64,000 nucleotides of DNA. It comes from a virus. This document shows, one piece after another, positions 1 to 64,000 of this stretch. The notes beneath the pieces were generated by a model that had not been told where the DNA came from, made no database searches, and worked only from the letters and a program-made list of their open reading frames with translations. The stretch covers positions 46,329 to 110,328 of IMG/VR virus record IMGVR_UViG_3300025929_000012; one strand, given 5' to 3'. Each line of letters opens with the position of its first letter. Within the stretch, counting starts at the first letter, position 1. The position numbers and the translations under genes are program-made.

Positions 1-992
1 GGCGGGAGGGCCTTGGTGAGGCTGGTGACGGACGTCAGCCATGGGACGAGCGCCCCGGCGATGACGGGGGCCTGGGCTGCCTTGAGGTCTTTCCAGCCTT
101 GCGACATGGTGCCGAGCTGCCTGGACAGGTCGATTTGCGCCTGGGACATGCCCGCGTAGGCGGCCTTCACGGCCAGCGCCTGGTTGGATGCCGCGGTGGC
201 GTCCGCCTTGCGGAGCGCGGACAGGGCGGCGACCTGCTGGGCGTGGGTTTTCGCGGCCCCGGACGCGACCTGGTACTGGGCAGCGGCCTTCCCGATCGCC
301 GTGTTGTACGTCGTCTGCGCGGCGGCGGCGGCCTTCTGGGCTGCCTCCGCCCCGGCGAGGACCGGCTTGGCGACGGCCCCGAACGCGGCGAGTGCCCCGG
401 CGCCGGCGGTGAACGCCCCCGCGAGGCCCACCGCTGCGCCGGTCGCGACCCCGGCGGCGGTGCCGAGCGCCCCGACAGACAGCAGTGCGGGGCCGAGCCA
501 GAACGGGCCGCCGGCGTTCCTCAGCTTGTCAGCGAGCCCCTGGACTTTCGCGGTCACCTTGTCCAGGTCGCTGTTCGCCTGCGCGGTGTCGGCCCTGACC
601 CTGACCGTGGGGGACTTGCGGCCGAGCGCGTCCGCCTTGGCGGCGGCCTTGCCCAGCCCGGCGTCGGCCTCGGTGGTGTCGGCCTTGACCTTGACGACGG
701 GGGCTTTCTTGCCGAGCTGGTCAGCTTTCGCGGCGGTCTTGTCGAAGTCGGCGAGCGCGTGGGTGCTGTCGCCCCGCACGCGGACGACGGCGGTCTTGCG
801 GCCGAGGCTGTCGGCGTTCTTGCGGACGTCGGCGAAGGTTTTCCGGGCGTCTTCGGCGTCGGCCTTGACCTTGACGGTGACGGGCTTGCCGGAGAACTTG
901 GCGGCGTCGGCTTTCGCTGCGTCGAGGTCCCGCGTGAACTCGTCGCGCTTCAGGACAAGCCTGGCCTCCACGCTGCCGGCGTCGAAGCTCAT
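1..992 (-). CDS. Tape measure protein, N-terminal part (runs off window start)
   Basis: Not in ORF track because it has no stop. Hand translation from ATG 992: MSFDAGSVEARLVLKRDEFTRDLDAAKADAAKFSGKPVTVKVKAD; Ala-rich with VKVKAD repeats; lies downstream of the tail chaperones. Confidence 0.85.
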   Translation of the reverse strand, partial: MSFDAGSVEARLVLKRDEFTRDLDAAKADAAKFSGKPVTVKVKADAEDARKTFADVRKNADSLGRKTAVVRVRGDSTHALADFDKTAAKADQLGKKAPVVKVKADTTEADAGLGKAAAKADALGRKSPTVRVRADTAQANSDLDKVTAKVQGLADKLRNAGGPFWLGPALLSVGALGTAAGVATGAAVGLAGAFTAGAGALAAFGAVAKPVLAGAEAAQKAAAAAQTTYNTAIGKAAAQYQVASGAAKTHAQQVAALSALRKADATAASNQALAVKAAYAGMSQAQIDLSRQLGTMSQGWKDLKAAQAPVIAGALVPWLTSVTSLTKALP

Positions 993-1033
993 CCGCCATC
1001 ACCGCCGCCACTCAAGGTGAGATGATGTGCGCC

Positions 1034-1198
1034 ATGAGTGACGAGAAGCGGGGCGCGCGGGTGAGGGCAGCCGTGAAGCGCTGCCCGGGCAAGGGGCTGC
1101 TCACCGTCCGGGGCGTCGTGTGCGCTACAGCAGGGCTAGCCGTCGCCGGGGCCGTGGCGTGGGCTGCCGTGAAGGTGGCGGGCCGCCGTGCCGGGTGA
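1034..1198 (+). CDS. Small membrane protein (54 aa), first gene of + strand cassette A
   Basis: MSDEKRG...VVCATAGLAVAGAVAWAAVKVAGRRAG; one hydrophobic segment; weak -10 (GATGAT) 7 nt before ATG. Confidence 0.45.
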   Translation: MSDEKRGARVRAAVKRCPGKGLLTVRGVVCATAGLAVAGAVAWAAVKVAGRRAG

Positions 1199-1379
1199 CG
1201 TCCTGCCGCCGCCGGACGAGTGGAACCGGGCCGTTGAGCACAGCCGCGCCTGCCCGGGGCACAGCCTCGGGCCCTACGAGGACGACGACGGCAACACGCA
1301 CATGTCCTGCGACGGCAGCGGCGACCCGTATGAGCCGTCGAACTGCGGCTTCGACACCGCTACCGGGGCGCGGACATGA
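1188..1379 (+). CDS. Hypothetical protein (cassette A)
   Basis: 63 aa; ATGA overlap with next gene. Confidence 0.5.
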   Translation: MPGDVLPPPDEWNRAVEHSRACPGHSLGPYEDDDGNTHMSCDGSGDPYEPSNCGFDTATGART

Positions 1380-1738
1380 GCGAGGACGACAACGGGCGGC
1401 TAGAAGATGCCAACGCCCGTCTAGGCGAGGCGATCACCGGGGCAGCCGAGGCGGTAGCCCGGTCCCTCGGATCACTGACCGGATGCGTCATCGCGGCGCT
1501 GCGGGTCCTCGCCGCTGACCCGGTGGTGCGGTTCGCGATGGAGCACCCGGAACTGCTCCGGGCAGAGCGGCCTAAGCCGTGCTGGTGCCTGTGCGCTAAG
1601 GCCCACCCGGGGCTAGCGGTCTGCGACGGCGAGGGCGTCGCCACCGGGACGGTCACCCTGGAGGGCTACGGGCCGGTGACGGTGCAGTACTGCGCCGCGT
1701 GCGCCGCCGCGCAGGCGAGCCGGAGGTTCCGCTCGTGA
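1376..1738 (+). CDS. Cys-rich hypothetical protein (cassette A)
   Basis: CWCLC...CAAC motifs; ATGA and GTGA coupling on both sides. Confidence 0.6.
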   Translation: MSEDDNGRLEDANARLGEAITGAAEAVARSLGSLTGCVIAALRVLAADPVVRFAMEHPELLRAERPKPCWCLCAKAHPGLAVCDGEGVATGTVTLEGYGPVTVQYCAACAAAQASRRFRS

Positions 1739-2058
1739 CCGTGACCGCCCCGGCTAGCACGGCCGAGTCCCGGGCTGCCGCCCTCACCATGTTCGAGGGA
1801 CGGGTTCCGTGCCTGTTCCATCTCGCGGACCCGGCATGCGCGGCGGTTGCCCGGTGGCTGGCGTGGTTCGCCCATGAGGAGAACACCGCACGCTGCGAGA
1901 GCGACGAGCCGTGGCCTGTCTGCGACCAGCACAAGCAGGTGATCCAGGCGAGCAGTGACCCGTTCTGGCGTACCTGGCACAACATGCAGCCGGTTCTCTG
2001 CACGCGGTGCGGGACGCCGCTGCGGCTGGAGCGTTTCGAGCCGCTGTCATCGCCTTAG
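1735..2058 (+). CDS. Cys/His-rich hypothetical protein (cassette A)
   Basis: GTGA overlap at 1735-1738; CxxH and CxxC motifs; stop overlaps the chaperone GT stop. Confidence 0.6.
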   Translation: MTVTAPASTAESRAAALTMFEGRVPCLFHLADPACAAVARWLAWFAHEENTARCESDEPWPVCDQHKQVIQASSDPFWRTWHNMQPVLCTRCGTPLRLERFEPLSSP

Positions 2059-2384
2059 CGCCGCTGCCCTTCCAGGCTGGCGATCATCCCGGCGAGGTCG
2101 AACGCCTCCGCTTCAGCAGCTTCCACGGCCCGGTACCCGGACCCTGCGGCGGTGAGTGACCGAATGTCATCGGGGACGGTCATGTCCGCGTTCAGCGGCA
2201 CCTCAGGCCGGGTCAGGAGCTCTTCGGCGTAGAAGCCTTCCAGGTACGCCTGCTGGTGCGCCCAGGGCAGTCCCGCCCATGCCTGCGGCGAGTAGCCCAG
2301 GTACCGGCGGGCCAGGTACAGGATGAGCCTGTTGTTGGCTAGCTGACGGACCTTAGCGCCGGCCTCGAAGCGGCGCCGCCTGCT
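2055..2384 (-). CDS. Tail assembly chaperone T segment (-1 frameshift extension)
   Basis: Startless 109-codon frame SRRRRFEAGAKVRQLANNRLILYLARRYLGYSPQAWAGLPW...LEGQRR*, -1 relative to G and bounded upstream by TGA 2397-2399. Confidence 0.75.
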   Translation of the reverse strand, partial: SRRRRFEAGAKVRQLANNRLILYLARRYLGYSPQAWAGLPWAHQQAYLEGFYAEELLTRPEVPLNADMTVPDDIRSLTAAGSGYRAVEAAEAEAFDLAGMIASLEGQRR

Positions 2385-2755
2385 TCCGGGTTCAGCTCAC
2401 CGGCCAGCCAGCTGAAGAACGCGAGCCGCACCCTGGGGGGCAGCTTGGAGATCTGCGCGAGGGTCGGGGAGCCGCCGCACAGGTCCGCGTACGGCTTGGT
2501 CAGCACTGACAGCACTGATGGGAGCTGGCCTTCGGGGAGCGCGGCGATCGCGGTGAGGATCGCCTCCGGGTCGGTCCCGGCCGCCTCGACGCCTGCCATC
2601 GACGCCGCGTTCTTCGCCTGGCTGACGGCGAGGTCGGTGATGAACTTGTCGAGGCGCTTCTCGGACGGCTCGGGGACGGTGCCCTTCCCGCCGTTGTACG
2701 CGGTGAAGTCCCATTCGAGGGGCTCCACCACCGTGCCACTGTCGAAACCTGGCAT
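2339..2755 (-). CDS. Tail assembly chaperone G
   Basis: MPGFDSGTVVEPLEWDF...GELNPEAGG; SD-like GAAGGA upstream; lies between major tail and tape measure. Confidence 0.8.
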   Translation of the reverse strand: MPGFDSGTVVEPLEWDFTAYNGGKGTVPEPSEKRLDKFITDLAVSQAKNAASMAGVEAAGTDPEAILTAIAALPEGQLPSVLSVLTKPYADLCGGSPTLAQISKLPPRVRLAFFSWLAGELNPEAGGAASRPALRSVS

Positions 2756-2786
2756 GCAGGGGGTCCTTCCATCAGCGTGTCGGCAA

Positions 2787-2814
2787 CCTAGAGGACATTG
2801 AGATCCTGTAGGAT
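2787..2814 (+). promoter_or_regulatory. Leaderless promoter with inverted-repeat operator
   Basis: CCTAGAGGA-N8-TCCTGTAGG overlaps -10 TAGGAT (2809-2814), 6 nt before ATG 2821. Confidence 0.6.
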
Positions 2815-2820
2815 TGGGGC

Positions 2821-3174
2821 ATGGATGAGATGAGCATCGAGCAGGCACGGCTGAAGCTCGGGGAGGTCGTTGACCGGGCGCGGATCGCGGATCAGTTCAC
2901 GACGATCACCCGCCAGGGGAAGCCCGCCGGCGTGGTCGTGTCACCGGGCTGGCTTGAGCGCACGCGGGCAGCGCTCGCCGCCTTCGCGGGCAGCGAAGAC
3001 CCGCCAGTCTCGGCCAGTGAGGTACGCAAGCACGTCGTTCACCTGGGCGGCCTGCTGGACGGGATGCGCAAGATCATGCTCACGGACGAGGTGCGGGACT
3101 ACTGGAAGCACCTTCAGGACGAGGTCGTTGCCCTCGCCGCCTTGCTACCGGAGAACGCAGAGGGAGAGCAGTAA
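2821..3174 (+). CDS. Phd/YefM-family antitoxin-domain protein (cassette B)
   Basis: MSIEQARLKLGEVVDRA...TTITRQGKPAGVVVS matches the Phd/YefM signature. Confidence 0.75.
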   Translation: MDEMSIEQARLKLGEVVDRARIADQFTTITRQGKPAGVVVSPGWLERTRAALAAFAGSEDPPVSASEVRKHVVHLGGLLDGMRKIMLTDEVRDYWKHLQDEVVALAALLPENAEGEQ

Positions 3175-3264
3175 TGACGGAGCACGCGGACCACGACACC
3201 GGGGGCTACCCGGCTGGGGCGATCACCATTACGTGGAACTGGACGCGGAAGGGCGCGAGAAGCG

Positions 3265-3504
3265 ATGACCGCCGACTTCGACTGTGAGGCGTACGGCCCG
3301 GAAGGCCGGAAGATCGGCGCGCTGTGCTTCATCACCGCTGACCTGGGCGGCCGGATGTGCGCCACGGCGGCGGACTGCCACCGGGTGACCGGCGCCGAAC
3401 GGCAGGAGATATTCCGCGACGCCCGCGAGAGGGCCGCCGCAGGTGACCCGGTAAGCGAGGAGTGCCTTGAGGACGCGTTCCTGTGGCCCGGAGGCGGATC
3501 ATGA
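3265..3504 (+). CDS. Hypothetical protein (cassette B)
   Basis: 79 aa; ATGA coupling. Confidence 0.55.
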   Translation: MTADFDCEAYGPEGRKIGALCFITADLGGRMCATAADCHRVTGAERQEIFRDARERAAAGDPVSEECLEDAFLWPGGGS

Positions 3505-3716
3505 GCGGGCTAGGCGTGCCAGCCGGGCAGGGAGTGTTCGCTGAGATCGGCTTCCTTGAGCCCTGGGGACGCGACGACATGTCCGAGGGCGTCACCGGCT
3601 GCCTGCTGCCCAGTTACCCGGAGGCTGAGATGTGGGTGATCGAGCAGAAGGGCCTGCACCGGAACTGGCTGGTCACGAGCGTGCAGATCACCGCCGAGGG
3701 GGAGGGCGGCGGGTGA
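3501..3716 (+). CDS. Hypothetical protein (cassette B)
   Basis: GGAGG SD; ATGA overlap. Confidence 0.55.
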   Translation: MSGLGVPAGQGVFAEIGFLEPWGRDDMSEGVTGCLLPSYPEAEMWVIEQKGLHRNWLVTSVQITAEGEGGG

Positions 3717-4015
3717 TGGCCAGGTTCAAGAGGCTGACTGACGCCGAGGCCCGCACCCTGACGCGCCGCGAGCTACTGGACCGGATCGAGGCCGAGCAAG
3801 CCTACTGGTTCCGCAAGAAGACCCGCACGGGCGCGGATGATGCCGCGTTCCGCGAGTTCACACGGATCATGTACGCCTACCTGGACCCTGCCGCCGCGAT
3901 GCAGGACACGATCGACCACATTGAGGGCCGCTCGGCCGGCGGCTACTGGAAGACCCGCCCGGGTGAGGATGTCGCTGAGGCGGCGGCCCTCCTCGGTGGT
4001 GGTGAGGGCTCGTGA
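3713..4015 (+). CDS. Hypothetical protein (cassette B)
   Basis: MARFKRLTDAEARTLTRRELLDRIEAEQ; GTGA overlaps. Confidence 0.6.
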   Translation: MMARFKRLTDAEARTLTRRELLDRIEAEQAYWFRKKTRTGADDAAFREFTRIMYAYLDPAAAMQDTIDHIEGRSAGGYWKTRPGEDVAEAAALLGGGEGS

Positions 4016-4320
4016 ACGCCGCCATCGTCTCGGGCTTCCTCGCCATCCTGGCCGGGATCATCGCGGAGAACGCCCACGTCTACTGGCATCGCAAGTGGCT
4101 GCGATGGCTGTCGCTAGGACTGAACATCCCCGGTGCCCTGCTGCTCACCTGGGGGGCGGACATGGCGCACAGGAGCATCCTGGCAGCCACGGCGGTCGTC
4201 GTCTGCGCGGCGTTCGTCCTAGCCGTAGGCGGGTCGCTGGCGTTCATCGCCTTCATGGCCGAGGTCAGGCACCAGGGGTGGGCGCCGGTCGTGAGGCGCA
4301 TGCGGAAGCCGCCCCGGTAG
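4012..4320 (+). CDS. Small membrane protein with about 3 TM segments (cassette B)
   Basis: Three hydrophobic stretches and a basic C-terminus. Confidence 0.6.
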   Translation: MNAAIVSGFLAILAGIIAENAHVYWHRKWLRWLSLGLNIPGALLLTWGADMAHRSILAATAVVVCAAFVLAVGGSLAFIAFMAEVRHQGWAPVVRRMRKPPR

Positions 4321-4479
4321 CTCCCCCTACGAGTGCGACGCGCCGCCGCAAGGTGTCTCGTATGGCCACCTCTCGCAGCGAGGGCAGCGGCCCATGGTCG
4401 TCACCTTCGGAACGGACGCCTGCGGGTTCGCTGTCGTGTCACCTGGGATGGCAGCCATCAGGGGCACCTCTCGTTTCCT

Positions 4480-5133
4480 TTAGTGCTTCGCCACGTACAG
4501 GAGGGTGAAGATCACCAGGGACAGCAGGAACCCGGCGACGGCGAGGACGGTCCCGGTGTTCAGCCGCGTCTCATTCCGCTGCCCCGACGCGCCCGCCTCG
4601 CTGCCCTCGCCCCGGTCAAGCCGGGACGTGAGCCTCAGCTCCAGCGCGGACAGCCGGTCAGTCAGCCCGGTCACCCGCTCAGCCAGCGCGTCGTGGGCCG
4701 TGTCGTACTCGGGGCGGGGCAGGAACGTCGCCGTCTGGTCGGCGAGCGCCTTCCTGAACTCATTCACCGACTCGAACCGGGCGTTAGCCGCCAGCTCCGC
4801 TTTCGCGGTGGCCTTCTCCGCGTTCGCCAGCGCCACGGCCACGGCCTGCTCAGCGGCCTTGAACGCCGCGTCCAGGGCCTTCGTCTGCGTCGCGTACCGC
4901 TCATCGAGAAGCGCCCGCATGTCCGCGATCTGCTGCCGGTGGGCGGCCTGCTGGTCGGTGAACTGCAGCCGGGCGTACTCCCGGCTGTCGATGATCCTGC
5001 CGTTGAGGGTGTCCCGGTCGGCGGCGAGCTGCCGGGTTAGCGCCTCATGCTGCATCGTCATCTGCTGCGTGAAGTGCTCACGGAGGGTGTCTACCGTCCA
5101 GCCGCTGGCAGCCGCCTCAGTCTCGCCGCTCAA
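4480..5133 (-). CDS. Coiled-coil protein with C-terminal membrane anchor
   Basis: Helical heptads; C-terminus VLAVAGFLLSLVIFTLLYVAKH. Confidence 0.7.
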   Translation of the reverse strand: MSGETEAAASGWTVDTLREHFTQQMTMQHEALTRQLAADRDTLNGRIIDSREYARLQFTDQQAAHRQQIADMRALLDERYATQTKALDAAFKAAEQAVAVALANAEKATAKAELAANARFESVNEFRKALADQTATFLPRPEYDTAHDALAERVTGLTDRLSALELRLTSRLDRGEGSEAGASGQRNETRLNTGTVLAVAGFLLSLVIFTLLYVAKH

Positions 5134-5148
5134 CCGCGCCCCCCGGGG

Positions 5149-5763
5149 CTAGAAGAGCATGCCCTCCGGTGGCGGGGGGACGGCTAGCGCGATGCGGCGG
5201 AAGGCGCGGGCCAACTGCGTCCGGCTAATCCCCGACTCGGCAGCCAGCGCCAGGACGGTTGCCCCGGCCCGCCAGCGCGCGTACAGGGCGGTGTACACCT
5301 CATCGTCGTACTTGGTGTTGACGCCGCGCTCCGCGTTGACCTTCTGGGGGACTGGCTCCAGATGATTCGGGTTGACGCACCGCCTGTGAAGGCACTGCCG
5401 CCCGCCGGGGCACGTCAGCCGCTCGCGGGTGTGGCACAGGTGGTCAAGTTGGAGGCCAGCCGGGACCGGCTTCACGAAGCGCTCATACGCCCAGCGATGC
5501 GGGCCGACTACCTTCCTAGCGCCGTTCCCGAACTCGCCGTAACCGTCGCGATTGACGCTAGCCGTCCACGTCCAGCACCCGCCGGGCTCCTTGCGGACAT
5601 GAGAGAAGAACCGCTCCTCCATGTCTTCGATGACCGTGGAGCGTGCCCCGCCGAGGTTGCCGCTGTTGCGCTGCCGCAGGTAGTGCATGTTGCACAACCC
5701 GAGCGCGTAGTGAGGCTTGGGGCAACTGCCGTCACCGGCATAGCCGCAAGTACGCTGTTGCAT
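5149..5763 (-). CDS. Free-standing HNH homing endonuclease
   Basis: CWTWT..N.DGYG...HRWAYE...LDHLC...CVNPNHLEPV...N; N-terminal C3H finger; C-terminal HTH-like segment. Confidence 0.9.
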   Translation of the reverse strand: MQQRTCGYAGDGSCPKPHYALGLCNMHYLRQRNSGNLGGARSTVIEDMEERFFSHVRKEPGGCWTWTASVNRDGYGEFGNGARKVVGPHRWAYERFVKPVPAGLQLDHLCHTRERLTCPGGRQCLHRRCVNPNHLEPVPQKVNAERGVNTKYDDEVYTALYARWRAGATVLALAAESGISRTQLARAFRRIALAVPPPPEGMLF

Positions 5764-5780
5764 GTCGATGCCTCTGACCA

Positions 5781-5850
5781 GGTGTCGGCGGTGCTCCGGG
5801 GTCTGCGTCTGGGAAGTCCAGACTCCGGAGCCTTATTCGTACAGTCTATC
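5781..5850 (-). promoter_or_regulatory. Promoter plus structured 5' leader of HNH gene (copy 1)
   Basis: GATAGACT-GTACGAATAAGG-hairpin (CTCCGGAGTCTG...CAGACCCCGGAG)-GCCGACACC. Confidence 0.6.
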
Positions 5851-5871
5851 GCATTACCGCCATTATCCTGC

Positions 5872-6480
5872 CTATGAGGTCGCGATGGCGGTCAGGTCAA
5901 TTAGAGAGACCGAGGACATGGGGCAGGTCGCTGAAAGGGTCACGGGATAGAGCCGCGCATTAGCGGCTCTCCGGAAATCTGTCTTCACGCTCCCGGCGCT
6001 CATGACGGTGGGCACCGACAGTACCCGGGCGAAGCCGAGCTGGTTCTTGCCGACGACCGCACAGGCAAGGCTCGCGAAACTTGTCGAAAGTACGAGCGTG
6101 GACTTGCCGGGCTGGCTGGCGCCGGGGGCGGTGACCGAGATCGAGCCACCGTTGCCGTACGCCAAGTTGACGTTCGCCAGCGTCTCCTCGGAGAGGCTCG
6201 TGGTTATCTGAAGGCTGACGTTGGTGACGATCACCGCGACCGGCGTCGTTTGCTCTTCGACATTGATGTCGTTAGTCGACGGAGCGTAGTTGACGGAAAC
6301 ACCCTGGTCGGTGGCCCCGACGTAGGACCAGCCGCCGGACACCCAGGAGGAGCCGACGCCGAGGTTCTGATCGGACGGGAGGGCGGTGCCGACGGGGGCG
6401 GTAAATAGAACACCAATTCCATACAAGACGTTGGTGCTCGTGTAGGCGGGAGGGGTGTAGAGCAGCGGCGCACCAGGCAT
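5872..6480 (-). CDS. Major tail (tube) protein
   Basis: NVLYGIGVLFTAPVGTALP...W.YVGATDQGV...I.VEE; size and position fit; AAGGAGG SD. Confidence 0.85.
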   Translation of the reverse strand: MPGAPLLYTPPAYTSTNVLYGIGVLFTAPVGTALPSDQNLGVGSSWVSGGWSYVGATDQGVSVNYAPSTNDINVEEQTTPVAVIVTNVSLQITTSLSEETLANVNLAYGNGGSISVTAPGASQPGKSTLVLSTSFASLACAVVGKNQLGFARVLSVPTVMSAGSVKTDFRRAANARLYPVTLSATCPMSSVSLIDLTAIATS

Positions 6481-6511
6481 GGGCGGGGGCCTCCTTCAGG
6501 CGGCGGGCATG

Positions 6512-6540
6512 GAGAAGGCCCGCGCCAGGACGGGCGGGCC
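6512..6540 (-). terminator. Hairpin, possible terminator or attenuator upstream of major tail
   Basis: GGCCCGC-N10-GCGGGCC followed by TTCTCCATGCCC. Confidence 0.45.
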
Positions 6541-6601
6541 GGGGTGGCGTACGGGGCGTTTAAGCGCGGCGGGATGCGGGAAGGGCGCTACGATTGGTGA
6601 C

Positions 6602-6838
6602 ATGGGCGACACGCTGACGAGGCCGGCGGCGGCATGCCGTGACGTGATGGGCACGCTCGCGGTCCGCCTGTGCACGCTGCAGGAGGCGCGGATGGCTTCC
6701 GGGGCGGTGCTGCTGCTCCCCGCCGGGACCTGCCCCGATGCCGGGGACCGCTACTGCGGCTGGCCCGTGGTCAGGTGCTGCTGCATCCGGGAGCCGATGA
6801 TCGGACTGCCGGGTCGCGATCGGGGGCGCGTGGCGTGA
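6602..6838 (+). CDS. Hypothetical protein, first of cassette C
   Basis: -10 TACGAT (6589-6594) 7 nt before ATG, leaderless. Confidence 0.55.
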   Translation: MGDTLTRPAAACRDVMGTLAVRLCTLQEARMASGAVLLLPAGTCPDAGDRYCGWPVVRCCCIREPMIGLPGRDRGRVA

Positions 6839-7200
6839 GCAGCCCCTTGAAGCTGACCGTCATGACCGGGGCGGAGGGCGAGCCGACCGGGTTCGACTCC
6901 GCGATCGCATCCGTGCCCGGCCGCCTCTGGCACGTCACCGCGGACGGGGAGCGGATGCTGCTGCTGTCGGTGGCCCGCCGTGAGCTGCGGGAACTGTCGG
7001 AGAAGCTCGCCGCGGGCATCAGGGAAAGGCTTCATCACGCCGACTGGGTGATCACCGCCGACCCGGATGAGGTCGCCGCGCTGGGGCTGATGCATGACTG
7101 CGCGTCCTGCCGGGCCGGGGTTGACCAGGCGCTTGCGCGGATGCGGGAGAAGCCCGGCACGGACATGGCCGTCGGGCAGTTGTGGTGGGCGCGGCAGTGA
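6835..7200 (+). CDS. Hypothetical protein (cassette C)
   Basis: GTGA coupling; HDCASC motif. Confidence 0.6.
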   Translation: MSSPLKLTVMTGAEGEPTGFDSAIASVPGRLWHVTADGERMLLLSVARRELRELSEKLAAGIRERLHHADWVITADPDEVAALGLMHDCASCRAGVDQALARMREKPGTDMAVGQLWWARQ

Positions 7201-7448
7201 GCGGCCGGTGGGAGCACGACGACGGCGAAGCCCGGTGGGAGCTGGTCGCCTACCGCGAGGACGTCCCCAGGATGACCACGGACCGGATTGTCGGCGCATG
7301 GGTGACTGACGAGATGATCGCGTCGGTGGCCAGCCCGCAGAGGCTCGCCGTGAGCCTGTTCAATACGATCGGGTCGGTGCCGCCCCCGCTGGAGGAGCAC
7401 CTTCCGCCGTGGGACCCGAACGTGGTCACCTGCGGGGCCGGATCGTGA
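7197..7448 (+). CDS. Hypothetical protein (cassette C)
   Basis: GTGA coupling. Confidence 0.55.
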   Translation: MSGRWEHDDGEARWELVAYREDVPRMTTDRIVGAWVTDEMIASVASPQRLAVSLFNTIGSVPPPLEEHLPPWDPNVVTCGAGS

Positions 7449-7759
7449 GCGGCTTCAATAAGCCGGTGCCGAAGGTTGCCCGGGTGCTGCTGCGGGTTGA
7501 GTGGATGGACGGGCAGGTCCGGGAGTTCGACGCCGAGGAACCGCACGGGCTGGAGGTGGCCATCGGGCGGGAGCCGCCACCGCCGGACTTCGACGCGTGG
7601 GCGGAGGCGCTGGGGAATGAAGCGGGCCTGTGGAGGCCAGAGCACCTGCTGGGCCCGGAGGCGATCTACGACGGGGGCGCGTTCGGCGTCGAGGTGAGGT
7701 TCAAGGCCAACTCGGACAGCAGCAGGCACCCGTTCACGATCCGGGAGCCGGAACTGTGA
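7445..7759 (+). CDS. Hypothetical protein (cassette C)
   Basis: GTGA coupling. Confidence 0.55.
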   Translation: MSGFNKPVPKVARVLLRVEWMDGQVREFDAEEPHGLEVAIGREPPPPDFDAWAEALGNEAGLWRPEHLLGPEAIYDGGAFGVEVRFKANSDSSRHPFTIREPEL

Positions 7760-7932
7760 CCGCGCCCGCGTTCACCTGCCCGTGCTGCGGCGCGGTGTCG
7801 CATCACCCTGCCGACGTTGAGTTCCGCTACTGCGGACGCTGCCACTGGTACACGGGTGATCCTGAGCTCGGCCCGGTGCACCTCGCGGATGCGTGCGAGG
7901 CCCGGACTGCGCCTACAGCTCGCGGAGGGTGA
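7756..7932 (+). CDS. Small Zn-ribbon protein (cassette C)
   Basis: FTCPCCGAVSHHPADVEFRYCGRCH. Confidence 0.6.
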   Translation: MTAPAFTCPCCGAVSHHPADVEFRYCGRCHWYTGDPELGPVHLADACEARTAPTARGG

Positions 7933-8293
7933 GCCCGGCTGCCTGCGCTGCCGCGTAAGCCCGTTCAGCGACCGCGTCCGGTACCTCGGTGCCGTACACG
8001 TCGATGGTGACCGTCTCCCCGCCAGCCTCAAGGGGGGGCACGATCAGCTCGGTCATCGGGGGGACGGTGGCGAGGTTCACGTGCCCTTCGCGGGCGGGCT
8101 CCATCGGCTGGGGGAAGACGGCGGTGCCGGTGTCGGTGACCGCCACCCCGCCGGCCTGCGCGGTACCCTCCTCGGCAGGCGGGGGGAACCCGGTGGGGAT
8201 CGGCGGCGGCACGGGCGGGTCCTCTACGGGCACCACGGGCGGGTCCGCGGCGTCCGCCGGCTCCGGCGCGTCTTGCTCGGGCGTGAAGGGCAC
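7913..8293 (-). CDS. Hypothetical virion-associated protein
   Basis: Pro/acidic N-terminus; AGGAGG SD; in late operon. Confidence 0.65.
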   Translation of the reverse strand: MPFTPEQDAPEPADAADPPVVPVEDPPVPPPIPTGFPPPAEEGTAQAGGVAVTDTGTAVFPQPMEPAREGHVNLATVPPMTELIVPPLEAGGETVTIDVYGTEVPDAVAERAYAAAQAAGLTLREL

Positions 8294-8303
8294 TGCGAGC
8301 CTC

Positions 8304-8675
8304 CTAAGGGACGGGAACGCACTGATACAGCGTGACGCTGTTGCCGGTGACCACGGAGAAGTCGACGTAGGCCATGCCGGAGCCGTCGGCCTGGGTGAAG
8401 TCAGCGGCGGACCACGGGCCGAAGATGTAGTTGGTGGAGTTCGCCACCGCGGCCTGGATCGTGGACGCCGGGTACGCCTGGCCTTGCACCTTCCGGCCGA
8501 TGTTCGACTGGACGTTCCCGGCCCCCGCAGCGCCGACGTACACGACGAGGAAGACCATCCCGTTGTTCGTGAACTGGACGCCGGTGAAGGTCGCGAGAGA
8601 CTGGGCGCCTGACGTGGGGAGGAGCAGGCCGGATGGCCCGGCGAGGTTGACCGGGGTGAGGGTGACGCGTGCCAT
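8304..8675 (-). CDS. Beta-rich virion protein
   Basis: Composition (VQFTNNGMVFLVVYVG...YIFGPW) and position. Confidence 0.7.
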   Translation of the reverse strand: MARVTLTPVNLAGPSGLLLPTSGAQSLATFTGVQFTNNGMVFLVVYVGAAGAGNVQSNIGRKVQGQAYPASTIQAAVANSTNYIFGPWSAADFTQADGSGMAYVDFSVVTGNSVTLYQCVPVP

Positions 8676-8716
8676 CGCCGCCGCCTTCCGCTAGTGGGAC
8701 TGGTAGGGCAGCCGGG

Positions 8717-9148
8717 TCACGTGGAGTCAGCCAGCCACTTCTGGAAATCGCCGTAGACGATGATCGGGCACGACGTGACGGTGCTCCCGGCGGTGATGCC
8801 GAGGCGGATGTAGGAGCCGGGGAAGCCGCCGTTGACGGGGATGATGAAGCTCGCGCCCGTGACCGCGGTGATCGCGGTGATGGTGGTGCCGACTCCGTTG
8901 AGGGGGTTGGTGATCAGCCCGGCGGCAGCTGCTCCGGAGGCGCCGATCCACGTGGTGCCGTTGTCGGGGCTTACCTGGAGGAACGGCAGGATCGTGGGGG
9001 TGCCGGCGATGGTGCCGAAGATCCCGTACACGTAGCCGCGGACCCAGTCCGACGCGCTGAACGCGGGGCCGTAAGTGGTCGCCGCGGCGGCTAGGGTGGT
9101 CTGGGGGTAAAGCTTGACGACGTCGCTCTCGTACCCGATGGGACTCAA
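8717..9148 (-). CDS. Beta-rich virion protein
   Basis: LQVSPDNGTTW motif; start uncertain (TTG 9148 or ATC 9139). Confidence 0.7.
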   Translation of the reverse strand: MSPIGYESDVVKLYPQTTLAAAATTYGPAFSASDWVRGYVYGIFGTIAGTPTILPFLQVSPDNGTTWIGASGAAAAGLITNPLNGVGTTITAITAVTGASFIIPVNGGFPGSYIRLGITAGSTVTSCPIIVYGDFQKWLADST

Positions 9149-17446: not shown

Positions 17447-18118
17447 CTAGATGCCAGTGCGGCGGCGGAACTCCGAGACGAGCGCGGCACGGTCCTGCGC
17501 GGCCTTCTCCTCCGCCTGGCGCTCCGCGTCCGCGCTGAAGTCCAGGGGGGTGCCGAGCTCGCCGGACAGGTCCAGCATCCTGACTGTCTGCCCGACCTCC
17601 TTCAGTACCTTCCGCACGATCGCCCCGGCGTCGATGGAGGAGCCGTTGGACAGTTCCACGACGTGGCCCTCACCTTCGAGGACGGGCCGGGCGAGGTCGG
17701 TGATCCTGGGGGGGATGCCGTACTCGCGGGAGTACCAGTCGCGTTCCTTCTCGAACGCGGCACGGTTGAGCGCCTGGGTGACGCGGGCCAGTTCCAGGGA
17801 CGTTTCCTCGGCGCGGCTGTTGGCGAGGTCAATCTGCGCCTGCGCCTCAGCGGACAGGGAAGCCCCGGCGGTGACAGGCTCCCGGTCGCCTTCCTTGTCG
17901 CCCCCGGCCCCGCCGTCACCGCTTGTGCCGTCGCCTTCCCCCTCGCCGTCTTCGGGGAGGGAGTCGATGAGCTCCTGCAGCTGCTCATCAGTCAGCTGGT
18001 CATCAGCGCCTTCCCCTGCGGCGGTTTCCCCCCCGGCGGCGAGGACGGCGTTGAACTGGTCGTCGGGGAGGTCCAGCAGCCGGGCTAGCCGGGCCTCCTG
18101 CGCGTCTGTGAGTGCCAT
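17447..18118 (-). CDS. Nested scaffolding protein (Mu gpZ-like internal start)
   Basis: In-frame ATG 18118 preceded by AGGAGGAACACCGC, after a Pro-rich linker. Confidence 0.65.
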   Translation of the reverse strand: MALTDAQEARLARLLDLPDDQFNAVLAAGGETAAGEGADDQLTDEQLQELIDSLPEDGEGEGDGTSGDGGAGGDKEGDREPVTAGASLSAEAQAQIDLANSRAEETSLELARVTQALNRAAFEKERDWYSREYGIPPRITDLARPVLEGEGHVVELSNGSSIDAGAIVRKVLKEVGQTVRMLDLSGELGTPLDFSADAERQAEEKAAQDRAALVSEFRRRTGI

Positions 18119-18730
18119 GCGGTGTTCCTCCTGCGTGGGAGTGCCGGGTTCGGCTGGCGGCTGTGATGCGGGCGGGGGCGGCGGCTCAGGGGCCTGCCCT
18201 GGCGGGGCGTACTGCTCGGCGGTCAGGTCGAGTACCTCGCCGTCGCCGTCGTTGGCGGCCTCGATCGCCTGCCACGGGCGCATGCCGGTGATGCGGGGGT
18301 CGAGGGTGCCGAGGACGTGCTGGATCGCGGCGGGGAAGAACGCGCCGTCAGCGCGGTGGTAGTCCTCCACGATGCGGGCTGAGACGCCGAGCGCCGGGTT
18401 CTTCCGCAGCACCTCATCGCCGTCCTCGGTGGCGGCGAGGATCAGGTCGAGGCCGTCGTCGGTGGCCTCGAAGCCGCGGACCTCGCCGCGGAACCGCTCC
18501 GGGTCGTTGGTGTGGGAGTTGTCGCCGGGAGCGAGCTGGAACGGCACCTGGTCGAATGCCCGCGCATTGAAGGCTTTGGCAAGGCCGGCGAGGTACTCGG
18601 GCGTGAACGCGATCTTGCGGCCCTTGTACGAGATCTCGCCGACGGGGAGAATCTGCTTCCGCCACAGGCGGGACGCGCCGGACGGGCGGGCCTTCCCCCG
18701 GTCTACCGGGGTGAGCATGGTCGTGGTCAC
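17447..18730 (-). CDS. Prohead protease / scaffold (Mu gpI-like)
   Basis: GGAGG + GTG 18730; NSHT.DPE..RGEV, GVSARI, HVLGTLDPRITGM.PW; acidic helical C-half. Confidence 0.8.
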   Translation of the reverse strand: MTTTMLTPVDRGKARPSGASRLWRKQILPVGEISYKGRKIAFTPEYLAGLAKAFNARAFDQVPFQLAPGDNSHTNDPERFRGEVRGFEATDDGLDLILAATEDGDEVLRKNPALGVSARIVEDYHRADGAFFPAAIQHVLGTLDPRITGMRPWQAIEAANDGDGEVLDLTAEQYAPPGQAPEPPPPPASQPPAEPGTPTQEEHRMALTDAQEARLARLLDLPDDQFNAVLAAGGETAAGEGADDQLTDEQLQELIDSLPEDGEGEGDGTSGDGGAGGDKEGDREPVTAGASLSAEAQAQIDLANSRAEETSLELARVTQALNRAAFEKERDWYSREYGIPPRITDLARPVLEGEGHVVELSNGSSIDAGAIVRKVLKEVGQTVRMLDLSGELGTPLDFSADAERQAEEKAAQDRAALVSEFRRRTGI

Positions 18731-18831
18731 TGGCCGCCTCCGCTTCTTTTCCGGGTTGCCGTGCTGAGCGGCCGGGACCGCGCGCAGCCAACCCCCCAGC
18801 AACTGCGCGCGGACCGGGCGGCTCAGCCTGC

Positions 18832-18860
18832 TTGCCATCCGTGTCTTTACCGGGTAAAGT
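18832..18860 (+). promoter_or_regulatory. Promoter/operator copy 1
   Basis: TTGCCA-17-TAAAGT containing palindrome CTTTACC-G-GGTAAAG. Confidence 0.85.
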
Positions 18861-18868
18861 CTGGCGTC

Positions 18869-19144
18869 ATGACTGACATGACCGCCGAGGCCCGTGACGA
18901 GTTCGACCCGGTCGGCCTCACCGAGATAGCCACGATGACCGACCCGCCGATGACGCGCCAGCACGCGCTTTGGGTGATGGGCCAGGAAGGGGCACCGGAG
19001 CCGAGGCTGCTGGCGCGGATGAAGGTGTGGCGGCGGTCGGAGGTCGAGCCGTACCTGAAGGAGCATGCCGCCCGGGTTGCCGCCGGGTGGCGTCCCGTTC
19101 CCCGCGACCCCGCGTCGGGGCGGTTCAAGGGGAAGGAGTCGTAA
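18869..19144 (+). CDS. AlpA/excisionase-like HTH regulator
   Basis: PVGLTEIA.M....TRQ........PEP..LARMKVWRRSEVE; leaderless start. Confidence 0.7.
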   Translation: MTDMTAEARDEFDPVGLTEIATMTDPPMTRQHALWVMGQEGAPEPRLLARMKVWRRSEVEPYLKEHAARVAAGWRPVPRDPASGRFKGKES

Positions 19145-19154
19145 GGCCGTCCGC

Positions 19155-19188
19155 TTGCCGTCCTTCACTTTACCTGGTAAAGTGAAGG
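19155..19188 (+). promoter_or_regulatory. Promoter/operator copy 2
   Basis: TTGCCG-17-TAAAGT; 27-bp palindrome CCTTCACTTTACC-T-GGTAAAGTGAAGG. Confidence 0.85.
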
Positions 19189-19230
19189 TGTAGCGAGGGG
19201 AGATGCCCCGCGCGGAGGGGGCAGGAAATC

Positions 19231-19524
19231 ATGAGTTACCGCGATGAGGACCCGTGGGCGGAGGTCGAGGCAGAAGAGGCCGAGCGGTTCGATGCTGACC
19301 TGCTCCAGGCTGAGATGGACGCGCAGGGCGACGCCATCGCTCGCGCCTGGAAGGCCGGCCGTTGCACCCACGGCTCTACGGCCGGGTACATGCGCCAGTC
19401 GCCCCGCCCGGAGCAGGCAGGGCTGAAGCCGGGGCAGTCGCGGTGCACCGCCGGGTGCGAGGCCGTGTTCGGCTCTGACCAGGACTGGTATGACGCGATG
19501 GACGCGGCACTGGAGGGCGTGTGA
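19231..19524 (+). CDS. Hypothetical protein
   Basis: Acidic N-terminus; CTH...CTAGC. Confidence 0.7.
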   Translation: MSYRDEDPWAEVEAEEAERFDADLLQAEMDAQGDAIARAWKAGRCTHGSTAGYMRQSPRPEQAGLKPGQSRCTAGCEAVFGSDQDWYDAMDAALEGV

Positions 19525-20552
19525 TGATCACCATCAGCCACAGCTACGCGGACGGGACCCTCATCGGAGGGTCCCGGAAAGGCGACGGCGTCTGGCAGAT
19601 CCTGGTCGCGCTCCGCAGCGCCGGCCAGGGGAACTGGCGGTCATCCCGCGACGTGGGCCTGTACCTCGGCCAGTCACGCGACAAGGACGCCCAGACCTGG
19701 AAGATAGACAAGGCCGCTGAGGCGCTGCGGGCAGCCGGGTTCGAGGTCACCGTCGAGGTTGACGAGGGCGAGGCACGCCCGTTCGCCGAGCAGGAAGCCG
19801 ACCGGAACGCGCGGGCGGAGGAACGCGCTGAGCGGTACGCCGGCTACGCGGACAGTGCCGCCGCGCGGTCCACTGCCGCCTATGAGGGCGTCCGGCGGAT
19901 CTCAGACGGCATCCCGTTCGGGCAGCCGATCCTGGTTGGCCATCACTCCGAGCGCCGCGCCCGCCGTGACATCGCCCGGATGGACAGCGGGATGCGCAGG
20001 AGCATCGACGAGGGCAAGAAGGCCGATTACCACGCCGGCCGGGCAGCCGCCGCCGAAAGCTACCAGCAGCACCGTGAGGATGTCCCAAGGACCCTGCGGC
20101 GCATCGGGAAGCTTGAGGCTGAGGAGCGGGGCGTGCAGCGCCGCCTCGCCGGCACTGGGCTGGCCATGCACGGTGAGGACAAGCCCGCCACCGGACGCTA
20201 CCGGGAGCAGTTGGAGCGCCGCGCCGAGAACTTGGCCCGGGAGCTTGCCTACTGGCGGGAGCACGTCGCCGCCCGCGAGGACGAGGGCGTCAAGGTGTGG
20301 TCCCGCGCGGACTTCGCCAAGGGTGATTACGTCCGCTACTCAGGCCGCTGGTATCAGGTGGAGCGGGTCAACCCGAAGTCACTGTCGGTGCCGCACGGCA
20401 ACAATGACCACCTGCTGGCCGTGGTGACCCGGGACAAGGTGACGCATGCGCTGGGGCCGTCACAGTGGACTAGCAAGGTCACCTATGACGAGGTGCGGGG
20501 GCGGAAGACGGCCGCCGAGATGGCCGCCGCGCTCGGTGCGGCGGCGGAGTAA
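19521..20552 (+). CDS. DUF3560-domain protein
   Basis: IPFGQPILVGHHSERRARRD signature; C-terminal GDYVRYSGRWYQVERVNPKSLSV. Confidence 0.85.
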   Translation: MMITISHSYADGTLIGGSRKGDGVWQILVALRSAGQGNWRSSRDVGLYLGQSRDKDAQTWKIDKAAEALRAAGFEVTVEVDEGEARPFAEQEADRNARAEERAERYAGYADSAAARSTAAYEGVRRISDGIPFGQPILVGHHSERRARRDIARMDSGMRRSIDEGKKADYHAGRAAAAESYQQHREDVPRTLRRIGKLEAEERGVQRRLAGTGLAMHGEDKPATGRYREQLERRAENLARELAYWREHVAAREDEGVKVWSRADFAKGDYVRYSGRWYQVERVNPKSLSVPHGNNDHLLAVVTRDKVTHALGPSQWTSKVTYDEVRGRKTAAEMAAALGAAAE

Positions 20553-20557
20553 GGGAC

Positions 20558-20594
20558 AAGCCCGTCATTCCCCTTGCCGGGGGGTGGCGGGCTT
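20558..20594 (+). terminator. Intrinsic terminator-like hairpin
   Basis: AAGCCCGTCATTCCC...GGGGGTGGCGGGCTT. Confidence 0.6.
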
Positions 20595-20596
20595 AC

Positions 20597-20625
20597 TTGC
20601 CTTCCATGTCTTTACCAGGTAAAGT
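20597..20625 (+). promoter_or_regulatory. Promoter/operator copy 3
   Basis: TTGCCT-17-TAAAGT with CTTTACC-A-GGTAAAG. Confidence 0.85.
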
Positions 20626-20667
20626 AAAGGCGTGAGGGGGAAACGCCCCCGGGGGAAGGGAACCGAG

Positions 20668-20853
20668 ATGACAGTCACCACCTGCACCGGATGCGATGAG
20701 GAATGCGGATCTGAGGACTCCTACAGCGACTGCTGCAACGAGCCCGTCACCGCCAGCGCCCCGTACGGCCTGTACGGCGACCCGGACGGCTACGACCGCA
20801 ACGGCGCCTGGGACGGCTTCCAGGTCACCAGCGACGCGGAAGGAGGGCTGTGA
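20668..20853 (+). CDS. Small acidic Cys protein
   Basis: CTGCDEEC...SDCCNEP. Confidence 0.6.
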   Translation: MTVTTCTGCDEECGSEDSYSDCCNEPVTASAPYGLYGDPDGYDRNGAWDGFQVTSDAEGGL

Positions 20854-21068
20854 TGACCTACCCGGTTATCTACGCTCCAGGCGGAGACGTCATCGGGAAA
20901 GCCAGCACCGAACGCGGGGCCATCCAGTGCGCGGGCGGCATCGTCAAGGCCAGCTTCGAGCGGTGGACAGCATCCTTGCGCGAGACCCTGGACCGTGGCG
21001 ACATGGCAGACTTCACGCTGGCGTGGTTCGTTGGCCCGCAACTCAGGACCCGGACAGTGGGCCTGTGA
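20850..21068 (+). CDS. Hypothetical protein
   Basis: AGGAGG SD; coupled start. Confidence 0.6.
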   Translation: MMTYPVIYAPGGDVIGKASTERGAIQCAGGIVKASFERWTASLRETLDRGDMADFTLAWFVGPQLRTRTVGL

Positions 21069-21406
21069 TGGGCGGCACGTACATGGCCGAGCGGGCAGCG
21101 GGCGCGACCGCCGAGGAGGCGCTTGAGGCTCTCCGCGCGGCTTTCCGGGAGCGTGGCTACACCGACGTGGACGACCCCAGCGGTGATTGGCCTGAGGATG
21201 GCCCGCAGTCGTGGCCTGACCCGTTCGCGAAGGGCTGCGTGCAGGTGTGGGGCAAGCCGGTCAAGGACCACGCAGCCGAGTGGATGCGCGGATGGGTAGC
21301 GCAGCACCCGCCGGCCGGGGTGGACCCTGACGACAAGTGGGGGCCGTGGATGACGTTCCCGCTGGAGTCCGGGGGATGGATGTTCTTCGGGTGGGTGAAC
21401 ACGTGA
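21068..21406 (+). CDS. Hypothetical protein
   Basis: MGGT...DDKWGP...GWMFFGW; TGATG coupling. Confidence 0.65.
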   Translation: MGGTYMAERAAGATAEEALEALRAAFRERGYTDVDDPSGDWPEDGPQSWPDPFAKGCVQVWGKPVKDHAAEWMRGWVAQHPPAGVDPDDKWGPWMTFPLESGGWMFFGWVNT

Positions 21407-21636
21407 AGCTCCAGCGGCAGCCGCTCGCGTTCGGGATGACCCGCTGGGGGCCGCTGCCCGGCACCACGGACCTGTTCCTGTCCTGGGGTCCCGGTGACGG
21501 GATCTACCTGCACAAGGGCGAAGACGGCCCGCAGAAGCGGATACGGCATGAGTCGGCGTCCGGCATCTACGACACGGCCAAGGCGGCGCAGCGAGCAGTC
21601 GACGCGTTCATCGCGGCAGGGGATGAGGCACCGTGA
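21403..21636 (+). CDS. Hypothetical protein
   Basis: GTGA coupling. Confidence 0.6.
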   Translation: MKLQRQPLAFGMTRWGPLPGTTDLFLSWGPGDGIYLHKGEDGPQKRIRHESASGIYDTAKAAQRAVDAFIAAGDEAP

Positions 21637-22202
21637 CCACCACGGCCGACAGCGCGAGCGCCACCTACGCGCTCGCCAGGAAGGTCGCCGCCGGACTCGG
21701 CGGCGGCGCTGCGGCCCGTCCCGGTGAGTACGGGGCTGAGATCACCGACGGCGCGACCCGGCTGCACCTGACGATCTCCTGGCATGACCCGAGTCGCCTG
21801 GAAGTGTCCGGGGTTTACCCGTCCACGAGGCAGGAGCGCCTCAGGCGGACCAGCATCAGCGTCCGCATCGACCGGGGGCCGGCAGTCATCGCCCGCGAGA
21901 TCCGCTCCCGGCTGCTGCCCGGCTACCACGCCGAGCTCGCCCGGGTTACCGAGCTCAACGCCGGGGAGGCGCACGACGCCGGGATGCGGGAGGCGCTGGC
22001 CGGGAAGATAACCGGCATGTTCCCCGGCGCGTTCACCCGCGTCACCGGCTACACGGGCCACGGCACTGAGGTGGTCATCCCCGGCGGCGACGGGCCGGGT
22101 GGCACCGTGAGCCTGTCCGGCAGCGGGGCCTCGGTGGCGATGACGTTCCGCTGCGTACCCCCGGAGACGGCGGTCCGCATGCTGGCGGTCCTCGCCGGGT
22201 GA
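21633..22202 (+). CDS. Hypothetical protein
   Basis: IAREIRSRLLPGY; GTGA coupling. Confidence 0.7.
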   Translation: MTTTADSASATYALARKVAAGLGGGAAARPGEYGAEITDGATRLHLTISWHDPSRLEVSGVYPSTRQERLRRTSISVRIDRGPAVIAREIRSRLLPGYHAELARVTELNAGEAHDAGMREALAGKITGMFPGAFTRVTGYTGHGTEVVIPGGDGPGGTVSLSGSGASVAMTFRCVPPETAVRMLAVLAG

Positions 22203-22221
22203 CCTGAGCGCCCCGGTGAGC

Positions 22222-22256
22222 GGGCCGTCCCCCTTGACCGGGGTGGCGGCCTTTTT
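22222..22256 (+). terminator. Intrinsic terminator ending the + strand island
   Basis: GGCCG..CCCC...GGGG..CGGCC followed by TTTTT. Confidence 0.65.
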
Positions 22257-22447
22257 CAGTCCTTCATGAGGGCGTGGTCGAACGGGACGTCGGCTACCTG
22301 CCCGGCGGGGATCGCGGCGACCTCCGCCTCGATCTGCGCGAACAGGGCCCGGTTACGGGTCGTCTGCGGGGCCCCGGATTCCTCGAACGGCTTCCCCGAC
22401 GCGGCGGCCATCAGCATCAGGTGGGCTGCCTCGCCGCGCTCCATCAC
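22256..22447 (-). CDS. Small protein coupled to the zeta-domain gene (candidate antitoxin)
   Basis: GTGA overlap with upstream stop; AAGGAG SD. Confidence 0.55.
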   Translation of the reverse strand: MMERGEAAHLMLMAAASGKPFEESGAPQTTRNRALFAQIEAEVAAIPAGQVADVPFDHALMKD

Positions 22448-23799
22448 TGGTTCTCCTTCGCCAGGAACCGGGCGTACGCCGCGCGGTCCTTCACTGACCA
22501 TGCGCCGCCGCGGGGCTTGGCGCCGATCAGGGTGGCGGGGGTGCCCTGGGGGCCGTTGTTGTCGTGGAGCGTCGCGGAGTCGAACAGGTCACGGGCGATC
22601 GCCTGCCGGAACGTGCCGGACACGGCGGCGTGGGTTTCCCGCAGGAACGTCTCCGGGACGGCCCGGCCGGTCTTCGCTGCGCGGGCCTGCGCCCGCTTCA
22701 GTGCCTCGCCCGTGTCGACGGTGACGTACTGGCCGTGGACGTGATAGCCGGCCTTCCGCGCCGCGGTGACCTTCCCGGCGAGCTTCTCATAGTGGGAGTC
22801 ACCGGTGCCGTCGAGGGTGAAGTCACGTTTCCCGGCGACCGCCCGGTCCATGATCTTCTTCGCGACCCGCGATGACTCCTCATGGACGTACGCGGCGGCG
22901 GCCTTGTCCCCGGCGGCCTTCATCGCGGCGTACTCCGGCAGCTGCGCCTTGACGTCGTCCGGGTTGATGACGACGCCGCGCATCTTGCCCGTCGCCGACT
23001 TCCCCGACGCCGGGCCGCCGCCCATGAACGTCGCCGTCGGGTCCGCGGACCGGGCAGACCCGGCGAGCGCCCCGGCGATGATCTTCTCGTGGAGGGCCTG
23101 CCGTTCGGGGGTGAGCTGCCCGCCCCTGGTGTGCGCGTCGAGGCTGTCGGCGGCGGGGCCGGCCCCGTCGAGCTTGACCCAGCCGTGCTTGTACCGGTAC
23201 GGCGCGTGAGCGAGGTTGATCACGTCGCGGTGCCTGCCGCTGAGGGCTGGCTTCCCCGTGAACGCCGGGTTGGCCATCACCCCGGCCTTGCGCCTCGCGA
23301 TGCCCTGCGCGGCGGCGAAGGCGCCGGCCTCCTTGAGGAGGGCAGTAATCGGCAGGCCGGCGCGGACCACCGGCATCCCCGCCGGGACCTTCGCGCCGCC
23401 CTCGGAGTCGGCGAGGACCCTGCCCGCCCAGGTGTGGTGCCCGTCAAGGACCCGGTTGTCGGAGCTGATGATGACCGGCTTGGTGTCGGTGCCGGCCTTG
23501 ACGGAATCAGCGATGCCCCGTATCGCGGCCGTGTCCCCGGTCGCCTGCGTCGGGCGCAGCGACCTGGCGGGCACCCTGGCGGAGGTGACCGTGATCCCCT
23601 TGGCCTGCAAGTGCGCGATGAACTTCGGCATGAGCGCTTTCGACGGCACGTACTGCCCGTTCACGGTGCCGGAAAGCTGGGGCATGTCGCCGCGGTCGAT
23701 GCCGAGGTTCCCGTGGTAGGTGACCGTGCCCCCGGACGGGACCCCGATGAGCCGCCAGCCGTGCGTGTACCGCTGCGGGGCGCCGGCCAGGTCGATCAC
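22444..23799 (-). CDS. ParB/Srx-like plus zeta-toxin-like P-loop kinase fusion
   Basis: RSLRPTQ...PVIISSDNRVLDGHHTW (ParB-N); GGGPASGKS, INPDDVK, HEESS, LDGT (zeta/PezT-like). Confidence 0.8.
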   Translation of the reverse strand: MIDLAGAPQRYTHGWRLIGVPSGGTVTYHGNLGIDRGDMPQLSGTVNGQYVPSKALMPKFIAHLQAKGITVTSARVPARSLRPTQATGDTAAIRGIADSVKAGTDTKPVIISSDNRVLDGHHTWAGRVLADSEGGAKVPAGMPVVRAGLPITALLKEAGAFAAAQGIARRKAGVMANPAFTGKPALSGRHRDVINLAHAPYRYKHGWVKLDGAGPAADSLDAHTRGGQLTPERQALHEKIIAGALAGSARSADPTATFMGGGPASGKSATGKMRGVVINPDDVKAQLPEYAAMKAAGDKAAAAYVHEESSRVAKKIMDRAVAGKRDFTLDGTGDSHYEKLAGKVTAARKAGYHVHGQYVTVDTGEALKRAQARAAKTGRAVPETFLRETHAAVSGTFRQAIARDLFDSATLHDNNGPQGTPATLIGAKPRGGAWSVKDRAAYARFLAKENQ

Positions 23800-23840
23800 C
23801 TGGAGCAGTTCACCCCACCGGGCCGGGCTGAGGCCGCCGC

Positions 23841-24677
23841 CTACGCCGCCGCTGAGGCTTTTGGGCCTGCCGCCTTCCCGTGCATCGCCGCTGCCCGCTT
23901 CGCCATCGCCATCGCCACGGCTGGCTTCATCCCCTTGGCGAGCAGTTTCCGGTAGATGGCCGCCACGTCAGGTGACAGCCCCCCGGCTGGCTTGGCTGTC
24001 GCCGCTGGCTTCCCGGTGCCCATCGTGGTGACCCGCGGGCCGTCCACCGACGTGGCGGCCGACGTGAACGGCAGCGCCCCCGCGAGGTCCACTGCCCCGT
24101 CCTGCTCGCCTGCGTACGACGCCGTGCCATCCTGCTGAGCCGCCGGGAAGCCCCGCGCCCGCTTGTTGTGATGGTCGATCAGCCCCGCCAGGGCGCCCTG
24201 CTGCGACCCGGACGCCCCGGTGGGAGTCCCGTCAGCGTGCTTCCCGGCGTAACCGCGCCCCTTCGCGGTGATGACGCCGATCTTCATGCCGCTGCTCTTA
24301 TGCTGAGCGGTGATCATCCCCGGAGCCGAACGGGACAACTGGACGTCAGCCGGGCCGCGGACCACCGGCATGCGTCTGGTCATGGTGGCCAAGCTGATCG
24401 CCTCCGTGTCGTTATTCGCGCCCTGGAAAGGCCATGTCCCCTTCACCCCGGGCGCGTTAGTGGCTTTGAGCTGCCTCGCCCGCTTGCGGATCAGCCGGGC
24501 CAGCGCCGGGCGCTTAGGCGCGGGCGCACGTCCCACAGACCGGATAGCGCGCTTGAGGTAGTCCAGGTTCGGGACCGGGAAAGCCGGCGGCTGGCCGTCA
24601 GCAGCGGGGAGCGCCTGTCCCTTCGCGGCGAGTTTCTTCCGGGACGCGGCGCGCTGAACTGGCGGGGTCTTGACCAT
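23841..24677 (-). CDS. Hypothetical head-region protein
   Basis: RKKLAAKGQALP...FPVPNLDYLKRAIRSVGRA; basic. Confidence 0.7.
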   Translation of the reverse strand: MVKTPPVQRAASRKKLAAKGQALPAADGQPPAFPVPNLDYLKRAIRSVGRAPAPKRPALARLIRKRARQLKATNAPGVKGTWPFQGANNDTEAISLATMTRRMPVVRGPADVQLSRSAPGMITAQHKSSGMKIGVITAKGRGYAGKHADGTPTGASGSQQGALAGLIDHHNKRARGFPAAQQDGTASYAGEQDGAVDLAGALPFTSAATSVDGPRVTTMGTGKPAATAKPAGGLSPDVAAIYRKLLAKGMKPAVAMAMAKRAAAMHGKAAGPKASAAA

Positions 24678-24817
24678 GCAGCTTCCTCTCGCGAGCGCTA
24701 CGCTGGCCCGATGAAAGGGCGGGACGTACTAGTCCCCGCCGCCCGGAGAGCTAAAGCCGGTCAGTGTGATCCCGGGCAGGAGCGCGAGGGCCGGGCCAGG
24801 CGCGCTCTCCCGCCCTT

Positions 24818-26320
24818 TCACTTCGCCGTAACCAGCAGGTCATTCGCCTGCCACTCAAAACCGGGAGGGCACAGGATCGTCGCCCGCACCCGGGTGCGCT
24901 GCGCAGGCCCCATGCTGTTGATCACCTCAGCAGTCCGTTCCGGGGTGTCATGGCGGGTGAACTGCGGCGGGCGGGGAGTGAACTGGCCGCCTTCCCGCAC
25001 CCCCGGGGGGACGCGCTCAGCGGGGGCGATGAGGCGGCGGACCTCTGGGGCGGGCACCGTGAGGGCGTCAGCGATGGCGAGGTCGAGGAACCGGCCGCCG
25101 TCCCCGCTGAGCCTGATGGCGTTCGCTTGCCTGTCCAGTGCCCCGGCCTGCGCCCGCAGCGCCTTCGCCTTGCCTGTGAGGGCCGCCACCGTGGCCCGGT
25201 TCCGCGCCAGCGTCCGCCGCGGTGCCCCCGCGGAGGACTTGGTTGCCGCGTTCCCGGCCTTCCTCGGGGCCGCCTTCGCCAGCGCCGCCGTAGCCTTCGC
25301 CGCCGCCGTCGGGGCCACCTTCCTGGCCGCCTTGGCCGCTGCCGTGGCCTTCACCTGCGCCGCGATAACCTTCTGAATGCCGGCGATCTGCTGGTCGATG
25401 CCCGCTGCCTTCACCCGGTCGGCGTTCGCCTGGGCGTGGAGGGCATCCTTCCGCGCCCTGGGCGCCAGCGGGGCCGACGCTTTCGGCGTGCCCGGCTTCG
25501 GGGTACCCGGCTTGACGGCTGCCGTCTTCGGCGTGGTCGGCTTCGCCTTGGCGGGAGTTGTTCCCGTGCCTCCCGCCGGCTTAGCGGTGCCGACTGCCTT
25601 CGCCTTCGGCTTCGCGGCGGCCTTCTTCTTCACGGGCGCGTCCGGGAGCGGGTGCGCCGCGATCGCCGCAGCAGCCGCCGCCTCCGTCGCCGCCGCAGTC
25701 CCCGGCTTCGGCTTCCCCTTCGGCGCGTTCAGTGCCTTCAGCAGCCCCGCCAGCTCCTGCCGCTGCGCCGGGGTCGCCTTACCTGTCGCCACCAGGTGCT
25801 GCAGGTGGGCAATGTGGGCCATGTGCAGGGCATGCTGCTGCGCGGCTGTCTTGCCTGCCGTGCCGCCCGAGTTCGTGCCCTTCCCCGACGTGGTCCCGAA
25901 CTGGCCGCCGGCCGGTGAACCTGCCGGGACATGAGGCGGCACGTAGCCGAGGTCGATGGACTGCCCGTTCCAGGTGAGCGCGATCACGGCACCGCCCTCG
26001 TTCGCATGGGCGTGGGCGACAGCGGACTTCGCGGCGAGGTCAGCCAGCGCCGCCTGAGCCGCCGCGACAACCTCAGGGTGGGCCTTCCCGCCGCCCCGCG
26101 CCCACCTGCGGATAGCGCCCCAGGTGATCGCGTACGCCACGGCGGGCGGGTGACCGGAGCGGATGAGAGCATCCCTGACGTGCTGAAAGTACGGCAGTTA
26201 TGGAGGCAGCTCCATCCCCTTCACGTGGTAAAGGCCGGGACCGCCCGGTTTCCCCGCCGGGGCTGGCGTCACTGCCAGCCGCGCGGTATCCGCGGACATC
26301 TCGATTGGTGCTGCGCTCAC
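24818..26320 (-). CDS. Basic Ala/Lys-rich head-region protein with in-frame TAA at codon 41
   Basis: GGGGGTGA SD + GTG 26320; MSAAPIEMSADTARL...GLYHVKGMELPP*LPYFQHVRDAL is in frame with ORF 24818-26140. Confidence 0.7.
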
Positions 26321-26339
26321 TTGCCGATCACCCCCAGCC

Positions 26340-26783
26340 CTAGTTCGATCGACGGGCATGCATGACGTCCCACGGGCCTGTGGCGGTCTTCGCGGTGCCT
26401 ACCCATGCGGTCACCGGGCGGCCGAGCGCGATGCTCGCCAGTGCGCGGCTGTGGCCGTCCACGAGGCGGAGGAGCCTCGTGCCGGGCCGCCGGATCGCGA
26501 CGACCGGCTTCCTGGCCCCCGCCCTGAGTGAGCTGACCATGGAAGCCACCTTGAGGCGGTCCTTCGCGGCCAGCGCCCAGTTCGGGTCGTTGTCGCGGTC
26601 TAGCTGCCGGGCCGGGACCATGACGGGTTGCGCCCGCCATTGGACCTCGTCAACCCAGCCGAGGGAACCGGGCGGGTAGTCGCGGGCGAGCTGGATCTTC
26701 ACCTCTTGCGCCACGGTCAGCTTCTGCGGCGTGGCGAGGGGGGCGTGGGCGTCGGAGACGGGCTGGACGGACGGAACGGCCAC
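26340..26783 (-). CDS. ParB/Srx-like domain protein
   Basis: KPVVAIRRPG..LRLVDGHSRALA. Confidence 0.7.
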   Translation of the reverse strand: MAVPSVQPVSDAHAPLATPQKLTVAQEVKIQLARDYPPGSLGWVDEVQWRAQPVMVPARQLDRDNDPNWALAAKDRLKVASMVSSLRAGARKPVVAIRRPGTRLLRLVDGHSRALASIALGRPVTAWVGTAKTATGPWDVMHARRSN

Positions 26784-26815
26784 CGGTCACCGCCGTCGCC
26801 TTGTACCTTATCGGT

Positions 26816-27679
26816 GTGACCGACAGTGAGCACACCACTACGAAGCTGGCGCGGGCCCTGGAAGCCATCCCCGGGGTGCCCGAGGACATGATCGAGAAGG
26901 CCAGGACCGGGCACTACCATGACTACCTGTCGCCTCTTGACTTCCCCGAGATGCAACTCTTCGCCGACCTGCGGAACCTGGCCGGGCGGCGCACGATGCC
27001 CCCGGCATCCCGGCGGATGCTCCTGAACCTCGCCAAGGACGTCATCAACGGCAAGCACGGCGCCAGCAAAGAGGAATCCGAAGAGTGGGCCCGCTCCCCG
27101 GACGGGCAGGAGACGATGGCGCTCCTCACCGGGCAAGCACCCGGGGACGCCCCCGGCGAGGCCGGCCCCGGGATCTGGATCAAGTCCACGCGCGGTCCCG
27201 ACGATGAGCCTGCCTGCGAGGTCACCTGGGGGCCGCTGCAGTGCTACGCCCCGGTTGCCGACGTCCGCGACACGGCGATCGACCTGGTCACCTGCGCCGC
27301 CTACGCGGAGATGATGATGACCCTCATCGTGCGAGTGGACCTCTCAGCTGCGATCGTGTCCCAGTTCGCCACGGAACTGCTCGCCGGGCGGGACAAGCGC
27401 TACTTCGGGGCGAAGACCACGATGACGCTGCTGCCCGCCGGGTCATCGAAACGGCGGCAGGCCCTCGTGCTGCTGAAACGGGGGTCGCTGGAAGGCGCGC
27501 TCAGCCCGGATGAGGCACGGGCGATGGCGCTGGCCTGGCTGGAGGTCGCGGAGGCCACCGAATCCGACCAGCTCGTCAGCGAGGCCCTCCGCGGGACAGG
27601 CGTCCCCGGTGACGCGCAGGACAGGCTGTTCGGCTACCTGCGGCACCTGCGGAAGCAGCCGGAAGGCCAGTCGCGGTGA
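26816..27679 (+). CDS. Hypothetical protein, first of cassette F
   Basis: -10 TACCTT 6 nt before GTG; GHYHDYLSPLDFP. Confidence 0.75.
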   Translation: MTDSEHTTTKLARALEAIPGVPEDMIEKARTGHYHDYLSPLDFPEMQLFADLRNLAGRRTMPPASRRMLLNLAKDVINGKHGASKEESEEWARSPDGQETMALLTGQAPGDAPGEAGPGIWIKSTRGPDDEPACEVTWGPLQCYAPVADVRDTAIDLVTCAAYAEMMMTLIVRVDLSAAIVSQFATELLAGRDKRYFGAKTTMTLLPAGSSKRRQALVLLKRGSLEGALSPDEARAMALAWLEVAEATESDQLVSEALRGTGVPGDAQDRLFGYLRHLRKQPEGQSR

Positions 27680-28266
27680 GCGCGCCGCCACGTGACGTTT
27701 TCGCCGCTGCCGCCCGGCTGGCCATCGAACGGCATGACGAGTGGGACGCCCCGCACGCCTTCGAGACGCTCCACTGGGACGGGGTCAAGCTCACGACGAT
27801 GACCTACGCGTGCATCATGCCCGACGTTGACCCGCCGGACTACCCGAAGCTGATGGCCAGGCTCGCGCGGGAGGAACTGGAGAAGCACCCGGACGATCCC
27901 GCCTACGGGTACCTGGTTCAGGCCGAAGGGTTCAAGGTGGTGACGCCGGCACCGGGGACCAGGGAGGCGGAGGCGTTCGACTGGGAGCAGTATCACCGGG
28001 ACCGCCTCGGAAGGACGTTCCACAAGCGCCCGGATGCCGTTGAGACATGCACCGCGTGGGCCGCCGACATTCACGGCCGGCTGTGGTGGGCGGAGAAGGC
28101 CCGCGGCGTGGAGGGCGTCCGGGAAGCATTCTTCGGGCCGGACGGCACCTCATCGGGCCAGATGCGGCGCATGGGCGGACCGTGGCCGGAGGCGCTGCTG
28201 GCCGTCGCCTACGCTACCGGCATGACCGCGTGGGGGCTGCCGGGGCCGCAAGGGCGGATGAACTGA
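27676..28266 (+). CDS. Hypothetical protein (cassette F)
   Basis: GTGA coupling. Confidence 0.7.
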   Translation: MSAPPRDVFAAAARLAIERHDEWDAPHAFETLHWDGVKLTTMTYACIMPDVDPPDYPKLMARLAREELEKHPDDPAYGYLVQAEGFKVVTPAPGTREAEAFDWEQYHRDRLGRTFHKRPDAVETCTAWAADIHGRLWWAEKARGVEGVREAFFGPDGTSSGQMRRMGGPWPEALLAVAYATGMTAWGLPGPQGRMN

Positions 28267-28268
28267 CC

Positions 28269-28826
28269 ATGGGCGCGGCACGGGGGCGGCTGCTCCGCGC
28301 GGGACTGGCGGTGATCCTCGCCGGGTTCGCGTGCGGGGTCGCGTCGGCAACCCTGTCGTTCGCGTGGGCGTACACCAGGGCAGGCGGCCTCTCTGAGGCG
28401 TCATGGTGGCTGACGTGGCTCGCCCGGGGGTGCTTCGCCATCGCGGTGGCGTGCGCGGTCCTGCAGCGGCGGCTGCGGGCACAGGAGGCCAGGATGCTGC
28501 ACGATACCCGGCCGCGCCCCGACTACGCTGCCATCGCCGCGATGGAGACCGAGATCTGGGGGCACCCGTTCCATCACGCGGGAGCGCCGTGGCGCTGTGA
28601 ATGGCCTGCCTGGTGCGGGCCGGGCCGGGAAGCCGACGCGGCGGAGGCCCTCAAGGCGCGGGGCATCCTGGTTACCCGGGTCACCGGTCACCCTGCCATC
28701 CCGGACGGGGAAGTGGTCCTGGTGAACCCTGACAGCGGCTACCAGCCCGGCTACGGCAGCACCTCGGCGCCCTTAAACGGGGCAATGGCACGGCACCTGC
28801 AGTTGGGATGCGCGGACCCGGGGTAG
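28269..28826 (+). CDS. Membrane protein (cassette F)
   Basis: Two N-terminal hydrophobic segments; overlaps minor head gene tail-to-tail by 76 nt. Confidence 0.55.
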   Translation: MGAARGRLLRAGLAVILAGFACGVASATLSFAWAYTRAGGLSEASWWLTWLARGCFAIAVACAVLQRRLRAQEARMLHDTRPRPDYAAIAAMETEIWGHPFHHAGAPWRCEWPAWCGPGREADAAEALKARGILVTRVTGHPAIPDGEVVLVNPDSGYQPGYGSTSAPLNGAMARHLQLGCADPG

Positions 28827-29416
28827 GCAGGGTGGCCTTCGACGACAGGCGGATGGTCAGCCCTGAAGTTCTTCCCGCTGGCAGCAGCGCAGCCCGGCGA
28901 GCACCTCGGGTCAAGCTTGGCCTGCCAGCCCAGGAGGTTGCCGTGCTTCGCGGCCATCCCGTCGACCGCCGCCGCCGCCGCAACTCGCTGCGCCGAGGCT
29001 TCCACGTGGAGGCCGAGGTAGCGCTTCTCCGTGGCCAGCGCGTCCCTGATCGCGGTCATGGCCGGCTGATCCTTCGACCGTGCCGCCTTGACCGCCTGCT
29101 GAACCCGCCTCGCTGCGGCCAGGAAAAACTGCGCCTTCCGGAGAAGGTTCTGCCGCGCGGCGAATCGTGACGCCGGCCCGGCGCCCTTCACGGCCTCACC
29201 CGGCCCGGAGGAGAACAGGGCGGCCACGGCGGACAGGACGGCGGCGGAGATCCCCGCCGCCTTAAAGGGTGCCCGTAGCGCCGCGCTGAGCGCCTTCACG
29301 GTCCCGTAGGCGGCGAGGGCAGCGACGATCAGGGCAATGAGGTGATCATCGGGAGACGGCGGGGGCTGCTGGCCCGGTGCGGGCTGCTGCTGCGGGGCTT
29401 GCGGGGCGGGCGGCAC
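28751..29416 (-). CDS. Minor head protein (MuF / SPP1 gp7-like)
   Basis: LGWQAKLDPRCS..C...PGSAHPNCRC; follows portal. Confidence 0.75.
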   Translation of the reverse strand: MPPAPQAPQQQPAPGQQPPPSPDDHLIALIVAALAAYGTVKALSAALRAPFKAAGISAAVLSAVAALFSSGPGEAVKGAGPASRFAARQNLLRKAQFFLAAARRVQQAVKAARSKDQPAMTAIRDALATEKRYLGLHVEASAQRVAAAAAVDGMAAKHGNLLGWQAKLDPRCSPGCAAASGKNFRADHPPVVEGHPAYPGSAHPNCRCRAIAPFKGAEVLP

Positions 29417-29590
29417 GGCTCACCTCACGCCCCTGGGCCTCCGCAAGTCATCCCCGGCCAGCGCCACGCCGTCAGTGCAGATCAGCACCGGCCACCCGGA
29501 GGAGGTCACCCCGACCGCCATCTCATGATCATCAGGCAGGTCTGTCGCCTTCACGCCGCACGCCGGGCAGGTCACCGCCACGGCGACCCC

Positions 29591-29866
29591 CTACGCTTTT
29601 GGATCGCCGTGGGCAGGCACGCGCCAGAGTGCGTCGGGTGCGGTATCCAGCACCTCGGCCAGCGCGATCAGCTCATCGGCCTGCACGTAGCGTTCGCAGC
29701 GTTCAACGGCTCCCACGGTCTGCGGGTGCCAGTTGCCGTAGCCGAGGTGCCGCATGCCGTCCGCTACCTGTTTCTGGGACAGTCGCCGCCGGGCCCGCTC
29801 GGCGCGGATGTTCGCCGCTATGGACAGGCGCACGCTTACATAGCGACCTGCACCGGTATCAGCCAT
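29591..29866 (-). CDS. XRE-family HTH regulator
   Basis: IAANIRAERARRRLSQKQVA...TVGAVERCER; leaderless (-10 TAAAAT 6 nt upstream). Confidence 0.85.
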   Translation of the reverse strand: MADTGAGRYVSVRLSIAANIRAERARRRLSQKQVADGMRHLGYGNWHPQTVGAVERCERYVQADELIALAEVLDTAPDALWRVPAHGDPKA

Positions 29867-29888
29867 GCGTGCATTTTACATGATCTGC

Positions 29889-29917
29889 TTGCGCTGCACG
29901 CGGTAGGCTGGTATCAT
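29889..29917 (+). promoter_or_regulatory. Sigma-70-type promoter divergent from XRE gene
   Basis: TTGCGC-17-TATCAT. Confidence 0.65.
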
Positions 29918-29923
29918 CGTAGA

Positions 29924-30088
29924 TGTAAGCAAAGCAGTTAGCCCGGCGGGGGTTCGCTACCGTCACCGGGCGCGTGGGAGGACAGGCCTTATGCACCCCG
30001 GGCCTGCCAAGTGGCCACCAGACCACCAGGGGTGAAGTAGCGGCCAGGGACCGGGTCTAGCTAACCCGGGGTCCTGGCCGTTGCGTTT
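29924..30088 (+). ncRNA. Candidate ~165-nt structured small RNA, may encode a 14-aa peptide (29991-30035)
   Basis: Promoter upstream; hairpin 29941-29971; long terminal hairpin ~30041-30080 followed by TTGCGTTT. Confidence 0.4.
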
Positions 30089-30090
30089 CC

Positions 30091-31620
30091 CTAAGCCTTC
30101 GGTATCCCGAGGGTGGGCATCCCGAACGGCTCGGCGATGTTCTCCGGCAGCGGCTCACGGCCCGCCTGGGCGAGGGCCTGCTGCGCCACCCGGGTAGCAG
30201 CCGCCGTCCCCCCCGCCAGCCGCCCCAGTGACGCCGCTGCTTCCTTCGGCATCCCCGGCGGCGCCGTCGCCACCACGTGGGCCTCCCGGTCCCTAGCGCC
30301 CTGCTGCACGATCTGCGACACCGCGTCCACGTCCAGGTTCAAGACCGTCGCCAGCCGTTCCGTGATCAGGTCGAGGATCGCGGGCGGCACCTGCAGCGAC
30401 GGGGCAACGGCCAGCTCCTGGAACAGGCCCACCAGCTGGGATGACGACTCGTCGGTGAGCGCCCCGAACTTGAACACCGGGTAGGCGGCGGACGGCCCGA
30501 AGTTCAATGTGACTAGCGGCGCTATCACGTCATGGGTGAGGGACTCGGCGATCTCCGCCGAGATGGCCTGCCGGGACTTCAGGAAGAACGCGCTCTGGTC
30601 CTGGGACAAGGCGAGGCTGCCCTTGCCCATGGACGCGAGGCTGGACAGCCCCGTGAAGCCTGCGAGAACCGATGCGGTCTGCCACGTCTCCAGGAACGCG
30701 AGCGCATCGGCAAATTGTGAGGCGCCTTTCCCTGAGCTTTCGAGCACCTCGAAGTCTTTTGCGCCCTGCGGGCCTCTTGTGAATCCCGCCACCCCGGAAG
30801 CCCGCATTGAGGCGACGTCATCAGCTCGCGCATTGGCCTCACGCTGATCCTGGCCGTACACGATCACTTTAGGCAACGACTGTTGCTCAAGGAACGCCAG
30901 CCACAAAAAGACCAACTTTAGCTTCGTTTTGTAACACCAGTAACAGACCGCTAGCTCGGACGTGCCGGTTAGCGGCTCACGGTGCCGGCCATTTACGTGG
31001 ACGAACGAGCGCACCTTCGGGATGTCCACCCAGCCCGGCGTGGACCCCGGTCTCGTGCTCAGCGCCTGGCCGCCGAGCAGGAACAACTGCTGGCGGAAGC
31101 CCATCTCAGCGGCCGTCTTCGGATCGCGGCGCAGCTCGCACGTGGCGGTCGGGCGGTGCGCGAGCTTCTCGTAGGTGACCGCGCCGTCTTCCTCGCGAAT
31201 CCGGAAAATCTTTTCGTGAAAGGATTTTCTATAGATTTGCGCTGACGTGACTTGCCCGATGACATCCTGCAGCGGCGTCTTCATGCCGCCGGACGTGGCG
31301 GGGGCGAACAGCGCGGAGTTGCAAAGCTCTGCCTCGCCGCTGTCGCCCTTGGACGGCTCGATCGCCCGCGATGCCTGCCTGATGGGCAGGGTCAGGACGG
31401 CCTCAAGCGCAGACGCCTGGCCGTCCTGGTCAAGCATCTTCGCAACGTCACGACTTGACCACTCTCCGTAGTCGAGTACCGAGCCGTCACCGAACGTGGA
31501 GAACATGCGGGTCATGGAGTCGTACTGAGTCCCGAGTTCCCCGCCGAGGATCTGGTTGCGAGTCGCGGGCTTCAGGTCGGGGAACTTGACGATGCGCGCC
31601 GTCTGCGGGTCGGGAGCCAC
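30091..31620 (-). CDS. Portal protein (Mu gp29 / DUF935-like)
   Basis: 509 aa after terminase; GSLALSQDQSAFF...IAPLVTLNFG. Confidence 0.85.
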   Translation of the reverse strand: MAPDPQTARIVKFPDLKPATRNQILGGELGTQYDSMTRMFSTFGDGSVLDYGEWSSRDVAKMLDQDGQASALEAVLTLPIRQASRAIEPSKGDSGEAELCNSALFAPATSGGMKTPLQDVIGQVTSAQIYRKSFHEKIFRIREEDGAVTYEKLAHRPTATCELRRDPKTAAEMGFRQQLFLLGGQALSTRPGSTPGWVDIPKVRSFVHVNGRHREPLTGTSELAVCYWCYKTKLKLVFLWLAFLEQQSLPKVIVYGQDQREANARADDVASMRASGVAGFTRGPQGAKDFEVLESSGKGASQFADALAFLETWQTASVLAGFTGLSSLASMGKGSLALSQDQSAFFLKSRQAISAEIAESLTHDVIAPLVTLNFGPSAAYPVFKFGALTDESSSQLVGLFQELAVAPSLQVPPAILDLITERLATVLNLDVDAVSQIVQQGARDREAHVVATAPPGMPKEAAASLGRLAGGTAAATRVAQQALAQAGREPLPENIAEPFGMPTLGIPKA

Positions 31621-31650
31621 GAGCGCCCCCCGTCGCTACGCTGGGGTTTC

Positions 31651-31935
31651 ATGACCGGGCCGAAGACGTCCGCCGACCGCCTCCGCGAGTATCTCTACCA
31701 CCGGCCGCGAGCCATGTGGGCGTACGCGAGCGAGCCGCTCTACCACGCTGAGGTCGAGTGGACGTGCCGCCTGCTGGGCATCGTGGACGAGGCAGCCGAC
31801 GCGGAGACGGCGGAGAGGGTCACCGCCGCGATCTGCGAACGGCTAGCAGGCGACAGCGTCACCGAGGCCATTGAGCGGGCGCAGGACAGGCAGGCTGAGA
31901 TGGACCGCCTGATGGGGCGGGGCGCTCCCGGCTAG
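31651..31935 (+). CDS. Hypothetical protein (single-gene cassette G)
   Basis: -10 TACGCT 8 nt before ATG; stop overlaps neighbour's stop (CTAG). Confidence 0.6.
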   Translation: MTGPKTSADRLREYLYHRPRAMWAYASEPLYHAEVEWTCRLLGIVDEAADAETAERVTAAICERLAGDSVTEAIERAQDRQAEMDRLMGRGAPG

Positions 31936-32162
31936 TTCGCGACGCCAGTCTTCAGCCCGGGAACGCCCCTCAGAACATTCGCCGGCGTGGTCGTGTCTAC
32001 CGAATTCGGGGGCGCAAGCAAGATCTTGCCCTCGGCGAGGAGACGAATCGTGGACGCCTTAGCCGGGTTAAGCGGCAGCACGTCCCCGGGCTCCGCAAAC
32101 CAGTCATCGATCACGGAGTAGACGCGCAGCGGGACCAGGGCCGTGTACAAGAGAGTGGCCAC
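31932..32162 (-). CDS. Small hypothetical late protein
   Basis: GGAGGTGA SD immediately after terL. Confidence 0.65.
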   Translation of the reverse strand: MATLLYTALVPLRVYSVIDDWFAEPGDVLPLNPAKASTIRLLAEGKILLAPPNSVDTTTPANVLRGVPGLKTGVAN

Positions 32163-32165
32163 GGC

Positions 32166-33866
32166 TCACCTCCACGTGCGGACGTTGGGCCGGTCGGGGC
32201 GGCCGTCGTCGTCCTGCGGCGCCCACGCGTCCGGGGAATCCCACCCGTCCCGCCTGTCCCGGTCATCCGGACCACCGGGACGGCGACGCGACCTGTCCTC
32301 CGTCAGCCGCTCCAAGTCGGTGTGCGCCGCCCACTGCCTCGCCGACGGAGAATGAGGCAGTGAACGCGGCCAGTAGCTCTGAACGCAGGCGTCACCGTCG
32401 TCCGTGCTGCGGCCAAGCCGCTTCTCGATCTCGTCCTTGGACTCCACCGCGATCTTGCCCCCGGAGGTGACCGTCCACTGAGGGGCCGACAGGTCGCCGA
32501 GCAGCATCTCGTCGTCGGGGAGGCACAGGTCCGAGCCCGCCGACGGGTCAAGCTGTTCCCTGAGGCCCCACCAGGCCGCGCTGCGGGTGCAGTTGAAACC
32601 GAGGGTGCCTGTGCTGTCCATGCGATCCGTGCGGTTCGACGCGCCGAACGCCTCCACCTTGCAGCCCTGCTCATGCAGCCGGTCGTACACGCCGCCGCCG
32701 ACGCCGACCACGTCAATGACCGCGGTGCGGGCCGGGTCCGCGTCGAGAACAGCCTTTACCTTGCCCGCGGTGACCATCGTGCTTTCCTTGGCCGTCTTCC
32801 GCAGCTCCACCAGCACCGGGCCGTTGCGGACCGCGATTACCGTCTTCGCGGTCCCGTACCTGGCGACGTCCACGCCCGCCGTGCGCGGGTAGTCCATGTC
32901 GGTGCCCGGCCTGCCCGCGAGGTCCCACTCATGCCAGCGCTCAACCGCCGCCTCGGCCCACGCCAGGGGGATGACCGAGTCCTCATCGCCGGCGTGGAAC
33001 TCGCCCAGCACCCGGTTCTGGTAGATGCTCGAATCGGGGCCCCACTGGAGCGCACGCTGGGCGGCCCATGCCGGGTCGATCTGCCCCGCCGCTATCGCCT
33101 GGTCGAGGGTTATGTGGACGGCGTGCCAGTCCTCGTAGCCGGGCTTGCGGGACTGGATGTCATAGAAGCGGCCAGACGGCGCACCGGGCGTTGACAGGGC
33201 CAGCGCGAACGCTTCCCCGGTGCCGTTCAGCGCGCCCTCGCAGGCGTCGAACGTGCCCGCCGGGATCGCCTTAGCCTCATCGAAGACGAACAGGAGGCTG
33301 TCAGCGTGCGCGCCCTCAATGAGGGCCGAGTTGGCGGACGCGCTGGCGAACGCCGCGCCGTGGTTGAGGCGCAGGTTCAGGTTCATCAGCTCATTGGGGC
33401 TGAACGGGTGGCCGCGAAGGCGGACGTTGAGCTCCTCGTGGGCGGTCAGCCGGTCACCGCGGACCTTGTCCCAGCGGACCCGGACGGCCCAGCGGTGGAT
33501 CTCCCTCCACAGGAACTTGGAGATCTGATGCCATGACCCGGCGGTGGTCGCGACCTTCCAGTCCACCCCGGCGGCCTCGCGGGTCAGCGCGAACCACAAG
33601 ACTGTTATCGCGGACAGCGCCGACTTGCCTGCGCCGTGCGGCGAGCGGACGCATACCCGCTTAGCGGCAGGCAGGCCGCCGATGATCTCCCGCTGGTAGG
33701 CGGTGAGGCTCTTGCCGCGCCAGTCGATGCAGTCCTCGGCGAACGCTACCGGGTCGTTGTAGTACCGCTGCGACGCCGCTGCCTGGCTGGCCGCTGCCTG
33801 CCGCTGAAGGTCACGGAGGTAGCGGAGACGGTCAGGCGGTGCCTGTACCAGCCGGGTCGTTGGCAC
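32166..33866 (-). CDS. terL: Terminase large subunit
   Basis: Walker A SPHGAGKS, Walker B FVFDEA, nuclease GVDVARYG, IDVVGVGGG, STDDGDA. Confidence 0.95.
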   Translation of the reverse strand: MPTTRLVQAPPDRLRYLRDLQRQAAASQAAASQRYYNDPVAFAEDCIDWRGKSLTAYQREIIGGLPAAKRVCVRSPHGAGKSALSAITVLWFALTREAAGVDWKVATTAGSWHQISKFLWREIHRWAVRVRWDKVRGDRLTAHEELNVRLRGHPFSPNELMNLNLRLNHGAAFASASANSALIEGAHADSLLFVFDEAKAIPAGTFDACEGALNGTGEAFALALSTPGAPSGRFYDIQSRKPGYEDWHAVHITLDQAIAAGQIDPAWAAQRALQWGPDSSIYQNRVLGEFHAGDEDSVIPLAWAEAAVERWHEWDLAGRPGTDMDYPRTAGVDVARYGTAKTVIAVRNGPVLVELRKTAKESTMVTAGKVKAVLDADPARTAVIDVVGVGGGVYDRLHEQGCKVEAFGASNRTDRMDSTGTLGFNCTRSAAWWGLREQLDPSAGSDLCLPDDEMLLGDLSAPQWTVTSGGKIAVESKDEIEKRLGRSTDDGDACVQSYWPRSLPHSPSARQWAAHTDLERLTEDRSRRRPGGPDDRDRRDGWDSPDAWAPQDDDGRPDRPNVRTWR

Positions 33867-34344
33867 TCAGCGCGCCCTCAAGGCGGGCGATCTCATCCTC
33901 GATCAGCTCGGCGGTGATCACCTCAACACGGGACCGGGACGGGGCGTACAGGCCGGTGAGCTTCGCCTCATGGTCATCGAAGCGGAGCAGCCGGTCCAGG
34001 GCATGCAGGACAGGGGCGTCATCAAGGAGCGGGTCACCGGTCACCGGGTGCAAGGCGACCTGCCCGGACGCGGTGGTGGCGTAATGCTTGGAGGTCGCTA
34101 CCCGCCAGGCGAGCCGCCGGTAATCCTGCAGCCGGTCGAGCATCACCTGCAGCGCTTCCGGCCCTGCCAGCGTGTCAGCGGCGGTGGTGCGGGCGTGGCG
34201 GCGGATCGCGTCCCCCACCGACTGCGGTGACCGGTAGCCGAGCTGCTTCGCTATCTGCCGGTAGGACAGGCCCCGCCGGTACAGGTCAGCGGACTGCGCG
34301 TCACGCTCCATCACAGCCAGGGAAGGGCGCTGAGGCATGGCCAC
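33832..34344 (-). CDS. Terminase small subunit-like HTH protein
   Basis: RRGLSYRQIAKQLGY...AKLTGLYAP; directly upstream of terL. Confidence 0.75.
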   Translation of the reverse strand: MAMPQRPSLAVMERDAQSADLYRRGLSYRQIAKQLGYRSPQSVGDAIRRHARTTAADTLAGPEALQVMLDRLQDYRRLAWRVATSKHYATTASGQVALHPVTGDPLLDDAPVLHALDRLLRFDDHEAKLTGLYAPSRSRVEVITAELIEDEIARLEGALSANDPAGTGTA

Positions 34345-34388
34345 CCCCTCGGGCTTTTGTCCAGCGTTCAGTGTCCGGTGGACAGGGG

Positions 34389-35660
34389 TCAGGCGAAGGA
34401 GACGGGGACGGTAGTGCCGTCAGGCTGGACATGCTCGGGCTTGATCCCCGTCTGGCGTTCCCAGCGTGCCGCGATCACGTCGCAATACGCTGGCTCCATC
34501 TCAAGCAGCGCCGCCGTGCGGCCGGTGTTGTGAGCGGCGATGAGCGTGGACCCGGAGCCGGCGAAGGCGTCAAGGACCACCGTGCGCTCGCCCTTGGGGT
34601 CGATCACCGAGAAGGCCCACTCGGCGAGCGCCACGGGCTTCTGCGTCGGATGCACGCGCTTACCGCGCTCGGAGGCCCGCAGCATCCCGTTCCACATGTG
34701 GCGCAGCAGGCGAACGGCCCCGGGGTGGTTCGTCCAAGCGAGCTCACAGTCGGCGAAGTCACCGTTTGTGTCCTTGTCCCAGACCAGCCAGCAGGAGGAG
34801 TCGGACAGGCCGGCGGAGGCGGCGTAGTGATTGCCGCCCCACCAGACGTGCAGGGCGGTGGGGTACTCGGTAGACAGGAGGCGGAACGCGTCGGCAGCGG
34901 TCTCTGTCGTGCTATCGCCAGCCACCGGCCTGTACTGGGTCCAGGTGACGTTCCCGAAGCCGGGCCGGTAGCGCCCCCCTGATGCCGGATCGTAGCCACC
35001 GACGTTGCCGGTTTCCCTCACGATGCCGATCCCGTACGGCGGGTCGGTGTAGACGATCCCGACCGTTCCCAGCCCTTCAGTGACCCGTTTGAGGTCATCC
35101 GGGCTGGTGGCGTCACCGCACAAAAGCCGGTGCGGGCCGAGCAAGTACAGGTCACCTAGCGCGCTGACCGGTTCCGCTGGCGGTTCCGGCACGTCATCCG
35201 GGTCACCGCTGCCACCAGTGCTGCCCGGTTCGTCCCTGCCGAGCAGGTCCGCGAGGTCATCCAGGTCATGGACGCCCCACCCGGTGCCGTCATAGTCGCC
35301 GTCCAGCGCCAGCAGCAGCTCAGCGAGCGCCCGGTCGTCATACCGCTCACCCGTCTCCGGGTCCGGCAGTTCCCCGGTGCGGTTGTCCGCTAGGTTCACG
35401 CGGCGGGCTTCGTCGTCGGTGCAGGTGATGACCTCGCACCGTGCCGTCTCATGCCCTTCGGCCTCGAGCGCGTCGGCGGTGTGGTTCCCGGCCAGGATCA
35501 CGAGGCCGGTGCCGGTGTCGCGGACGACGATGGCCCGGTACTGGCCGAGGCGGGCGACGCTCTTGCGGATCTCGGGGACGTTGCCGCGCCGGGCGTTGCC
35601 GGGGAAGCGGGTGAGCTCAGCGATCGGGACCTCCCGGATCCCCTCGGGCTGGATGGCCAC
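34389..35660 (-). CDS. ParB-N plus DNA amino-methyltransferase (N4C/N6A)
   Basis: ILAGNHT/LADNR (ParB); HRLLCGDAT, YTDPPYG, HPTQKPV, VLDAFAGSGSTL. Confidence 0.9.
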   Translation of the reverse strand: MAIQPEGIREVPIAELTRFPGNARRGNVPEIRKSVARLGQYRAIVVRDTGTGLVILAGNHTADALEAEGHETARCEVITCTDDEARRVNLADNRTGELPDPETGERYDDRALAELLLALDGDYDGTGWGVHDLDDLADLLGRDEPGSTGGSGDPDDVPEPPAEPVSALGDLYLLGPHRLLCGDATSPDDLKRVTEGLGTVGIVYTDPPYGIGIVRETGNVGGYDPASGGRYRPGFGNVTWTQYRPVAGDSTTETAADAFRLLSTEYPTALHVWWGGNHYAASAGLSDSSCWLVWDKDTNGDFADCELAWTNHPGAVRLLRHMWNGMLRASERGKRVHPTQKPVALAEWAFSVIDPKGERTVVLDAFAGSGSTLIAAHNTGRTAALLEMEPAYCDVIAARWERQTGIKPEHVQPDGTTVPVSFA

Positions 35661-35686
35661 GCGCCTGCCCCGCCCGGCTCTCTTGG

Positions 35687-36049
35687 CTAGTTCGAAGTTC
35701 CCGCGGCCGGGGGTGCCGGGGGCGCGAGGTCAGTCACCGACGACACGGAGGAGTCCAGGGACGCGGCGGTGCCCTGCGCGGCGGCGACGGCAGCGTCCAG
35801 GGCAGACGTGTCCACCGAGGCGGGGAGGGCGGCGAGGGCGGCCTTGATCGCGTCGATGTCGGTCCCCAGCTGGGCGACGTTCGCGGCGACGTCGCCGGTG
35901 AGGGCGGTCAGGGCCTGCGTGGCCAGGTCGATCGACTGCTGCTGCTCGCTCACGGTATCCAGCTTTCTCTCAAGGGCGGTCAGGGACTTGCGGATGGCTT
36001 GCAGTTCCGGGGAGTGGTCGCAGGGCCGGCGTCCCCATTCGGGCTCCAT
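35687..36049 (-). CDS. Coiled-coil hypothetical protein
   Basis: Heptad-like, Ala-rich. Confidence 0.6.
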   Translation of the reverse strand: MEPEWGRRPCDHSPELQAIRKSLTALERKLDTVSEQQQSIDLATQALTALTGDVAANVAQLGTDIDAIKAALAALPASVDTSALDAAVAAAQGTAASLDSSVSSVTDLAPPAPPAAGTSN

Positions 36050-36312
36050 CAGGCTGCCTCCGCCCGCCGTGGGCGGCCTCGTAGCTGCCGGGGGTCGGTG
36101 CCCGATGCGGTGATGCCGTGCTCCCGGACCAGCCTCTCAGCGGCCCTGAGCGCTTCGGGGGTGTGGAGCGGCCTGCCGCGCTCGTCAAGGCCCTGGGTGG
36201 CGAGCCAGCCGCGCCAGCGCCAGGACCGGATCGTGGCGGGGCTGACGCCGATGTACCGGGCGGCCTGGACGGTGCCGAGCATGCCGTCATCACGGGTCGG
36301 GACCACGGTCAC
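36049..36312 (-). CDS. MerR-like HTH protein
   Basis: LGTVQAARYIGVSPATIRSWRWRGWL. Confidence 0.75.
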   Translation of the reverse strand: MTVVPTRDDGMLGTVQAARYIGVSPATIRSWRWRGWLATQGLDERGRPLHTPEALRAAERLVREHGITASGTDPRQLRGRPRRAEAA

Positions 36313-36589
36313 CGCCCTGTTACATGCGAAATGCCCCCGTACGCGAGGTGCGCAGGGGACAGTTGTTCTAGTGGTGGCTAGTGTTGCACCTTGCTCGTGA
36401 GCTGGCAAGTTACGGCGGCTGACGGCGTGGCCGCCTAACCACTCGTCATCGTCGCCCCAGCCACTAGACGGGCACCAGCAGTCCCGGCACAGGCACAGGC
36501 AATCGTCCCCGCATGAGCAGTCCGCGACCTCGTTGCCGTCCACGTCGGTGCGCCCGCTGTAGGTGTCGGCGGGGCAGCATTGCAGCGGC

Positions 36590-37717
36590 TCAGGCGGCGG
36601 CACGGCCCCGGCCCCCGCAACATGAGCACGACGCCCAGGAACATTCAGGATGCCGGTCCAGGTCGGGGCGCATCTCGCAGCGGCGGCAGGTGAGCAGCCC
36701 CGACCCCCGCACCCACGCCGCGTACATCACGGCCCACGCGGTCAATTCCGGGCGGGTCATCTCGTCCCCGCACTCCGCGCACCGTGTCCACCGTGGCGGC
36801 GGCTGGGCCGGGTCCGGTGGCGGCTGCTCCAGCACCGTGAGGGCTGACATGGCCTCGCACGACCGGCACGGCATCCCGTCGAGGACCTCCGCGGACGCGG
36901 GGACCTGCCCGGTCAGCCGGCGGGCATGCCAGTCCAGGGCGAGGATCTCCGCGCCGGCGTGGACGGCGTTCCGGCGGGTCAGCACCTTCACCCACCCGTC
37001 GCCGGCGGAGACGATCTCCAGGTCGCCTAGCTCCGCCTCAGCCTCGGCGGGGACCGGCCCGGACGGCACGGCTTCCGGCACGGGGCCGGGGTCGTGGTCA
37101 CAGAACCCCGCCGCCTGGCCGTCGCACGCCCACCACCAGCCCGACACCGGGGAACGGGTCACCGTCCGCCCGCACCTCCGGCACGCCCCCTGCGCCCGGT
37201 TCAGCGGGGCCGTCGCCTCGGGGAGGTCGTAGGCGCGGGTCGTCCACCCGTCCGGCAGGGCCATCAGCGGGCCGGGATGGCGGGCCAGGACGTTGCAGTC
37301 CTCCCGCACCCTGCCCGGGGTGCCCGGGGGATGCCGGGGCGGGGACAGGCGCAGGCCCGGGGTATCGCGGACCCGGGCGGCCCACCCGGCGAGGACCGCG
37401 GACGCCTCCCGGGCCAGTGCTTCGGCGGGGGGGCTGACCAGGATCCGGGGTCCCGGAGGTACCCGGACCTTCCCCGTAGCCCGCGCGAGGGCGGCGGTAC
37501 CGGAGGCTAGCAGGGAATACAGCGGGGGGAGCTCCGTCAGGCAGGTGACGATCTTTGACGTGCAGGCCGGGCAGTACGGCTGCCAGGTGAGGGCCGGATG
37601 CCATGCGCCTTCGGCGTCGCGGGTCGACGCGGCGCACCAGTCACCTCTCGAGCACGAGCGCTGCTCGTCATCGGTTACCGCCGGAACCTGGGCCTGGACT
37701 GCCTGCCGGGGAGCCAT
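36590..37717 (-). CDS. Cys-rich protein typical of the region upstream of phage packaging genes
   Basis: CPAC...L.ELP.LY, PCRSC, CAECG motifs. Confidence 0.7.
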   Translation of the reverse strand: MAPRQAVQAQVPAVTDDEQRSCSRGDWCAASTRDAEGAWHPALTWQPYCPACTSKIVTCLTELPPLYSLLASGTAALARATGKVRVPPGPRILVSPPAEALAREASAVLAGWAARVRDTPGLRLSPPRHPPGTPGRVREDCNVLARHPGPLMALPDGWTTRAYDLPEATAPLNRAQGACRRCGRTVTRSPVSGWWWACDGQAAGFCDHDPGPVPEAVPSGPVPAEAEAELGDLEIVSAGDGWVKVLTRRNAVHAGAEILALDWHARRLTGQVPASAEVLDGMPCRSCEAMSALTVLEQPPPDPAQPPPRWTRCAECGDEMTRPELTAWAVMYAAWVRGSGLLTCRRCEMRPDLDRHPECSWASCSCCGGRGRAAA

Positions 37718-37864
37718 GCCCCCATCATGCCACCGGGGGTGACGGGTGCAACGCGAACAGTTAACGGGTATCAGTCGCGGGCAGCGAGAAGGGCCGCCTC
37801 CCCCCGGGAAACGGCCCTTCGCTTTAGTCCTCGCCGAGCGCCAGCCGCATGTCGCGAGGGTGAT

Positions 37865-38338
37865 CTAGTACCAGGTGTAGATCTCAGAGGGAACGGGCGG
37901 GCCAAACAGCCAGATCGCCGCGTATTGCCAGATGAGCAGCGCGTTAGGCAGCTCCATGACAGTCCCGGCGCGGGTAGCCTCTTCGTGGATCAGGTGCCGG
38001 GCGACGGTCAGCCGGTCGGCGGTCTCTCCGTCGGCGACCGGGCGTCCGAGCGAGAAGCCCTCTTCCGGGCCTGCCGCCCAGTCGGGCGCAATGGCGATCC
38101 CGCTCTGATGCAGGCCGATGGTGGTCATAATGTCGATGAGCAGGCGCAGGTCTTCCTCGGCGCGCGTGAAGTAATCACTGAAGACCGGGCTGTCCAGGGT
38201 CCCGCCGGGGGTGTCCTCGCCGAAGGTCTCGGGCTGCGCTATGTGGGGTATCGCAAGCAGGCCGAGGGGACGGGGATAGCCCGTGCTGGCGGACGCCTCG
38301 GCGGGCATGGGCTGGGTGGTTGTCTTTTTCCTGAACAT
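37865..38338 (-). CDS. Hypothetical protein
   Basis: TGATG coupling. Confidence 0.6.
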   Translation of the reverse strand: MFRKKTTTQPMPAEASASTGYPRPLGLLAIPHIAQPETFGEDTPGGTLDSPVFSDYFTRAEEDLRLLIDIMTTIGLHQSGIAIAPDWAAGPEEGFSLGRPVADGETADRLTVARHLIHEEATRAGTVMELPNALLIWQYAAIWLFGPPVPSEIYTWY

Positions 38339-38631
38339 CAGCGTCCCCGCACGCTGTACAGGACGTCGATCCACTCGGGCCTCTCAGGGTCGAACGGGTC
38401 CTCTTCGAGCGTCACCGGGTACCCGAGTTTGCCTCCCGCCCACGCGGCGAGCTCGGCGGGAGCGAGCCCGCGCGGGCCATCCAGCGCGGCGTACGGCGGG
38501 CAGTAGAACTGCCTGTCGTAGTCGCCGCGGGTGAGCAGCGTCCAGGTACCCGGGCGGCCCGCGAGCCGGTCCCGGAGGCGGGGCTTATCCGGCTGGCTGT
38601 AGAACAGCACGTGATCGTCGTCATCCGGCAT
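38338..38631 (-). CDS. Hypothetical protein
   Basis: AAAGGA SD + ATG 38631. Confidence 0.6.
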   Translation of the reverse strand: MPDDDDHVLFYSQPDKPRLRDRLAGRPGTWTLLTRGDYDRQFYCPPYAALDGPRGLAPAELAAWAGGKLGYPVTLEEDPFDPERPEWIDVLYSVRGR

Positions 38632-38648
38632 GATTCGTTTCCTTTCAG

Positions 38649-39161
38649 CTAGTACCAGTTGGGATTGGTGTGCTTCTCGTGCCACCATGCGCCGCACGGG
38701 TTGGCATAGGTGGCCGCGATGTAGTTCAGGCCCCACCTGATCTCCCAGTACGCGGACCCGCTGTTGGCCTGCCGCGCCTGGGCGTCGGTGAGGCCGAAGC
38801 CGCCGTACTCGTTTCCGAGGGTGCCGCCCCGGCCGGGCCCGCCGTGGGTCAGCGCCTGGGGGATGCCGAGCGCCCCCGACTGAGGGTTGGCGACCGACGC
38901 AGACCAGGTGTGCGCGGATTCCTCGTCCCATAGCAGGTCAAGGCAGTGCTGCTGCCTGGCCCCCCACCCGAGGGCGGCGGCCATCTCGTTGGCGAGCCGC
39001 TCGTTGGCGGGCATGCTGCTGTCCCGCACGGCCAGCACGGTCCCGCCCGAGAGTGCGTTACCCCCGGGGTGACGGTGGGCGGCGGCGTGGCTGGCCGGCA
39101 TGTACCCGGCGGCGGCGAGTACGGCGAACGTGCCCAGCGTGGCCCTGGTGCGCAGTTTCAT
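38649..39161 (-). CDS. Secreted lytic-transglycosylase-like protein
   Basis: Signal peptide; CLDLLWDEES..W...ANPQSGALGIPQAL...IRWGLNYI..TY..PC.AW. Confidence 0.8.
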   Translation of the reverse strand: MKLRTRATLGTFAVLAAAGYMPASHAAAHRHPGGNALSGGTVLAVRDSSMPANERLANEMAAALGWGARQQHCLDLLWDEESAHTWSASVANPQSGALGIPQALTHGGPGRGGTLGNEYGGFGLTDAQARQANSGSAYWEIRWGLNYIAATYANPCGAWWHEKHTNPNWY

Positions 39162-39275
39162 CGCTTGCCCTAGAGGTGGCCGGTGGCCCCGTAGGCGACT
39201 GCCATGATCACGGCAACGCCTACGGCCCAGGCGAGGATGAACAAGACGAGGTATTTCACGGGGGGTTTCTCCTTT

Positions 39276-39785
39276 TCAGGCCCGCGGGCGGGCGTAGCCG
39301 ACGACTTTCCCAGGGCCAGTGCCGCTCAGCGCGGAATCGACCCCGAACGGGTAGGCGCCGATCGGAGTGCCGGGGGCGTACGCCTGGATCATCCGGTGAG
39401 CGCCGGTCACGAGGCCGACATGCCCCGGCGCCTTGCGGGTGCCGTCGGCCCCGGCGAAGAACACCAGGTCCCCGGGCTGCGGGCTGGTGACGTGCGGCAG
39501 TTCCGCCCACTGCTCCTGTGACGTGCGGGGGATGGTGACGCCCGCGCGGGCATACGCCTCCATGACCAGGCCAGAGCAGTCGAACGAGTCCGGGCCGGTG
39601 CCGCCCCACAGGTAAGGCTTGCCGAGCTGGGCCTCGGCGTAGGCGAGGACCCGCGCGGTGACCCGGTCCCCGGCAGGGGCGCCGTGCCGGGCGGCGCGCA
39701 GGTGCGCCGCCGTCGCGGGGGCGTGTGAGGCGACCGCGAGGACGCCGCCGGCGGCGACCACGCCCAGGAACGCGCGGCGCCTCAC
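39276..39785 (-). CDS. NlpC/P60 peptidoglycan endopeptidase
   Basis: GKPYLWGGTGPDSFDCSGL...PGDLVFF...HVG; RRRAFL Tat-like leader. Confidence 0.9.
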   Translation of the reverse strand: MRRRAFLGVVAAGGVLAVASHAPATAAHLRAARHGAPAGDRVTARVLAYAEAQLGKPYLWGGTGPDSFDCSGLVMEAYARAGVTIPRTSQEQWAELPHVTSPQPGDLVFFAGADGTRKAPGHVGLVTGAHRMIQAYAPGTPIGAYPFGVDSALSGTGPGKVVGYARPRA

Positions 39786-40204
39786 CAGCGCCGTCCCCTC
39801 GAAGGGCCGGCGACCGCGGCGTGCAGGTCACGGGCGGCGCGCAGGATGTCATCGGGGCTGGCGTCCTGGTGCTCGCACGTCATCCACAGCGCCGTCTTCC
39901 GCAGGTGGTAGTCAGCGTCGCCGCCGGCTTCGCTGAGCCATGCCCGCCACTCTTCGGCGACGCCGTACACGCGGGCGCGGCCGTGGAACAGCGCGTTGCC
40001 GCGAGCCTCCAGGCGCAGGTAGCGGGCGGCGAGCGCGATCGTTACGGCCTGCGCCGCGAACAGCCGGTCAGCGACTGGCAGTTCCGGGTCAAGGCCGGTG
40101 ACGCCCTTCCACCAGGGGTCGGCGTGCACGCAGGCCACGTGCGGCCCGGGGGGCGGCGGGATGGTCAACTGGTCCTCCGCTGTGTACGGGATAAGAGTGG
40201 TCAC
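39782..40204 (-). CDS. Hypothetical protein
   Basis: GTGA coupling. Confidence 0.6.
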
Positions 40205-42186
40205 TGGGCTGCCTCCTGGCCGCTGATGAGCGCCAGCACGGCGCCCAGGTCTTCGGGGGCCTTGAGCACGTCGCGGGCCTTGGATCCCTCACTCGGCCCG
40301 ACGATGCCCCGGCTTTCCAGCAGGTCCATCAGCCGCCCGGCCTTCGCGAAGCCGACGCGGAGCTTGCGCTGGAGCATTGACGTGGAGCCGAACTGGGTGG
40401 TGATGATCAGCTCGGCGGCCTGGGCGAGGAGGTCCCGCTCGTCGTCGTCCACGATGCCCGCAGATCCCCCGCCGGCGTCCCCGTCCGGGCCGCCGCCGGC
40501 GGGCGGGGCCACGGTGGCGTAGGCGACCGGGCCGCAAGCCTTCACCTGGGCGACGACCCGGGCGATCTCCTCCTCGGACACGAACGCGTTCTGCAGCCGC
40601 ACCGGGCGGGACGCGCCCATCGGCAGCCACAGGCAGTCACCCTGGCCGGTCAGCTTCTCCGCGCCCGGCTGGTCCAGGATCACCCTGGAGTCAGTCAGCG
40701 ACGATGTCGCGAACGCCAGCCGCGACGGTACGTTCGCCTTGATCAGCCCCGTGACGACGTCCACCGACGGCCGCTGGGTGGCGAGCACCAGGTGGATCCC
40801 GGCAGCGCGGGCGAGCTGGGTGATCCGCACGATGGATTCCTCGACGTCACGGGGGGCGACCATCATCAGGTCGGCGAGCTCGTCGACGATAGCCACCAGG
40901 TAGGGGTAGGGCTCATACACCCGCTGCGAGCCGGGCGGCGGGACCAGCTTCCCGGCCCGCACCGCCTTGTTGAAGTCGTCCACGTGCCGGTAGCCCGAGG
41001 CCGCGAGGTCGTCGTAGCGGCGGTCCATCTCCCCGACGACCCACTCCAGGGCCTCGGCCGCCTTCTTCGGGCTGGTGATGACCGGGGTGATCAGGTGCGG
41101 CACGCCTTCGTAGACCGAGAACTCGACCCGCTTCGGGTCGATGAGGATCATCCGCACCTCCTCCAGGGTGGTGCGGGTCAGCAGGCCCGTGATCAGCCCG
41201 TTGAGGCAAACAGATTTCCCGCTCCCGGTCGCGCCGGCGATGATCACGTGCGGCATCTTCGCGAGGTTCGCCAGGACGATGCGGCCTTCCACGTCCTTGC
41301 CCAGGCCGACGGTCATCGGGTGATGGTCGGCGACCGCCTGCGGGGAACGCAGGACGTCACCGAGCATCACCGTCTCCCGGTCCTCGTTCCTGCGGGGCAC
41401 GTGGACGCCGACGGCCTTCTCGCCGGGCACGGGGGCCTGGACCATGACATCGCCCGGAGTCTTCGCCTCGTAGGCGAAGTTCTTTGCCAGCGCGGCGATC
41501 TTCTCCACCTTCACCGCGCCAGTGAGGGTCAGGTCATAGCGGATGACCTGCGGGCCGCTGACCCTGCCGGTGACGGCGGCGGGAATTTCGAACTGGGCAA
41601 GGACGGACTGCAGCGCCTTCGCGGCCGGGTCGTCCTCCAGGCTGGGATGGGGGCCGACCTGGGGTTCTGGGAGGCTGGCGAGAACAGCCGGGCCTGGCGG
41701 CGCGTACGCGGTGCCTGCCGCCGCGGGCACCGTAACGTCATCAGGGCCGGCGGGCTCGCTGGCGATGACCTGCCCGGCGAGTACCCCGGCGGCAGGCCGG
41801 GCGGCCTCGGTGACAGCAGCGGGCGGCTGGCCGGGCACGGGGTGGAAGGCCCGCCAGGAGCAGGACGCGGCGGTGAAGCCGCCGCCCGCGACCCAGGCGG
41901 CCTGCATGACCCCGCCGGCGCCGACCGGGGTGATGAGCACCGCGACAGTCAGCCACGCCGCTGCCGCCACCGCCACCATGATCACGGCCCGGCCGTCCGC
42001 GCGGGATGCCCTGGTGGCGATCATGAAGATGGTGACGGCAGCGACGGCGACGGCGGCGGCAGTGAGGCGCCCGGCGGGATGGCGGGCGGCCAGGTGGGCG
42101 ATGATCGCGTAGGCGTCCCCGGCGGCGAGCAGCAGCCACGGGGCCGCTGCTCGCCTGCCCGGCATCCCGGCTGCTGGGATGGTCAC
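40201..42186 (-). CDS. FtsK/SpoIIIE DNA translocase with N-terminal TMs and gamma domain
   Basis: [36 protein letters not shown]; gamma [22 protein letters not shown]; likely GTG start overlapping upstream stop. Confidence 0.95.
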
Positions 42187-42878
42187 GAGGCCTCCTTCGC
42201 CGGGCGCGGAGGGGCTGGCAGCCGGCCGGGACCGGGCTGGCCGCCGGCGGCCTGGGTGCCCGGGTGGGCGCGGCGCGGCGCGGCGGCCTTGCCGGCCTTG
42301 CGGTAGCCGCGGACGAACACGAGCGCGAGCACGACCAGGAAGGCCACGGCGATGATGACCACCGGGTGCCCCCCCGCCGAATGAGCGGCGGCGGCCGGGT
42401 GACGGTGACCGCCGGCGGGTGCCGTGAAGGCGGTGCCGCTGATGACGCCGGCGGCGGCGTGCCGGGCGCTGGCCAGCCCCTGACCGGTGCTGCGGGTGAT
42501 CTGGTGCCACCCGCCGATCACCAGGGCCAGCGCGGCGGCGAAGGTGACGGACACCGCGATCGTCCCGTGGTGATGATGGGCTTTACCCCGGAAGGCGCCC
42601 AGGAACGCGAAGACCCCGGTGACCGCCAGCACCGCCAGCAGGACCACCAGCCCGGCCCCGGCCCCGGTGACCTGCCACAGCACCGCGAGGCTCGGCGCGA
42701 ACGCGATCATGCCGCAGAACACGGCGACCGCGAAGATGACCGCGGCGGCCCGCTCGCACGCAGCCGTCCTCTTGCCCTTCGCCTCCGCCCCGCCGCCTTT
42801 CACGTGGTTCCGCATCGTGAAGACGAGGACCCCGGCCACGGTGGCGAGCACCGCGACGGCGGCCATTGGCCCGTTCAT
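42183..42878 (-). CDS. Multi-TM membrane protein (Spd/transfer-like)
   Basis: About 5 hydrophobic segments; coupled to the FtsK gene. Confidence 0.7.
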
Positions 42879-42906
42879 GCTTTCCCCTTTCCTTTTCTCT
42901 TTGGCC

Positions 42907-43539
42907 TCATCCGAAGATGAGGATGATGAGGGCTAGCACCCCGGTAATGGCGAGCACCGTGAAAATGCGCGCGAACCGGTCACCGGCCCAGTCAATCCGG
43001 GTGCCCGCGAACACCAGCGCCTCGCCGGCGATGATGAGCGCTTTCCCGGTGAGCTTCGCCGGGGCGGTAACGGCCAGGTGGCCGGCGACGAATGCCCGCC
43101 CGGCCCACGGGGCGCCGATCTCCTCCAGGACCGGGTGGGCGGTGACGTGCCGCCAGTGCTGGCGCATCGTCTCCGTGCTGGGGCTGGCGAGCTCGGCGAG
43201 GAGGCCGCCGGGGCCGCCGCCGACCGCCTCGCTGCCGGCCAGGGTCCCCAGGTGCGCCCGCAGGCGGAGGCCGGGCGCGGAGCGGGCCTCCCGGGCGGCG
43301 GGCCCGCCGGGCCCTGTTACCCACTCGCTGGTACCGAGCCAGTCAAGCGACCGCGGGTCGTTTCCCCCGCCGGGGTGATCGCCGTTACCCGGCGGGGTAA
43401 CGCCGGAGGTGACAGCGGGGGTAACGGGCGGGGTAACGCCGGGGGAAACATCCGGGGTAACAGTGCCGGGGGAAACGGCGTAGTCCGGGTCGGCCCAGTA
43501 GTCAACTGTGCCGCCGGTGTCATAGGGCATGGCGGTCAT
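42907..43539 (-). CDS. Membrane-anchored protein with VTP repeats
   Basis: AGGAGG SD; C-terminal TM. Confidence 0.7.
   Translation of the reverse strand: MTAMPYDTGGTVDYWADPDYAVSPGTVTPDVSPGVTPPVTPAVTSGVTPPGNGDHPGGGNDPRSLDWLGTSEWVTGPGGPAAREARSAPGLRLRAHLGTLAGSEAVGGGPGGLLAELASPSTETMRQHWRHVTAHPVLEEIGAPWAGRAFVAGHLAVTAPAKLTGKALIIAGEALVFAGTRIDWAGDRFARIFTVLAITGVLALIILIFG
43384..43476 (+). repeat. GGG(T/A)AAC array 1, 12-bp period
   Basis: Copies ending 43401, 43413 (variant), 43425, 43437, 43449, 43461, 43476, plus one inverted copy at 43384. Confidence 0.85.
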
Positions 43540-44039
43540 CGGGGGTCCTCCTGTCCGGGTCGCCGGGCCAGCGCCCGGAACGTCGCGGTGACCGGGGCGA
43601 GCGGCGCCCACCCGGCCGGGTTGAGCTTCCGGGGCTCCCGGAACCACGGGTCGGGCTGCTCGCCGCGCTCGACCGCGGCGGCCAGCGCGTCGATCACGTG
43701 GACCGTCGCCCAGCACCAGGCGGCGGCGTAGTGCCAGTTACGGCGGCTGGCAGGACGAAACACGCTGGTCAGGTACTCCACGGCGCGGGCCAGGGCCATG
43801 AACGGGTCAGTCTCCGCGTTGACCCTCGCGACGCCGGGAGCCCCCCGCCGGCCCCTTCCCTGCAATACCACTGCCGGGGAAGGGGTATAATCACGCGCCG
43901 GCGACGCATGCCTGCCCGTCGGGCGAGGCCACGGCCCCCCTTCGAGGGCACCCGGGCCCACGGGGGAGGGGCGTTCGGGGCGGCCCCGCGGGCCCGGCCC
44001 GGTAACGTTCTGGTCACGGATCTCTCGCATGCCGGTCAC
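43536..44039 (-). CDS. Hypothetical protein
   Basis: GTGA/ATGA coupling. Confidence 0.6.
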   Translation of the reverse strand: MTGMREIRDQNVTGPGPRGRPERPSPVGPGALEGGPWPRPTGRHASPARDYTPSPAVVLQGRGRRGAPGVARVNAETDPFMALARAVEYLTSVFRPASRRNWHYAAAWCWATVHVIDALAAAVERGEQPDPWFREPRKLNPAGWAPLAPVTATFRALARRPGQEDPR

Positions 44040-44935
44040 TCCCCGGCCGCTGACTGCCCGGCAGCGCGGGCTTCCTTGACTCGCTTCACCAGCGGCGCGA
44101 CGCGCTTCGGGGTGCCGCCGTACTCGTCCATGAAGGCGCGGACGGTGAGGTCCAGGCCGGCCCGCTCGCGCTCATCGGCGAGCTTCATCGCCAGGGCCCA
44201 CATCTCGTCGTCGGCCATGGGGGGCTTGCGCATCAGGTCCGTGACGGTCGCCAGCGGGCCCGTCTCGTCCTCCGGCGGCTCGATGGCGAGGGGGGTGGCA
44301 AGGGGGAGCGCGGCCTGTCCGGCGTTACCCTCCGGGAGGCCCTGCGCGTTACCCGCGAGGCCCCCGGACGCGTTACCCCAGCCGTTACCCTCCCTGTTAC
44401 CCCCGGCGTTACCCTGGCTGTTACCCCGGCTGTTACCCGGCCTGGAGAACCGGGCCGCGAGCGCCTCACGCTCCGCCTCAAGCCGCCGCGCCTCCTGCCG
44501 GGCCTCCCACCGGGCGAGGTCCGCAGACTGGGATGCCGAGTACATGAGGACCCCGACTGCCGTGAGGGCCGCCAGGTCCAGGCCGTAGGACGCGACGCCC
44601 GCCGGCACGGTGCCCATCCCCGGCGTGAGGACCTTGATGCCGGACGACGCGGACGCGAACATCAGGGCCGCGGCGATCCCGCCCACCCATATCTTCAGGG
44701 TCCAGTGGAAATTCACGTGCGCGGCCACGTGGGACAGGATCGCCACCAGCAGCGGCACCGCGAGGCCGACTGTCCAGCCGATTAGCGCGGGCATGTGCCC
44801 GAGCTTCACGTGCTGGTAAATGTTCAGCTCAACCGAAATGGTCAGCGCGATGACCGTGCCCGCCTCGCACGCGTACGCCACGTCCTTGCGGAGCGTCTTC
44901 GGACGCGGGTCGTGTAGCGCCTTAATGTCACTCAA
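44036..44935 (-). CDS. SpdA/DUF2637-like membrane protein
   Basis: 4 TMs, coiled coil, GN-repeat linker, C-terminal helical domain. Confidence 0.65.
   Translation of the reverse strand: MSDIKALHDPRPKTLRKDVAYACEAGTVIALTISVELNIYQHVKLGHMPALIGWTVGLAVPLLVAILSHVAAHVNFHWTLKIWVGGIAAALMFASASSGIKVLTPGMGTVPAGVASYGLDLAALTAVGVLMYSASQSADLARWEARQEARRLEAEREALAARFSRPGNSRGNSQGNAGGNREGNGWGNASGGLAGNAQGLPEGNAGQAALPLATPLAIEPPEDETGPLATVTDLMRKPPMADDEMWALAMKLADERERAGLDLTVRAFMDEYGGTPKRVAPLVKRVKEARAAGQSAAGE
44324..44438 (-). repeat. GGGTAAC array 2, eight perfect copies
   Basis: GTTACCC on + strand at 44324, 44348, 44372, 44384, 44396, 44408, 44420, 44432. Confidence 0.9.
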
Positions 44936-45087
44936 GGCCGTTTCCTTTTCTTCCGGGGGGCCTAGGGGGAAATCGGGGATTAGTCAATCTCAATCGCGGG
45001 CATGGTGCGGGGCCTTTCCCGCAGGCGCGGCAGGCGGCCTTCCCTCGCGGCCTGCCGCGCCCTGACGGGGAGGTGTCCCAAGGGGAC

Positions 45088-45246
45088 TCAGGCCACCGCC
45101 TCGCGGCGGCGGTGGCGGACGGCCACGGTGATGAACAAGGCGGACATCACCACGAGGGCGACGAACCCGGCGGCGGCGCTATGCATCAGGTCGCCGATGA
45201 AAGCGGCTCCAACGCCGGTGATGACCGCGCTGACGAGGATGCGCAT
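45088..45246 (-). CDS. Small hydrophobic protein (52 aa)
   Basis: AAGGAG SD; MRILVSAVITGVGAAFIG... Confidence 0.6.
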   Translation of the reverse strand: MRILVSAVITGVGAAFIGDLMHSAAAGFVALVVMSALFITVAVRHRRREAVA

Positions 45247-45314
45247 GATAGGTGCTCCTTCCGAGAGCTGACTTGTGCTGTTTCCTTGCGTGACTGCCTG
45301 GCCGGGCGGCCAGG

Positions 45315-45548
45315 TCAGGACTTGTGGCCCCGGGTCCGCCTCGCCCAGCCAGTGAGGGTGAGGATGACGGCCAGGATGATCACCACGGCGGCGATAGAGC
45401 CGGCGTGGGTCGCGGACCCGGCGGGATCCGGGTGGCTGGTGAACGCGGAGATGAACGCGTGGATCGCGGCCGGGGACTCGCGGACGGCGGAGAGCACGTC
45501 ACCCGCGTAGTGGGTGAGGTGGGCTTGCCAGGGAGCCGGGCGGGCCAT
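45315..45548 (-). CDS. Small membrane protein
   Basis: C-terminal TM; TGATG coupling. Confidence 0.55.
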   Translation of the reverse strand: MARPAPWQAHLTHYAGDVLSAVRESPAAIHAFISAFTSHPDPAGSATHAGSIAAVVIILAVILTLTGWARRTRGHKS

Positions 45549-45730
45549 CAGTGACGCCTCAGCCGTATGAACGCGACCACGAGCAAGATGAGCAGGGCGA
45601 GTAGCAGCCACCAGGCCGAAGGACCGGCATGATGGCGGGCGGCGACCGCGAGGGCGACGCCGGCGAAGGACTTGATCACCAGGGGGCTTCCTTCCGGGGG
45701 GTCAGGCGGCGCGGGGACGGCGGCGTTCAC
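45548..45730 (-). CDS. Small membrane protein
   Basis: Two hydrophobic segments. Confidence 0.55.
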   Translation of the reverse strand: MNAAVPAPPDPPEGSPLVIKSFAGVALAVAARHHAGPSAWWLLLALLILLVVAFIRLRRH

Positions 45731-46077
45731 GCTGCACGCTCCCGGGTGCGGGGACGGGCCTCGGGGGCGGTTGCAGTGCGGGCACGGTCTAGCCTGATCC
45801 GCTCGCGTTCCGGCGCGGACTTGCCGCCGTACACGCCGTGCGGGTCACCGATCCCGTACTCAAGGCAGGGAGCCTTCACCGGGCAGGTGGCGCACACCCT
45901 CTTCGCGTACGCGACGGAGCCGCCCTTTTCCGGGTAGAAGAGGTCTGGGTCGACGGTCGCGCACAGCGCCGCCTCGGTCCAGTGGGGAGGACGGGGAAGC
46001 ACTGGCGGATCATCGGGAGGCGGGAGGGCGGGCGCCTTGGCGGGCCAGTGCCTCGCGGTCCTGGTGCGGGTGCTCAC
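45727..46077 (-). CDS. whiB: WhiB-family transcription factor
   Basis: W...ALC...DPDLFYP...AKRVCATCPVKAPCL...GVYGG. Confidence 0.9.
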   Translation of the reverse strand: MSTRTRTARHWPAKAPALPPPDDPPVLPRPPHWTEAALCATVDPDLFYPEKGGSVAYAKRVCATCPVKAPCLEYGIGDPHGVYGGKSAPERERIRLDRARTATAPEARPRTRERAA

Positions 46078-46337
46078 GACGCCTCCTTCTCGCTGCCGGG
46101 CCGGGTGTTGACGGTCAGCACGGCGATCGCGAGGGTCACGTATGTGGCGGCGAGCGTCAGCCACAGCGCGTGGCGCCCGTGGCCCGCGAGGATGAGCGCG
46201 AGTTCCACGACGGCAGCCGGGATGCCCCACAGGGCGACCCGGAGGGCCTGCGCCGTGACACGGCGGGACCGCACTGGGCCACCGGAGACCGTGATCATGT
46301 ACACGGGCTCAGGGAACGGGATCACGGGGAGCCTCAT
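46074..46337 (-). CDS. Small membrane protein
   Basis: Two TMs; coupled. Confidence 0.55.
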   Translation of the reverse strand: MRLPVIPFPEPVYMITVSGGPVRSRRVTAQALRVALWGIPAAVVELALILAGHGRHALWLTLAATYVTLAIAVLTVNTRPGSEKEAS

Positions 46338-46633
46338 GATTCCGCCTCCGTCCGGTCGCTTGCGCACTCCGGGCACCGGCCGCGGCCAGTGGCATCCCAG
46401 GTGACCGGGTCATAGCAGCGGGTGCACCCGAGCCACCAGCCGCCATCGACAGCCGGGATTGCGAGGCCGAGCACCTGCCCGCAGGGATGAGGGCCTTCGC
46501 TGTCGATGACCAGGAGGCACCCGTCACTGGCGGGGGTCAGGTACAGGCTGGGCCTGCGGGGGATCCGCAGGGCGGACAGCACGCCGGCTTCCATCTCCGG
46601 GGAAACCCGCGCGGGGGACAGGACGGCGGTCAT
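46334..46633 (-). CDS. Cys-rich hypothetical protein
   Basis: CTRC...CPEC; coupled. Confidence 0.55.
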   Translation of the reverse strand: MTAVLSPARVSPEMEAGVLSALRIPRRPSLYLTPASDGCLLVIDSEGPHPCGQVLGLAIPAVDGGWWLGCTRCYDPVTWDATGRGRCPECASDRTEAES

Positions 46634-46944
46634 GACGACTCCTCCCCTGCCGGGATGACCCGCTCCAGGCACACGTAGGAGTCCCCGGCATGCCAGAAGA
46701 TCAGGTAGTCGCCGAACCGGTCCCAGTAGCCTTGCCCGGCCATCGGGGTGGCGGGCCTGTCCTCAACCGGGCCTGTCCCCCTGTCGCGCTCGCCGGCGAG
46801 GAACCTCGCCACCTCAGTGACGCCCAGCTGGCCGTACTCGCTGATGTGCCGCAGGTACCAGCGTGCGTAGTCGTGCTCCAGGTGCGCGACATGCTGGTAG
46901 CGGTCACCCGGCACCGGGGACCATCCGCTCTTGTGCCCGGTCAC
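46630..46944 (-). CDS. Hypothetical protein
   Basis: GTGA/ATGA coupling. Confidence 0.55.
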   Translation of the reverse strand: MTGHKSGWSPVPGDRYQHVAHLEHDYARWYLRHISEYGQLGVTEVARFLAGERDRGTGPVEDRPATPMAGQGYWDRFGDYLIFWHAGDSYVCLERVIPAGEESS

Positions 46945-47384
46945 GCGGTCACCTGCTCTCGTGCCTGGTCCCACGCAGCGGCCAGGACGACCCGGAGCGG
47001 CGGTGAGCAAGGCAGCCCGCCCGCGTGCCCGCAGGCGTCAAGGAGGAGGTCCCCGGCAGTGCCCGGGTCGCCGTCAGCGGCAGTGAGGAGGGCGAGCGAC
47101 GCCGCGTTCAGCGCATGCCACAGGCCCGCCCGCCACGGCGCATCGGCGTTCGACGGCCTGGAGGCGGCGAGGACCAGGCCGAGGGCGTGGACGACCTCAG
47201 GCGCGGCGGTGACCCCGGAGGCGGCGTCACGGGCTGCCCCCCATGCGGCCCGCGCCCGGTGAGGCCTGCCCGAGCCTGCCTCGTCGACCGCGACAGCGCA
47301 CAGGTCAAGGGCGTCGTACAAGGCGAACAGCGCCTCCGGCGGCGGGCCCTCATGGCCGCACCCCGGGGCGCAGGGCGCGGTCAT
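46941..47384 (-). CDS. Hypothetical protein
   Basis: ATGA overlap with 47381-47578. Confidence 0.5.
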   Translation of the reverse strand: MTAPCAPGCGHEGPPPEALFALYDALDLCAVAVDEAGSGRPHRARAAWGAARDAASGVTAAPEVVHALGLVLAASRPSNADAPWRAGLWHALNAASLALLTAADGDPGTAGDLLLDACGHAGGLPCSPPLRVVLAAAWDQAREQVTA

Positions 47385-47578
47385 GACACGGCCTGCAGGT
47401 GCCGCCGCTTCCCCGCAGGGCGCGGGAAAATGCGGGCCTCGGTGTCGGCGCACCCCTGCTCGTAGGCGGCTGCGGCGATCTGCCCGTGCAGTTCCCCGGC
47501 GCGCAAGGCCCGCAGGAACTCCCGCTGCTGCTCGGTCAGTTCCGGGGCCGGGGCGTCGCCGGGTGATAGTGTGTCCAT
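47381..47578 (-). CDS. Hypothetical protein
   Basis: GAAAGG SD; ends RHLQAVS. Confidence 0.55.
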   Translation of the reverse strand: MDTLSPGDAPAPELTEQQREFLRALRAGELHGQIAAAAYEQGCADTEARIFPRPAGKRRHLQAVS

Positions 47579-48546
47579 CAGTCGTGAACCTTTCAGTGGG
47601 GGAATGACTTACGGCGGGTCCCGGCGTGGCAGCGTCACGGGGCCCGCTTTCATTGGCGGGGCTGTTACCGGTGGTACGGGCACCCCGCGCCGACGTTGGC
47701 GCACAGGATGCAGTGGTCGCGGTCGGGTCCGTCTTCGCGCATGACAGCGCTCCTTCACTCGCCCGGGGCGAGCAGCCAGGGCACGGCAGGCCAGCCCACT
47801 TCGGGGACCCGCAGTTCAGGCAGACCCCGGTCTGGTCAAGGGCGTCCGGGACGGCTGCGGTCACGCGGGTGACAGGCTGCATCGGATGCCCGCACGTCGG
47901 GCACGCGCCCGGCGCCGAGGACATGTTCCCGTGGCAGGCGTAAGCGGGGGCGGCGGCCGGAGGGTAAGGGATGAAGGGGGTGCCGTCGGGGAGCGCCCCC
48001 GGCAGCGGCGGCAGTGCCGGGAGCCGCACCGCGCCCCGCTTGTCCGGCGGCTGGCTGGCCATCTTGGCGTACTGGCGCAGGACGATCTCAGCGACCCTGC
48101 ACGACGGGCACGGGTACCCGGCCTCGATGACGTGCCGCCAAGCCAGGCAGCACTCGTGAACCGGGCCGTCGCCGTCAGCGCGCCACGACGGGCGGGCGCA
48201 GATGCGGCACGGGGCCGCTTCCAGTACAGCGCTGGTCCGGTTCAGGTTCTGCGGCGGCACCGGGGTGTACGCCATGCCGGCCGGCCGTGGCGGCGCGCAG
48301 GCGGCGCACAGCCGGCCACCGGGGTACAGGCCCGCCGGGGACCCGCCGCACGTGCTGCACGGCGCGGTCATCACGCAGCCGCCTTCACAGCCGGGGCGGT
48401 CATCGTGACCTCCGGGGCGTCCATCTGATGGGTCGCGCCGTCTGCCGGGCAGATCCCCCGGGCACCGCCACCTACCGGGGCCAGCTCACGATCCGGGTGG
48501 ACCGGGCAGGCGACGGCGGCGCGGATGCGGAGAGCGGAGGTGGTCA

Positions 48547-48819
48547 TCAGGCCACCGCCTCGGGGGCTGCGTTACGGGTCGCCCACTCGGCTGCGAACGC
48601 TTCAACATCCACGTTGCGGCCAGAGCAGATCTCGCCGATCAGGGCAAGCACGAACGGCCGGTAGAGGTCGATCTTGCGGCCGAACCTGCGACCGGGGAAC
48701 TGGCCGGCGTTGAAGCGCCGGTAGACCGTGAGCGGGCTGACCTTCAGGAGTCCCGCCGTCTCCCTGACGGAGATGTACGTGGACTCCTGTTCGCCCGCTT
48801 GTTTCCCGAAGCTCTGCAC
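48547..48819 (-). CDS. Excisionase-like HTH protein
   Basis: YISVRETAGLLKVSPLTVYRRFNAGQFPGRRFG. Confidence 0.8.
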   Translation of the reverse strand: MQSFGKQAGEQESTYISVRETAGLLKVSPLTVYRRFNAGQFPGRRFGRKIDLYRPFVLALIGEICSGRNVDVEAFAAEWATRNAAPEAVA

Positions 48820-48838
48820 ACTCCGAAGTTAACTCATC

Positions 48839-48877
48839 GTATCGCATAATGCAAGCATTGCCAGAGATATGCGATAC
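48839..48877. promoter_or_regulatory. Inverted-repeat operator between divergent operons
   Basis: GTATCGCATA...TATGCGATAC with inner AATGC-AA-GCATT; AT-rich. Confidence 0.65.
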
Positions 48878-49009
48878 TGACGGTGCCAGGTTCCGCACCC
48901 CGGGTGGGCGCGTACCCCGGCTGACCGCACGTCAGCCGGGGTACGTTGCTCGCAGCCTCGCAATTTGGGAGCATGGAAGCGGCAATGCGGAACCAAGGAG
49001 GTACCAGCC

Positions 49010-49222
49010 ATGAAGTTCGACCAGATCGAGTTCCTGTGGAAGACCGCCGACTCAGGCGGCGGCAACTGCCCGTCGCTCAGCCGGGTCGCGGGCGGTTACA
49101 TCGTCAACGGCGTCCCCGTGGACGAGGAGACGCGCGCCACGATCCCGCACGCCGCAGCAGGCGGCGAGGCTGCCGTGTTCGTCCCCGCCGACGTCCTGGA
49201 CCGCCTGAAGGGACTTATGTGA
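49010..49222 (+). CDS. Small protein of the DUF6879/XRE module
   Basis: AAGGAGG SD; SGGGNCPSL...YIVNG...GEAAVFVP. Confidence 0.7.
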   Translation: MKFDQIEFLWKTADSGGGNCPSLSRVAGGYIVNGVPVDEETRATIPHAAAGGEAAVFVPADVLDRLKGLM

Positions 49223-49761
49223 CCCTGCTCGACGACGCCAAGTTCTCCGAGGTGCTGCTCAGCTTCGAGCACACCGCCTTCAGGCTTGAGCTTCAGCGCT
49301 CCTACGCCGTCGCCCACGAGGCACCGCAGTTCGCGGCCTTCCTCCGGGGCGACCCTCAGCCGGGGCCGGACGACCCTGAGCTGCGGGACTGGTACAAGGG
49401 CGTCGCCGGGCATGTCGCGCAGGGCGGCAAGGTGGAGCGAGTGCGCGTCCAGGAGGACCCGCCGACCGACTACCAGCGGTTCGAGCGGTGGCTTGACCAG
49501 TGGAACATCGAGGCCGGCGAGGTCATGCGGTACATGACCCGGCAGCGTGCGCACGAGGTCGGGCTGCTGCCGGCGGCGGGAGACGCTGACTGGTGGCTGC
49601 TCGACTCAGCGCGGCTGATCGTGATGCGGTTCGATGACGCAGGGCACCGGATCGCAAGCGAGCTCGTCACCGACCCCGAGGCCGTACTCCAGGCGTGCAA
49701 GTGGCGGGACCTGGCAGTCCACCACAGCGTCCGGCATCACTTGCCGGGCGCTGCCGCCTGA
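49219..49761 (+). CDS. DUF6879-like protein
   Basis: FEHTAFRLE...ERVRV...PPTDYQRFE...NIEAGE...DWWLLDS. Confidence 0.75.
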   Translation: MTLLDDAKFSEVLLSFEHTAFRLELQRSYAVAHEAPQFAAFLRGDPQPGPDDPELRDWYKGVAGHVAQGGKVERVRVQEDPPTDYQRFERWLDQWNIEAGEVMRYMTRQRAHEVGLLPAAGDADWWLLDSARLIVMRFDDAGHRIASELVTDPEAVLQACKWRDLAVHHSVRHHLPGAAA

Positions 49762-49775
49762 TCAAAGGGAATCCC

Positions 49776-50636
49776 GTGGAATCGCTTGAGGAATGGCTCA
49801 CCGAGCCGGAAGGACTGGCGACCCGCCTGCGCGCCCTGCGCGCGCAGGCGGGCCTGTCCGGTAAGCAGCTAGCCGACGCCAACGGCTGGGCGCAATCGAA
49901 GGTCTCCCGCATCGAGAACGGCCAGCAGATGGCGTCACCGGACGACATCCGGGCATGGGCCGGAGTCACCGGCTCCGGCGAGGAGACCGTGCGGGAACTA
50001 CTCGCCAAGCGCGAGGAAGCGCGGATCATGCACGCAACCTTCCCGCAGCGGATGCGCCGCGGGCAGGCCGCCACGCAGAAGACCTACAGTGACCTCGCCG
50101 CCGGCGCCACCCTCATTCGCGACTTCGAGACCGTGTACGTACCGGGGCCGCTCCAGATCCCCGACTACGCCCGCAGGGTGCTGACGGAGATGATCTCCCT
50201 GCACAGCCTGGAAATTGACGACGTGGACGCCGCCGTCCAGGAGCGCATGGCACGGGCGCAGATGCTCTACGACCCGGCTAAACGGTGGGAGTTCCTGATC
50301 GCCGAGCCGGTCCTGCGCTGGCTGCTGCCCGCGCCCGCAGTGATGCGCGCCCAGCTTGACCGCCTCCAGGGCGTCATCGGCCTCGAGCGGATCCGCCTCG
50401 GCATCGTCCCCATGGGGGTTGAGCTGAAGACCACGCCGCAGAACACGGTCGCGATTTATGTGGGTGCCGAGACGGTCACGGTCTCGGAGACCTTCATCGG
50501 AGAGACGTGGCATCGCGGCGATGAGGCCGCAGCCTACGCGAGGGCGATCGACCGGCTGTGGGAAGACGCCTTGGAAGGCGACGCGGCTCGGGAACTGATC
50601 GTCCGCGCCAGGAACAGCCTGCGAGAAGGGCCGTGA
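49776..50636 (+). CDS. XRE HTH plus DUF5753-like regulator
   Basis: RLRALRAQAGLSGKQLA..GWAQSKVSRIENG; VPGPLQIPDYAR; M..QLDRL. Confidence 0.85.
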   Translation: MESLEEWLTEPEGLATRLRALRAQAGLSGKQLADANGWAQSKVSRIENGQQMASPDDIRAWAGVTGSGEETVRELLAKREEARIMHATFPQRMRRGQAATQKTYSDLAAGATLIRDFETVYVPGPLQIPDYARRVLTEMISLHSLEIDDVDAAVQERMARAQMLYDPAKRWEFLIAEPVLRWLLPAPAVMRAQLDRLQGVIGLERIRLGIVPMGVELKTTPQNTVAIYVGAETVTVSETFIGETWHRGDEAAAYARAIDRLWEDALEGDAARELIVRARNSLREGP

Positions 50637-51217
50637 CGAATGCGTTACAAGCGGTGGAACAGGAACCCGGAATGAAGACGGCCCTCTACCGCATCTTCGG
50701 CGACGAAGACGACTCGCTGCTGTACATCGGCATCAGCAAGCACTTTGGGATTCGGTGGACGGAACACGCCGCGGAACAGCCGTGGTGGCCGCTAACGGAA
50801 CGCATGACCGTGTACTGGCACGGGACGCGGGAACGTGCCCGCGCGGCAGAGCGCACGGCCATCGCCGCCGAGCATCCCCGGTTCAACGTAAGAGACACGA
50901 ACCCTCGGCAGCGACGGCGGTCGGTCTCACCACCGCCGGGCGGGCGGGCCGGCCCTGTTCCCACGCGCCTGACGATCGCATTCGCCGGGGCGCCCCTCAC
51001 GATTCACGCTGGCGACATCGAAGGCTACGCATCGCCTTTCCAGGAAAGATCCGGTGCCGTCATCTTCGAGGGGTTCATCACCGGGCCTGGAGCACGAGGA
51101 ATTCTCTATCCCGGGTGGACCCCCGGATGGCAGGACTGGGCGAGAGAAATTCAGGAGCGGGGCGGTGTCATGACTCCGGAGGAAGTGGAACTGTGGACGC
51201 ATCCAAGGGTTTCGTGA
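50633..51217 (+). CDS. GIY-YIG nuclease-like protein
   Basis: TALYRIF.....LLYIGIS.....RW.EH...WW...ERTAIAAEHPRFN. Confidence 0.75.
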   Translation: MTNALQAVEQEPGMKTALYRIFGDEDDSLLYIGISKHFGIRWTEHAAEQPWWPLTERMTVYWHGTRERARAAERTAIAAEHPRFNVRDTNPRQRRRSVSPPPGGRAGPVPTRLTIAFAGAPLTIHAGDIEGYASPFQERSGAVIFEGFITGPGARGILYPGWTPGWQDWAREIQERGGVMTPEEVELWTHPRVS

Positions 51218-52125
51218 ACATGATGATCCAGGTAGCCGTGCTGCCCGGGAGCGACCAGCGGCCGAACGAGGACTTCGCGGGGGCGCTCCCGTCGTGCGCG
51301 GTGCTCCTCGACGGGTCCGGCGGGCCGGCTGAGCTTCCCTCCGGGTGCATCCACGGCACGCCGTGGTACGTCCGGCAGCTCGGCGCACGCTGCCTCGCGG
51401 GCATGGAAACGGCCCCGGATGAGCCGCTCCCTGACATCCTCGCCGGGTGCATCACTGAAGTCTCTGACTTGCACCGCGGCACCTGCGACCTGTCCGCTCC
51501 CGGCACCCCGGCGACGATCGTCGTCATGGCGCGGGCGCGCGGGGACGCGTTCGAGTACCTCGTCCTCGGCGATTCCACGATCGTGATCGACGCCGGCGGG
51601 AAGCTGACCGTGGTCTCTGACCGGCGCATCGACGGCGTGGCCGTCGGCGAGAAGCGGGCCATGGAGGCGCTGCCGACCGGCACCCCCGGGCACCAGGCGG
51701 CGCGGATCCGGTTCGTCACCCGGCAGCGGGAACTGCGGAACTCACCCGGCGGGTACTGGATCGCAAGCACGGACCCGCAGGCAGCACACGAGGCGTACAC
51801 CGGGAGCGTGCCGCTCGCCGGGATGCGGCGCGCGTCCCTGATGAGCGACGGAACCACCCGGTTCACGGAGTTCGGCCTCGGCACCTGGGGAGAGCTGCTG
51901 TCCATCCTTGACCTGTGGGGGCCTGCCGCAGTGTTCTCCCGGATCCGCGCGGCGGAAGACGGTGACCCGGACGGCATCCGCTGGCCACGGGCCAAGCAAC
52001 GCGATGACGTTGCGGTCGTCCATTTCACCACGTTCAGGCGGGATGGGTGGGGCCACATCGACCTGCAGACCGTGCCTACCGGAGAGGCTGCCTTAACGAT
52101 GGAACCCGAGGTGAGCAGCCCGTGA
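51214..52125 (+). CDS. PP2C-like phosphatase-domain protein
   Basis: PNED, VLLDG, LVLGDS, LMSDG, K.RDD metal-binding motifs. Confidence 0.8.
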   Translation: MNMMIQVAVLPGSDQRPNEDFAGALPSCAVLLDGSGGPAELPSGCIHGTPWYVRQLGARCLAGMETAPDEPLPDILAGCITEVSDLHRGTCDLSAPGTPATIVVMARARGDAFEYLVLGDSTIVIDAGGKLTVVSDRRIDGVAVGEKRAMEALPTGTPGHQAARIRFVTRQRELRNSPGGYWIASTDPQAAHEAYTGSVPLAGMRRASLMSDGTTRFTEFGLGTWGELLSILDLWGPAAVFSRIRAAEDGDPDGIRWPRAKQRDDVAVVHFTTFRRDGWGHIDLQTVPTGEAALTMEPEVSSP

Positions 52126-52250
52126 AAAAGAGATCGGGCCGCCGCAGGTATCTCACACCCGCGACGGCCCCAAGCACCGGAACCCTCTGAAGAAGGCCAG
52201 GACTTAACTATGAGTAAGACTACCGCACGTTCCCCCTCGGCGGTCAACTC

Positions 52251-53003
52251 GTGACCGCCGAGGGCATCGTCATCGAGCGCAGCGTGCACGCGCAGGGATT
52301 CGTGGTCGTCGGCAACGACGCAGCGCGCGACAGCCGGCTTAGCTTCCGGGCACGCGGCCTGCATCATTACCTCCTCAGCCTCCCGCCCGGCTGGCGGGTG
52401 ACCACGGCCCAGATCGGCAAGGACAACCCCGAAGGGCGCGAGGCGATCCGCACCGCCCTGAACGAGCTGGTCAAGCTCGGCTACGTGACCAGGGCAAAGC
52501 GCCAGGATGAGCGGGGCCGGTGGTTCACCACCATGACGGTTCACGACAAGCCGCAGGGCGTAACTCCCAGTGACGACCCGGCTACGGCAACCGAAGACGG
52601 GTTTCCGGGCACCGGAAACCCGGACTCCGGTGAACTGGGCGCTAAACAGAAGACGGTTACCGAAAACGGTAAAGATCAAGAGATGGCCCAGGGGCGGGCC
52701 TCCCGGCGGGCGCAAACCTTCGGTTCGCGCGAGCCGCGGACAGTCGGTCAAGTCGTCGCGGACATCCGCCAAGCCGTTGCCGGGGTGCACAGCGAGGCCG
52801 AGGCTGATGAGCTGACCGACGGCCAGGTGCTCGGCCTGTACTTCACGTACGCGAACCCGAAGAAGCCAGCCCGGGACCTCGTCGCCTACATGTCCAAGAT
52901 CCTCGGCGACGCCCCTTACCTGGACACGCTCATGGCCAGCGTCGAACCGGTCTGCGTGCCGTGCTGGCAGTTCGAGAGCAACTGCCGCTGTGAGGCGGCG
53001 TGA
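52251..53003 (+). CDS. Phage replication initiator-like HTH protein
   Basis: GFVVVGN..ARDSRLSFRARGL..YLLSLP.GW...EGREAIRTALNELVKLGY. Confidence 0.75.
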   Translation: MTAEGIVIERSVHAQGFVVVGNDAARDSRLSFRARGLHHYLLSLPPGWRVTTAQIGKDNPEGREAIRTALNELVKLGYVTRAKRQDERGRWFTTMTVHDKPQGVTPSDDPATATEDGFPGTGNPDSGELGAKQKTVTENGKDQEMAQGRASRRAQTFGSREPRTVGQVVADIRQAVAGVHSEAEADELTDGQVLGLYFTYANPKKPARDLVAYMSKILGDAPYLDTLMASVEPVCVPCWQFESNCRCEAA

Positions 53004-53084
53004 CACCGGGTGCTCGTACCACTCGACCTGCGGACGCGGCCTACTGCAGAGCGGCCCGTGCCGCATGACCCGAAAGGACACCCG

Positions 53085-53507
53085 ATGGACCCGACCACGC
53101 CAGGCCCAGCCGCATCCGAAGGCCCGCCACGGGGAGACGGAGACGGCCAGCCGCGCGGTCCGCAAGGCAGTAGCGAGGCGGCCCGCCGTGCGTCGATGAT
53201 CGTCCGGGCCGCGCGGGAGTGCGTTGTGCACGCGCGGATGGACCGTGACGCCTTCGCCGCCTACCTCGGCATGACGCTGGGCGCGGACATCCCGCCTGAG
53301 GAACTTGAATTCTGGGAGCTAGGCGGCTCCATGCCCGGGGATGTCCTGCTGCTGTGCGCCGCGGTGATCCGGGAAGTCGCCGACGCGGTGCCCGGCCTCG
53401 CGCTTCCGCCCGGCGTTCGCCGGGATGTCGAGAGGTTCTCACGCGGCCTGCCCCGCTTGGCTCCTGACGACCCGATCCGCGAGGCACTCGGCGGTGAGGC
53501 GGCATGA
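53085..53507 (+). CDS. HTH-like hypothetical protein
   Basis: ARMDRDAFAAYL...LEFWELG..MPGDVLL. Confidence 0.55.
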   Translation: MDPTTPGPAASEGPPRGDGDGQPRGPQGSSEAARRASMIVRAARECVVHARMDRDAFAAYLGMTLGADIPPEELEFWELGGSMPGDVLLLCAAVIREVADAVPGLALPPGVRRDVERFSRGLPRLAPDDPIREALGGEAA

Positions 53508-53635
53508 CGCTCGGGCCAGTCGGTGAAATCAGCGACTTACATTCACGCAATTCCGCCAGTGTTAGGGGTCATGGTTGACCCCGAAAGCTTCCCGAACATA
53601 GGTTCGGGCAAGGAAACAAACGGAAGGATCATCCG

Positions 53636-53965
53636 ATGGAATCAACGATCAAGCAGGCATTCAACCTGCTGCCGGGCCTGCCCGCACGGGACGACGCCGA
53701 GGTAGCGGAGCTGATGGAGGTCATCGCAAAGCTCCCCCGCGAGAACGTGGAGGAGGTCGTCAGGGACCTGCTGCGGGCGGCGGCCGGGTACCGGCGGTCG
53801 GGGGATTCGTCCTACCTGACCGGTTTGGCCGAAGATGCCCTTGTCACGATCCGGCTACGCAGCGATCCTGAGGTGGACCGGGCGCTGAGAGATGCGCCGA
53901 GGAAGCCGGCCGGCCCTGGCGAGTCCCTGGACGTGGAGGAGATGCTGCGGGAGCGCGGCCTGTAG
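53636..53965 (+). CDS. Hypothetical protein (possible antitoxin)
   Basis: GGAAGG SD; acidic, helical. Confidence 0.6.
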   Translation: MESTIKQAFNLLPGLPARDDAEVAELMEVIAKLPRENVEEVVRDLLRAAAGYRRSGDSSYLTGLAEDALVTIRLRSDPEVDRALRDAPRKPAGPGESLDVEEMLRERGL

Positions 53966-53978
53966 GGGATGGTGCGTG

Positions 53979-54260
53979 ATGGCGCTGCGTCTCGCCGCTG
54001 ACGGCGTGCAAGTGGTCGATGAGTGGCGGGTGCAGCGTCAGTCGCCGGAGGATGAGCGGCTAGTGGCCGAGATGCTCAGGTCGGTCGCCGACGGCCGCTG
54101 GCAGCAGTGCTGGCGGTCGTATAAGGACCAGTCAGAGCCGGACGTCACCGTGATCGAGCTCCGGGACGGGCTGGTCGCCCACGTGCGCCTGTGGGACGGT
54201 GACGCTGAGGATGAGTTCACTGTCGTCGCCATCAGCGACGTGCCCGCGGGCGGCGAGTGA
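53979..54260 (+). CDS. Hypothetical protein (possible RelE-like fold)
   Basis: 93-aa alpha+beta pattern following a helical partner. Confidence 0.5.
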   Translation: MALRLAADGVQVVDEWRVQRQSPEDERLVAEMLRSVADGRWQQCWRSYKDQSEPDVTVIELRDGLVAHVRLWDGDAEDEFTVVAISDVPAGGE

Positions 54261-54473
54261 GCGCGGTGGACCCGCACGGCCCTAGAGCGCGACCGTCCTG
54301 CTGCCGTACGGTGGACGGCGTGGCCCCCTGCATTCATGCTTACTTGATCGCTGAGCTCTCCGTCCTCGGCGTCGCGCTCATCGTAGCGGCCGTGATATCG
54401 ATCCGGATCGGCGCGTGGCACTGGGGCTGGCGGTAGCCCCTCGAATGTCGGTGCCTGTCGTTACCCTGCGGGC

Positions 54474-54764
54474 ATGGACGGGATGACCCCGATTGACTTC
54501 CCTGAGCTTCCCCCGCCGGGGCCTGAGCGCTCATGGTGGGAGGTGTCGGCGTCGTTCCCTGACGGGGAGGCGCCATGGCCTCCCGTGTCATACCCGGCTG
54601 AGGCGGGGGTGCTGGCGGTTCACACGGCGAGGATGAGCGTGATCATGGTCCGGGCCGGGTCCGGGTCGGAGGCGCTGGCGGCTGCTGAGGGGCTTCTCGG
54701 GCTGGGGCCGGCGGAGTGGCGGGTGCGCTTGGCGCCAGTGACGGCCATCTCCGTTCAAGCTTGA
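54474..54764 (+). CDS. Hypothetical protein
   Basis: -10 TACCCT 6 nt before ATG. Confidence 0.55.
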   Translation: MDGMTPIDFPELPPPGPERSWWEVSASFPDGEAPWPPVSYPAEAGVLAVHTARMSVIMVRAGSGSEALAAAEGLLGLGPAEWRVRLAPVTAISVQA

Positions 54765-54903
54765 CTGCCTGCCGGCGGCGTGAGCGGATTTGCAATTGCA
54801 CGTGCTATTGCACATGCGACCTGACCTGCGCTGAGACACGAGGAGGCCCTGCGTGTAGCGTGGAAGTTGCTGAAGCTACCACGACTACAGGCAGGGCAAT
54901 CTC

Positions 54904-56070
54904 ATGCACGACGATAGCACGACAGGCGACCGCGTCCGCAGGCTCCGCGTCCTCGCGGGCATGAGCCAGGGTGACCTCGCGAAGGCGGCGCGGGTGTCGC
55001 TGCGGACCGTCAAGGACATCGAGGCCGGCAACGGCCACCAGCGGGGCGAGACCCTCCACAAGGTCGCGCGGGCGCTGCGGGCCCGGACCAGTGACCTCAC
55101 CGCGCCGGGGCGCCCGGAGCGGGTGCCCGCCGAGCCGTGGGGCGACGTCCGCGCCGCCCTCTACCACCCGGCCGCGGGGGACGCTGAGCCTGCGACCCCG
55201 GCGGGGGTCCTCGCGGCACTGGACGGTATCCGCCCCGACTGGGAGGCCGCCCGCTACTCCGCCGCCCGCCCCGCGCTCCCGGCCCTGATCGCCGACGCCC
55301 TGTCGCTGCCCGGTGACACGGCCGGGCGGTCCGCGCGGTCAACGGCCCTGTCCGCGGTCGCGTGGCTGCTGACGATGACCCGCCAGTTCGATGACGCCGC
55401 CGTCGCGGCGAGGCTCGCGCAGGACGCCGCCCCGGAGATGCCCGACTACCTCGCCGCCGTGTCGATGAGGATCTGGGGGCTGCTGCGGCAGGGCCGCACC
55501 GAGGAGGCCGCCGCGATCGCCGTCCGCCACGCGGATGAGGCGGAGCCGAAGTTCAGCAGGGCGACGACCGGGGAGATGGCCGGCTACGGGCGGATGCTGC
55601 TGTACGTCGCGCACGCGATGGCGACCGACAACCGGCCCGGGGAAGCGCAGGACGCGCTGCTGCTGGCGCGGGCGGCGGCGGCAAGGCTCGGGCGGGAGGT
55701 GCCGTTCCACCCGGCTACCACGGCCCGGTTCGGGCCGGCGACGGTGATGGTCATCACGGCGGAGAACGCGGCGCTGACGTGGCAGCCCCGCCGGGTGCTG
55801 GCCATCGCGGACCGGGTCAGGGGGTCACTCCAGCTGATCGAGCCGGCGCAGCGGCTCCGGCACCGCCTCGACGTCGCCTCCGCGCACGCGATGCGCCGCG
55901 AGTACCCGGAGATGGTCGGGGTCATGGCGGGGCTGCGGGCGCAGGCACCGGAATGGCTCGCCTCACAGCAGTACGCGCGGGACATTCTCGAGCGCGTCAT
56001 CGACAGGCGGCGGGGGCCGTGGCCGGAGGGGCTGCGGGAGCTCGCCGTGGCGACCAGGCTGCCTGTCTGA
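54904..56070 (+). CDS. XRE HTH plus TPR-like regulator
   Basis: GDRVRRLR..AGMSQGDLA..ARVS...K.IE.G; FGPATV; RHRLDVA. Confidence 0.85.
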   Translation: MHDDSTTGDRVRRLRVLAGMSQGDLAKAARVSLRTVKDIEAGNGHQRGETLHKVARALRARTSDLTAPGRPERVPAEPWGDVRAALYHPAAGDAEPATPAGVLAALDGIRPDWEAARYSAARPALPALIADALSLPGDTAGRSARSTALSAVAWLLTMTRQFDDAAVAARLAQDAAPEMPDYLAAVSMRIWGLLRQGRTEEAAAIAVRHADEAEPKFSRATTGEMAGYGRMLLYVAHAMATDNRPGEAQDALLLARAAAARLGREVPFHPATTARFGPATVMVITAENAALTWQPRRVLAIADRVRGSLQLIEPAQRLRHRLDVASAHAMRREYPEMVGVMAGLRAQAPEWLASQQYARDILERVIDRRRGPWPEGLRELAVATRLPV

Positions 56071-56262
56071 CCCGATGACCTGCGCTTTTGCACTTTCGCC
56101 GTCGGCGGGGCGCGAATGGCCGTTGCGCCCTCCTTGCTGCCGCGCGTAGCGTCCCCTTCCATCGAACGGAGGCGGGCAGCCTCCGGGCCGCTACGCCGGC
56201 AAGGGGGAAGGGATCCCGGGGAACCGCGCCCCATGGGGTCTCGCCCGGCCGCAGGGAGGGTG

Positions 56263-56718
56263 ATGGTGATGGGGGAGGCAGCTACGCGGGCTGCCAGCCG
56301 GCGTAAGTCAGCCGCGCCGGACGGGTACGACCAGGTTGTCCGGCGGGAGGAATTCGAGGAGGCCCACCCGGCCGCGCATATCCGGTGTGACGGGCGGGAC
56401 TGGCGCGCGCAGTGGTCTCTCGGCGGGCCCCCGCTGCGGTCCCGGCCCCACTGGCAGCTGAACGGTCTTCTGGATGAGCTGGACCGCCTCGCCGCCGTCG
56501 ACGCCGAACGGCGGGCGATCATGGGCGACTTCCCCGGCTGGCACTGCTACGTCACCCGCCGCGGCCCGATGGAGTGGTGGCGGGCTTTTCCCCTCGGCGA
56601 TGGCGTGCAGGCGCCCCCGGAGGTGATCGCGGCGACCCCGGCGGGGCTGCGGACCGTGATCGCCGCGGCGGCGTGGTCCCGGTGGCGGCTGATCGTCCCG
56701 GCATGGGCGGCGGCGTGA
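56263..56718 (+). CDS. Hypothetical protein
   Basis: GGGAGG SD; FPGWHC...A.TP.GL. Confidence 0.55.
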   Translation: MVMGEAATRAASRRKSAAPDGYDQVVRREEFEEAHPAAHIRCDGRDWRAQWSLGGPPLRSRPHWQLNGLLDELDRLAAVDAERRAIMGDFPGWHCYVTRRGPMEWWRAFPLGDGVQAPPEVIAATPAGLRTVIAAAAWSRWRLIVPAWAAA

Positions 56719-57015
56719 GCGGGGCGGCGGGCAGGCTGGTGTGCCGGAAGTGCCGTGAGCCGGCGCGGCTGGAAGGCCCCGGCGCGCGCGGGGGCCCGCT
56801 CGAGCGGGCCCTGGCCCGCGCCGTCCACGACGCCACCGGCCTGGAGCGCGGCCCGGACGGCCACGTGGCCGCCCCCCTTGACGCGGGCATCGCCCGGCCC
56901 GCGCCCGCGTGATCCCCGGGGGACGGGGCGGCTCTCCCCGCCCCGTCCCCCGGCCTTGCGGTCACGAGCCCGCGCGGGCAGCCCCCGCCCCCCCCCTGCC
57001 GAGAGAAGGCCAGCC

Positions 57016-57810
57016 TTGCCGTCGCCTGAAGGTCCCCCCCGCCCGGTGCCGTCCCGCGTCCGGGACGCATTGCTCGGCGGTGACCGTAACCTTGCCGCCG
57101 ACCGGGACCACGCCGCGATGATGGAGGCCCGGTTCCCCGGCACCGCCGCCGCAGTCCGGGACGCCGCCGCGTTCACCGCCCGGGCCGTCACCTGGGCGGC
57201 GCGGCAGGGCATCGCCCGGTACGTGGTGCCCGAGCCGTGGCTGCCGTCGTGCGCGGTCCGGTCCGCCGCGCGGGCGGTGATCCCGTCAGCGCGGGTGGCG
57301 TACCTGTGCGGGGCGGGTGACCCGTCCGCGGTGGCGTACGCCCGGGACGCGGCTGCCCGGTTCCCCGGCACCGTCGTGGTCAGCGGCGCGGGGGGGCCGG
57401 CGGCGCTGCTGGCGTCGGCGGCGGCGCGGGCGGTCACCGGGGAGGGCGAGCCTGCCTGCGCGGTCCTGGCGATGATGGTCCACATGATGCCCCCCGGCGG
57501 TGCCCGCGGGCTGGTCGCCGGGGTGGCGGCGGGGCTGGCGCCGGGGTCGTGCGTGATCGTGTCGGCGGCGGTCCCGGCGGCCGGTCCGGACGGGGACGCG
57601 CTGATCGCGGCGGCGGCGGGGTGCGCGCCGGCGTGGCGGCACCCCCCTGCGGTGATCGCGGGGTGGCTGGAGGCGGCGGGCCTGGAGGTGGTGCCGCCGG
57701 GGGTGACGGACGTGCGGGGGTGGCGGGCGGGGTGGCCGGAGCCGCGGCTGCGGGCGCGGCCGCCGGCGGCGCTGATGATCGCCGGCGGGGTGGCGCGGGT
57801 GCCGGGCTAG
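57016..57810 (+). CDS. Degenerate actinobacterial SAM-methyltransferase-like protein (Methyltransf_19 type)
   Basis: SRVRDALLGGDRNLAADR...F..RAV...GI...GLAPGS...GLEVVPPGV..V..W; the LDIGxG motif is replaced. Confidence 0.6.
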   Translation: MPSPEGPPRPVPSRVRDALLGGDRNLAADRDHAAMMEARFPGTAAAVRDAAAFTARAVTWAARQGIARYVVPEPWLPSCAVRSAARAVIPSARVAYLCGAGDPSAVAYARDAAARFPGTVVVSGAGGPAALLASAAARAVTGEGEPACAVLAMMVHMMPPGGARGLVAGVAAGLAPGSCVIVSAAVPAAGPDGDALIAAAAGCAPAWRHPPAVIAGWLEAAGLEVVPPGVTDVRGWRAGWPEPRLRARPPAALMIAGGVARVPG

Positions 57811-58124
57811 GCGGGCAGCGGCCGGGTGGCGTGCTCGCCGTCGCGGAGGCCCTGCTCGTAGGCGTCGGCGGCGATCGTCCCGGCGCGGGACAGGCGGGCG
57901 AGGAGCCGGCTGGTGTCGGCGAGCTGCTCGGCGAGCCACAGCAGCTCGGGGCAGGGCGCGGGGGCGGCGCGGGCGGCTGCGCGGGCCTGGGCGCACAGCG
58001 CGGCGGCGCGGCGGAGGAGGTCCGCGGTGGCGGGCGGGGCGGGCGGCGGGGGTGATGCCCCGGGGGCGGCACCGCAGCCGGCCCCCGGGGGACAGAGGGT
58101 AATCAGGCCGTAGCTGTGCGTCAT
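57807..58124 (-). CDS. Hypothetical protein
   Basis: Ends AYEQGLRDG; stop overlaps MTase stop. Confidence 0.5.
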   Translation of the reverse strand: MTHSYGLITLCPPGAGCGAAPGASPPPPAPPATADLLRRAAALCAQARAAARAAPAPCPELLWLAEQLADTSRLLARLSRAGTIAADAYEQGLRDGEHATRPLPA

Positions 58125-58202
58125 GTCCGCAGCGTAACCGGTTAACGGCACTCGCAACATGCGTAACACCAGGTTAACCCTTTAACACCACCGGGGGACC
58201 GG

Positions 58203-58691
58203 TCAGCCCGCCCGCCGTGCCGCCCGCAGCGACGCCCGCCGCGCCCGCAGGCCCGCGATCTCCTCCGCCCGCTCATCCGCGGTGAACTCAGGCGACTCCC
58301 AGATCATCCGCTCGAGCGGGTCAGCGAACGGCACCTCGCCACGGGCCTCCGCCAGCACCTGCTCCCGCAGCGGCGCGTTCACGGCCTTCAGCGCCGCGTA
58401 CAGGGCATCGCGGACGGCCTGGTCCGGCGGCGGCAGCGCCGGGGGCTCCGTCTCGTAGCCGGCGGCGGGCAGCAGCCGCAGCGCGAGGCCGGACACGGCG
58501 GGGCGGTTCTCGATGAGCCACGCGGTGAGGCGGCGCAGCGGCTCGTAGCCGGGGCGGCCCGTGCCCTTGGCCCACCGCCATGCCTGGCTGCGGTCCACGC
58601 CCGCCGCGTCGGCTATGTCGGAGTCGGTAAGGCCGGCGGCGGCCTTTGCCTCCTTCAGGAGGCGCGCGAGCTCAGCGCCGTCGTCGTGCAC
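58203..58691 (-). CDS. XRE repressor (cI-like)
   Basis: LARLLKEAKAAAGLTDSDIADAAGVDRSQAWRWAKG; leaderless GTG 6 nt after TATGTT. Confidence 0.8.
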   Translation of the reverse strand: MHDDGAELARLLKEAKAAAGLTDSDIADAAGVDRSQAWRWAKGTGRPGYEPLRRLTAWLIENRPAVSGLALRLLPAAGYETEPPALPPPDQAVRDALYAALKAVNAPLREQVLAEARGEVPFADPLERMIWESPEFTADERAEEIAGLRARRASLRAARRAG

Positions 58692-58829
58692 CGATGCAAC
58701 ATAGCACACGGGGCCTTTGAGCGCACGCACGCGGGGTTCCCGCTGGTCACGGTACCCGCCGGGTGTGCGCCTGCGCAACGGGACACGCAGGCCGAGGGGT
58801 GCCGATTGACAAATCGCTGGCCACGGGCG

Positions 58830-58858
58830 TTGAGAATGCGCACGCGCACTGGTATGTT
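58830..58858 (+). promoter_or_regulatory. Cro promoter with palindromic operator
   Basis: TTGAGA-17-TATGTT; spacer holds TGCGC-AC-GCGCA; related TGCGCCTGCGCA near 58766. Confidence 0.7.
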
Positions 58859-58864
58859 GAGTGC

Positions 58865-59143
58865 ATGCGCACTCCGACCTTGCCGCCCCCGGGACCGCCG
58901 GCCCCGGCGACCCTCCGGCTCCGCGACGGCCAGTTCCGGCGGTACGCCGGGCTGCAGGGCCTCGTCACCGACGCCGAGATAGCCGCGGCAACTGGCCTGG
59001 ACCGGTCCACCGTCAACCGGCTGCTCCGCCGCGAGCTCGCCCCCGGGCACCGGATCATCGCCGCGATCCTGCTGGCGTTCCCCGACCGGCGCTTCGACGA
59101 CTTCTTCGAGATCGCCCCCGGGGCAGTACCCGCCGCCGCCTGA
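58865..59143 (+). CDS. Cro-like HTH protein
   Basis: TDAEIAAATGLDRSTVNRLLR..PG...FDDFFEI; divergent from cI. Confidence 0.8.
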   Translation: MRTPTLPPPGPPAPATLRLRDGQFRRYAGLQGLVTDAEIAAATGLDRSTVNRLLRRELAPGHRIIAAILLAFPDRRFDDFFEIAPGAVPAAA

Positions 59144-59235
59144 AAAGCGTGCCCCCGGCCGCCTTGCACGCGACCGGGGGAAGCCGGAGAGCAACCGGCA
59201 CACCGCCAACGATAACCGAACGGAGAGCGAATCGC

Positions 59236-59733
59236 ATGACCATGACCGCCATTTCGCCCGAAAAGGCCGCCGGCGCCCCGGATGACGAGGCGACGCGACG
59301 CGCCGCCTACGTCGCCGGGCTACGGGTCCTCGCCGGGATACTGGAGAACCACCCTGAGGTCCCGCTGCCCTTCCACGGGTCGGCCAGCCCGCTCACCTTC
59401 CACTTCCTGGCCGGCAACGGGGACCGGGAGAGGATGGCCGCCGCCGCCCGGGCGCTGCCCTGCACGTGGCGGAAGGGCGCCCGGGACTACGGCGAGCTCG
59501 GCGGTGCCTACTTCGACCTCGCCGGGGACCTCGCCGGCCTGAAGGTTCAGCTCACCGCCGCCCGCGAGGACGTCTGCGAAAAGGTCGTCACCGGCAAGCG
59601 GGAGGTCACGGAGATGGTCAAGGACCCCGTCCTCCTCGCCGCGGTGCCCCTGACCGAGGTCACCCGCGAGGTCGAGGAAGTGGAATGGCGATGCAGGCCC
59701 GTCACCGCCCCGGCGAAGGCCAGGACCACATGA
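59236..59733 (+). CDS. Hypothetical early protein
   Basis: GLRVLA.ILE.HPEVPLP...REDVCEKVVTG. Confidence 0.75.
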   Translation: MTMTAISPEKAAGAPDDEATRRAAYVAGLRVLAGILENHPEVPLPFHGSASPLTFHFLAGNGDRERMAAAARALPCTWRKGARDYGELGGAYFDLAGDLAGLKVQLTAAREDVCEKVVTGKREVTEMVKDPVLLAAVPLTEVTREVEEVEWRCRPVTAPAKARTT

Positions 59734-60953
59734 CCAGCCCCGGCCCCGCCACTGCGGAAGTGTCAGTCACCCGCGACGACGATTCCCGCTACTACCCGTA
59801 CCCGCCGACCCAGGAGCTCCTCGACTCGGTCACCACGATCATCGGGGCGACGAGCTCCAAGCCATGGATCGCGAAGTGGCACGGGTCCACGTCAACCGCG
59901 TGGTGCGTCGACAACATCGGCCGGGTGGCCCGGGTGAAGCGGCTGGAAGGCCGGAAGGCCGCCATCGACCTCGGGAAGGACGCCGCCGAGCGGATCCGCG
60001 ACATCAAGTCCGACGCCGGCGTCCACGTCCACGACGTGCAGCAGGCACTCATCCTGTGGGCCGCCTCGCCGGGCAGGACCGGCACCGACATCGCGTACCC
60101 GCTGCTTCCCGAGCACCTGGAGAAGGCCACCTACGACCTCGGCGACGGACGCCCGGAGCCGCCGCTGCTCCGCGACGTCGTTGACTGGATGGTCGACGGG
60201 TTCATCAACTGGGTGTCCGATTTCAACCCCCGCTTCGAGTCCACTGAGATGCCGGTTTACAACCAGCCCCTCGGCTACGCCGGCACCCTCGACGCGATCG
60301 TCGCCCTTGACGGGTACGCGCTCAGCTACGGCACCGGCCCGAAGGGCGCCGATGAGGTCATCGCCTCACCCGGGTCCGTCCTGCGGGCCTGCATCGACAC
60401 GAAGACCGGAAAGGCCCCGGAAGGCACCTGGAAAGAGCAGCTCGCCGCGTACCGGCGGGCCACCGAGTGCCAGCCCGCGATGGTCGAGGGGCTGTACCCG
60501 ATGCCCCCCACCGACTGCGGGGCCGTGCTGCACCTGCGGCCCGACTACCCCGACGGCTACTCGCTGACGCTGGTCTCCGCCCGCGATGACGAGGCGGCGT
60601 GGGAGCGGTTCGCGAAGGCGGCCAGCATCTACCGGGACCGGCAGGCGGTGAAGGACAGGCCAGGCCCGGCTATCCGCCCGCTGAACGCTGACGGCACCAT
60701 GCCCGGCTACCGGCTCTGCGATGTCATCGGCATGGGCTACGGGCGGGCGCTCGCCCCACTGCGGAAGGCCCTCGGCGCTGACGCGGAGCTAACCGAGGTC
60801 GCCCGGTTCAGCGCCGGGGAGATCCTCGCCGTCAAGGGCGTCGGCCCCAAGCTGATCGACGTCATCCGGGAGATGCTCGCCGACCACCACCTCGCCCTCA
60901 AGGGCGAGGAGATCCTGCCACGCACGTGCCCCCCGAACGCGAAGGCGGCCTGA
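59730..60953 (+). CDS. PD-(D/E)XK exonuclease-like protein with C-terminal HhH/alphaCTD-like domain
   Basis: SVTTII, G..VH, GYAGTLD, IDTKTG, QLAAY; C-terminal ILAVKGVGPK. Confidence 0.8.
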   Translation: MTSPGPATAEVSVTRDDDSRYYPYPPTQELLDSVTTIIGATSSKPWIAKWHGSTSTAWCVDNIGRVARVKRLEGRKAAIDLGKDAAERIRDIKSDAGVHVHDVQQALILWAASPGRTGTDIAYPLLPEHLEKATYDLGDGRPEPPLLRDVVDWMVDGFINWVSDFNPRFESTEMPVYNQPLGYAGTLDAIVALDGYALSYGTGPKGADEVIASPGSVLRACIDTKTGKAPEGTWKEQLAAYRRATECQPAMVEGLYPMPPTDCGAVLHLRPDYPDGYSLTLVSARDDEAAWERFAKAASIYRDRQAVKDRPGPAIRPLNADGTMPGYRLCDVIGMGYGRALAPLRKALGADAELTEVARFSAGEILAVKGVGPKLIDVIREMLADHHLALKGEEILPRTCPPNAKAA

Positions 60954-60955
60954 CC

Positions 60956-61171
60956 ATGCCGATCGAATTCCGGTTCTCAACCGGTGACAAGGAGATAGCC
61001 GACAGCATCGCCCGCCAGTACGGCGGCGAGGTGCATCCGCTGGACGGCCCTATCGGCGGGTACGAGGTCGTGGCCGTCATCGCCAGCACGGACGCTGAGG
61101 ACGACGCCACCTTCGATGGTGACCTCACCTACTGGAGCGACGACGACGTGCCGGCCGGGGACGTGGCCTGA
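60956..61171 (+). CDS. Small acidic protein
   Basis: FRFST..KEIADSIARQYGG resembles part of the next gene. Confidence 0.55.
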   Translation: MPIEFRFSTGDKEIADSIARQYGGEVHPLDGPIGGYEVVAVIASTDAEDDATFDGDLTYWSDDDVPAGDVA

Positions 61172-61172
61172 C

Positions 61173-62480
61173 ATGCCGATCGACGGGACGCTCCTCGGGC
61201 TGCAGCGGCGTGACGCGCGGCTCGGCGAGATCCGCATCGGCACGTCCGTGGAGGTGCCCGGGAAGAAGGGCCGGCAGCCGCAGCGGCTGGAGGCATTCCG
61301 GTTCACCACCTCAGTTGAGCTGAACGCGCGGGCCATCGTCGCCAAGTTCGGCGGGGAGATGGCCCCCTGGGAGCGGCGGAAGGGCCGCTGGGAGGTCATC
61401 ACCGCCTGCACCGCCCTGGAAGTGTTCGTGCCCCCGGCCGGGGCGGCGGTCGACACGAACATGGAACTGTGGGACGACCAGAAGCGGCTCCGGGTCTGCG
61501 ACGGCCGTATCGAGCAGATCAGCGGCGAGCCGTGCTCCTGCCCCCGCCCCGCCGACCCGTATGACCCGGCGTCAGTGCGGGCGGCCCTCGACGAGCGGCA
61601 CCGGCTTGCCTCCATGCGGCACCCGCAGGCATGCAGGCCCCGCACCCGCATTAACGTCACCATCCCCGGGCTGCCCGGCCTCGTCGGCGTGTGGTGCCTC
61701 AGCACTGGCAGCGAGAACGCCGCCGTGGAGATCGCCGCCGCCGGCGACGCGATGATGTTCGCCCGCGAAGGCGGCGTCTACCTCCCCGCGGTGCTGTCCA
61801 TCCAGTGGCGGAACCGGGCCGACACAGGGGCGCCCTACCCGGTGCCGTTCCTCCAGATCGGCGTGTCGATGGCGGAGCTCGCCGCAGGGCAGTTGCCTGC
61901 CGGGGTGGGCGGCCTGGCGGCCCAGCTCAAGGCCGCCGCGGAGCACCGCGCTATCGCCGCTGACGGGGACCAGGCCCGCGCTATCACCGCCGGGGGCGAG
62001 GAACGCGTCATTACCGGGAAGACCCTCCCGCCCGGTTCTAAGCCCCCCGCTGCGGACGATGACGGGCAGTGGCCGCAGGAGCCTGAGGAGCCCGCGGACG
62101 GCGTCCTGGCCGAGGATGAGGTGGACTGGCTCGCCGCCGACTCGGAAGCCGCAGCGACCTTCACCACGAAGGACCAGGCCCGCGCACTGTGGCGGGCAGT
62201 CGCGGCCAGGGCCAGCGCTGGCGTGTACGGGGCAGACGACGCCGAGCGCATCCAGGGCACCATAACCGCACGGCTGGCGGACCTCGCCGCGCCCGCTGGC
62301 ACGCTCGCCGACGATGACCCGTGGCGGCTGAAGGCCGAAGGGCTCGGCGACGAGCACGACGCCGCTAACGCGCTTGACGAGCTCGCTGAGCGTACTTCAG
62401 CCGGGGCCGTGGACCCCCGCCGTTCTGCCCTCATCCGCGCCGCCATCCTGGCCCGCTTCCCCCGGGCGGAGGCGGCATGA
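61173..62480 (+). CDS. Gp3-like (recombination-directionality-factor-like) protein
   Basis: RLGEIRIG...P.RLEAFRFTTS...WEVIT...ELW...R.CDG...C.P.TR..V...G.W.LSTGS.NAA.E. Confidence 0.7.
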   Translation: MPIDGTLLGLQRRDARLGEIRIGTSVEVPGKKGRQPQRLEAFRFTTSVELNARAIVAKFGGEMAPWERRKGRWEVITACTALEVFVPPAGAAVDTNMELWDDQKRLRVCDGRIEQISGEPCSCPRPADPYDPASVRAALDERHRLASMRHPQACRPRTRINVTIPGLPGLVGVWCLSTGSENAAVEIAAAGDAMMFAREGGVYLPAVLSIQWRNRADTGAPYPVPFLQIGVSMAELAAGQLPAGVGGLAAQLKAAAEHRAIAADGDQARAITAGGEERVITGKTLPPGSKPPAADDDGQWPQEPEEPADGVLAEDEVDWLAADSEAAATFTTKDQARALWRAVAARASAGVYGADDAERIQGTITARLADLAAPAGTLADDDPWRLKAEGLGDEHDAANALDELAERTSAGAVDPRRSALIRAAILARFPRAEAA

Positions 62481-63202
62481 ACGCCCCCTGGCACCTCGGC
62501 ATGATGTGCGCGTTCGACACCGAAACTACATCGGCCGACCCCGAGGCGGCCCGGCTGGTCACCGCGTGCATCGCCTGGATTGACGGCAGCGGGAACACCC
62601 CGCCCGCGTCGCGGGACTGGCTGGTGGACCCCGGCTGGGACATCCCGGAGCAGGCCACCGCGATCCACGGGATAACCACCGCGCACGCCCGCGAGAACGG
62701 CACGCCGACAGTCACCGCCCTCCCGGAGATAACCGGGGAGCTGACCCGGGCAGCGTCCGCCCTCGCCCCCGTGATCGCGTACAACGCCCCCTATGACCTC
62801 ACCGTCCTCGACCGGGAGACCCGCCGCCACGGCATGACGGCGTTCGGGGCGGAACTGGACGCCGCGAAGGCAACCGTCGTGGACCCGTTCGTGCTCGACA
62901 AGGCACTCGACCCGTACCGGAAAGGATCACGGAAGCTCACCGACGTCGCCGCGCACTACGGAGTGAAGGCAGGCGAGGCGCACACCGCCGCCGGGGACGC
63001 GGTCACCGCCGCGCGGATCGCGTGGAAGATCGCCGCCGCCTACCCGCACGTCGGGCGCATGTCACTGACTGAGCTGCACGCCTTCCAGGTGAAGGCGAAG
63101 GCGCAGCAGGCCCGCTCATTCCAGGACTACCTGCGCCGCACTGGCAGCGCCGAAGTAGTAGACGGGTCATGGCCGCTGCGGGCATGGGCGGAGGCGGCAT
63201 GA
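62477..63202 (+). CDS. DnaQ-like DEDDh 3'-5' exonuclease
   Basis: FDTETT, YNAPYD, AHTAAGDA. Confidence 0.9.
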   Translation: MNAPWHLGMMCAFDTETTSADPEAARLVTACIAWIDGSGNTPPASRDWLVDPGWDIPEQATAIHGITTAHARENGTPTVTALPEITGELTRAASALAPVIAYNAPYDLTVLDRETRRHGMTAFGAELDAAKATVVDPFVLDKALDPYRKGSRKLTDVAAHYGVKAGEAHTAAGDAVTAARIAWKIAAAYPHVGRMSLTELHAFQVKAKAQQARSFQDYLRRTGSAEVVDGSWPLRAWAEAA

Positions 63203-63438
63203 GCGCCTTCAGCGCCGCGTGGCAGGAAGTCACCTGCCGTACCTGCAAGCGCACGTACACCTGCACGCCGGAAGACGACTACTACAACGCCGACAGCGCC
63301 ACGACCGGCGTATGCCACGGATGCCTCCTCGCCGGGAGCGGCCTCAACCCGGAGACCACGCCGGTCCGGGTGATCAACCTGACAGGCGGGGGAACTGACC
63401 CGCGTGACCTGTCACGCAAGCCCGGGGGCGCGTCATGA
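63199..63438 (+). CDS. Small Zn-binding protein
   Basis: CRTC...CHGC; ATGA coupling. Confidence 0.6.
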   Translation: MSAFSAAWQEVTCRTCKRTYTCTPEDDYYNADSATTGVCHGCLLAGSGLNPETTPVRVINLTGGGTDPRDLSRKPGGAS

Positions 63439-64000
63439 AGCGGTCACAGATGCCGCGCCGCGCTACGCCGATGCGCCTGTGCGGGAAGCAGTACTGGTCA
63501 GCCGGGGAGATACCCGAGGGCGCGCGGCTCAAGGACGGAGACTGCCCGTGCGGTGCCCTCCACGCCTGGCCGTCATCTCCAGCCCGGGTCCAGGCACTGC
63601 CTCCCCGCCCGCGTGACACGGGGTTCCCTGCCCGGGTGAAGCTCCTCGTGCGCGCCCGCGCCGGAGCCGGGGAAATCGATGACGCGGCCTGCGAGTCGTG
63701 CCGCCGCTGGCTAGGCCGGTACGGCGGTCAGGTGCAGCACATCGTGGCGCGCGGCGCGGGCGGCACGAGTAACACGGTGCTCGCCACCGTCGTCAACGCG
63801 GCGCTGCTGTGCGGCACTCCGGGAGACAAGAAGACCTGCCATGGCCTCACCGAGTCCCGTGACCTGCGGATGCAGGCGAGGGGCTTCTGGCTCCCGCGGG
63901 GAACCGACCCGCGCCTGGCACCGATGACCTTGCACACCGGCGCCGAGGTGTGGCGGTCCGAGGCCGGCGGGTACCTGTTCGAGGCCCCGGCAGGTGCCGC
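63435..64000 (+). CDS. HNH-like protein (runs off window end)
   Basis: Hand translation: CESC...QVQHIVARGAGG...NAALLCG...TCHG. Confidence 0.65.
   Translation, partial: MKRSQMPRRATPMRLCGKQYWSAGEIPEGARLKDGDCPCGALHAWPSSPARVQALPPRPRDTGFPARVKLLVRARAGAGEIDDAACESCRRWLGRYGGQVQHIVARGAGGTSNTVLATVVNAALLCGTPGDKKTCHGLTESRDLRMQARGFWLPRGTDPRLAPMTLHTGAEVWRSEAGGYLFEAPAGA

Follow-up and report, generated by a model that had tools for sequence, protein, structure and literature searches.

An FtsK module beside the packaging genes of an actinomycete phage and its likeness to plasmid DNA-spreading systems

What does an FtsK translocase, set among membrane proteins and wall hydrolases, do directly upstream of the packaging genes of a phage? 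An earlier note on the window (the whole 64-kb stretch analysed here, the last 64 kb of the 110-kb IMG/VR phage record IMGVR_UViG_3300025929_000012) saw an actinomycete conjugation-type module and offered two readings, a phage that may also spread by hyphal conjugation or a phage-AICE fusion. The source record is a metagenome-derived 'linear' contig. The phage is temperate, tailed and integrating, ~110 kb in size, and its host is a high-GC actinomycete, probably mycelial, as judged from the nearest relatives only. That no integrase lies in the window was right; the tyrosine integrase gene is at genome positions 21184-22626, 25 kb ahead of it. The reported absence of an AICE Rep also held, with no AICE-type or plasmid Rep found in the phage.

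Layout and conservation of the module

Profile searches and gene overlaps confirmed a leftward, largely translationally coupled run on the - strand from 48819 down, with intact reading frames, located upstream of the methylase, terS, terL and portal genes, all on the same strand. The first gene (48547..48819, -) encodes a 90-aa HTH_17 (MerR/excisionase-type) DNA-binding protein and adjoins a divergent regulatory region (48819-48965). Its Pfam match is weak (E 5e-5, 23.9 bits, under the cut-off of 27); the earlier label 'Xis-like' stands at HTH_17 family level only, below that cut-off, and the integrase is ~67 kb away. A similar module in a provirus locus (L004) is headed by a homologue of this protein with 34% identity. 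The WhiB-family regulator, small membrane proteins and multi-TM protein were recovered as described. WhiB (45727..46230, -; Pfam Whib E 1.9e-16, residues 84-144) probably has its true start inside the called ORF, and a hydropathy scan gave 1-2 predicted TM segments in each of four small proteins of 52-100 aa (45088..46376, -). These are followed by p299 (44036..44935, -; 299 aa, ~4 TM by TM scan) and a ~240-bp gap before the next gene, in which a hairpin, CCCCTTCCC ... GGGAAGGGG, lies beside the AT-rich TGATTATA (43851..43890, -), between the two repeat arrays described below.

Also between the arrays is a gene for an 87-aa soluble protein (43539..43799, -), recognised by third-position GC frame analysis and sequence reading and without a PHROG family match. 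It is joined by a 4-base start/stop overlap (ATGA) to p211 (42907..43542, -), whose N-terminal region has VTP repeats and whose C-terminus is a membrane anchor. Similar 4-base overlaps chain the 231-aa, 5-TM p231 (42183..42878, -; TM scan), the membrane-anchored FtsK (40201..42186, -), the soluble, lineage-specific p140 (39782..40204, -) and a predicted secreted NlpC/P60 peptidoglycan endopeptidase (39276..39785, -). A predicted secreted transglycosylase-like protein (38649..39161, -) and two small soluble proteins of 97 and 169 aa (37865..38631, -) end the module. A 147-bp gap separates it from the late operon, whose packaging part (32166..37717, -) starts with a Cys-rich DNA-binding protein (36590-37717), an HTH protein and a coiled-coil protein and continues with the DNA methylase (34389-35660, -), a terS-like protein (33832-34344, -) and terL (32166-33866, -). 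TerL shares ~50% identity with terminases from Streptomyces phage TurkishDelight and Actinoplanes phage phiAsp2, and Mu-type portal and MuF genes come after it on the - strand.

The same linkage of FtsK to terL, which the earlier note proposed to look for in other genomes, was found in a sister phage (G004; complete, 103.5 kb, terminal repeats, terL 79%). Its order is HTH, WhiB, small TM proteins, DUF2637, small ORF, VT-repeat TM protein, 5-TM protein, FtsK, p140 and secreted protein, as in this phage, and the junctions from FtsK and p140 through to the DNA-binding protein, methylase, terS and terL are also shared. The FtsK proteins are 59% identical and a WhiB homologue keeps its relative place, whereas the module membrane proteins of the two phages had no tblastn similarity. 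At the corresponding places the sister phage has five small TM proteins without detectable sequence similarity, a 101-aa ORF for the 87-aa protein, a 191-aa p211 analogue that has VT repeats and, at its C-terminus, TM segments, and a 150-aa 5-TM protein immediately upstream of FtsK. The module was absent from the more distant complete relatives (G005 and G007) and from one close relative (L007, terL 79%), where exactly its position is taken by a ParA-family ATPase gene, one further gene and a toxin-antitoxin-like pair; the packaging operon of that relative begins at the homologue of 36590-37717, with the ParA-family gene divergently upstream. Despite this patchy distribution, the module is not an independent insertion. 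No att-like direct repeats bound the module, its GC content is that of the remaining genome, and the gene run is unbroken over both borders. The module is an intrinsic, conserved accessory operon, neither an insertion nor a chimera.

A housekeeping-type FtsK with membrane partners and wall hydrolases

FtsK, NlpC/P60 and the transglycosylase had been correctly named from the letters alone. By domain content and identity, the translocase is a housekeeping-type FtsK derived from cellular FtsK. Its Pfam domains are FtsK_alpha (1e-14), FtsK_SpoIIIE (3e-65) and FtsK_gamma (3e-23), its Walker A (GATGSGKS), Walker B (VDELAD) and TQRPS motifs are intact, and it is 60-69% identical over alpha/beta/gamma to cellular and plasmid actinomycete FtsK, with a gamma wHTH core identical to the cellular one. 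Assignment as a TraB was rejected, since the NCBIfam FtsK model scored 384 bits, whereas plasmid_TraB, with a cut-off of 800, scored 79 bits. Unlike cellular FtsK, the phage protein has a different, shorter N-terminal membrane domain and no 4-TM divisome anchor. This N-terminus is Ala-rich and lineage-specific, with at least two TM segments and a linker before the alpha/beta/gamma domains; it is common to eight relatives, which form a clade in a small tree. The adjoining p140 has 13 relatives, sits beside FtsK in the sister phage and in a metagenome contig (L100), and gave a helical AlphaFold model of low confidence (pLDDT 61). Members of the p140, p299 and FtsK N-terminus families sit on same-sized contigs.

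The NlpC/P60 protein (Pfam NLPC_P60 2e-21) has a twin-arginine-type signal (RRRAFLG), the catalytic Cys (DCSG) and His (GHVG), and partial matches to the NCBIfam RipA/B/C/D models; it is not conserved in the sister phage or the metagenome contig. The 38649-39161 protein has an aggregation-promoting-factor C-terminal-type domain (NCBIfam AggPromo_Cterm 41.4 bits, cut-off 40) and matched PHROG 12661 'transglycosylase' (2.8e-13). Because a separate GH25 + PG_binding endolysin gene is present (genome 29885-30946), these two hydrolases are not the main lysin.

The label 'SpdA-like' was not borne out, as neither p299 nor p211 matched a Pfam, NCBIfam or PHROG family; p231 likewise matched none of the three. 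p299 is built of a ~4-TM N-terminal membrane domain, a coiled, low-complexity linker with (GNxx)n and a conserved C-terminal domain, and GN at a 4-residue period is kept in all of its 21 relatives (48-89% identity). Its positional counterpart in the sister phage is a DUF2637 (SpdB2-family) protein (E 1.3e-16); p299 itself gave an hhalign probability of 0.5% against a DUF2637 alignment. Homologues of that DUF2637 protein were found on 232 plasmids, 225 of them from Streptomyces, adjoining conjugative-transfer or FtsK genes.

Convergent GGGTAAC arrays

Two arrays of GGGTAAC lie within the module. Array A (44324..44438, -), within p299, has eight perfect copies on the coding strand, spaced 12 or 24 bp apart. 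The Gly of the encoded GN repeat is always GGT (8/8), a codon used for 6.9% of Gly genome-wide, and the codon before it always ends in G. Array B (43384..43461, +) has four perfect copies antisense to the genes, along with degenerate copies and, at 43384, a single inverted one, and faces array A over ~860 bp. Its motif is read as V-T-P in p211, where 4/5 VT repeats use GTT, a rare codon that accounts for 6.9% of Val genome-wide. In all, 17 of the 63 genome copies of GTAAC fall within 1.4 kb, and over the whole genome GGTAAC outside the arrays favours one strand by 12:1. The sister phage keeps the same core motif in other frames and on both strands, without genome-wide polarity. Because rare codons are used and the motif core is conserved in the sister phage, the arrays show, at the level of sequence, selection acting on the DNA itself.

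Known clt sites are built from several repeats of 5-9 bp, direct and/or inverted (PMC3583192, PMC4447253), and in plasmids the spdA coding sequence contains the sps site (PMC4170104). By analogy, the two convergent arrays are a candidate clt-like site. Other FtsK-bearing elements carry their own arrays, which lie inside the 4-TM-protein gene in a further locus (L006) and a plasmid (L091); the provirus locus has convergent GGGAACT arrays, the second in a gap between called genes. Since the gamma core is identical to that of cellular FtsK and array motifs differ among elements, a clt-type reader would have no obvious matching specificity here.

Known systems and possible roles

A related system for dsDNA conjugation and intramycelial spreading is formed by TraB, clt and Spd of Streptomyces plasmids (pSVH1, pIJ101, pJV1 and pWTY27) and AICEs. 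Its pump is a membrane-anchored FtsK-superfamily hexamer carrying a winged helix at the C-terminus; small and polytopic membrane proteins, of which the 4-TM SpdB2 is most conserved, are encoded in coupled operons, and the cis sites consist of short repeated motifs, some within coding sequence (PMC4447253, PMC3583192, PMC4170104). The phage module also has a membrane pump, a coupled membrane-protein operon and short-repeat arrays in genes. However, its pump is close to a housekeeping FtsK and has a gamma domain of host type, its 4-TM protein is not DUF2637, and its carrier is a 110-kb phage without a plasmid or AICE Rep. It encodes two secreted peptidoglycan hydrolases, whereas PMC4447253, in its text on pSVH1, describes peptidoglycan-binding proteins and makes no mention of a transglycosylase.

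Among phages, pZL12/phiZL12 (GQ919031) is likewise tailed, with membrane genes and an FtsK/SpoIIIE-like tra immediately upstream of packaging/virion genes on one strand, and its conjugal transfer requires a tra gene, according to PMC3583192 citing Zhong 2010 (J Bacteriol 192:3747). We found no protein similarity to it beyond a WhiB-like match and one small protein, and thus regard the shared architecture as convergent; pZL12 Tra gave no tblastn match to this FtsK at E 1e-3, and no comparable GGGTAAC-type arrays were seen in pZL12. In addition, pZL12 is a ParAB plasmid-prophage, whereas this phage encodes a tyrosine integrase and nothing detectably homologous to the ParA-family protein of L007. 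SpdB2 homologues occur in phiC31 and VWB and have been suggested to help spread phage DNA (PMC4447253). Those of phiC31, VWB and Gilgamesh are DUF2637 like the sister phage protein (VWB gp24 and Gilgamesh gp79 matched the family), but the examined VWB and Gilgamesh loci have the membrane protein without FtsK, and in VWB gp24 the 3' repeats run on one strand and simply encode PE/PA peptide repeats, with no two-strand DNA motif. Cluster J mycobacteriophages (LittleE gp198) have an FtsK/SpoIIIE motor ~50% identical over the alpha/beta domains; this 442-aa protein matches over the motor only, stopping before the gamma domain, and its gene is among small early genes beside Ku, without membrane partners, hydrolases or arrays. 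Bacillus SPbeta-like phages and large myoviruses also encode an FtsK/SpoIIIE motor.

We tentatively favor a plasmid-like apparatus that would spread dsDNA across septa, acting like the Tra/Spd apparatus of Streptomyces plasmids. We infer that the parts act together: the hydrolases would cut an opening in the wall at a septum or at a contact between hyphae, the membrane proteins would form a channel or keep it in place, and the FtsK hexamer would pump double-stranded phage DNA, either replicated or excised, into the next compartment or hypha, with the facing GGGTAAC arrays as a cis-acting docking site like clt. Consistent with such transfer between cells are the membrane FtsK with intact ATPase motifs, the 4-TM, 5-TM and small TM proteins, the two predicted secreted hydrolases, conservation of the module in the sister phage, the DUF2637 link to plasmid spread genes, the rare codons of the arrays and the pZL12 precedent. 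Against it, the translocase fails the TraB model and has the gamma core of cellular FtsK, the 4-TM protein in the window is not detectably DUF2637, the hydrolases are not conserved in the sister phage or the metagenome contig, and soluble FtsK-like genes also occur in phages of non-mycelial hosts (for example, Cluster J mycobacteriophages).

The ParA-family gene at the module position in the close relative points to segregation rather than transfer. FtsK, guided or loaded by the arrays, might keep replicating or excised phage genomes, or the prophage region, clear of closing septa, pass copies on to compartments or spores, or resolve multimers by activating host XerCD, as a substitute for ParAB. 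We consider this unlikely overall, although the toxin-antitoxin-like pair at the same site, the housekeeping-type motor and gamma domain, the 12:1 strand bias of GGTAAC and the full-length FtsK copies on actinomycete plasmids with ParAB all fit it, as do the convergent polar motifs flanking a short region, which recall the KOPS switch at dif. Unlike KOPS, GGGTAACG showed neither enrichment nor skew in a Streptomyces replicon of 2.8 Mb, the sister phage motif has no genome-wide polarity, and segregation needs neither secreted wall hydrolases nor many membrane proteins; since the phage has an integrase and no detectable L007-type ParA, plasmid-type maintenance would not be needed. More doubtful still is a takeover of host cell division, in which WhiB, the membrane proteins, FtsK and the RipA/Rpf-like hydrolase pair would target septation or sporulation, whether by blocking septa, by remodelling them or by readying the wall for lysis, and the arrays would be operators of a phage regulator. 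PHROGs class phage FtsK as 'moron, auxiliary metabolic gene and host takeover', actinophage WhiB and FtsK-like genes have been described as host-network mimics (bioRxiv 10.1101/2024.02.16.580700; PMC11536984), the best match of NlpC/P60 is to mycobacterial Rip-type endopeptidase models, and, as is common for operator arrays, the arrays enclose a gap that contains a hairpin and a small gene. Such a role leaves unexplained the intact DNA pump with its complete gamma domain, the membrane-protein coupling, and the array-bearing 4-TM genes beside FtsK on plasmids.

A phage-AICE fusion, in the sense of a remnant or hitchhiking plasmid or AICE cassette that recombined in and has no role in the phage life cycle, is improbable. 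The absence of the module from three relatives, its fast-evolving membrane proteins and the frequency of DUF2637 and FtsK on Streptomyces plasmids are compatible with one, but a true FtsK in place of TraB, the lack of Rep and att-like repeats, the matching GC, the intact and coupled frames, and purifying selection on the arrays all argue against it. So do an order conserved between two phages, one of them complete, despite FtsK identity of 59%, and lineage-specific families on same-sized contigs. That the contig is an assembly chimera with a plasmid or chromosomal contig is hardly credible: the motor shares up to 69% identity with chromosomal FtsK and the record is metagenome-derived, yet the same junctions occur in the independent, terminally redundant sister genome, composition is uniform, and genes continue over both borders.

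Of the two original readings, the fusion is thus not supported, whereas spread by hyphal conjugation is plausible by analogy and gains some support. Because the module holds the parts list by which Streptomyces plasmids move DNA from one hyphal cell to another, the phage may also spread without capsids.

Gene content of the module and of its phage

The virus record (110,328 bp, classed as "linear") was 100% complete according to CheckV and has a G+C content of ~70%. Genes were called from third-position GC bias, and transmembrane (TM) segments with a simple hydropathy scan. The module is a minus-strand operon running from 48819 down to ~37865, and the packaging and virion genes follow it on the same strand, i.e., a DNA methylase, a terS-like HTH protein, terL, a Mu-type portal, MuF, and the virion genes. 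TerL is ~50% identical to its counterparts in the phages TurkishDelight (Streptomyces) and phiAsp2 (Actinoplanes). On the plus strand, the genes from 48965 onwards encode XRE/DUF5753 regulators, a Gp3-like protein, and a DnaQ-like exonuclease. Elsewhere in the window, the virion gene block includes a gene (22444-23799, minus strand) for a 451-aa protein in which Pfam recognized a Zeta-toxin kinase domain (3e-26), and the region 55000-59000 has a G+C content of 77-79%, few credible ORFs, and the peak of the window's cumulative GC skew.

The earlier note had seen no integrase in the window, and this was borne out: a 480-aa tyrosine integrase is encoded outside it, at genome 21184-22626 on the minus strand, 67 kb from the module. 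The phage is tailed and, given this integrase, temperate and integrating. A DUF3987 primase/helicase-like protein and a GH25 plus PG_binding endolysin are likewise encoded outside the window. In the genome stretch 20216-26518 (loci L094 and L095) the integrase is a few kb from the DUF3987 protein, with the early genes on one side and the lysis/tail block on the other, and the phage also encodes an OmpR-type response regulator, composed of a receiver domain and Trans_reg_C, at genome 37220-37876 (minus strand; L095).

The module's original gene list stood, with an HTH_17 protein (a weak match), WhiB, small membrane proteins, a multi-TM protein, FtsK, an NlpC/P60 protein, and a transglycosylase-like protein; only the SpdA-like label found no support. 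SpdA has a conserved N-terminal 38-residue motif, and sps consists of 12-bp palindromic repeats read as SRDD/E (PMC4170104); none of the profile libraries searched pointed to SpdA for a module protein, and no SRDD/E repeats were seen in the translations. The hydropathy scan revealed four small TM proteins and three others: p299 with ~4 TM segments, p211 with a C-terminal membrane anchor, and p231 with five TM segments. The module also encodes a 140-aa FtsK partner (p140), whose predicted structure is helical at low confidence and for which an ESM Atlas search was uninformative. Two of the products are likely secreted, the NlpC/P60 protein, which carries a twin-arginine-type signal, and the transglycosylase-like protein. 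As the phage encodes a separate GH25 plus PG_binding lysin, these two hydrolases are not its main lysin, and a role as the phage endolysin was rejected.

Four-base overlaps couple the gene of an 87-aa protein to that of p211, and p231 to FtsK, p140, and NlpC/P60 in turn. Between the module and the gene at 36590-37717 there is a gap of 147 bp; in L007, a 13-kb fragment of a related phage, the packaging operon begins with the homologue of this gene. Scanning for consensus promoters and terminators was uninformative. At 46941-48374 (minus strand) is a 477-aa Cys-rich ORF with many CxxC pairs, in which the third-position GC signal shifts frame, so it may represent several genes or be frameshifted.

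The FtsK translocase and plasmid spread genes

The FtsK of the module matched the Pfam domains FtsK_alpha (1e-14), FtsK_SpoIIIE (the RecA-like beta domain, 3e-65), and FtsK_gamma (winged helix, 3e-23), contains Walker A and Walker B motifs, and matched PRK10263 in NCBIfam through its C-terminal 470 residues (1.4e-114). Its identity to FtsKs from chromosomes and plasmids of Nonomuraea, Streptomyces, Streptosporangium, and Micromonospora is 60-69%, and its gamma winged-helix core is identical to that of cellular FtsK. Against the NCBIfam FtsK model it scored 384 bits, far below the whole-protein equivalog cut-off of 1566, and against the plasmid_TraB model (NF041214) 78.9 bits, with a cut-off of 800. 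No tblastn match was found between it and the FtsK/SpoIIIE-like gene of pZL12. Based on these matches, the motor is best classified as a housekeeping-type FtsK, not a TraB.

The N-terminal part is different. With 661 aa, versus 930-960 aa for cellular FtsKs, the protein has neither the cellular-type N-terminal 4-TM divisome domain nor the long linker; its first ~185 residues are Ala-rich and lineage-private, with at least two TM segments. This N-terminus was common to only 8 proteins, all of 592-781 aa, in a search of 5.8 billion clusters. In a small tree with thin taxon sampling these proteins formed a clade among cellular FtsKs (support 0.99), and the FtsK of the complete sister phage G004 grouped weakly with that of Streptomyces. 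PADLOC matched FtsK only to generic ATPases (SspH, mad8, and HerA) and its partner proteins to nothing; with no multi-protein match, there was no support for the module as a known anti-phage defence system. Full-length FtsKs with a ~62% identical motor also occur on Micromonospora and Verrucosispora plasmids (L002 and L003; 58-73 kb, ParAB), each immediately after the gene of a type IV coupling protein and beside an annotated Pycsar effector.

p299 had no Pfam match, PF10935 (DUF2637, SpdB2) included, and its alignment with DUF2637 had an hhalign probability of 0.5%, so neither method supports it as a divergent DUF2637 protein. We regard it as an analogue of the DUF2637 protein in position and topology only. 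The 4-TM protein of G004 is a DUF2637 protein (E 1.3e-16), and the family also matches phage VWB gp24 (1e-35) and Gilgamesh gp79. Matches to the G004 protein were found by tblastn on 232 plasmids, 225 of them from Streptomyces. In one, the DUF2637 gene immediately precedes that of a type IV coupling protein; in another, a linear plasmid, it has the same orientation as a full-length FtsK gene.

The phage combines all the virion genes and a membrane FtsK-superfamily pump with membrane partners in one replicon, as does the plasmid-phage pZL12/phiZL12 (GQ919031). There, the membrane genes are followed on one strand by a gene for a 766-aa product, then by an FtsK/SpoIIIE-like gene, and finally by the packaging and virion genes. 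Conjugal transfer of pZL12 requires its major tra gene and two neighbours (PMC3583192). The two elements share no detectable proteins except for a WhiB-like match and one small protein, and pZL12 is a ParAB plasmid-prophage whereas the phage studied here integrates, has a recently captured housekeeping FtsK, and encodes wall hydrolases. FtsK-like genes have been reported in Streptomyces phages (PMC11536984; bioRxiv 10.1101/2024.02.16.580700). The FtsK-like protein of Cluster J mycobacteriophages differs in its length (442 aa), in a match that ends before the gamma domain, and in its genomic context. What is particular to the present phage is the combination of a housekeeping-type FtsK, an integrating lifestyle, a hydrolase pair, DNA-level arrays, and a ParA-family alternative in a close relative.

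GGGTAAC arrays in the p299 and p211 genes

The motif GGGTAAC occurs 18 times in the window (~3 expected), and 14 of these copies are within 43316-44438. Eight perfect copies on the minus strand, spaced by 12 or 24 bp, form an array inside the p299 gene, and four plus-strand copies form a second one inside the p211 gene, such that the two face each other across ~860 bp. They are 1.2-2.2 kb upstream of FtsK, whose winged helix is host-type. In plasmid TraB systems, the C-terminal winged helix binds a cognate clt that adjoins the gene. In p299 the motif is read as Gly-Asn, always with GGT for Gly (8/8; GGT accounts for 6.9% of Gly codons genome-wide) and always after a codon ending in G, and the reverse complement in p211 is read as Val-Thr-Pro, with GTT for Val in four of five cases (6.9% of Val codons). 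The GN pair at a 4-residue period is retained in all 16 p299 relatives compared, with variable residues between. G004 has clusters of GTAAC(G) at the same two places (16 of its 73 genome copies within 1.4 kb), although in unrelated proteins, in other frames, and on both strands, again with rare Val codons (GTA and GTT). The use of rare codons, the opposite orientations in the p299 and p211 genes, and the shift of frame in G004 show that selection acts on the DNA and not on the peptide alone. On the same grounds we rejected, for this phage, mere peptide repeats in the style of VWB gp24, whose 3' repeats are, unlike these arrays, plain PE/PA peptide repeats on one strand.

The arrays were also considered as host-type KOPS read by the gamma domain, which was not supported by the motif counts, by polarity in G004, or by the invariant gamma core. 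In a 2.8-Mb Streptomyces replicon, GGGTAACG occurred 14 times in forward and 8 times in reverse orientation (control, 14 and 18) and is not KOPS-like there. The gamma core is invariant while the array motifs differ between elements. Outside the arrays, GGTAAC is found 12 times on the minus strand and once on the plus strand of the whole 110-kb genome, whatever the strand of the gene; no genome-wide motif polarity was detected in G004.

Comparable arrays were found in other elements. In a provirus (L004:8193-9006), GGGAACT arrays converge, and the second occupies the gap that parts a 4-TM gene from FtsK; a viral fragment (L006:2392-2591) has GGGTAC in a 4-TM gene between FtsK and the homologue of the 36590-37717 gene. 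In a Streptomyces linear plasmid (L091:16603-17211), GCGGACAAC is present in both orientations inside the DUF2637 gene. Each of these three FtsK-bearing actinomycete elements has dense copies of its own 6-9-bp motif at ~12-bp spacing, in or next to a 4-TM gene beside FtsK and in part on both strands. Known clt sites consist of 5-9-bp repeats in direct and/or inverted orientation, e.g., G(C/A)AAC in pIJ101, TGACACC in pWTY27, and 8-bp motifs in pSVH1 (PMC3583192), and the plasmid sps site lies within the spdA coding sequence (PMC4170104). Given these precedents of short repeats and of a site inside a coding sequence, the arrays are a credible candidate for a clt-like site.

Conservation in relatives and possible roles

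Related terL genes are encoded on 80 viral contigs, and a terL search of species-representative genomes retrieved three MAG contigs only. The closest complete relative is G004 (103.5 kb, direct terminal repeats, terL 79% identical), which provides the linkage of this FtsK to a related terL in another genome that the earlier note had proposed to look for. Its FtsK is 59% identical, N-terminus included, and with p140 precedes the same DNA-binding protein, methylase, terS, terL, portal, and MuF. The upstream order also matches: HTH and WhiB come first, then five small TM proteins and a 4-TM protein; next are a small ORF, a VT-repeat protein with TM segments at its C-terminus, and a 5-TM protein, and the series closes with FtsK, p140, and a secreted protein. 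Most of the upstream proteins have no detectable sequence similarity to their counterparts. FtsK is absent from the complete, more distant relatives G005 and G007 (terL ~60%). In L007 (terL 79%), the packaging operon is preceded, in divergent orientation, by a ParA-family ATPase gene (PDB Soj/ParA matches, E 3e-8), the gene of a 281-aa neighbour, and a toxin-antitoxin-like pair (L007:3312-5883), at the site of the FtsK module here. This position thus seems to be one where related phages exchange lifestyle cassettes.

The protein families are small, with 13 relatives of p140, 21 of p299, and 8 of the FtsK N-terminus. Their members share contig sizes of 17,505, 5,110, 10,184, 64,846, and 4,735,474 bases, and this recurrence suggests that the three are linked. 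The p140 profile matched nothing in viral contigs and had no convincing match in 401 genomes from the order of the matched Streptosporangiaceae MAG; it detected one 2.6-kb metagenome contig, on which p140 directly follows FtsK.

AICE modules comprise int/xis, RepSA, RepAM or prim-pol, FtsK-domain tra with spd genes, and regulators. Such elements are described as compact, with excision/integration, replication, conjugative transfer, and regulation modules (PMC2440964). The proposed phage-AICE fusion does not fit this description: the integrase is 67 kb off, no Rep adjoins the module, and the carrier is a 110-kb tailed phage. An independent insertion bounded by its own att repeats was rejected as well, as no att-like direct repeats flank the module and synteny is kept in G004; absence from related phages holds for G005, G007, and L007, but not for G004. 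Retained in G004 and missing from the other three, with apparently linked families and no att repeats, the module is an old but dispensable "lifestyle" cassette of the lineage, and neither a recent AICE insertion nor a chimera.

As to its role, we tentatively favor a plasmid-like apparatus that may carry dsDNA of the phage through cross-walls or sites of hyphal contact. In it, FtsK would act as the pump with p231, p299, and the small TM proteins as membrane partners, the two secreted hydrolases would open the wall, and the GGGTAAC arrays would serve as the docking site. A segregation or multimer resolution module is favored by the way the arrays converge, as around dif, and by the presence of a ParA-family gene at this site in L007; we consider it rather unlikely. 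Manipulation of host septation is a more doubtful explanation, a functionless plasmid remnant would be surprising, and an assembly chimera is hardly conceivable. The DNA-transfer reading can be taken further, to an integrating temperate phage that domesticated a host FtsK, with the pump and two facing arrays of a private 7-bp motif, set within the coding sequence of adjacent genes for membrane proteins, forming a self-contained system that threads the genome through hyphal septa for capsid-free cell-to-cell spread, evolved independently of plasmid TraB and of pZL12; in this full form we regard it as improbable.

The question is directly testable given the distinct features of the system, the arrays, which are a clean cis element removable by synonymous recoding, and the natural comparison with a close relative that has a ParA-family gene at the same position. 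If the full form of the transfer reading is true, array-bearing 4-TM genes beside FtsK would represent a general cis/trans pair of mobile elements in actinomycetes, one not described before. If the DNA of phages of mycelial actinomycetes crosses septa in the manner of plasmids, one infection could take over a whole hyphal network or a prophage could spread by contact, which would change models of phage spread, plaque formation, lysogeny, and gene flow for Streptomyces-like bacteria.

Follow-up and report, generated by a model that had tools for sequence, protein, structure and literature searches.

Cis-acting sites with opposed sets of repeats are found in coding sequence at the lambda origin, in gene O, and at the P1 pac site, in pacA. 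The clt loci of Streptomyces plasmids and AICEs are clusters of 7- to 9-bp repeats that sometimes extend into a tra gene (PMC3583192, PMC4447253), and the clt of pWTY27 reaches 16 bp into traA (PMC3583192). TraB recognizes the repeated 8-bp words, the TRS, through its wHTH (PMC3583192, PMC4447253). [quoted passage not shown]

The locus described here lies in the 110-kb contig of a large soil actinobacterial phage, of which the stretch analyzed (64,000 nucleotides, hereafter the window) supplies the coordinates. Two arrays of the heptamer GGGTAAC oppose each other in a convergent arrangement, about 0.85 kb apart, in disordered coding segments next to a gene for FtsK. The features are as follows, with L001 denoting a related locus.

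40201 to 42210, minus strand: gene for the FtsK-type translocase; TM N-terminus, then alpha, beta and gamma; housekeeping type
42183 to 42878, minus strand: gene for a 231-aa multi-TM protein, conserved in L001
42907 to 43539, minus strand: gene for a 210-aa protein with an N-terminal V-[TSAP]-P repeat region (array 1) and a C-terminal membrane anchor
43316 to 43390, minus strand: three copies opposed to array 1 (43316 exact, 43360 GGGAAAC, 43384 exact)
43395 to 43476, plus strand: array 1; four exact GGGTAAC, two GGGAAAC and one degenerate copy at a period of about 12 bp
43536 to 43799, minus strand: gene for an 87-aa protein, between the arrays and conserved in L001; its stop overlaps the next start (ATGA)
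43840 to 43905, minus strand: conserved island within the module's sole intergenic gap, about midway between the arrays; CGGCGCGTGATTATA, then inverted G-rich arms CCCCTTCCC...GGGAAGGGG
44036 to 44935, minus strand: gene for a 299-aa protein with four TM helices, a long helix, a disordered GN-repeat linker (array 2) and a C-terminal three-helix HTH-like domain at about residues 242 to 297
44324 to 44438, minus strand: array 2; eight exact GGGTAAC(R) spaced 24, 24 and then five times 12 bp, read xxG-GGT-AAC (Gly-Asn) in the linker of the 299-aa protein

The exact heptamer occurs 18 times in the contig, all within the window, and is absent from the remaining 46 kb. Shuffles of the window gave 3.13 +/- 1.52 matches with a maximum of 8, an enrichment by the k-mer test that was proposed in the sequence-only reading that first drew attention to this locus. 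Fourteen of the 18 copies fall inside 43316-44438, a single stretch of about 1.2 kb out of 110 kb. Short direct repeats of 7 to 9 bp are confined to one locus here, as at a clt, and the layout holds at least four short repeats in both orientations, as at a KfrA operator. The convergent arrays are where that reading had placed them, and a recount of array 2 reproduced its spacing exactly, with starts at 44324, 44348, 44372, 44384, 44396, 44408, 44420 and 44432. Array 1, described as a plus-strand array with a 12-bp period, is present with exact copies starting at 43395, 43419, 43431 and 43455; its register is filled by the one-mismatch GGGAAAC at 43443 and 43470 and by the degenerate copy near 43407. 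Two stray copies had also been listed, of which the one near 43315 is exact (43316) and the one near 44000 matches at just six of seven positions (CGGTAAC). The copies at 43384-43390 and 43395-43401 together make the near-palindrome GTTACCCggcgGGGTAAC. No promoter-like site was found at either array; both are wholly intragenic, unlike an operator that overlaps its own promoter.

Both host genes are on the minus strand. All eight copies of array 2 are read as xxG-GGT-AAC (x-G-N) in the 299-aa gene, and array 1 is read as GTT-WCC-CCx (V-T/S-P) in the 210-aa gene, with GTT at six of the seven Val codons, confirming the earlier observation that one heptamer encodes GN in one gene and, inverted, V-T-P in the other. 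GGT and GTT are both rare in the contig (7.3% of Gly and 5.5% of Val codons, respectively), and from this usage the chance of GGT at all eight places is about 8e-10. The base preceding GGT is G in all eight copies. Across the repeat unit, positions 0 to 6 are invariant, position 7 is R and the spacer positions are unconserved. Array 2 is carried by residues 167-236 of the 299-aa protein, which have a pLDDT below 50 in the AF2 model, and array 1 codes for the N-terminal low-complexity region of the 210-aa protein.

Four related loci from a metagenome scan were available for comparison at the DNA level; the codon test comprised the window and L001 to L003, with both arrays covered in L001 only. 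L001 (55% identity) has two convergent arrays about 0.9 kb apart with the words GGGGAAC and GGGAAC, and RGGGAACG occurs five times in each of its two genes. Relative to the window, GN is kept in L001 through a change of GGT to GGG, and VTP becomes VP. GGT-AAC is retained in L002 (66% identity) and L003 (41%), and L003 has two extra copies of GGGGAAC in the third frame, reading G-G-T. Across 18 homologs the GN dipeptides are invariant and the rest of the linker is variable, and the repeats of the partner gene are V-[T/S/A/P]-P, as GTT-NCC-C permits. The arrays are non-random and are maintained at the DNA level across relatives. That the DNA and not the peptide is under selection, as first proposed from the sequence, is upheld because the same word recurs in opposite orientations and different frames, encodes different peptides, uses rare codons and has free spacers, and because arrays persist in L001 and L003 despite differences in motif, codons and peptide.

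The gene order o98, p299, p87, p210, p231, FtsK, NlpC/P60, o170 is common to the window and L001, and the central island aligns with positions 4395-4470 of L001. The island can form a hairpin of -34 kcal/mol with a z-score of just -1.7, a stability not above that of shuffles, and it may be a promoter, a terminator or a second protein site. No family was found for the four small or membrane proteins in Pfam, PHROGs, NCBIfam or PADLOC, and a structure search with the full-length model gave generic helical bundles only. The 299-aa protein had no relatives in the phage collection, IMG/VR (peptide patterns), GTDB genomes or plasmids. The membrane proteins of the module had no homolog on known conjugative plasmids or AICEs, and the module is missing from the nearest TerL relatives. 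More than 200 loci matched a scan for three phased GGGTAAC copies; they are unrelated tandem repeats or other binding-site arrays, and none is homologous to the FtsK/membrane module. An ORF of 477 aa at 46941-48374 had no relatives and no structure matches, and its codon-position signal is ambiguous.

It is likely that some protein binds the arrays. The reading that we prefer, to which we give a little less than an even chance, is that they are predicted cis-acting protein-binding sites that serve the FtsK module as a handle resembling a clt or a centromere. Binding sites would be embedded in the disordered linkers that two membrane-protein genes encode, a placement that would let GGG-N-AAC(R) persist at a codon-compatible 12-bp period without damage to the proteins. 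A sequence-specific DNA-binding protein from the same conserved module would coat both arrays. The best candidate is the 299-aa protein, which is membrane-anchored and would contact the DNA by its C-terminal HTH-like domain. Phage DNA could then be held at the membrane beside the module's FtsK-type pump, providing a handle to move or segregate the phage genome. We infer that the purpose of the arrays is FtsK-linked DNA handling with somewhat less assurance, as a plausible rather than a probable role. The sequence-only reading had suggested a cis-acting transfer or partition locus; a cis site tied to the FtsK/membrane module is the best reading of the data, and the partition part of the suggestion fares less well, with no ParA/ParB partner near the locus.

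The sequence-only reading had named two possible binders, the FtsK and this 299-aa protein, which it called SpdA-like. No match in Pfam, PHROGs, NCBIfam or plasmids accompanies that label, and the protein is the better of the two candidates by virtue of its HTH-like C-terminal domain. Modeled in isolation, the domain has three helices (pLDDT 82), and its fold matches are mostly HTH or wHTH DNA-binding domains but weak (Foldseek E >1, VIA Z <= 6.1). Faint matches to KfrA_N (PF11740) were seen for L003 (E 0.013) and for 1 of 18 homologs (E 0.056), all below the gathering score of 26.1 bits, and hhalign placed the domain in register with the mapped HTH of RA3 KfrA at a weak E of 0.084. The putative recognition helix reads TPKRVAPLVKR in the window, KTERISPIIAE in L001 and KNARVAKIVRE in L003 with the GGG..AAC core unchanged. 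One recognition helix is common to 15 of the 18 homologs, though the partner-gene peptides suggest that position 4 varies. There is no clean covariation of binder and motif, because helix 3 differs under a constant core and a constant helix accompanies a varying position 4. That the 299-aa protein is the binder we consider possible but less likely than not.

A further extension of this reading, which we consider speculative and rather unlikely, is that a temperate tailed phage carries a working conjugation-like apparatus for dsDNA translocation, made up of FtsK, membrane proteins and wall hydrolases. In this apparatus the arrays would play the part of a clt, marking phage rather than host DNA for pumping between hyphal compartments or into spores without virions, with the membrane-anchored HTH protein as adaptor and the central G-rich inverted repeat as the FtsK entry point.

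The identity of the translocase bears on the first alternative. It matches FtsK_SpoIIIE (1e-65), FtsK_gamma (2.5e-23) and FtsK_alpha (8.7e-15) in Pfam and the FtsK equivalog in NCBIfam (E 1e-114), and it is 71% identical to the chromosomal FtsK of Thermopolyspora, with helix 2, helix 3 and the wing of gamma almost identical between the two. We rejected an identity as TraB, given that identity to a chromosomal FtsK and a plasmid_TraB score of 78.9 bits against a cut-off of 800; PADLOC matches to SspH/HerA reflect merely the shared ATPase domain. The locus is, judged on sequence, not a member of the TraB/TRS group. The arrays could nevertheless be KOPS- or TRS-like loading sites read by gamma of the adjacent FtsK, the opposed arrays loading two hexamers of opposite polarity. 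They belong to the operon of FtsK, no more than 3.5 kb upstream of its gene, an arrangement conserved in L001; the 7- to 8-bp motif begins GGGNA like KOPS (GGGNAGGG) and drifts at position 4 like the N of KOPS; and the window and L001 have the same gamma recognition helix, in keeping with a GGG..AAC core that does not vary. Recognition of TRS by TraB and the loading of FtsK on tandem KOPS are precedents for such a site. The translocase is outside the TraB family, however, and Thermopolyspora has a near-identical gamma. Counts over 400 kb of its chromosome show no strand skew for GGGNAAC (66:82) or GGGNAACG (31:36) but a strong one for GGGGGAG (93:21), with TGGGGGAG at 25:0. A gamma that read GGGNAACG would be misdirected because the Thermopolyspora genome has about 1,300 copies of it. 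In phage-wide counts, GGGGGAG and GGGNAGGG show no polarity switch at the array locus. The proposal of the sequence-only reading that FtsK gamma reads the motif is disfavored by the Thermopolyspora counts, and we regard this alternative as improbable.

We give equally little credence to the arrays serving another phage DNA transaction through a different phage or host protein, whether as origin iterons flanking an unwinding region, as a bipartite pac-type site for the small terminase or as arm-type sites for a recombinase or Xis. Origins and pac sites with opposed repeats in coding sequence are known from lambda and P1. The origin of pWTY27, bound by RepA, has five copies of GTGGGAAC and five of TTCCCAC (PMC3583192). 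Their core matches the L001 word GGGAAC. Unrelated contigs also carry non-coding GGGTAAC arrays in both orientations, one by a VapE-like helicase (L130) and one by an integrase (L010). Against this, origin iterons would be expected beside an initiator gene and an AT-rich melting region, and the neighbors here include no Rep-like family; no replication initiator is close, the DUF3987 helicase-like gene (64 kb) and the tyrosine integrase being 64 to 68 kb off, and the locus has neither an AT-rich stretch nor a GC-skew inflection. Repeats of a P1-type pac would lie within or next to terminase genes, and TerL (32166-33866) is about 9.5 kb (9-10 kb) away, and many genes separate the two. In L001 it is the FtsK/membrane module that has been conserved together with the arrays, rather than replication or packaging genes, and the absence of this module from the nearest TerL relatives also counts against this alternative.

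Action in RNA is much less probable still. Reverse complements GGGUAAC and GUUACCC on one polycistronic mRNA could pair over 50-85 nt, and the concerted T-to-G and A-to-C changes in L001 would be compensatory. Complementarity of the arms is 72-81% over 54-85 nt in the window, reaches 84% over 45 nt in L001, and is preserved by the change at position 4. However, in-register heptamers alone are already about 73% complementary, and the extended motif (R at +7) accounts for the small excess. Identical words recurring at a fixed period, with the spacers left free, are more than pairing needs; it also fails to explain the palindrome and the additional inverted copies at 43316-43390; and the Rfam search gave no family, only a chance match. 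Least credible of all is a by-product of peptide repeats, either slippage-grown low-complexity linkers or rare-codon clusters that slow translation: every homolog conserves its GN and V-x-P repeats, both of which lie in disordered linkers, and GGT and GTT are both rare, yet one DNA word, in opposite orientations, underlies two unrelated peptides, a base outside the codon pair is also fixed, the spacers have diverged so that recent duplication does not account for identical codons, one array of L001 uses the common Gly codon GGG (30%), the word is retained in a different frame in L003, and no mixed synonymous codons for GN or V-x-P occur in the four loci compared.

If the arrays are, as we prefer, the cis handle of a phage-borne FtsK module, they would be a defined and mutable DNA site. 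Its codons could be exchanged for synonymous ones without altering either protein, so that the role of a housekeeping-type FtsK in a phage of filamentous actinobacteria can be asked; virion-independent spread, segregation into spores and genome positioning are possible roles. The locus also illustrates cleanly how a DNA code, regulatory or structural, can be laid over the protein code of two genes at once. Which residues are allowed is predicted by the overlaid word (x-G-N for one strand, V-[TSAP]-P for the other), and such a code would escape gene callers and peptide-repeat annotators.

Collectively, the locus shares features with several described systems. As at lambda ori and P1 pac, repeated words, here putative protein-binding ones, are tolerated within an ORF, typically in a linker; unlike those sites, the arrays are not in an initiator or terminase gene and are spread, inverted, over two genes. 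The clt of pWTY27 is likewise partly intragenic (PMC3583192). In KfrA of the IncU plasmid RA3, an HTH head sits on a long alpha-helical protein and recognizes four to five short repeats that lie in both orientations; this binding helps to maintain the plasmid (PMC7783346). The 299-aa protein similarly combines a long helix with an HTH-like domain of faint KfrA_N similarity; unlike in KfrA, the similarity is sub-threshold, the domain is C-terminal, the protein is membrane-anchored and the sites are within two coding regions rather than at its own promoter. With the KOPS/SRS of FtsK and SpoIIIE the arrays share a polar 7- to 8-bp word starting GGGNA and an FtsK with canonical gamma (PMC3384302), but KOPS are dispersed and strand-skewed over a replicon, whereas GGGTAAC is clustered at one phage locus and GGGNAAC is unskewed in a chromosome whose FtsK has the same gamma. 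The TraB-bound clt of Streptomyces plasmids and AICEs differs in its translocase, which here is a housekeeping-type FtsK whose gamma domain is probably not the reader, in its element, which here is a tailed temperate phage, and in its placement, the repeats here being wholly in coding sequence as two opposed arrays. It is like the present locus in having 7- to 9-bp repeats at a 12- to 14-bp period, once per element, beside or partly inside an FtsK-like translocase module with membrane 'Spd-like' proteins and cell-wall hydrolases (PMC3583192, PMC4447253, PMC4170104).

The GGGTAAC arrays that the sequence-only reading had reported are real. The heptamer is enriched in the window, with 18 copies compared with 3.1 +/- 1.5 in shuffled sequences, and is absent from the remaining 46 kb of the contig. 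Fourteen copies are concentrated in 43316-44438. The array at 44324-44438 (array 2) consists of eight exact copies on the - strand at spacings of 24, 24 and then five times 12 bp, which agrees with the earlier description, and the array at 43395-43476 (array 1) holds four exact copies, two GGGAAAC copies and one degenerate copy on the + strand in a 12-bp register. Beyond array 1 lie three copies in the opposite orientation (43316, 43360 and 43384), the last of which pairs with the first copy of array 1 as a near-palindrome. The 14 exact copies share all seven core positions and have a purine at the eighth, and the positions between copies are unconserved.

The window covers the final 64 kb of a single-piece contig of 110,328 bp (70.7% GC), which is classed as a virus record and resembles a large temperate phage of actinobacteria. 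Outside the window, the contig encodes a tyrosine integrase, a DUF3987 helicase-like protein, a GH25 lysin and long tail genes. The arrays lie in a coupled gene run upstream of the packaging genes and on the same (-) strand, as follows, with the terminase, portal and MuF-like genes listed after the run.

first in the run, - strand, 98-aa ORF
44036-44935, - strand, 299-aa protein (contains array 2)
43536-43799, - strand, 87-aa protein
42907-43539, - strand, 210-aa protein (contains array 1)
between the 210-aa gene and FtsK, - strand, 231-aa protein with multiple transmembrane (TM) segments
40201-42210, - strand, FtsK with alpha, beta and gamma domains
after FtsK, - strand, 140-aa ORF, then NlpC/P60 hydrolase, then transglycosylase-like protein
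32166-33866, - strand, large terminase
30091-31635, - strand, Mu-type portal
in the window, - strand, MuF-like protein

The genes from 44935 down to FtsK are closely packed, with a sole gap of 236 bp at 43800-44035, and the start and stop codons of the 87- and 210-aa genes overlap in the ATGA manner (noted at 43536-43539 and 44036-44039). This overlap and packing suggest translational coupling with one internal control region. A 477-aa ORF (46941-48374) found no match in family, structure or atlas searches; its codon-position signal is ambiguous, and gene calls across 46.3-48.4 kb are uncertain.

The proposal that selection acts on the DNA rather than the peptide was borne out by homologs. The word appears as xxG-GGT-AAC (x-Gly-Asn) in the codons of the 299-aa gene, and the 210-aa gene reads its reverse complement, GTT-WCC-CCx (Val-Thr/Ser-Pro). 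GGT makes up 7.3% of Gly codons and GTT 5.5% of Val codons in the contig; in the arrays, GGT is used in 8/8 and GTT in 6/7 relevant positions, and a G directly precedes GGT in all eight cases. Homologs of the 299-aa protein (22 clusters, 48-89% identity, found only in soil metagenomes) keep the Gly-Asn dipeptides as invariant columns within a variable linker. At the DNA level, we compared four related loci, one of which spans both arrays. Two metagenome loci, L002 (66% identity) and L003 (41%), again encode Gly-Asn as GGT-AAC with a preceding G, and L003 has two more GGGGAAC copies in another frame, read as Gly-Gly-Thr. A third, L001 (55%), carries five RGGGAACG copies in its 299-aa homolog, where GGG-AAC retains Gly-Asn, and the gene downstream has another five on the other strand, where GTT-CCC now encodes Val-Pro; its arrays are also convergent, about 0.9 kb apart. 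Given that the arrays endure while codon, peptide and even frame differ, these comparisons support selection on the DNA. The 210-aa family shows V-T-P, V-S-P/V-A-P and V-P peptides, exactly the residues that GTT-NCC-C permits. GGG-N-AAC(R), with a fourth base biased by lineage, is thus the best way to write the word, the S/A type being judged from peptides only.

The AlphaFold model of the 299-aa protein has four TM helices, a long helix, a disordered stretch (residues 167-236, pLDDT <50) that coincides exactly with array 2, and a confident C-terminal three-helix domain. Array 1 falls in the low-complexity N-terminus of the C-terminally anchored 210-aa protein. Because both sites lie in linkers, a DNA code can overlay the protein code, and 12 bp is the multiple of three closest to one helical turn.

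We considered that long-range RNA pairing between the two arrays would also account for their concerted base change, but it leaves the identical words, fixed period and free spacers unexplained, and the complementarity is about that of phased heptamers alone. In form, the arrays could be origin iterons, a pac site or recombinase arm sites, although the expected neighboring genes are missing at the arrays, as are an AT-rich stretch and any change in skew. The codon, peptide and frame evidence for selection on the DNA led us to reject peptide repeats, slippage and rare-codon pausing.

The sequence-only reading had named FtsK, with its gamma domain to be assayed, as one possible binder of the arrays, which the data disfavor. 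The phage translocase is not TraB (78.9 bits, cut-off 800). Its motor and gamma domains share 71% identity with a chromosomal FtsK from a Thermopolyspora genome, with gamma helix 2, recognition helix and wing essentially alike. Its N-terminus is a different, Ala-rich TM segment, and it looks like a captured housekeeping gene. In 400 kb of the Thermopolyspora chromosome (G001:C1:440001-840000, L225-L244), GGGNAAC (66:82) and GGGNAACG (31:36) are unskewed between strands, a test that takes identical gamma domains to share one specificity. A gamma domain that reads GGGNAAC would meet about 1,300 misleading sites on this chromosome, and direct reading by FtsK gamma is thus unlikely. The gamma helix is identical in the window and L001, which agrees with the invariant core without counting as positive evidence. 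In the same 400 kb, GGGGGAG (93:21) stands well ahead of every other 7-mer in strand skew, with TGGGGGAG at 25:0 and CGGGGGAG at 51:9, and the E. coli-type GGGNAGGG is unskewed (65:61), making GGGGGAG a candidate FtsK-orienting sequence (KOPS) for actinobacterial FtsK with a particular 13-residue gamma helix.

A better candidate than FtsK gamma, though still a doubtful one, is the C-terminal domain of the 299-aa protein. Modeled in isolation (pLDDT 82), it has weak structural neighbors, chiefly helix-turn-helix (HTH) or winged-HTH DNA-binding domains. Matches to KfrA_N are faint and sub-threshold (E 0.013 and 0.056), and a profile alignment, also sub-threshold (E 0.084), places the domain in register with the mapped HTH of RA3 KfrA. 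The putative recognition helix differs in L001 and L003, and the core word is unchanged. KfrA, a protein in which an HTH head is attached to a long helix, binds five 9-bp repeats, three one way and two the other, and aids plasmid maintenance (PMC7783346).

The sole intergenic gap holds, halfway between the arrays, an island that is conserved between the window (43840-43905) and L001 (4395-4470). Its layout is CGGCGCGTGAT..TACCCCTTCCC, a variable loop and GGG(A/G)AGGGGCCGGCG, with inverted G-rich arms (GGGAAGGGG in the window, GGGGGAGGGG in L001). These arms are inverted KOPS-like words, and GGGGGAGG lies within the L001 arm. The predicted fold is no more stable than that of shuffled sequences. 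The island could be a promoter, a terminator or a second protein site.

Unrelated contigs (L130/L196, L010, L030 (=L136), L007 and L220) also bear GGGTAAC arrays, in non-coding DNA and in both orientations: behind a gene for a VapE-like helicase (L130), beside a tyrosine integrase (L010), on both sides of a small HTH gene of a Rhodothalassium prophage (L030) and within an Actinomycetota MAG (L007). These are analogous putative binding-site arrays, not homologs of the phage module.

In L001, the FtsK/membrane/hydrolase module accompanies the arrays with gene order kept, and the replication, integration and packaging genes do not; in the nearest terminase relatives, this module is wholly missing. 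In Streptomyces plasmids, clusters of 7-9-bp repeats, which may extend into the tra gene, label the plasmid DNA for an FtsK-like pump, and SpdA is proposed to link DNA to the translocation complex (PMC3583192, PMC4447253, PMC4170104). Given that the FtsK module travels with the arrays and that this clt-type precedent exists, the most economical reading is that the arrays may serve as a clt- or centromere-like handle. The phage arrays would function as the Streptomyces clt loci do, yet they fall outside the TraB/TRS family.
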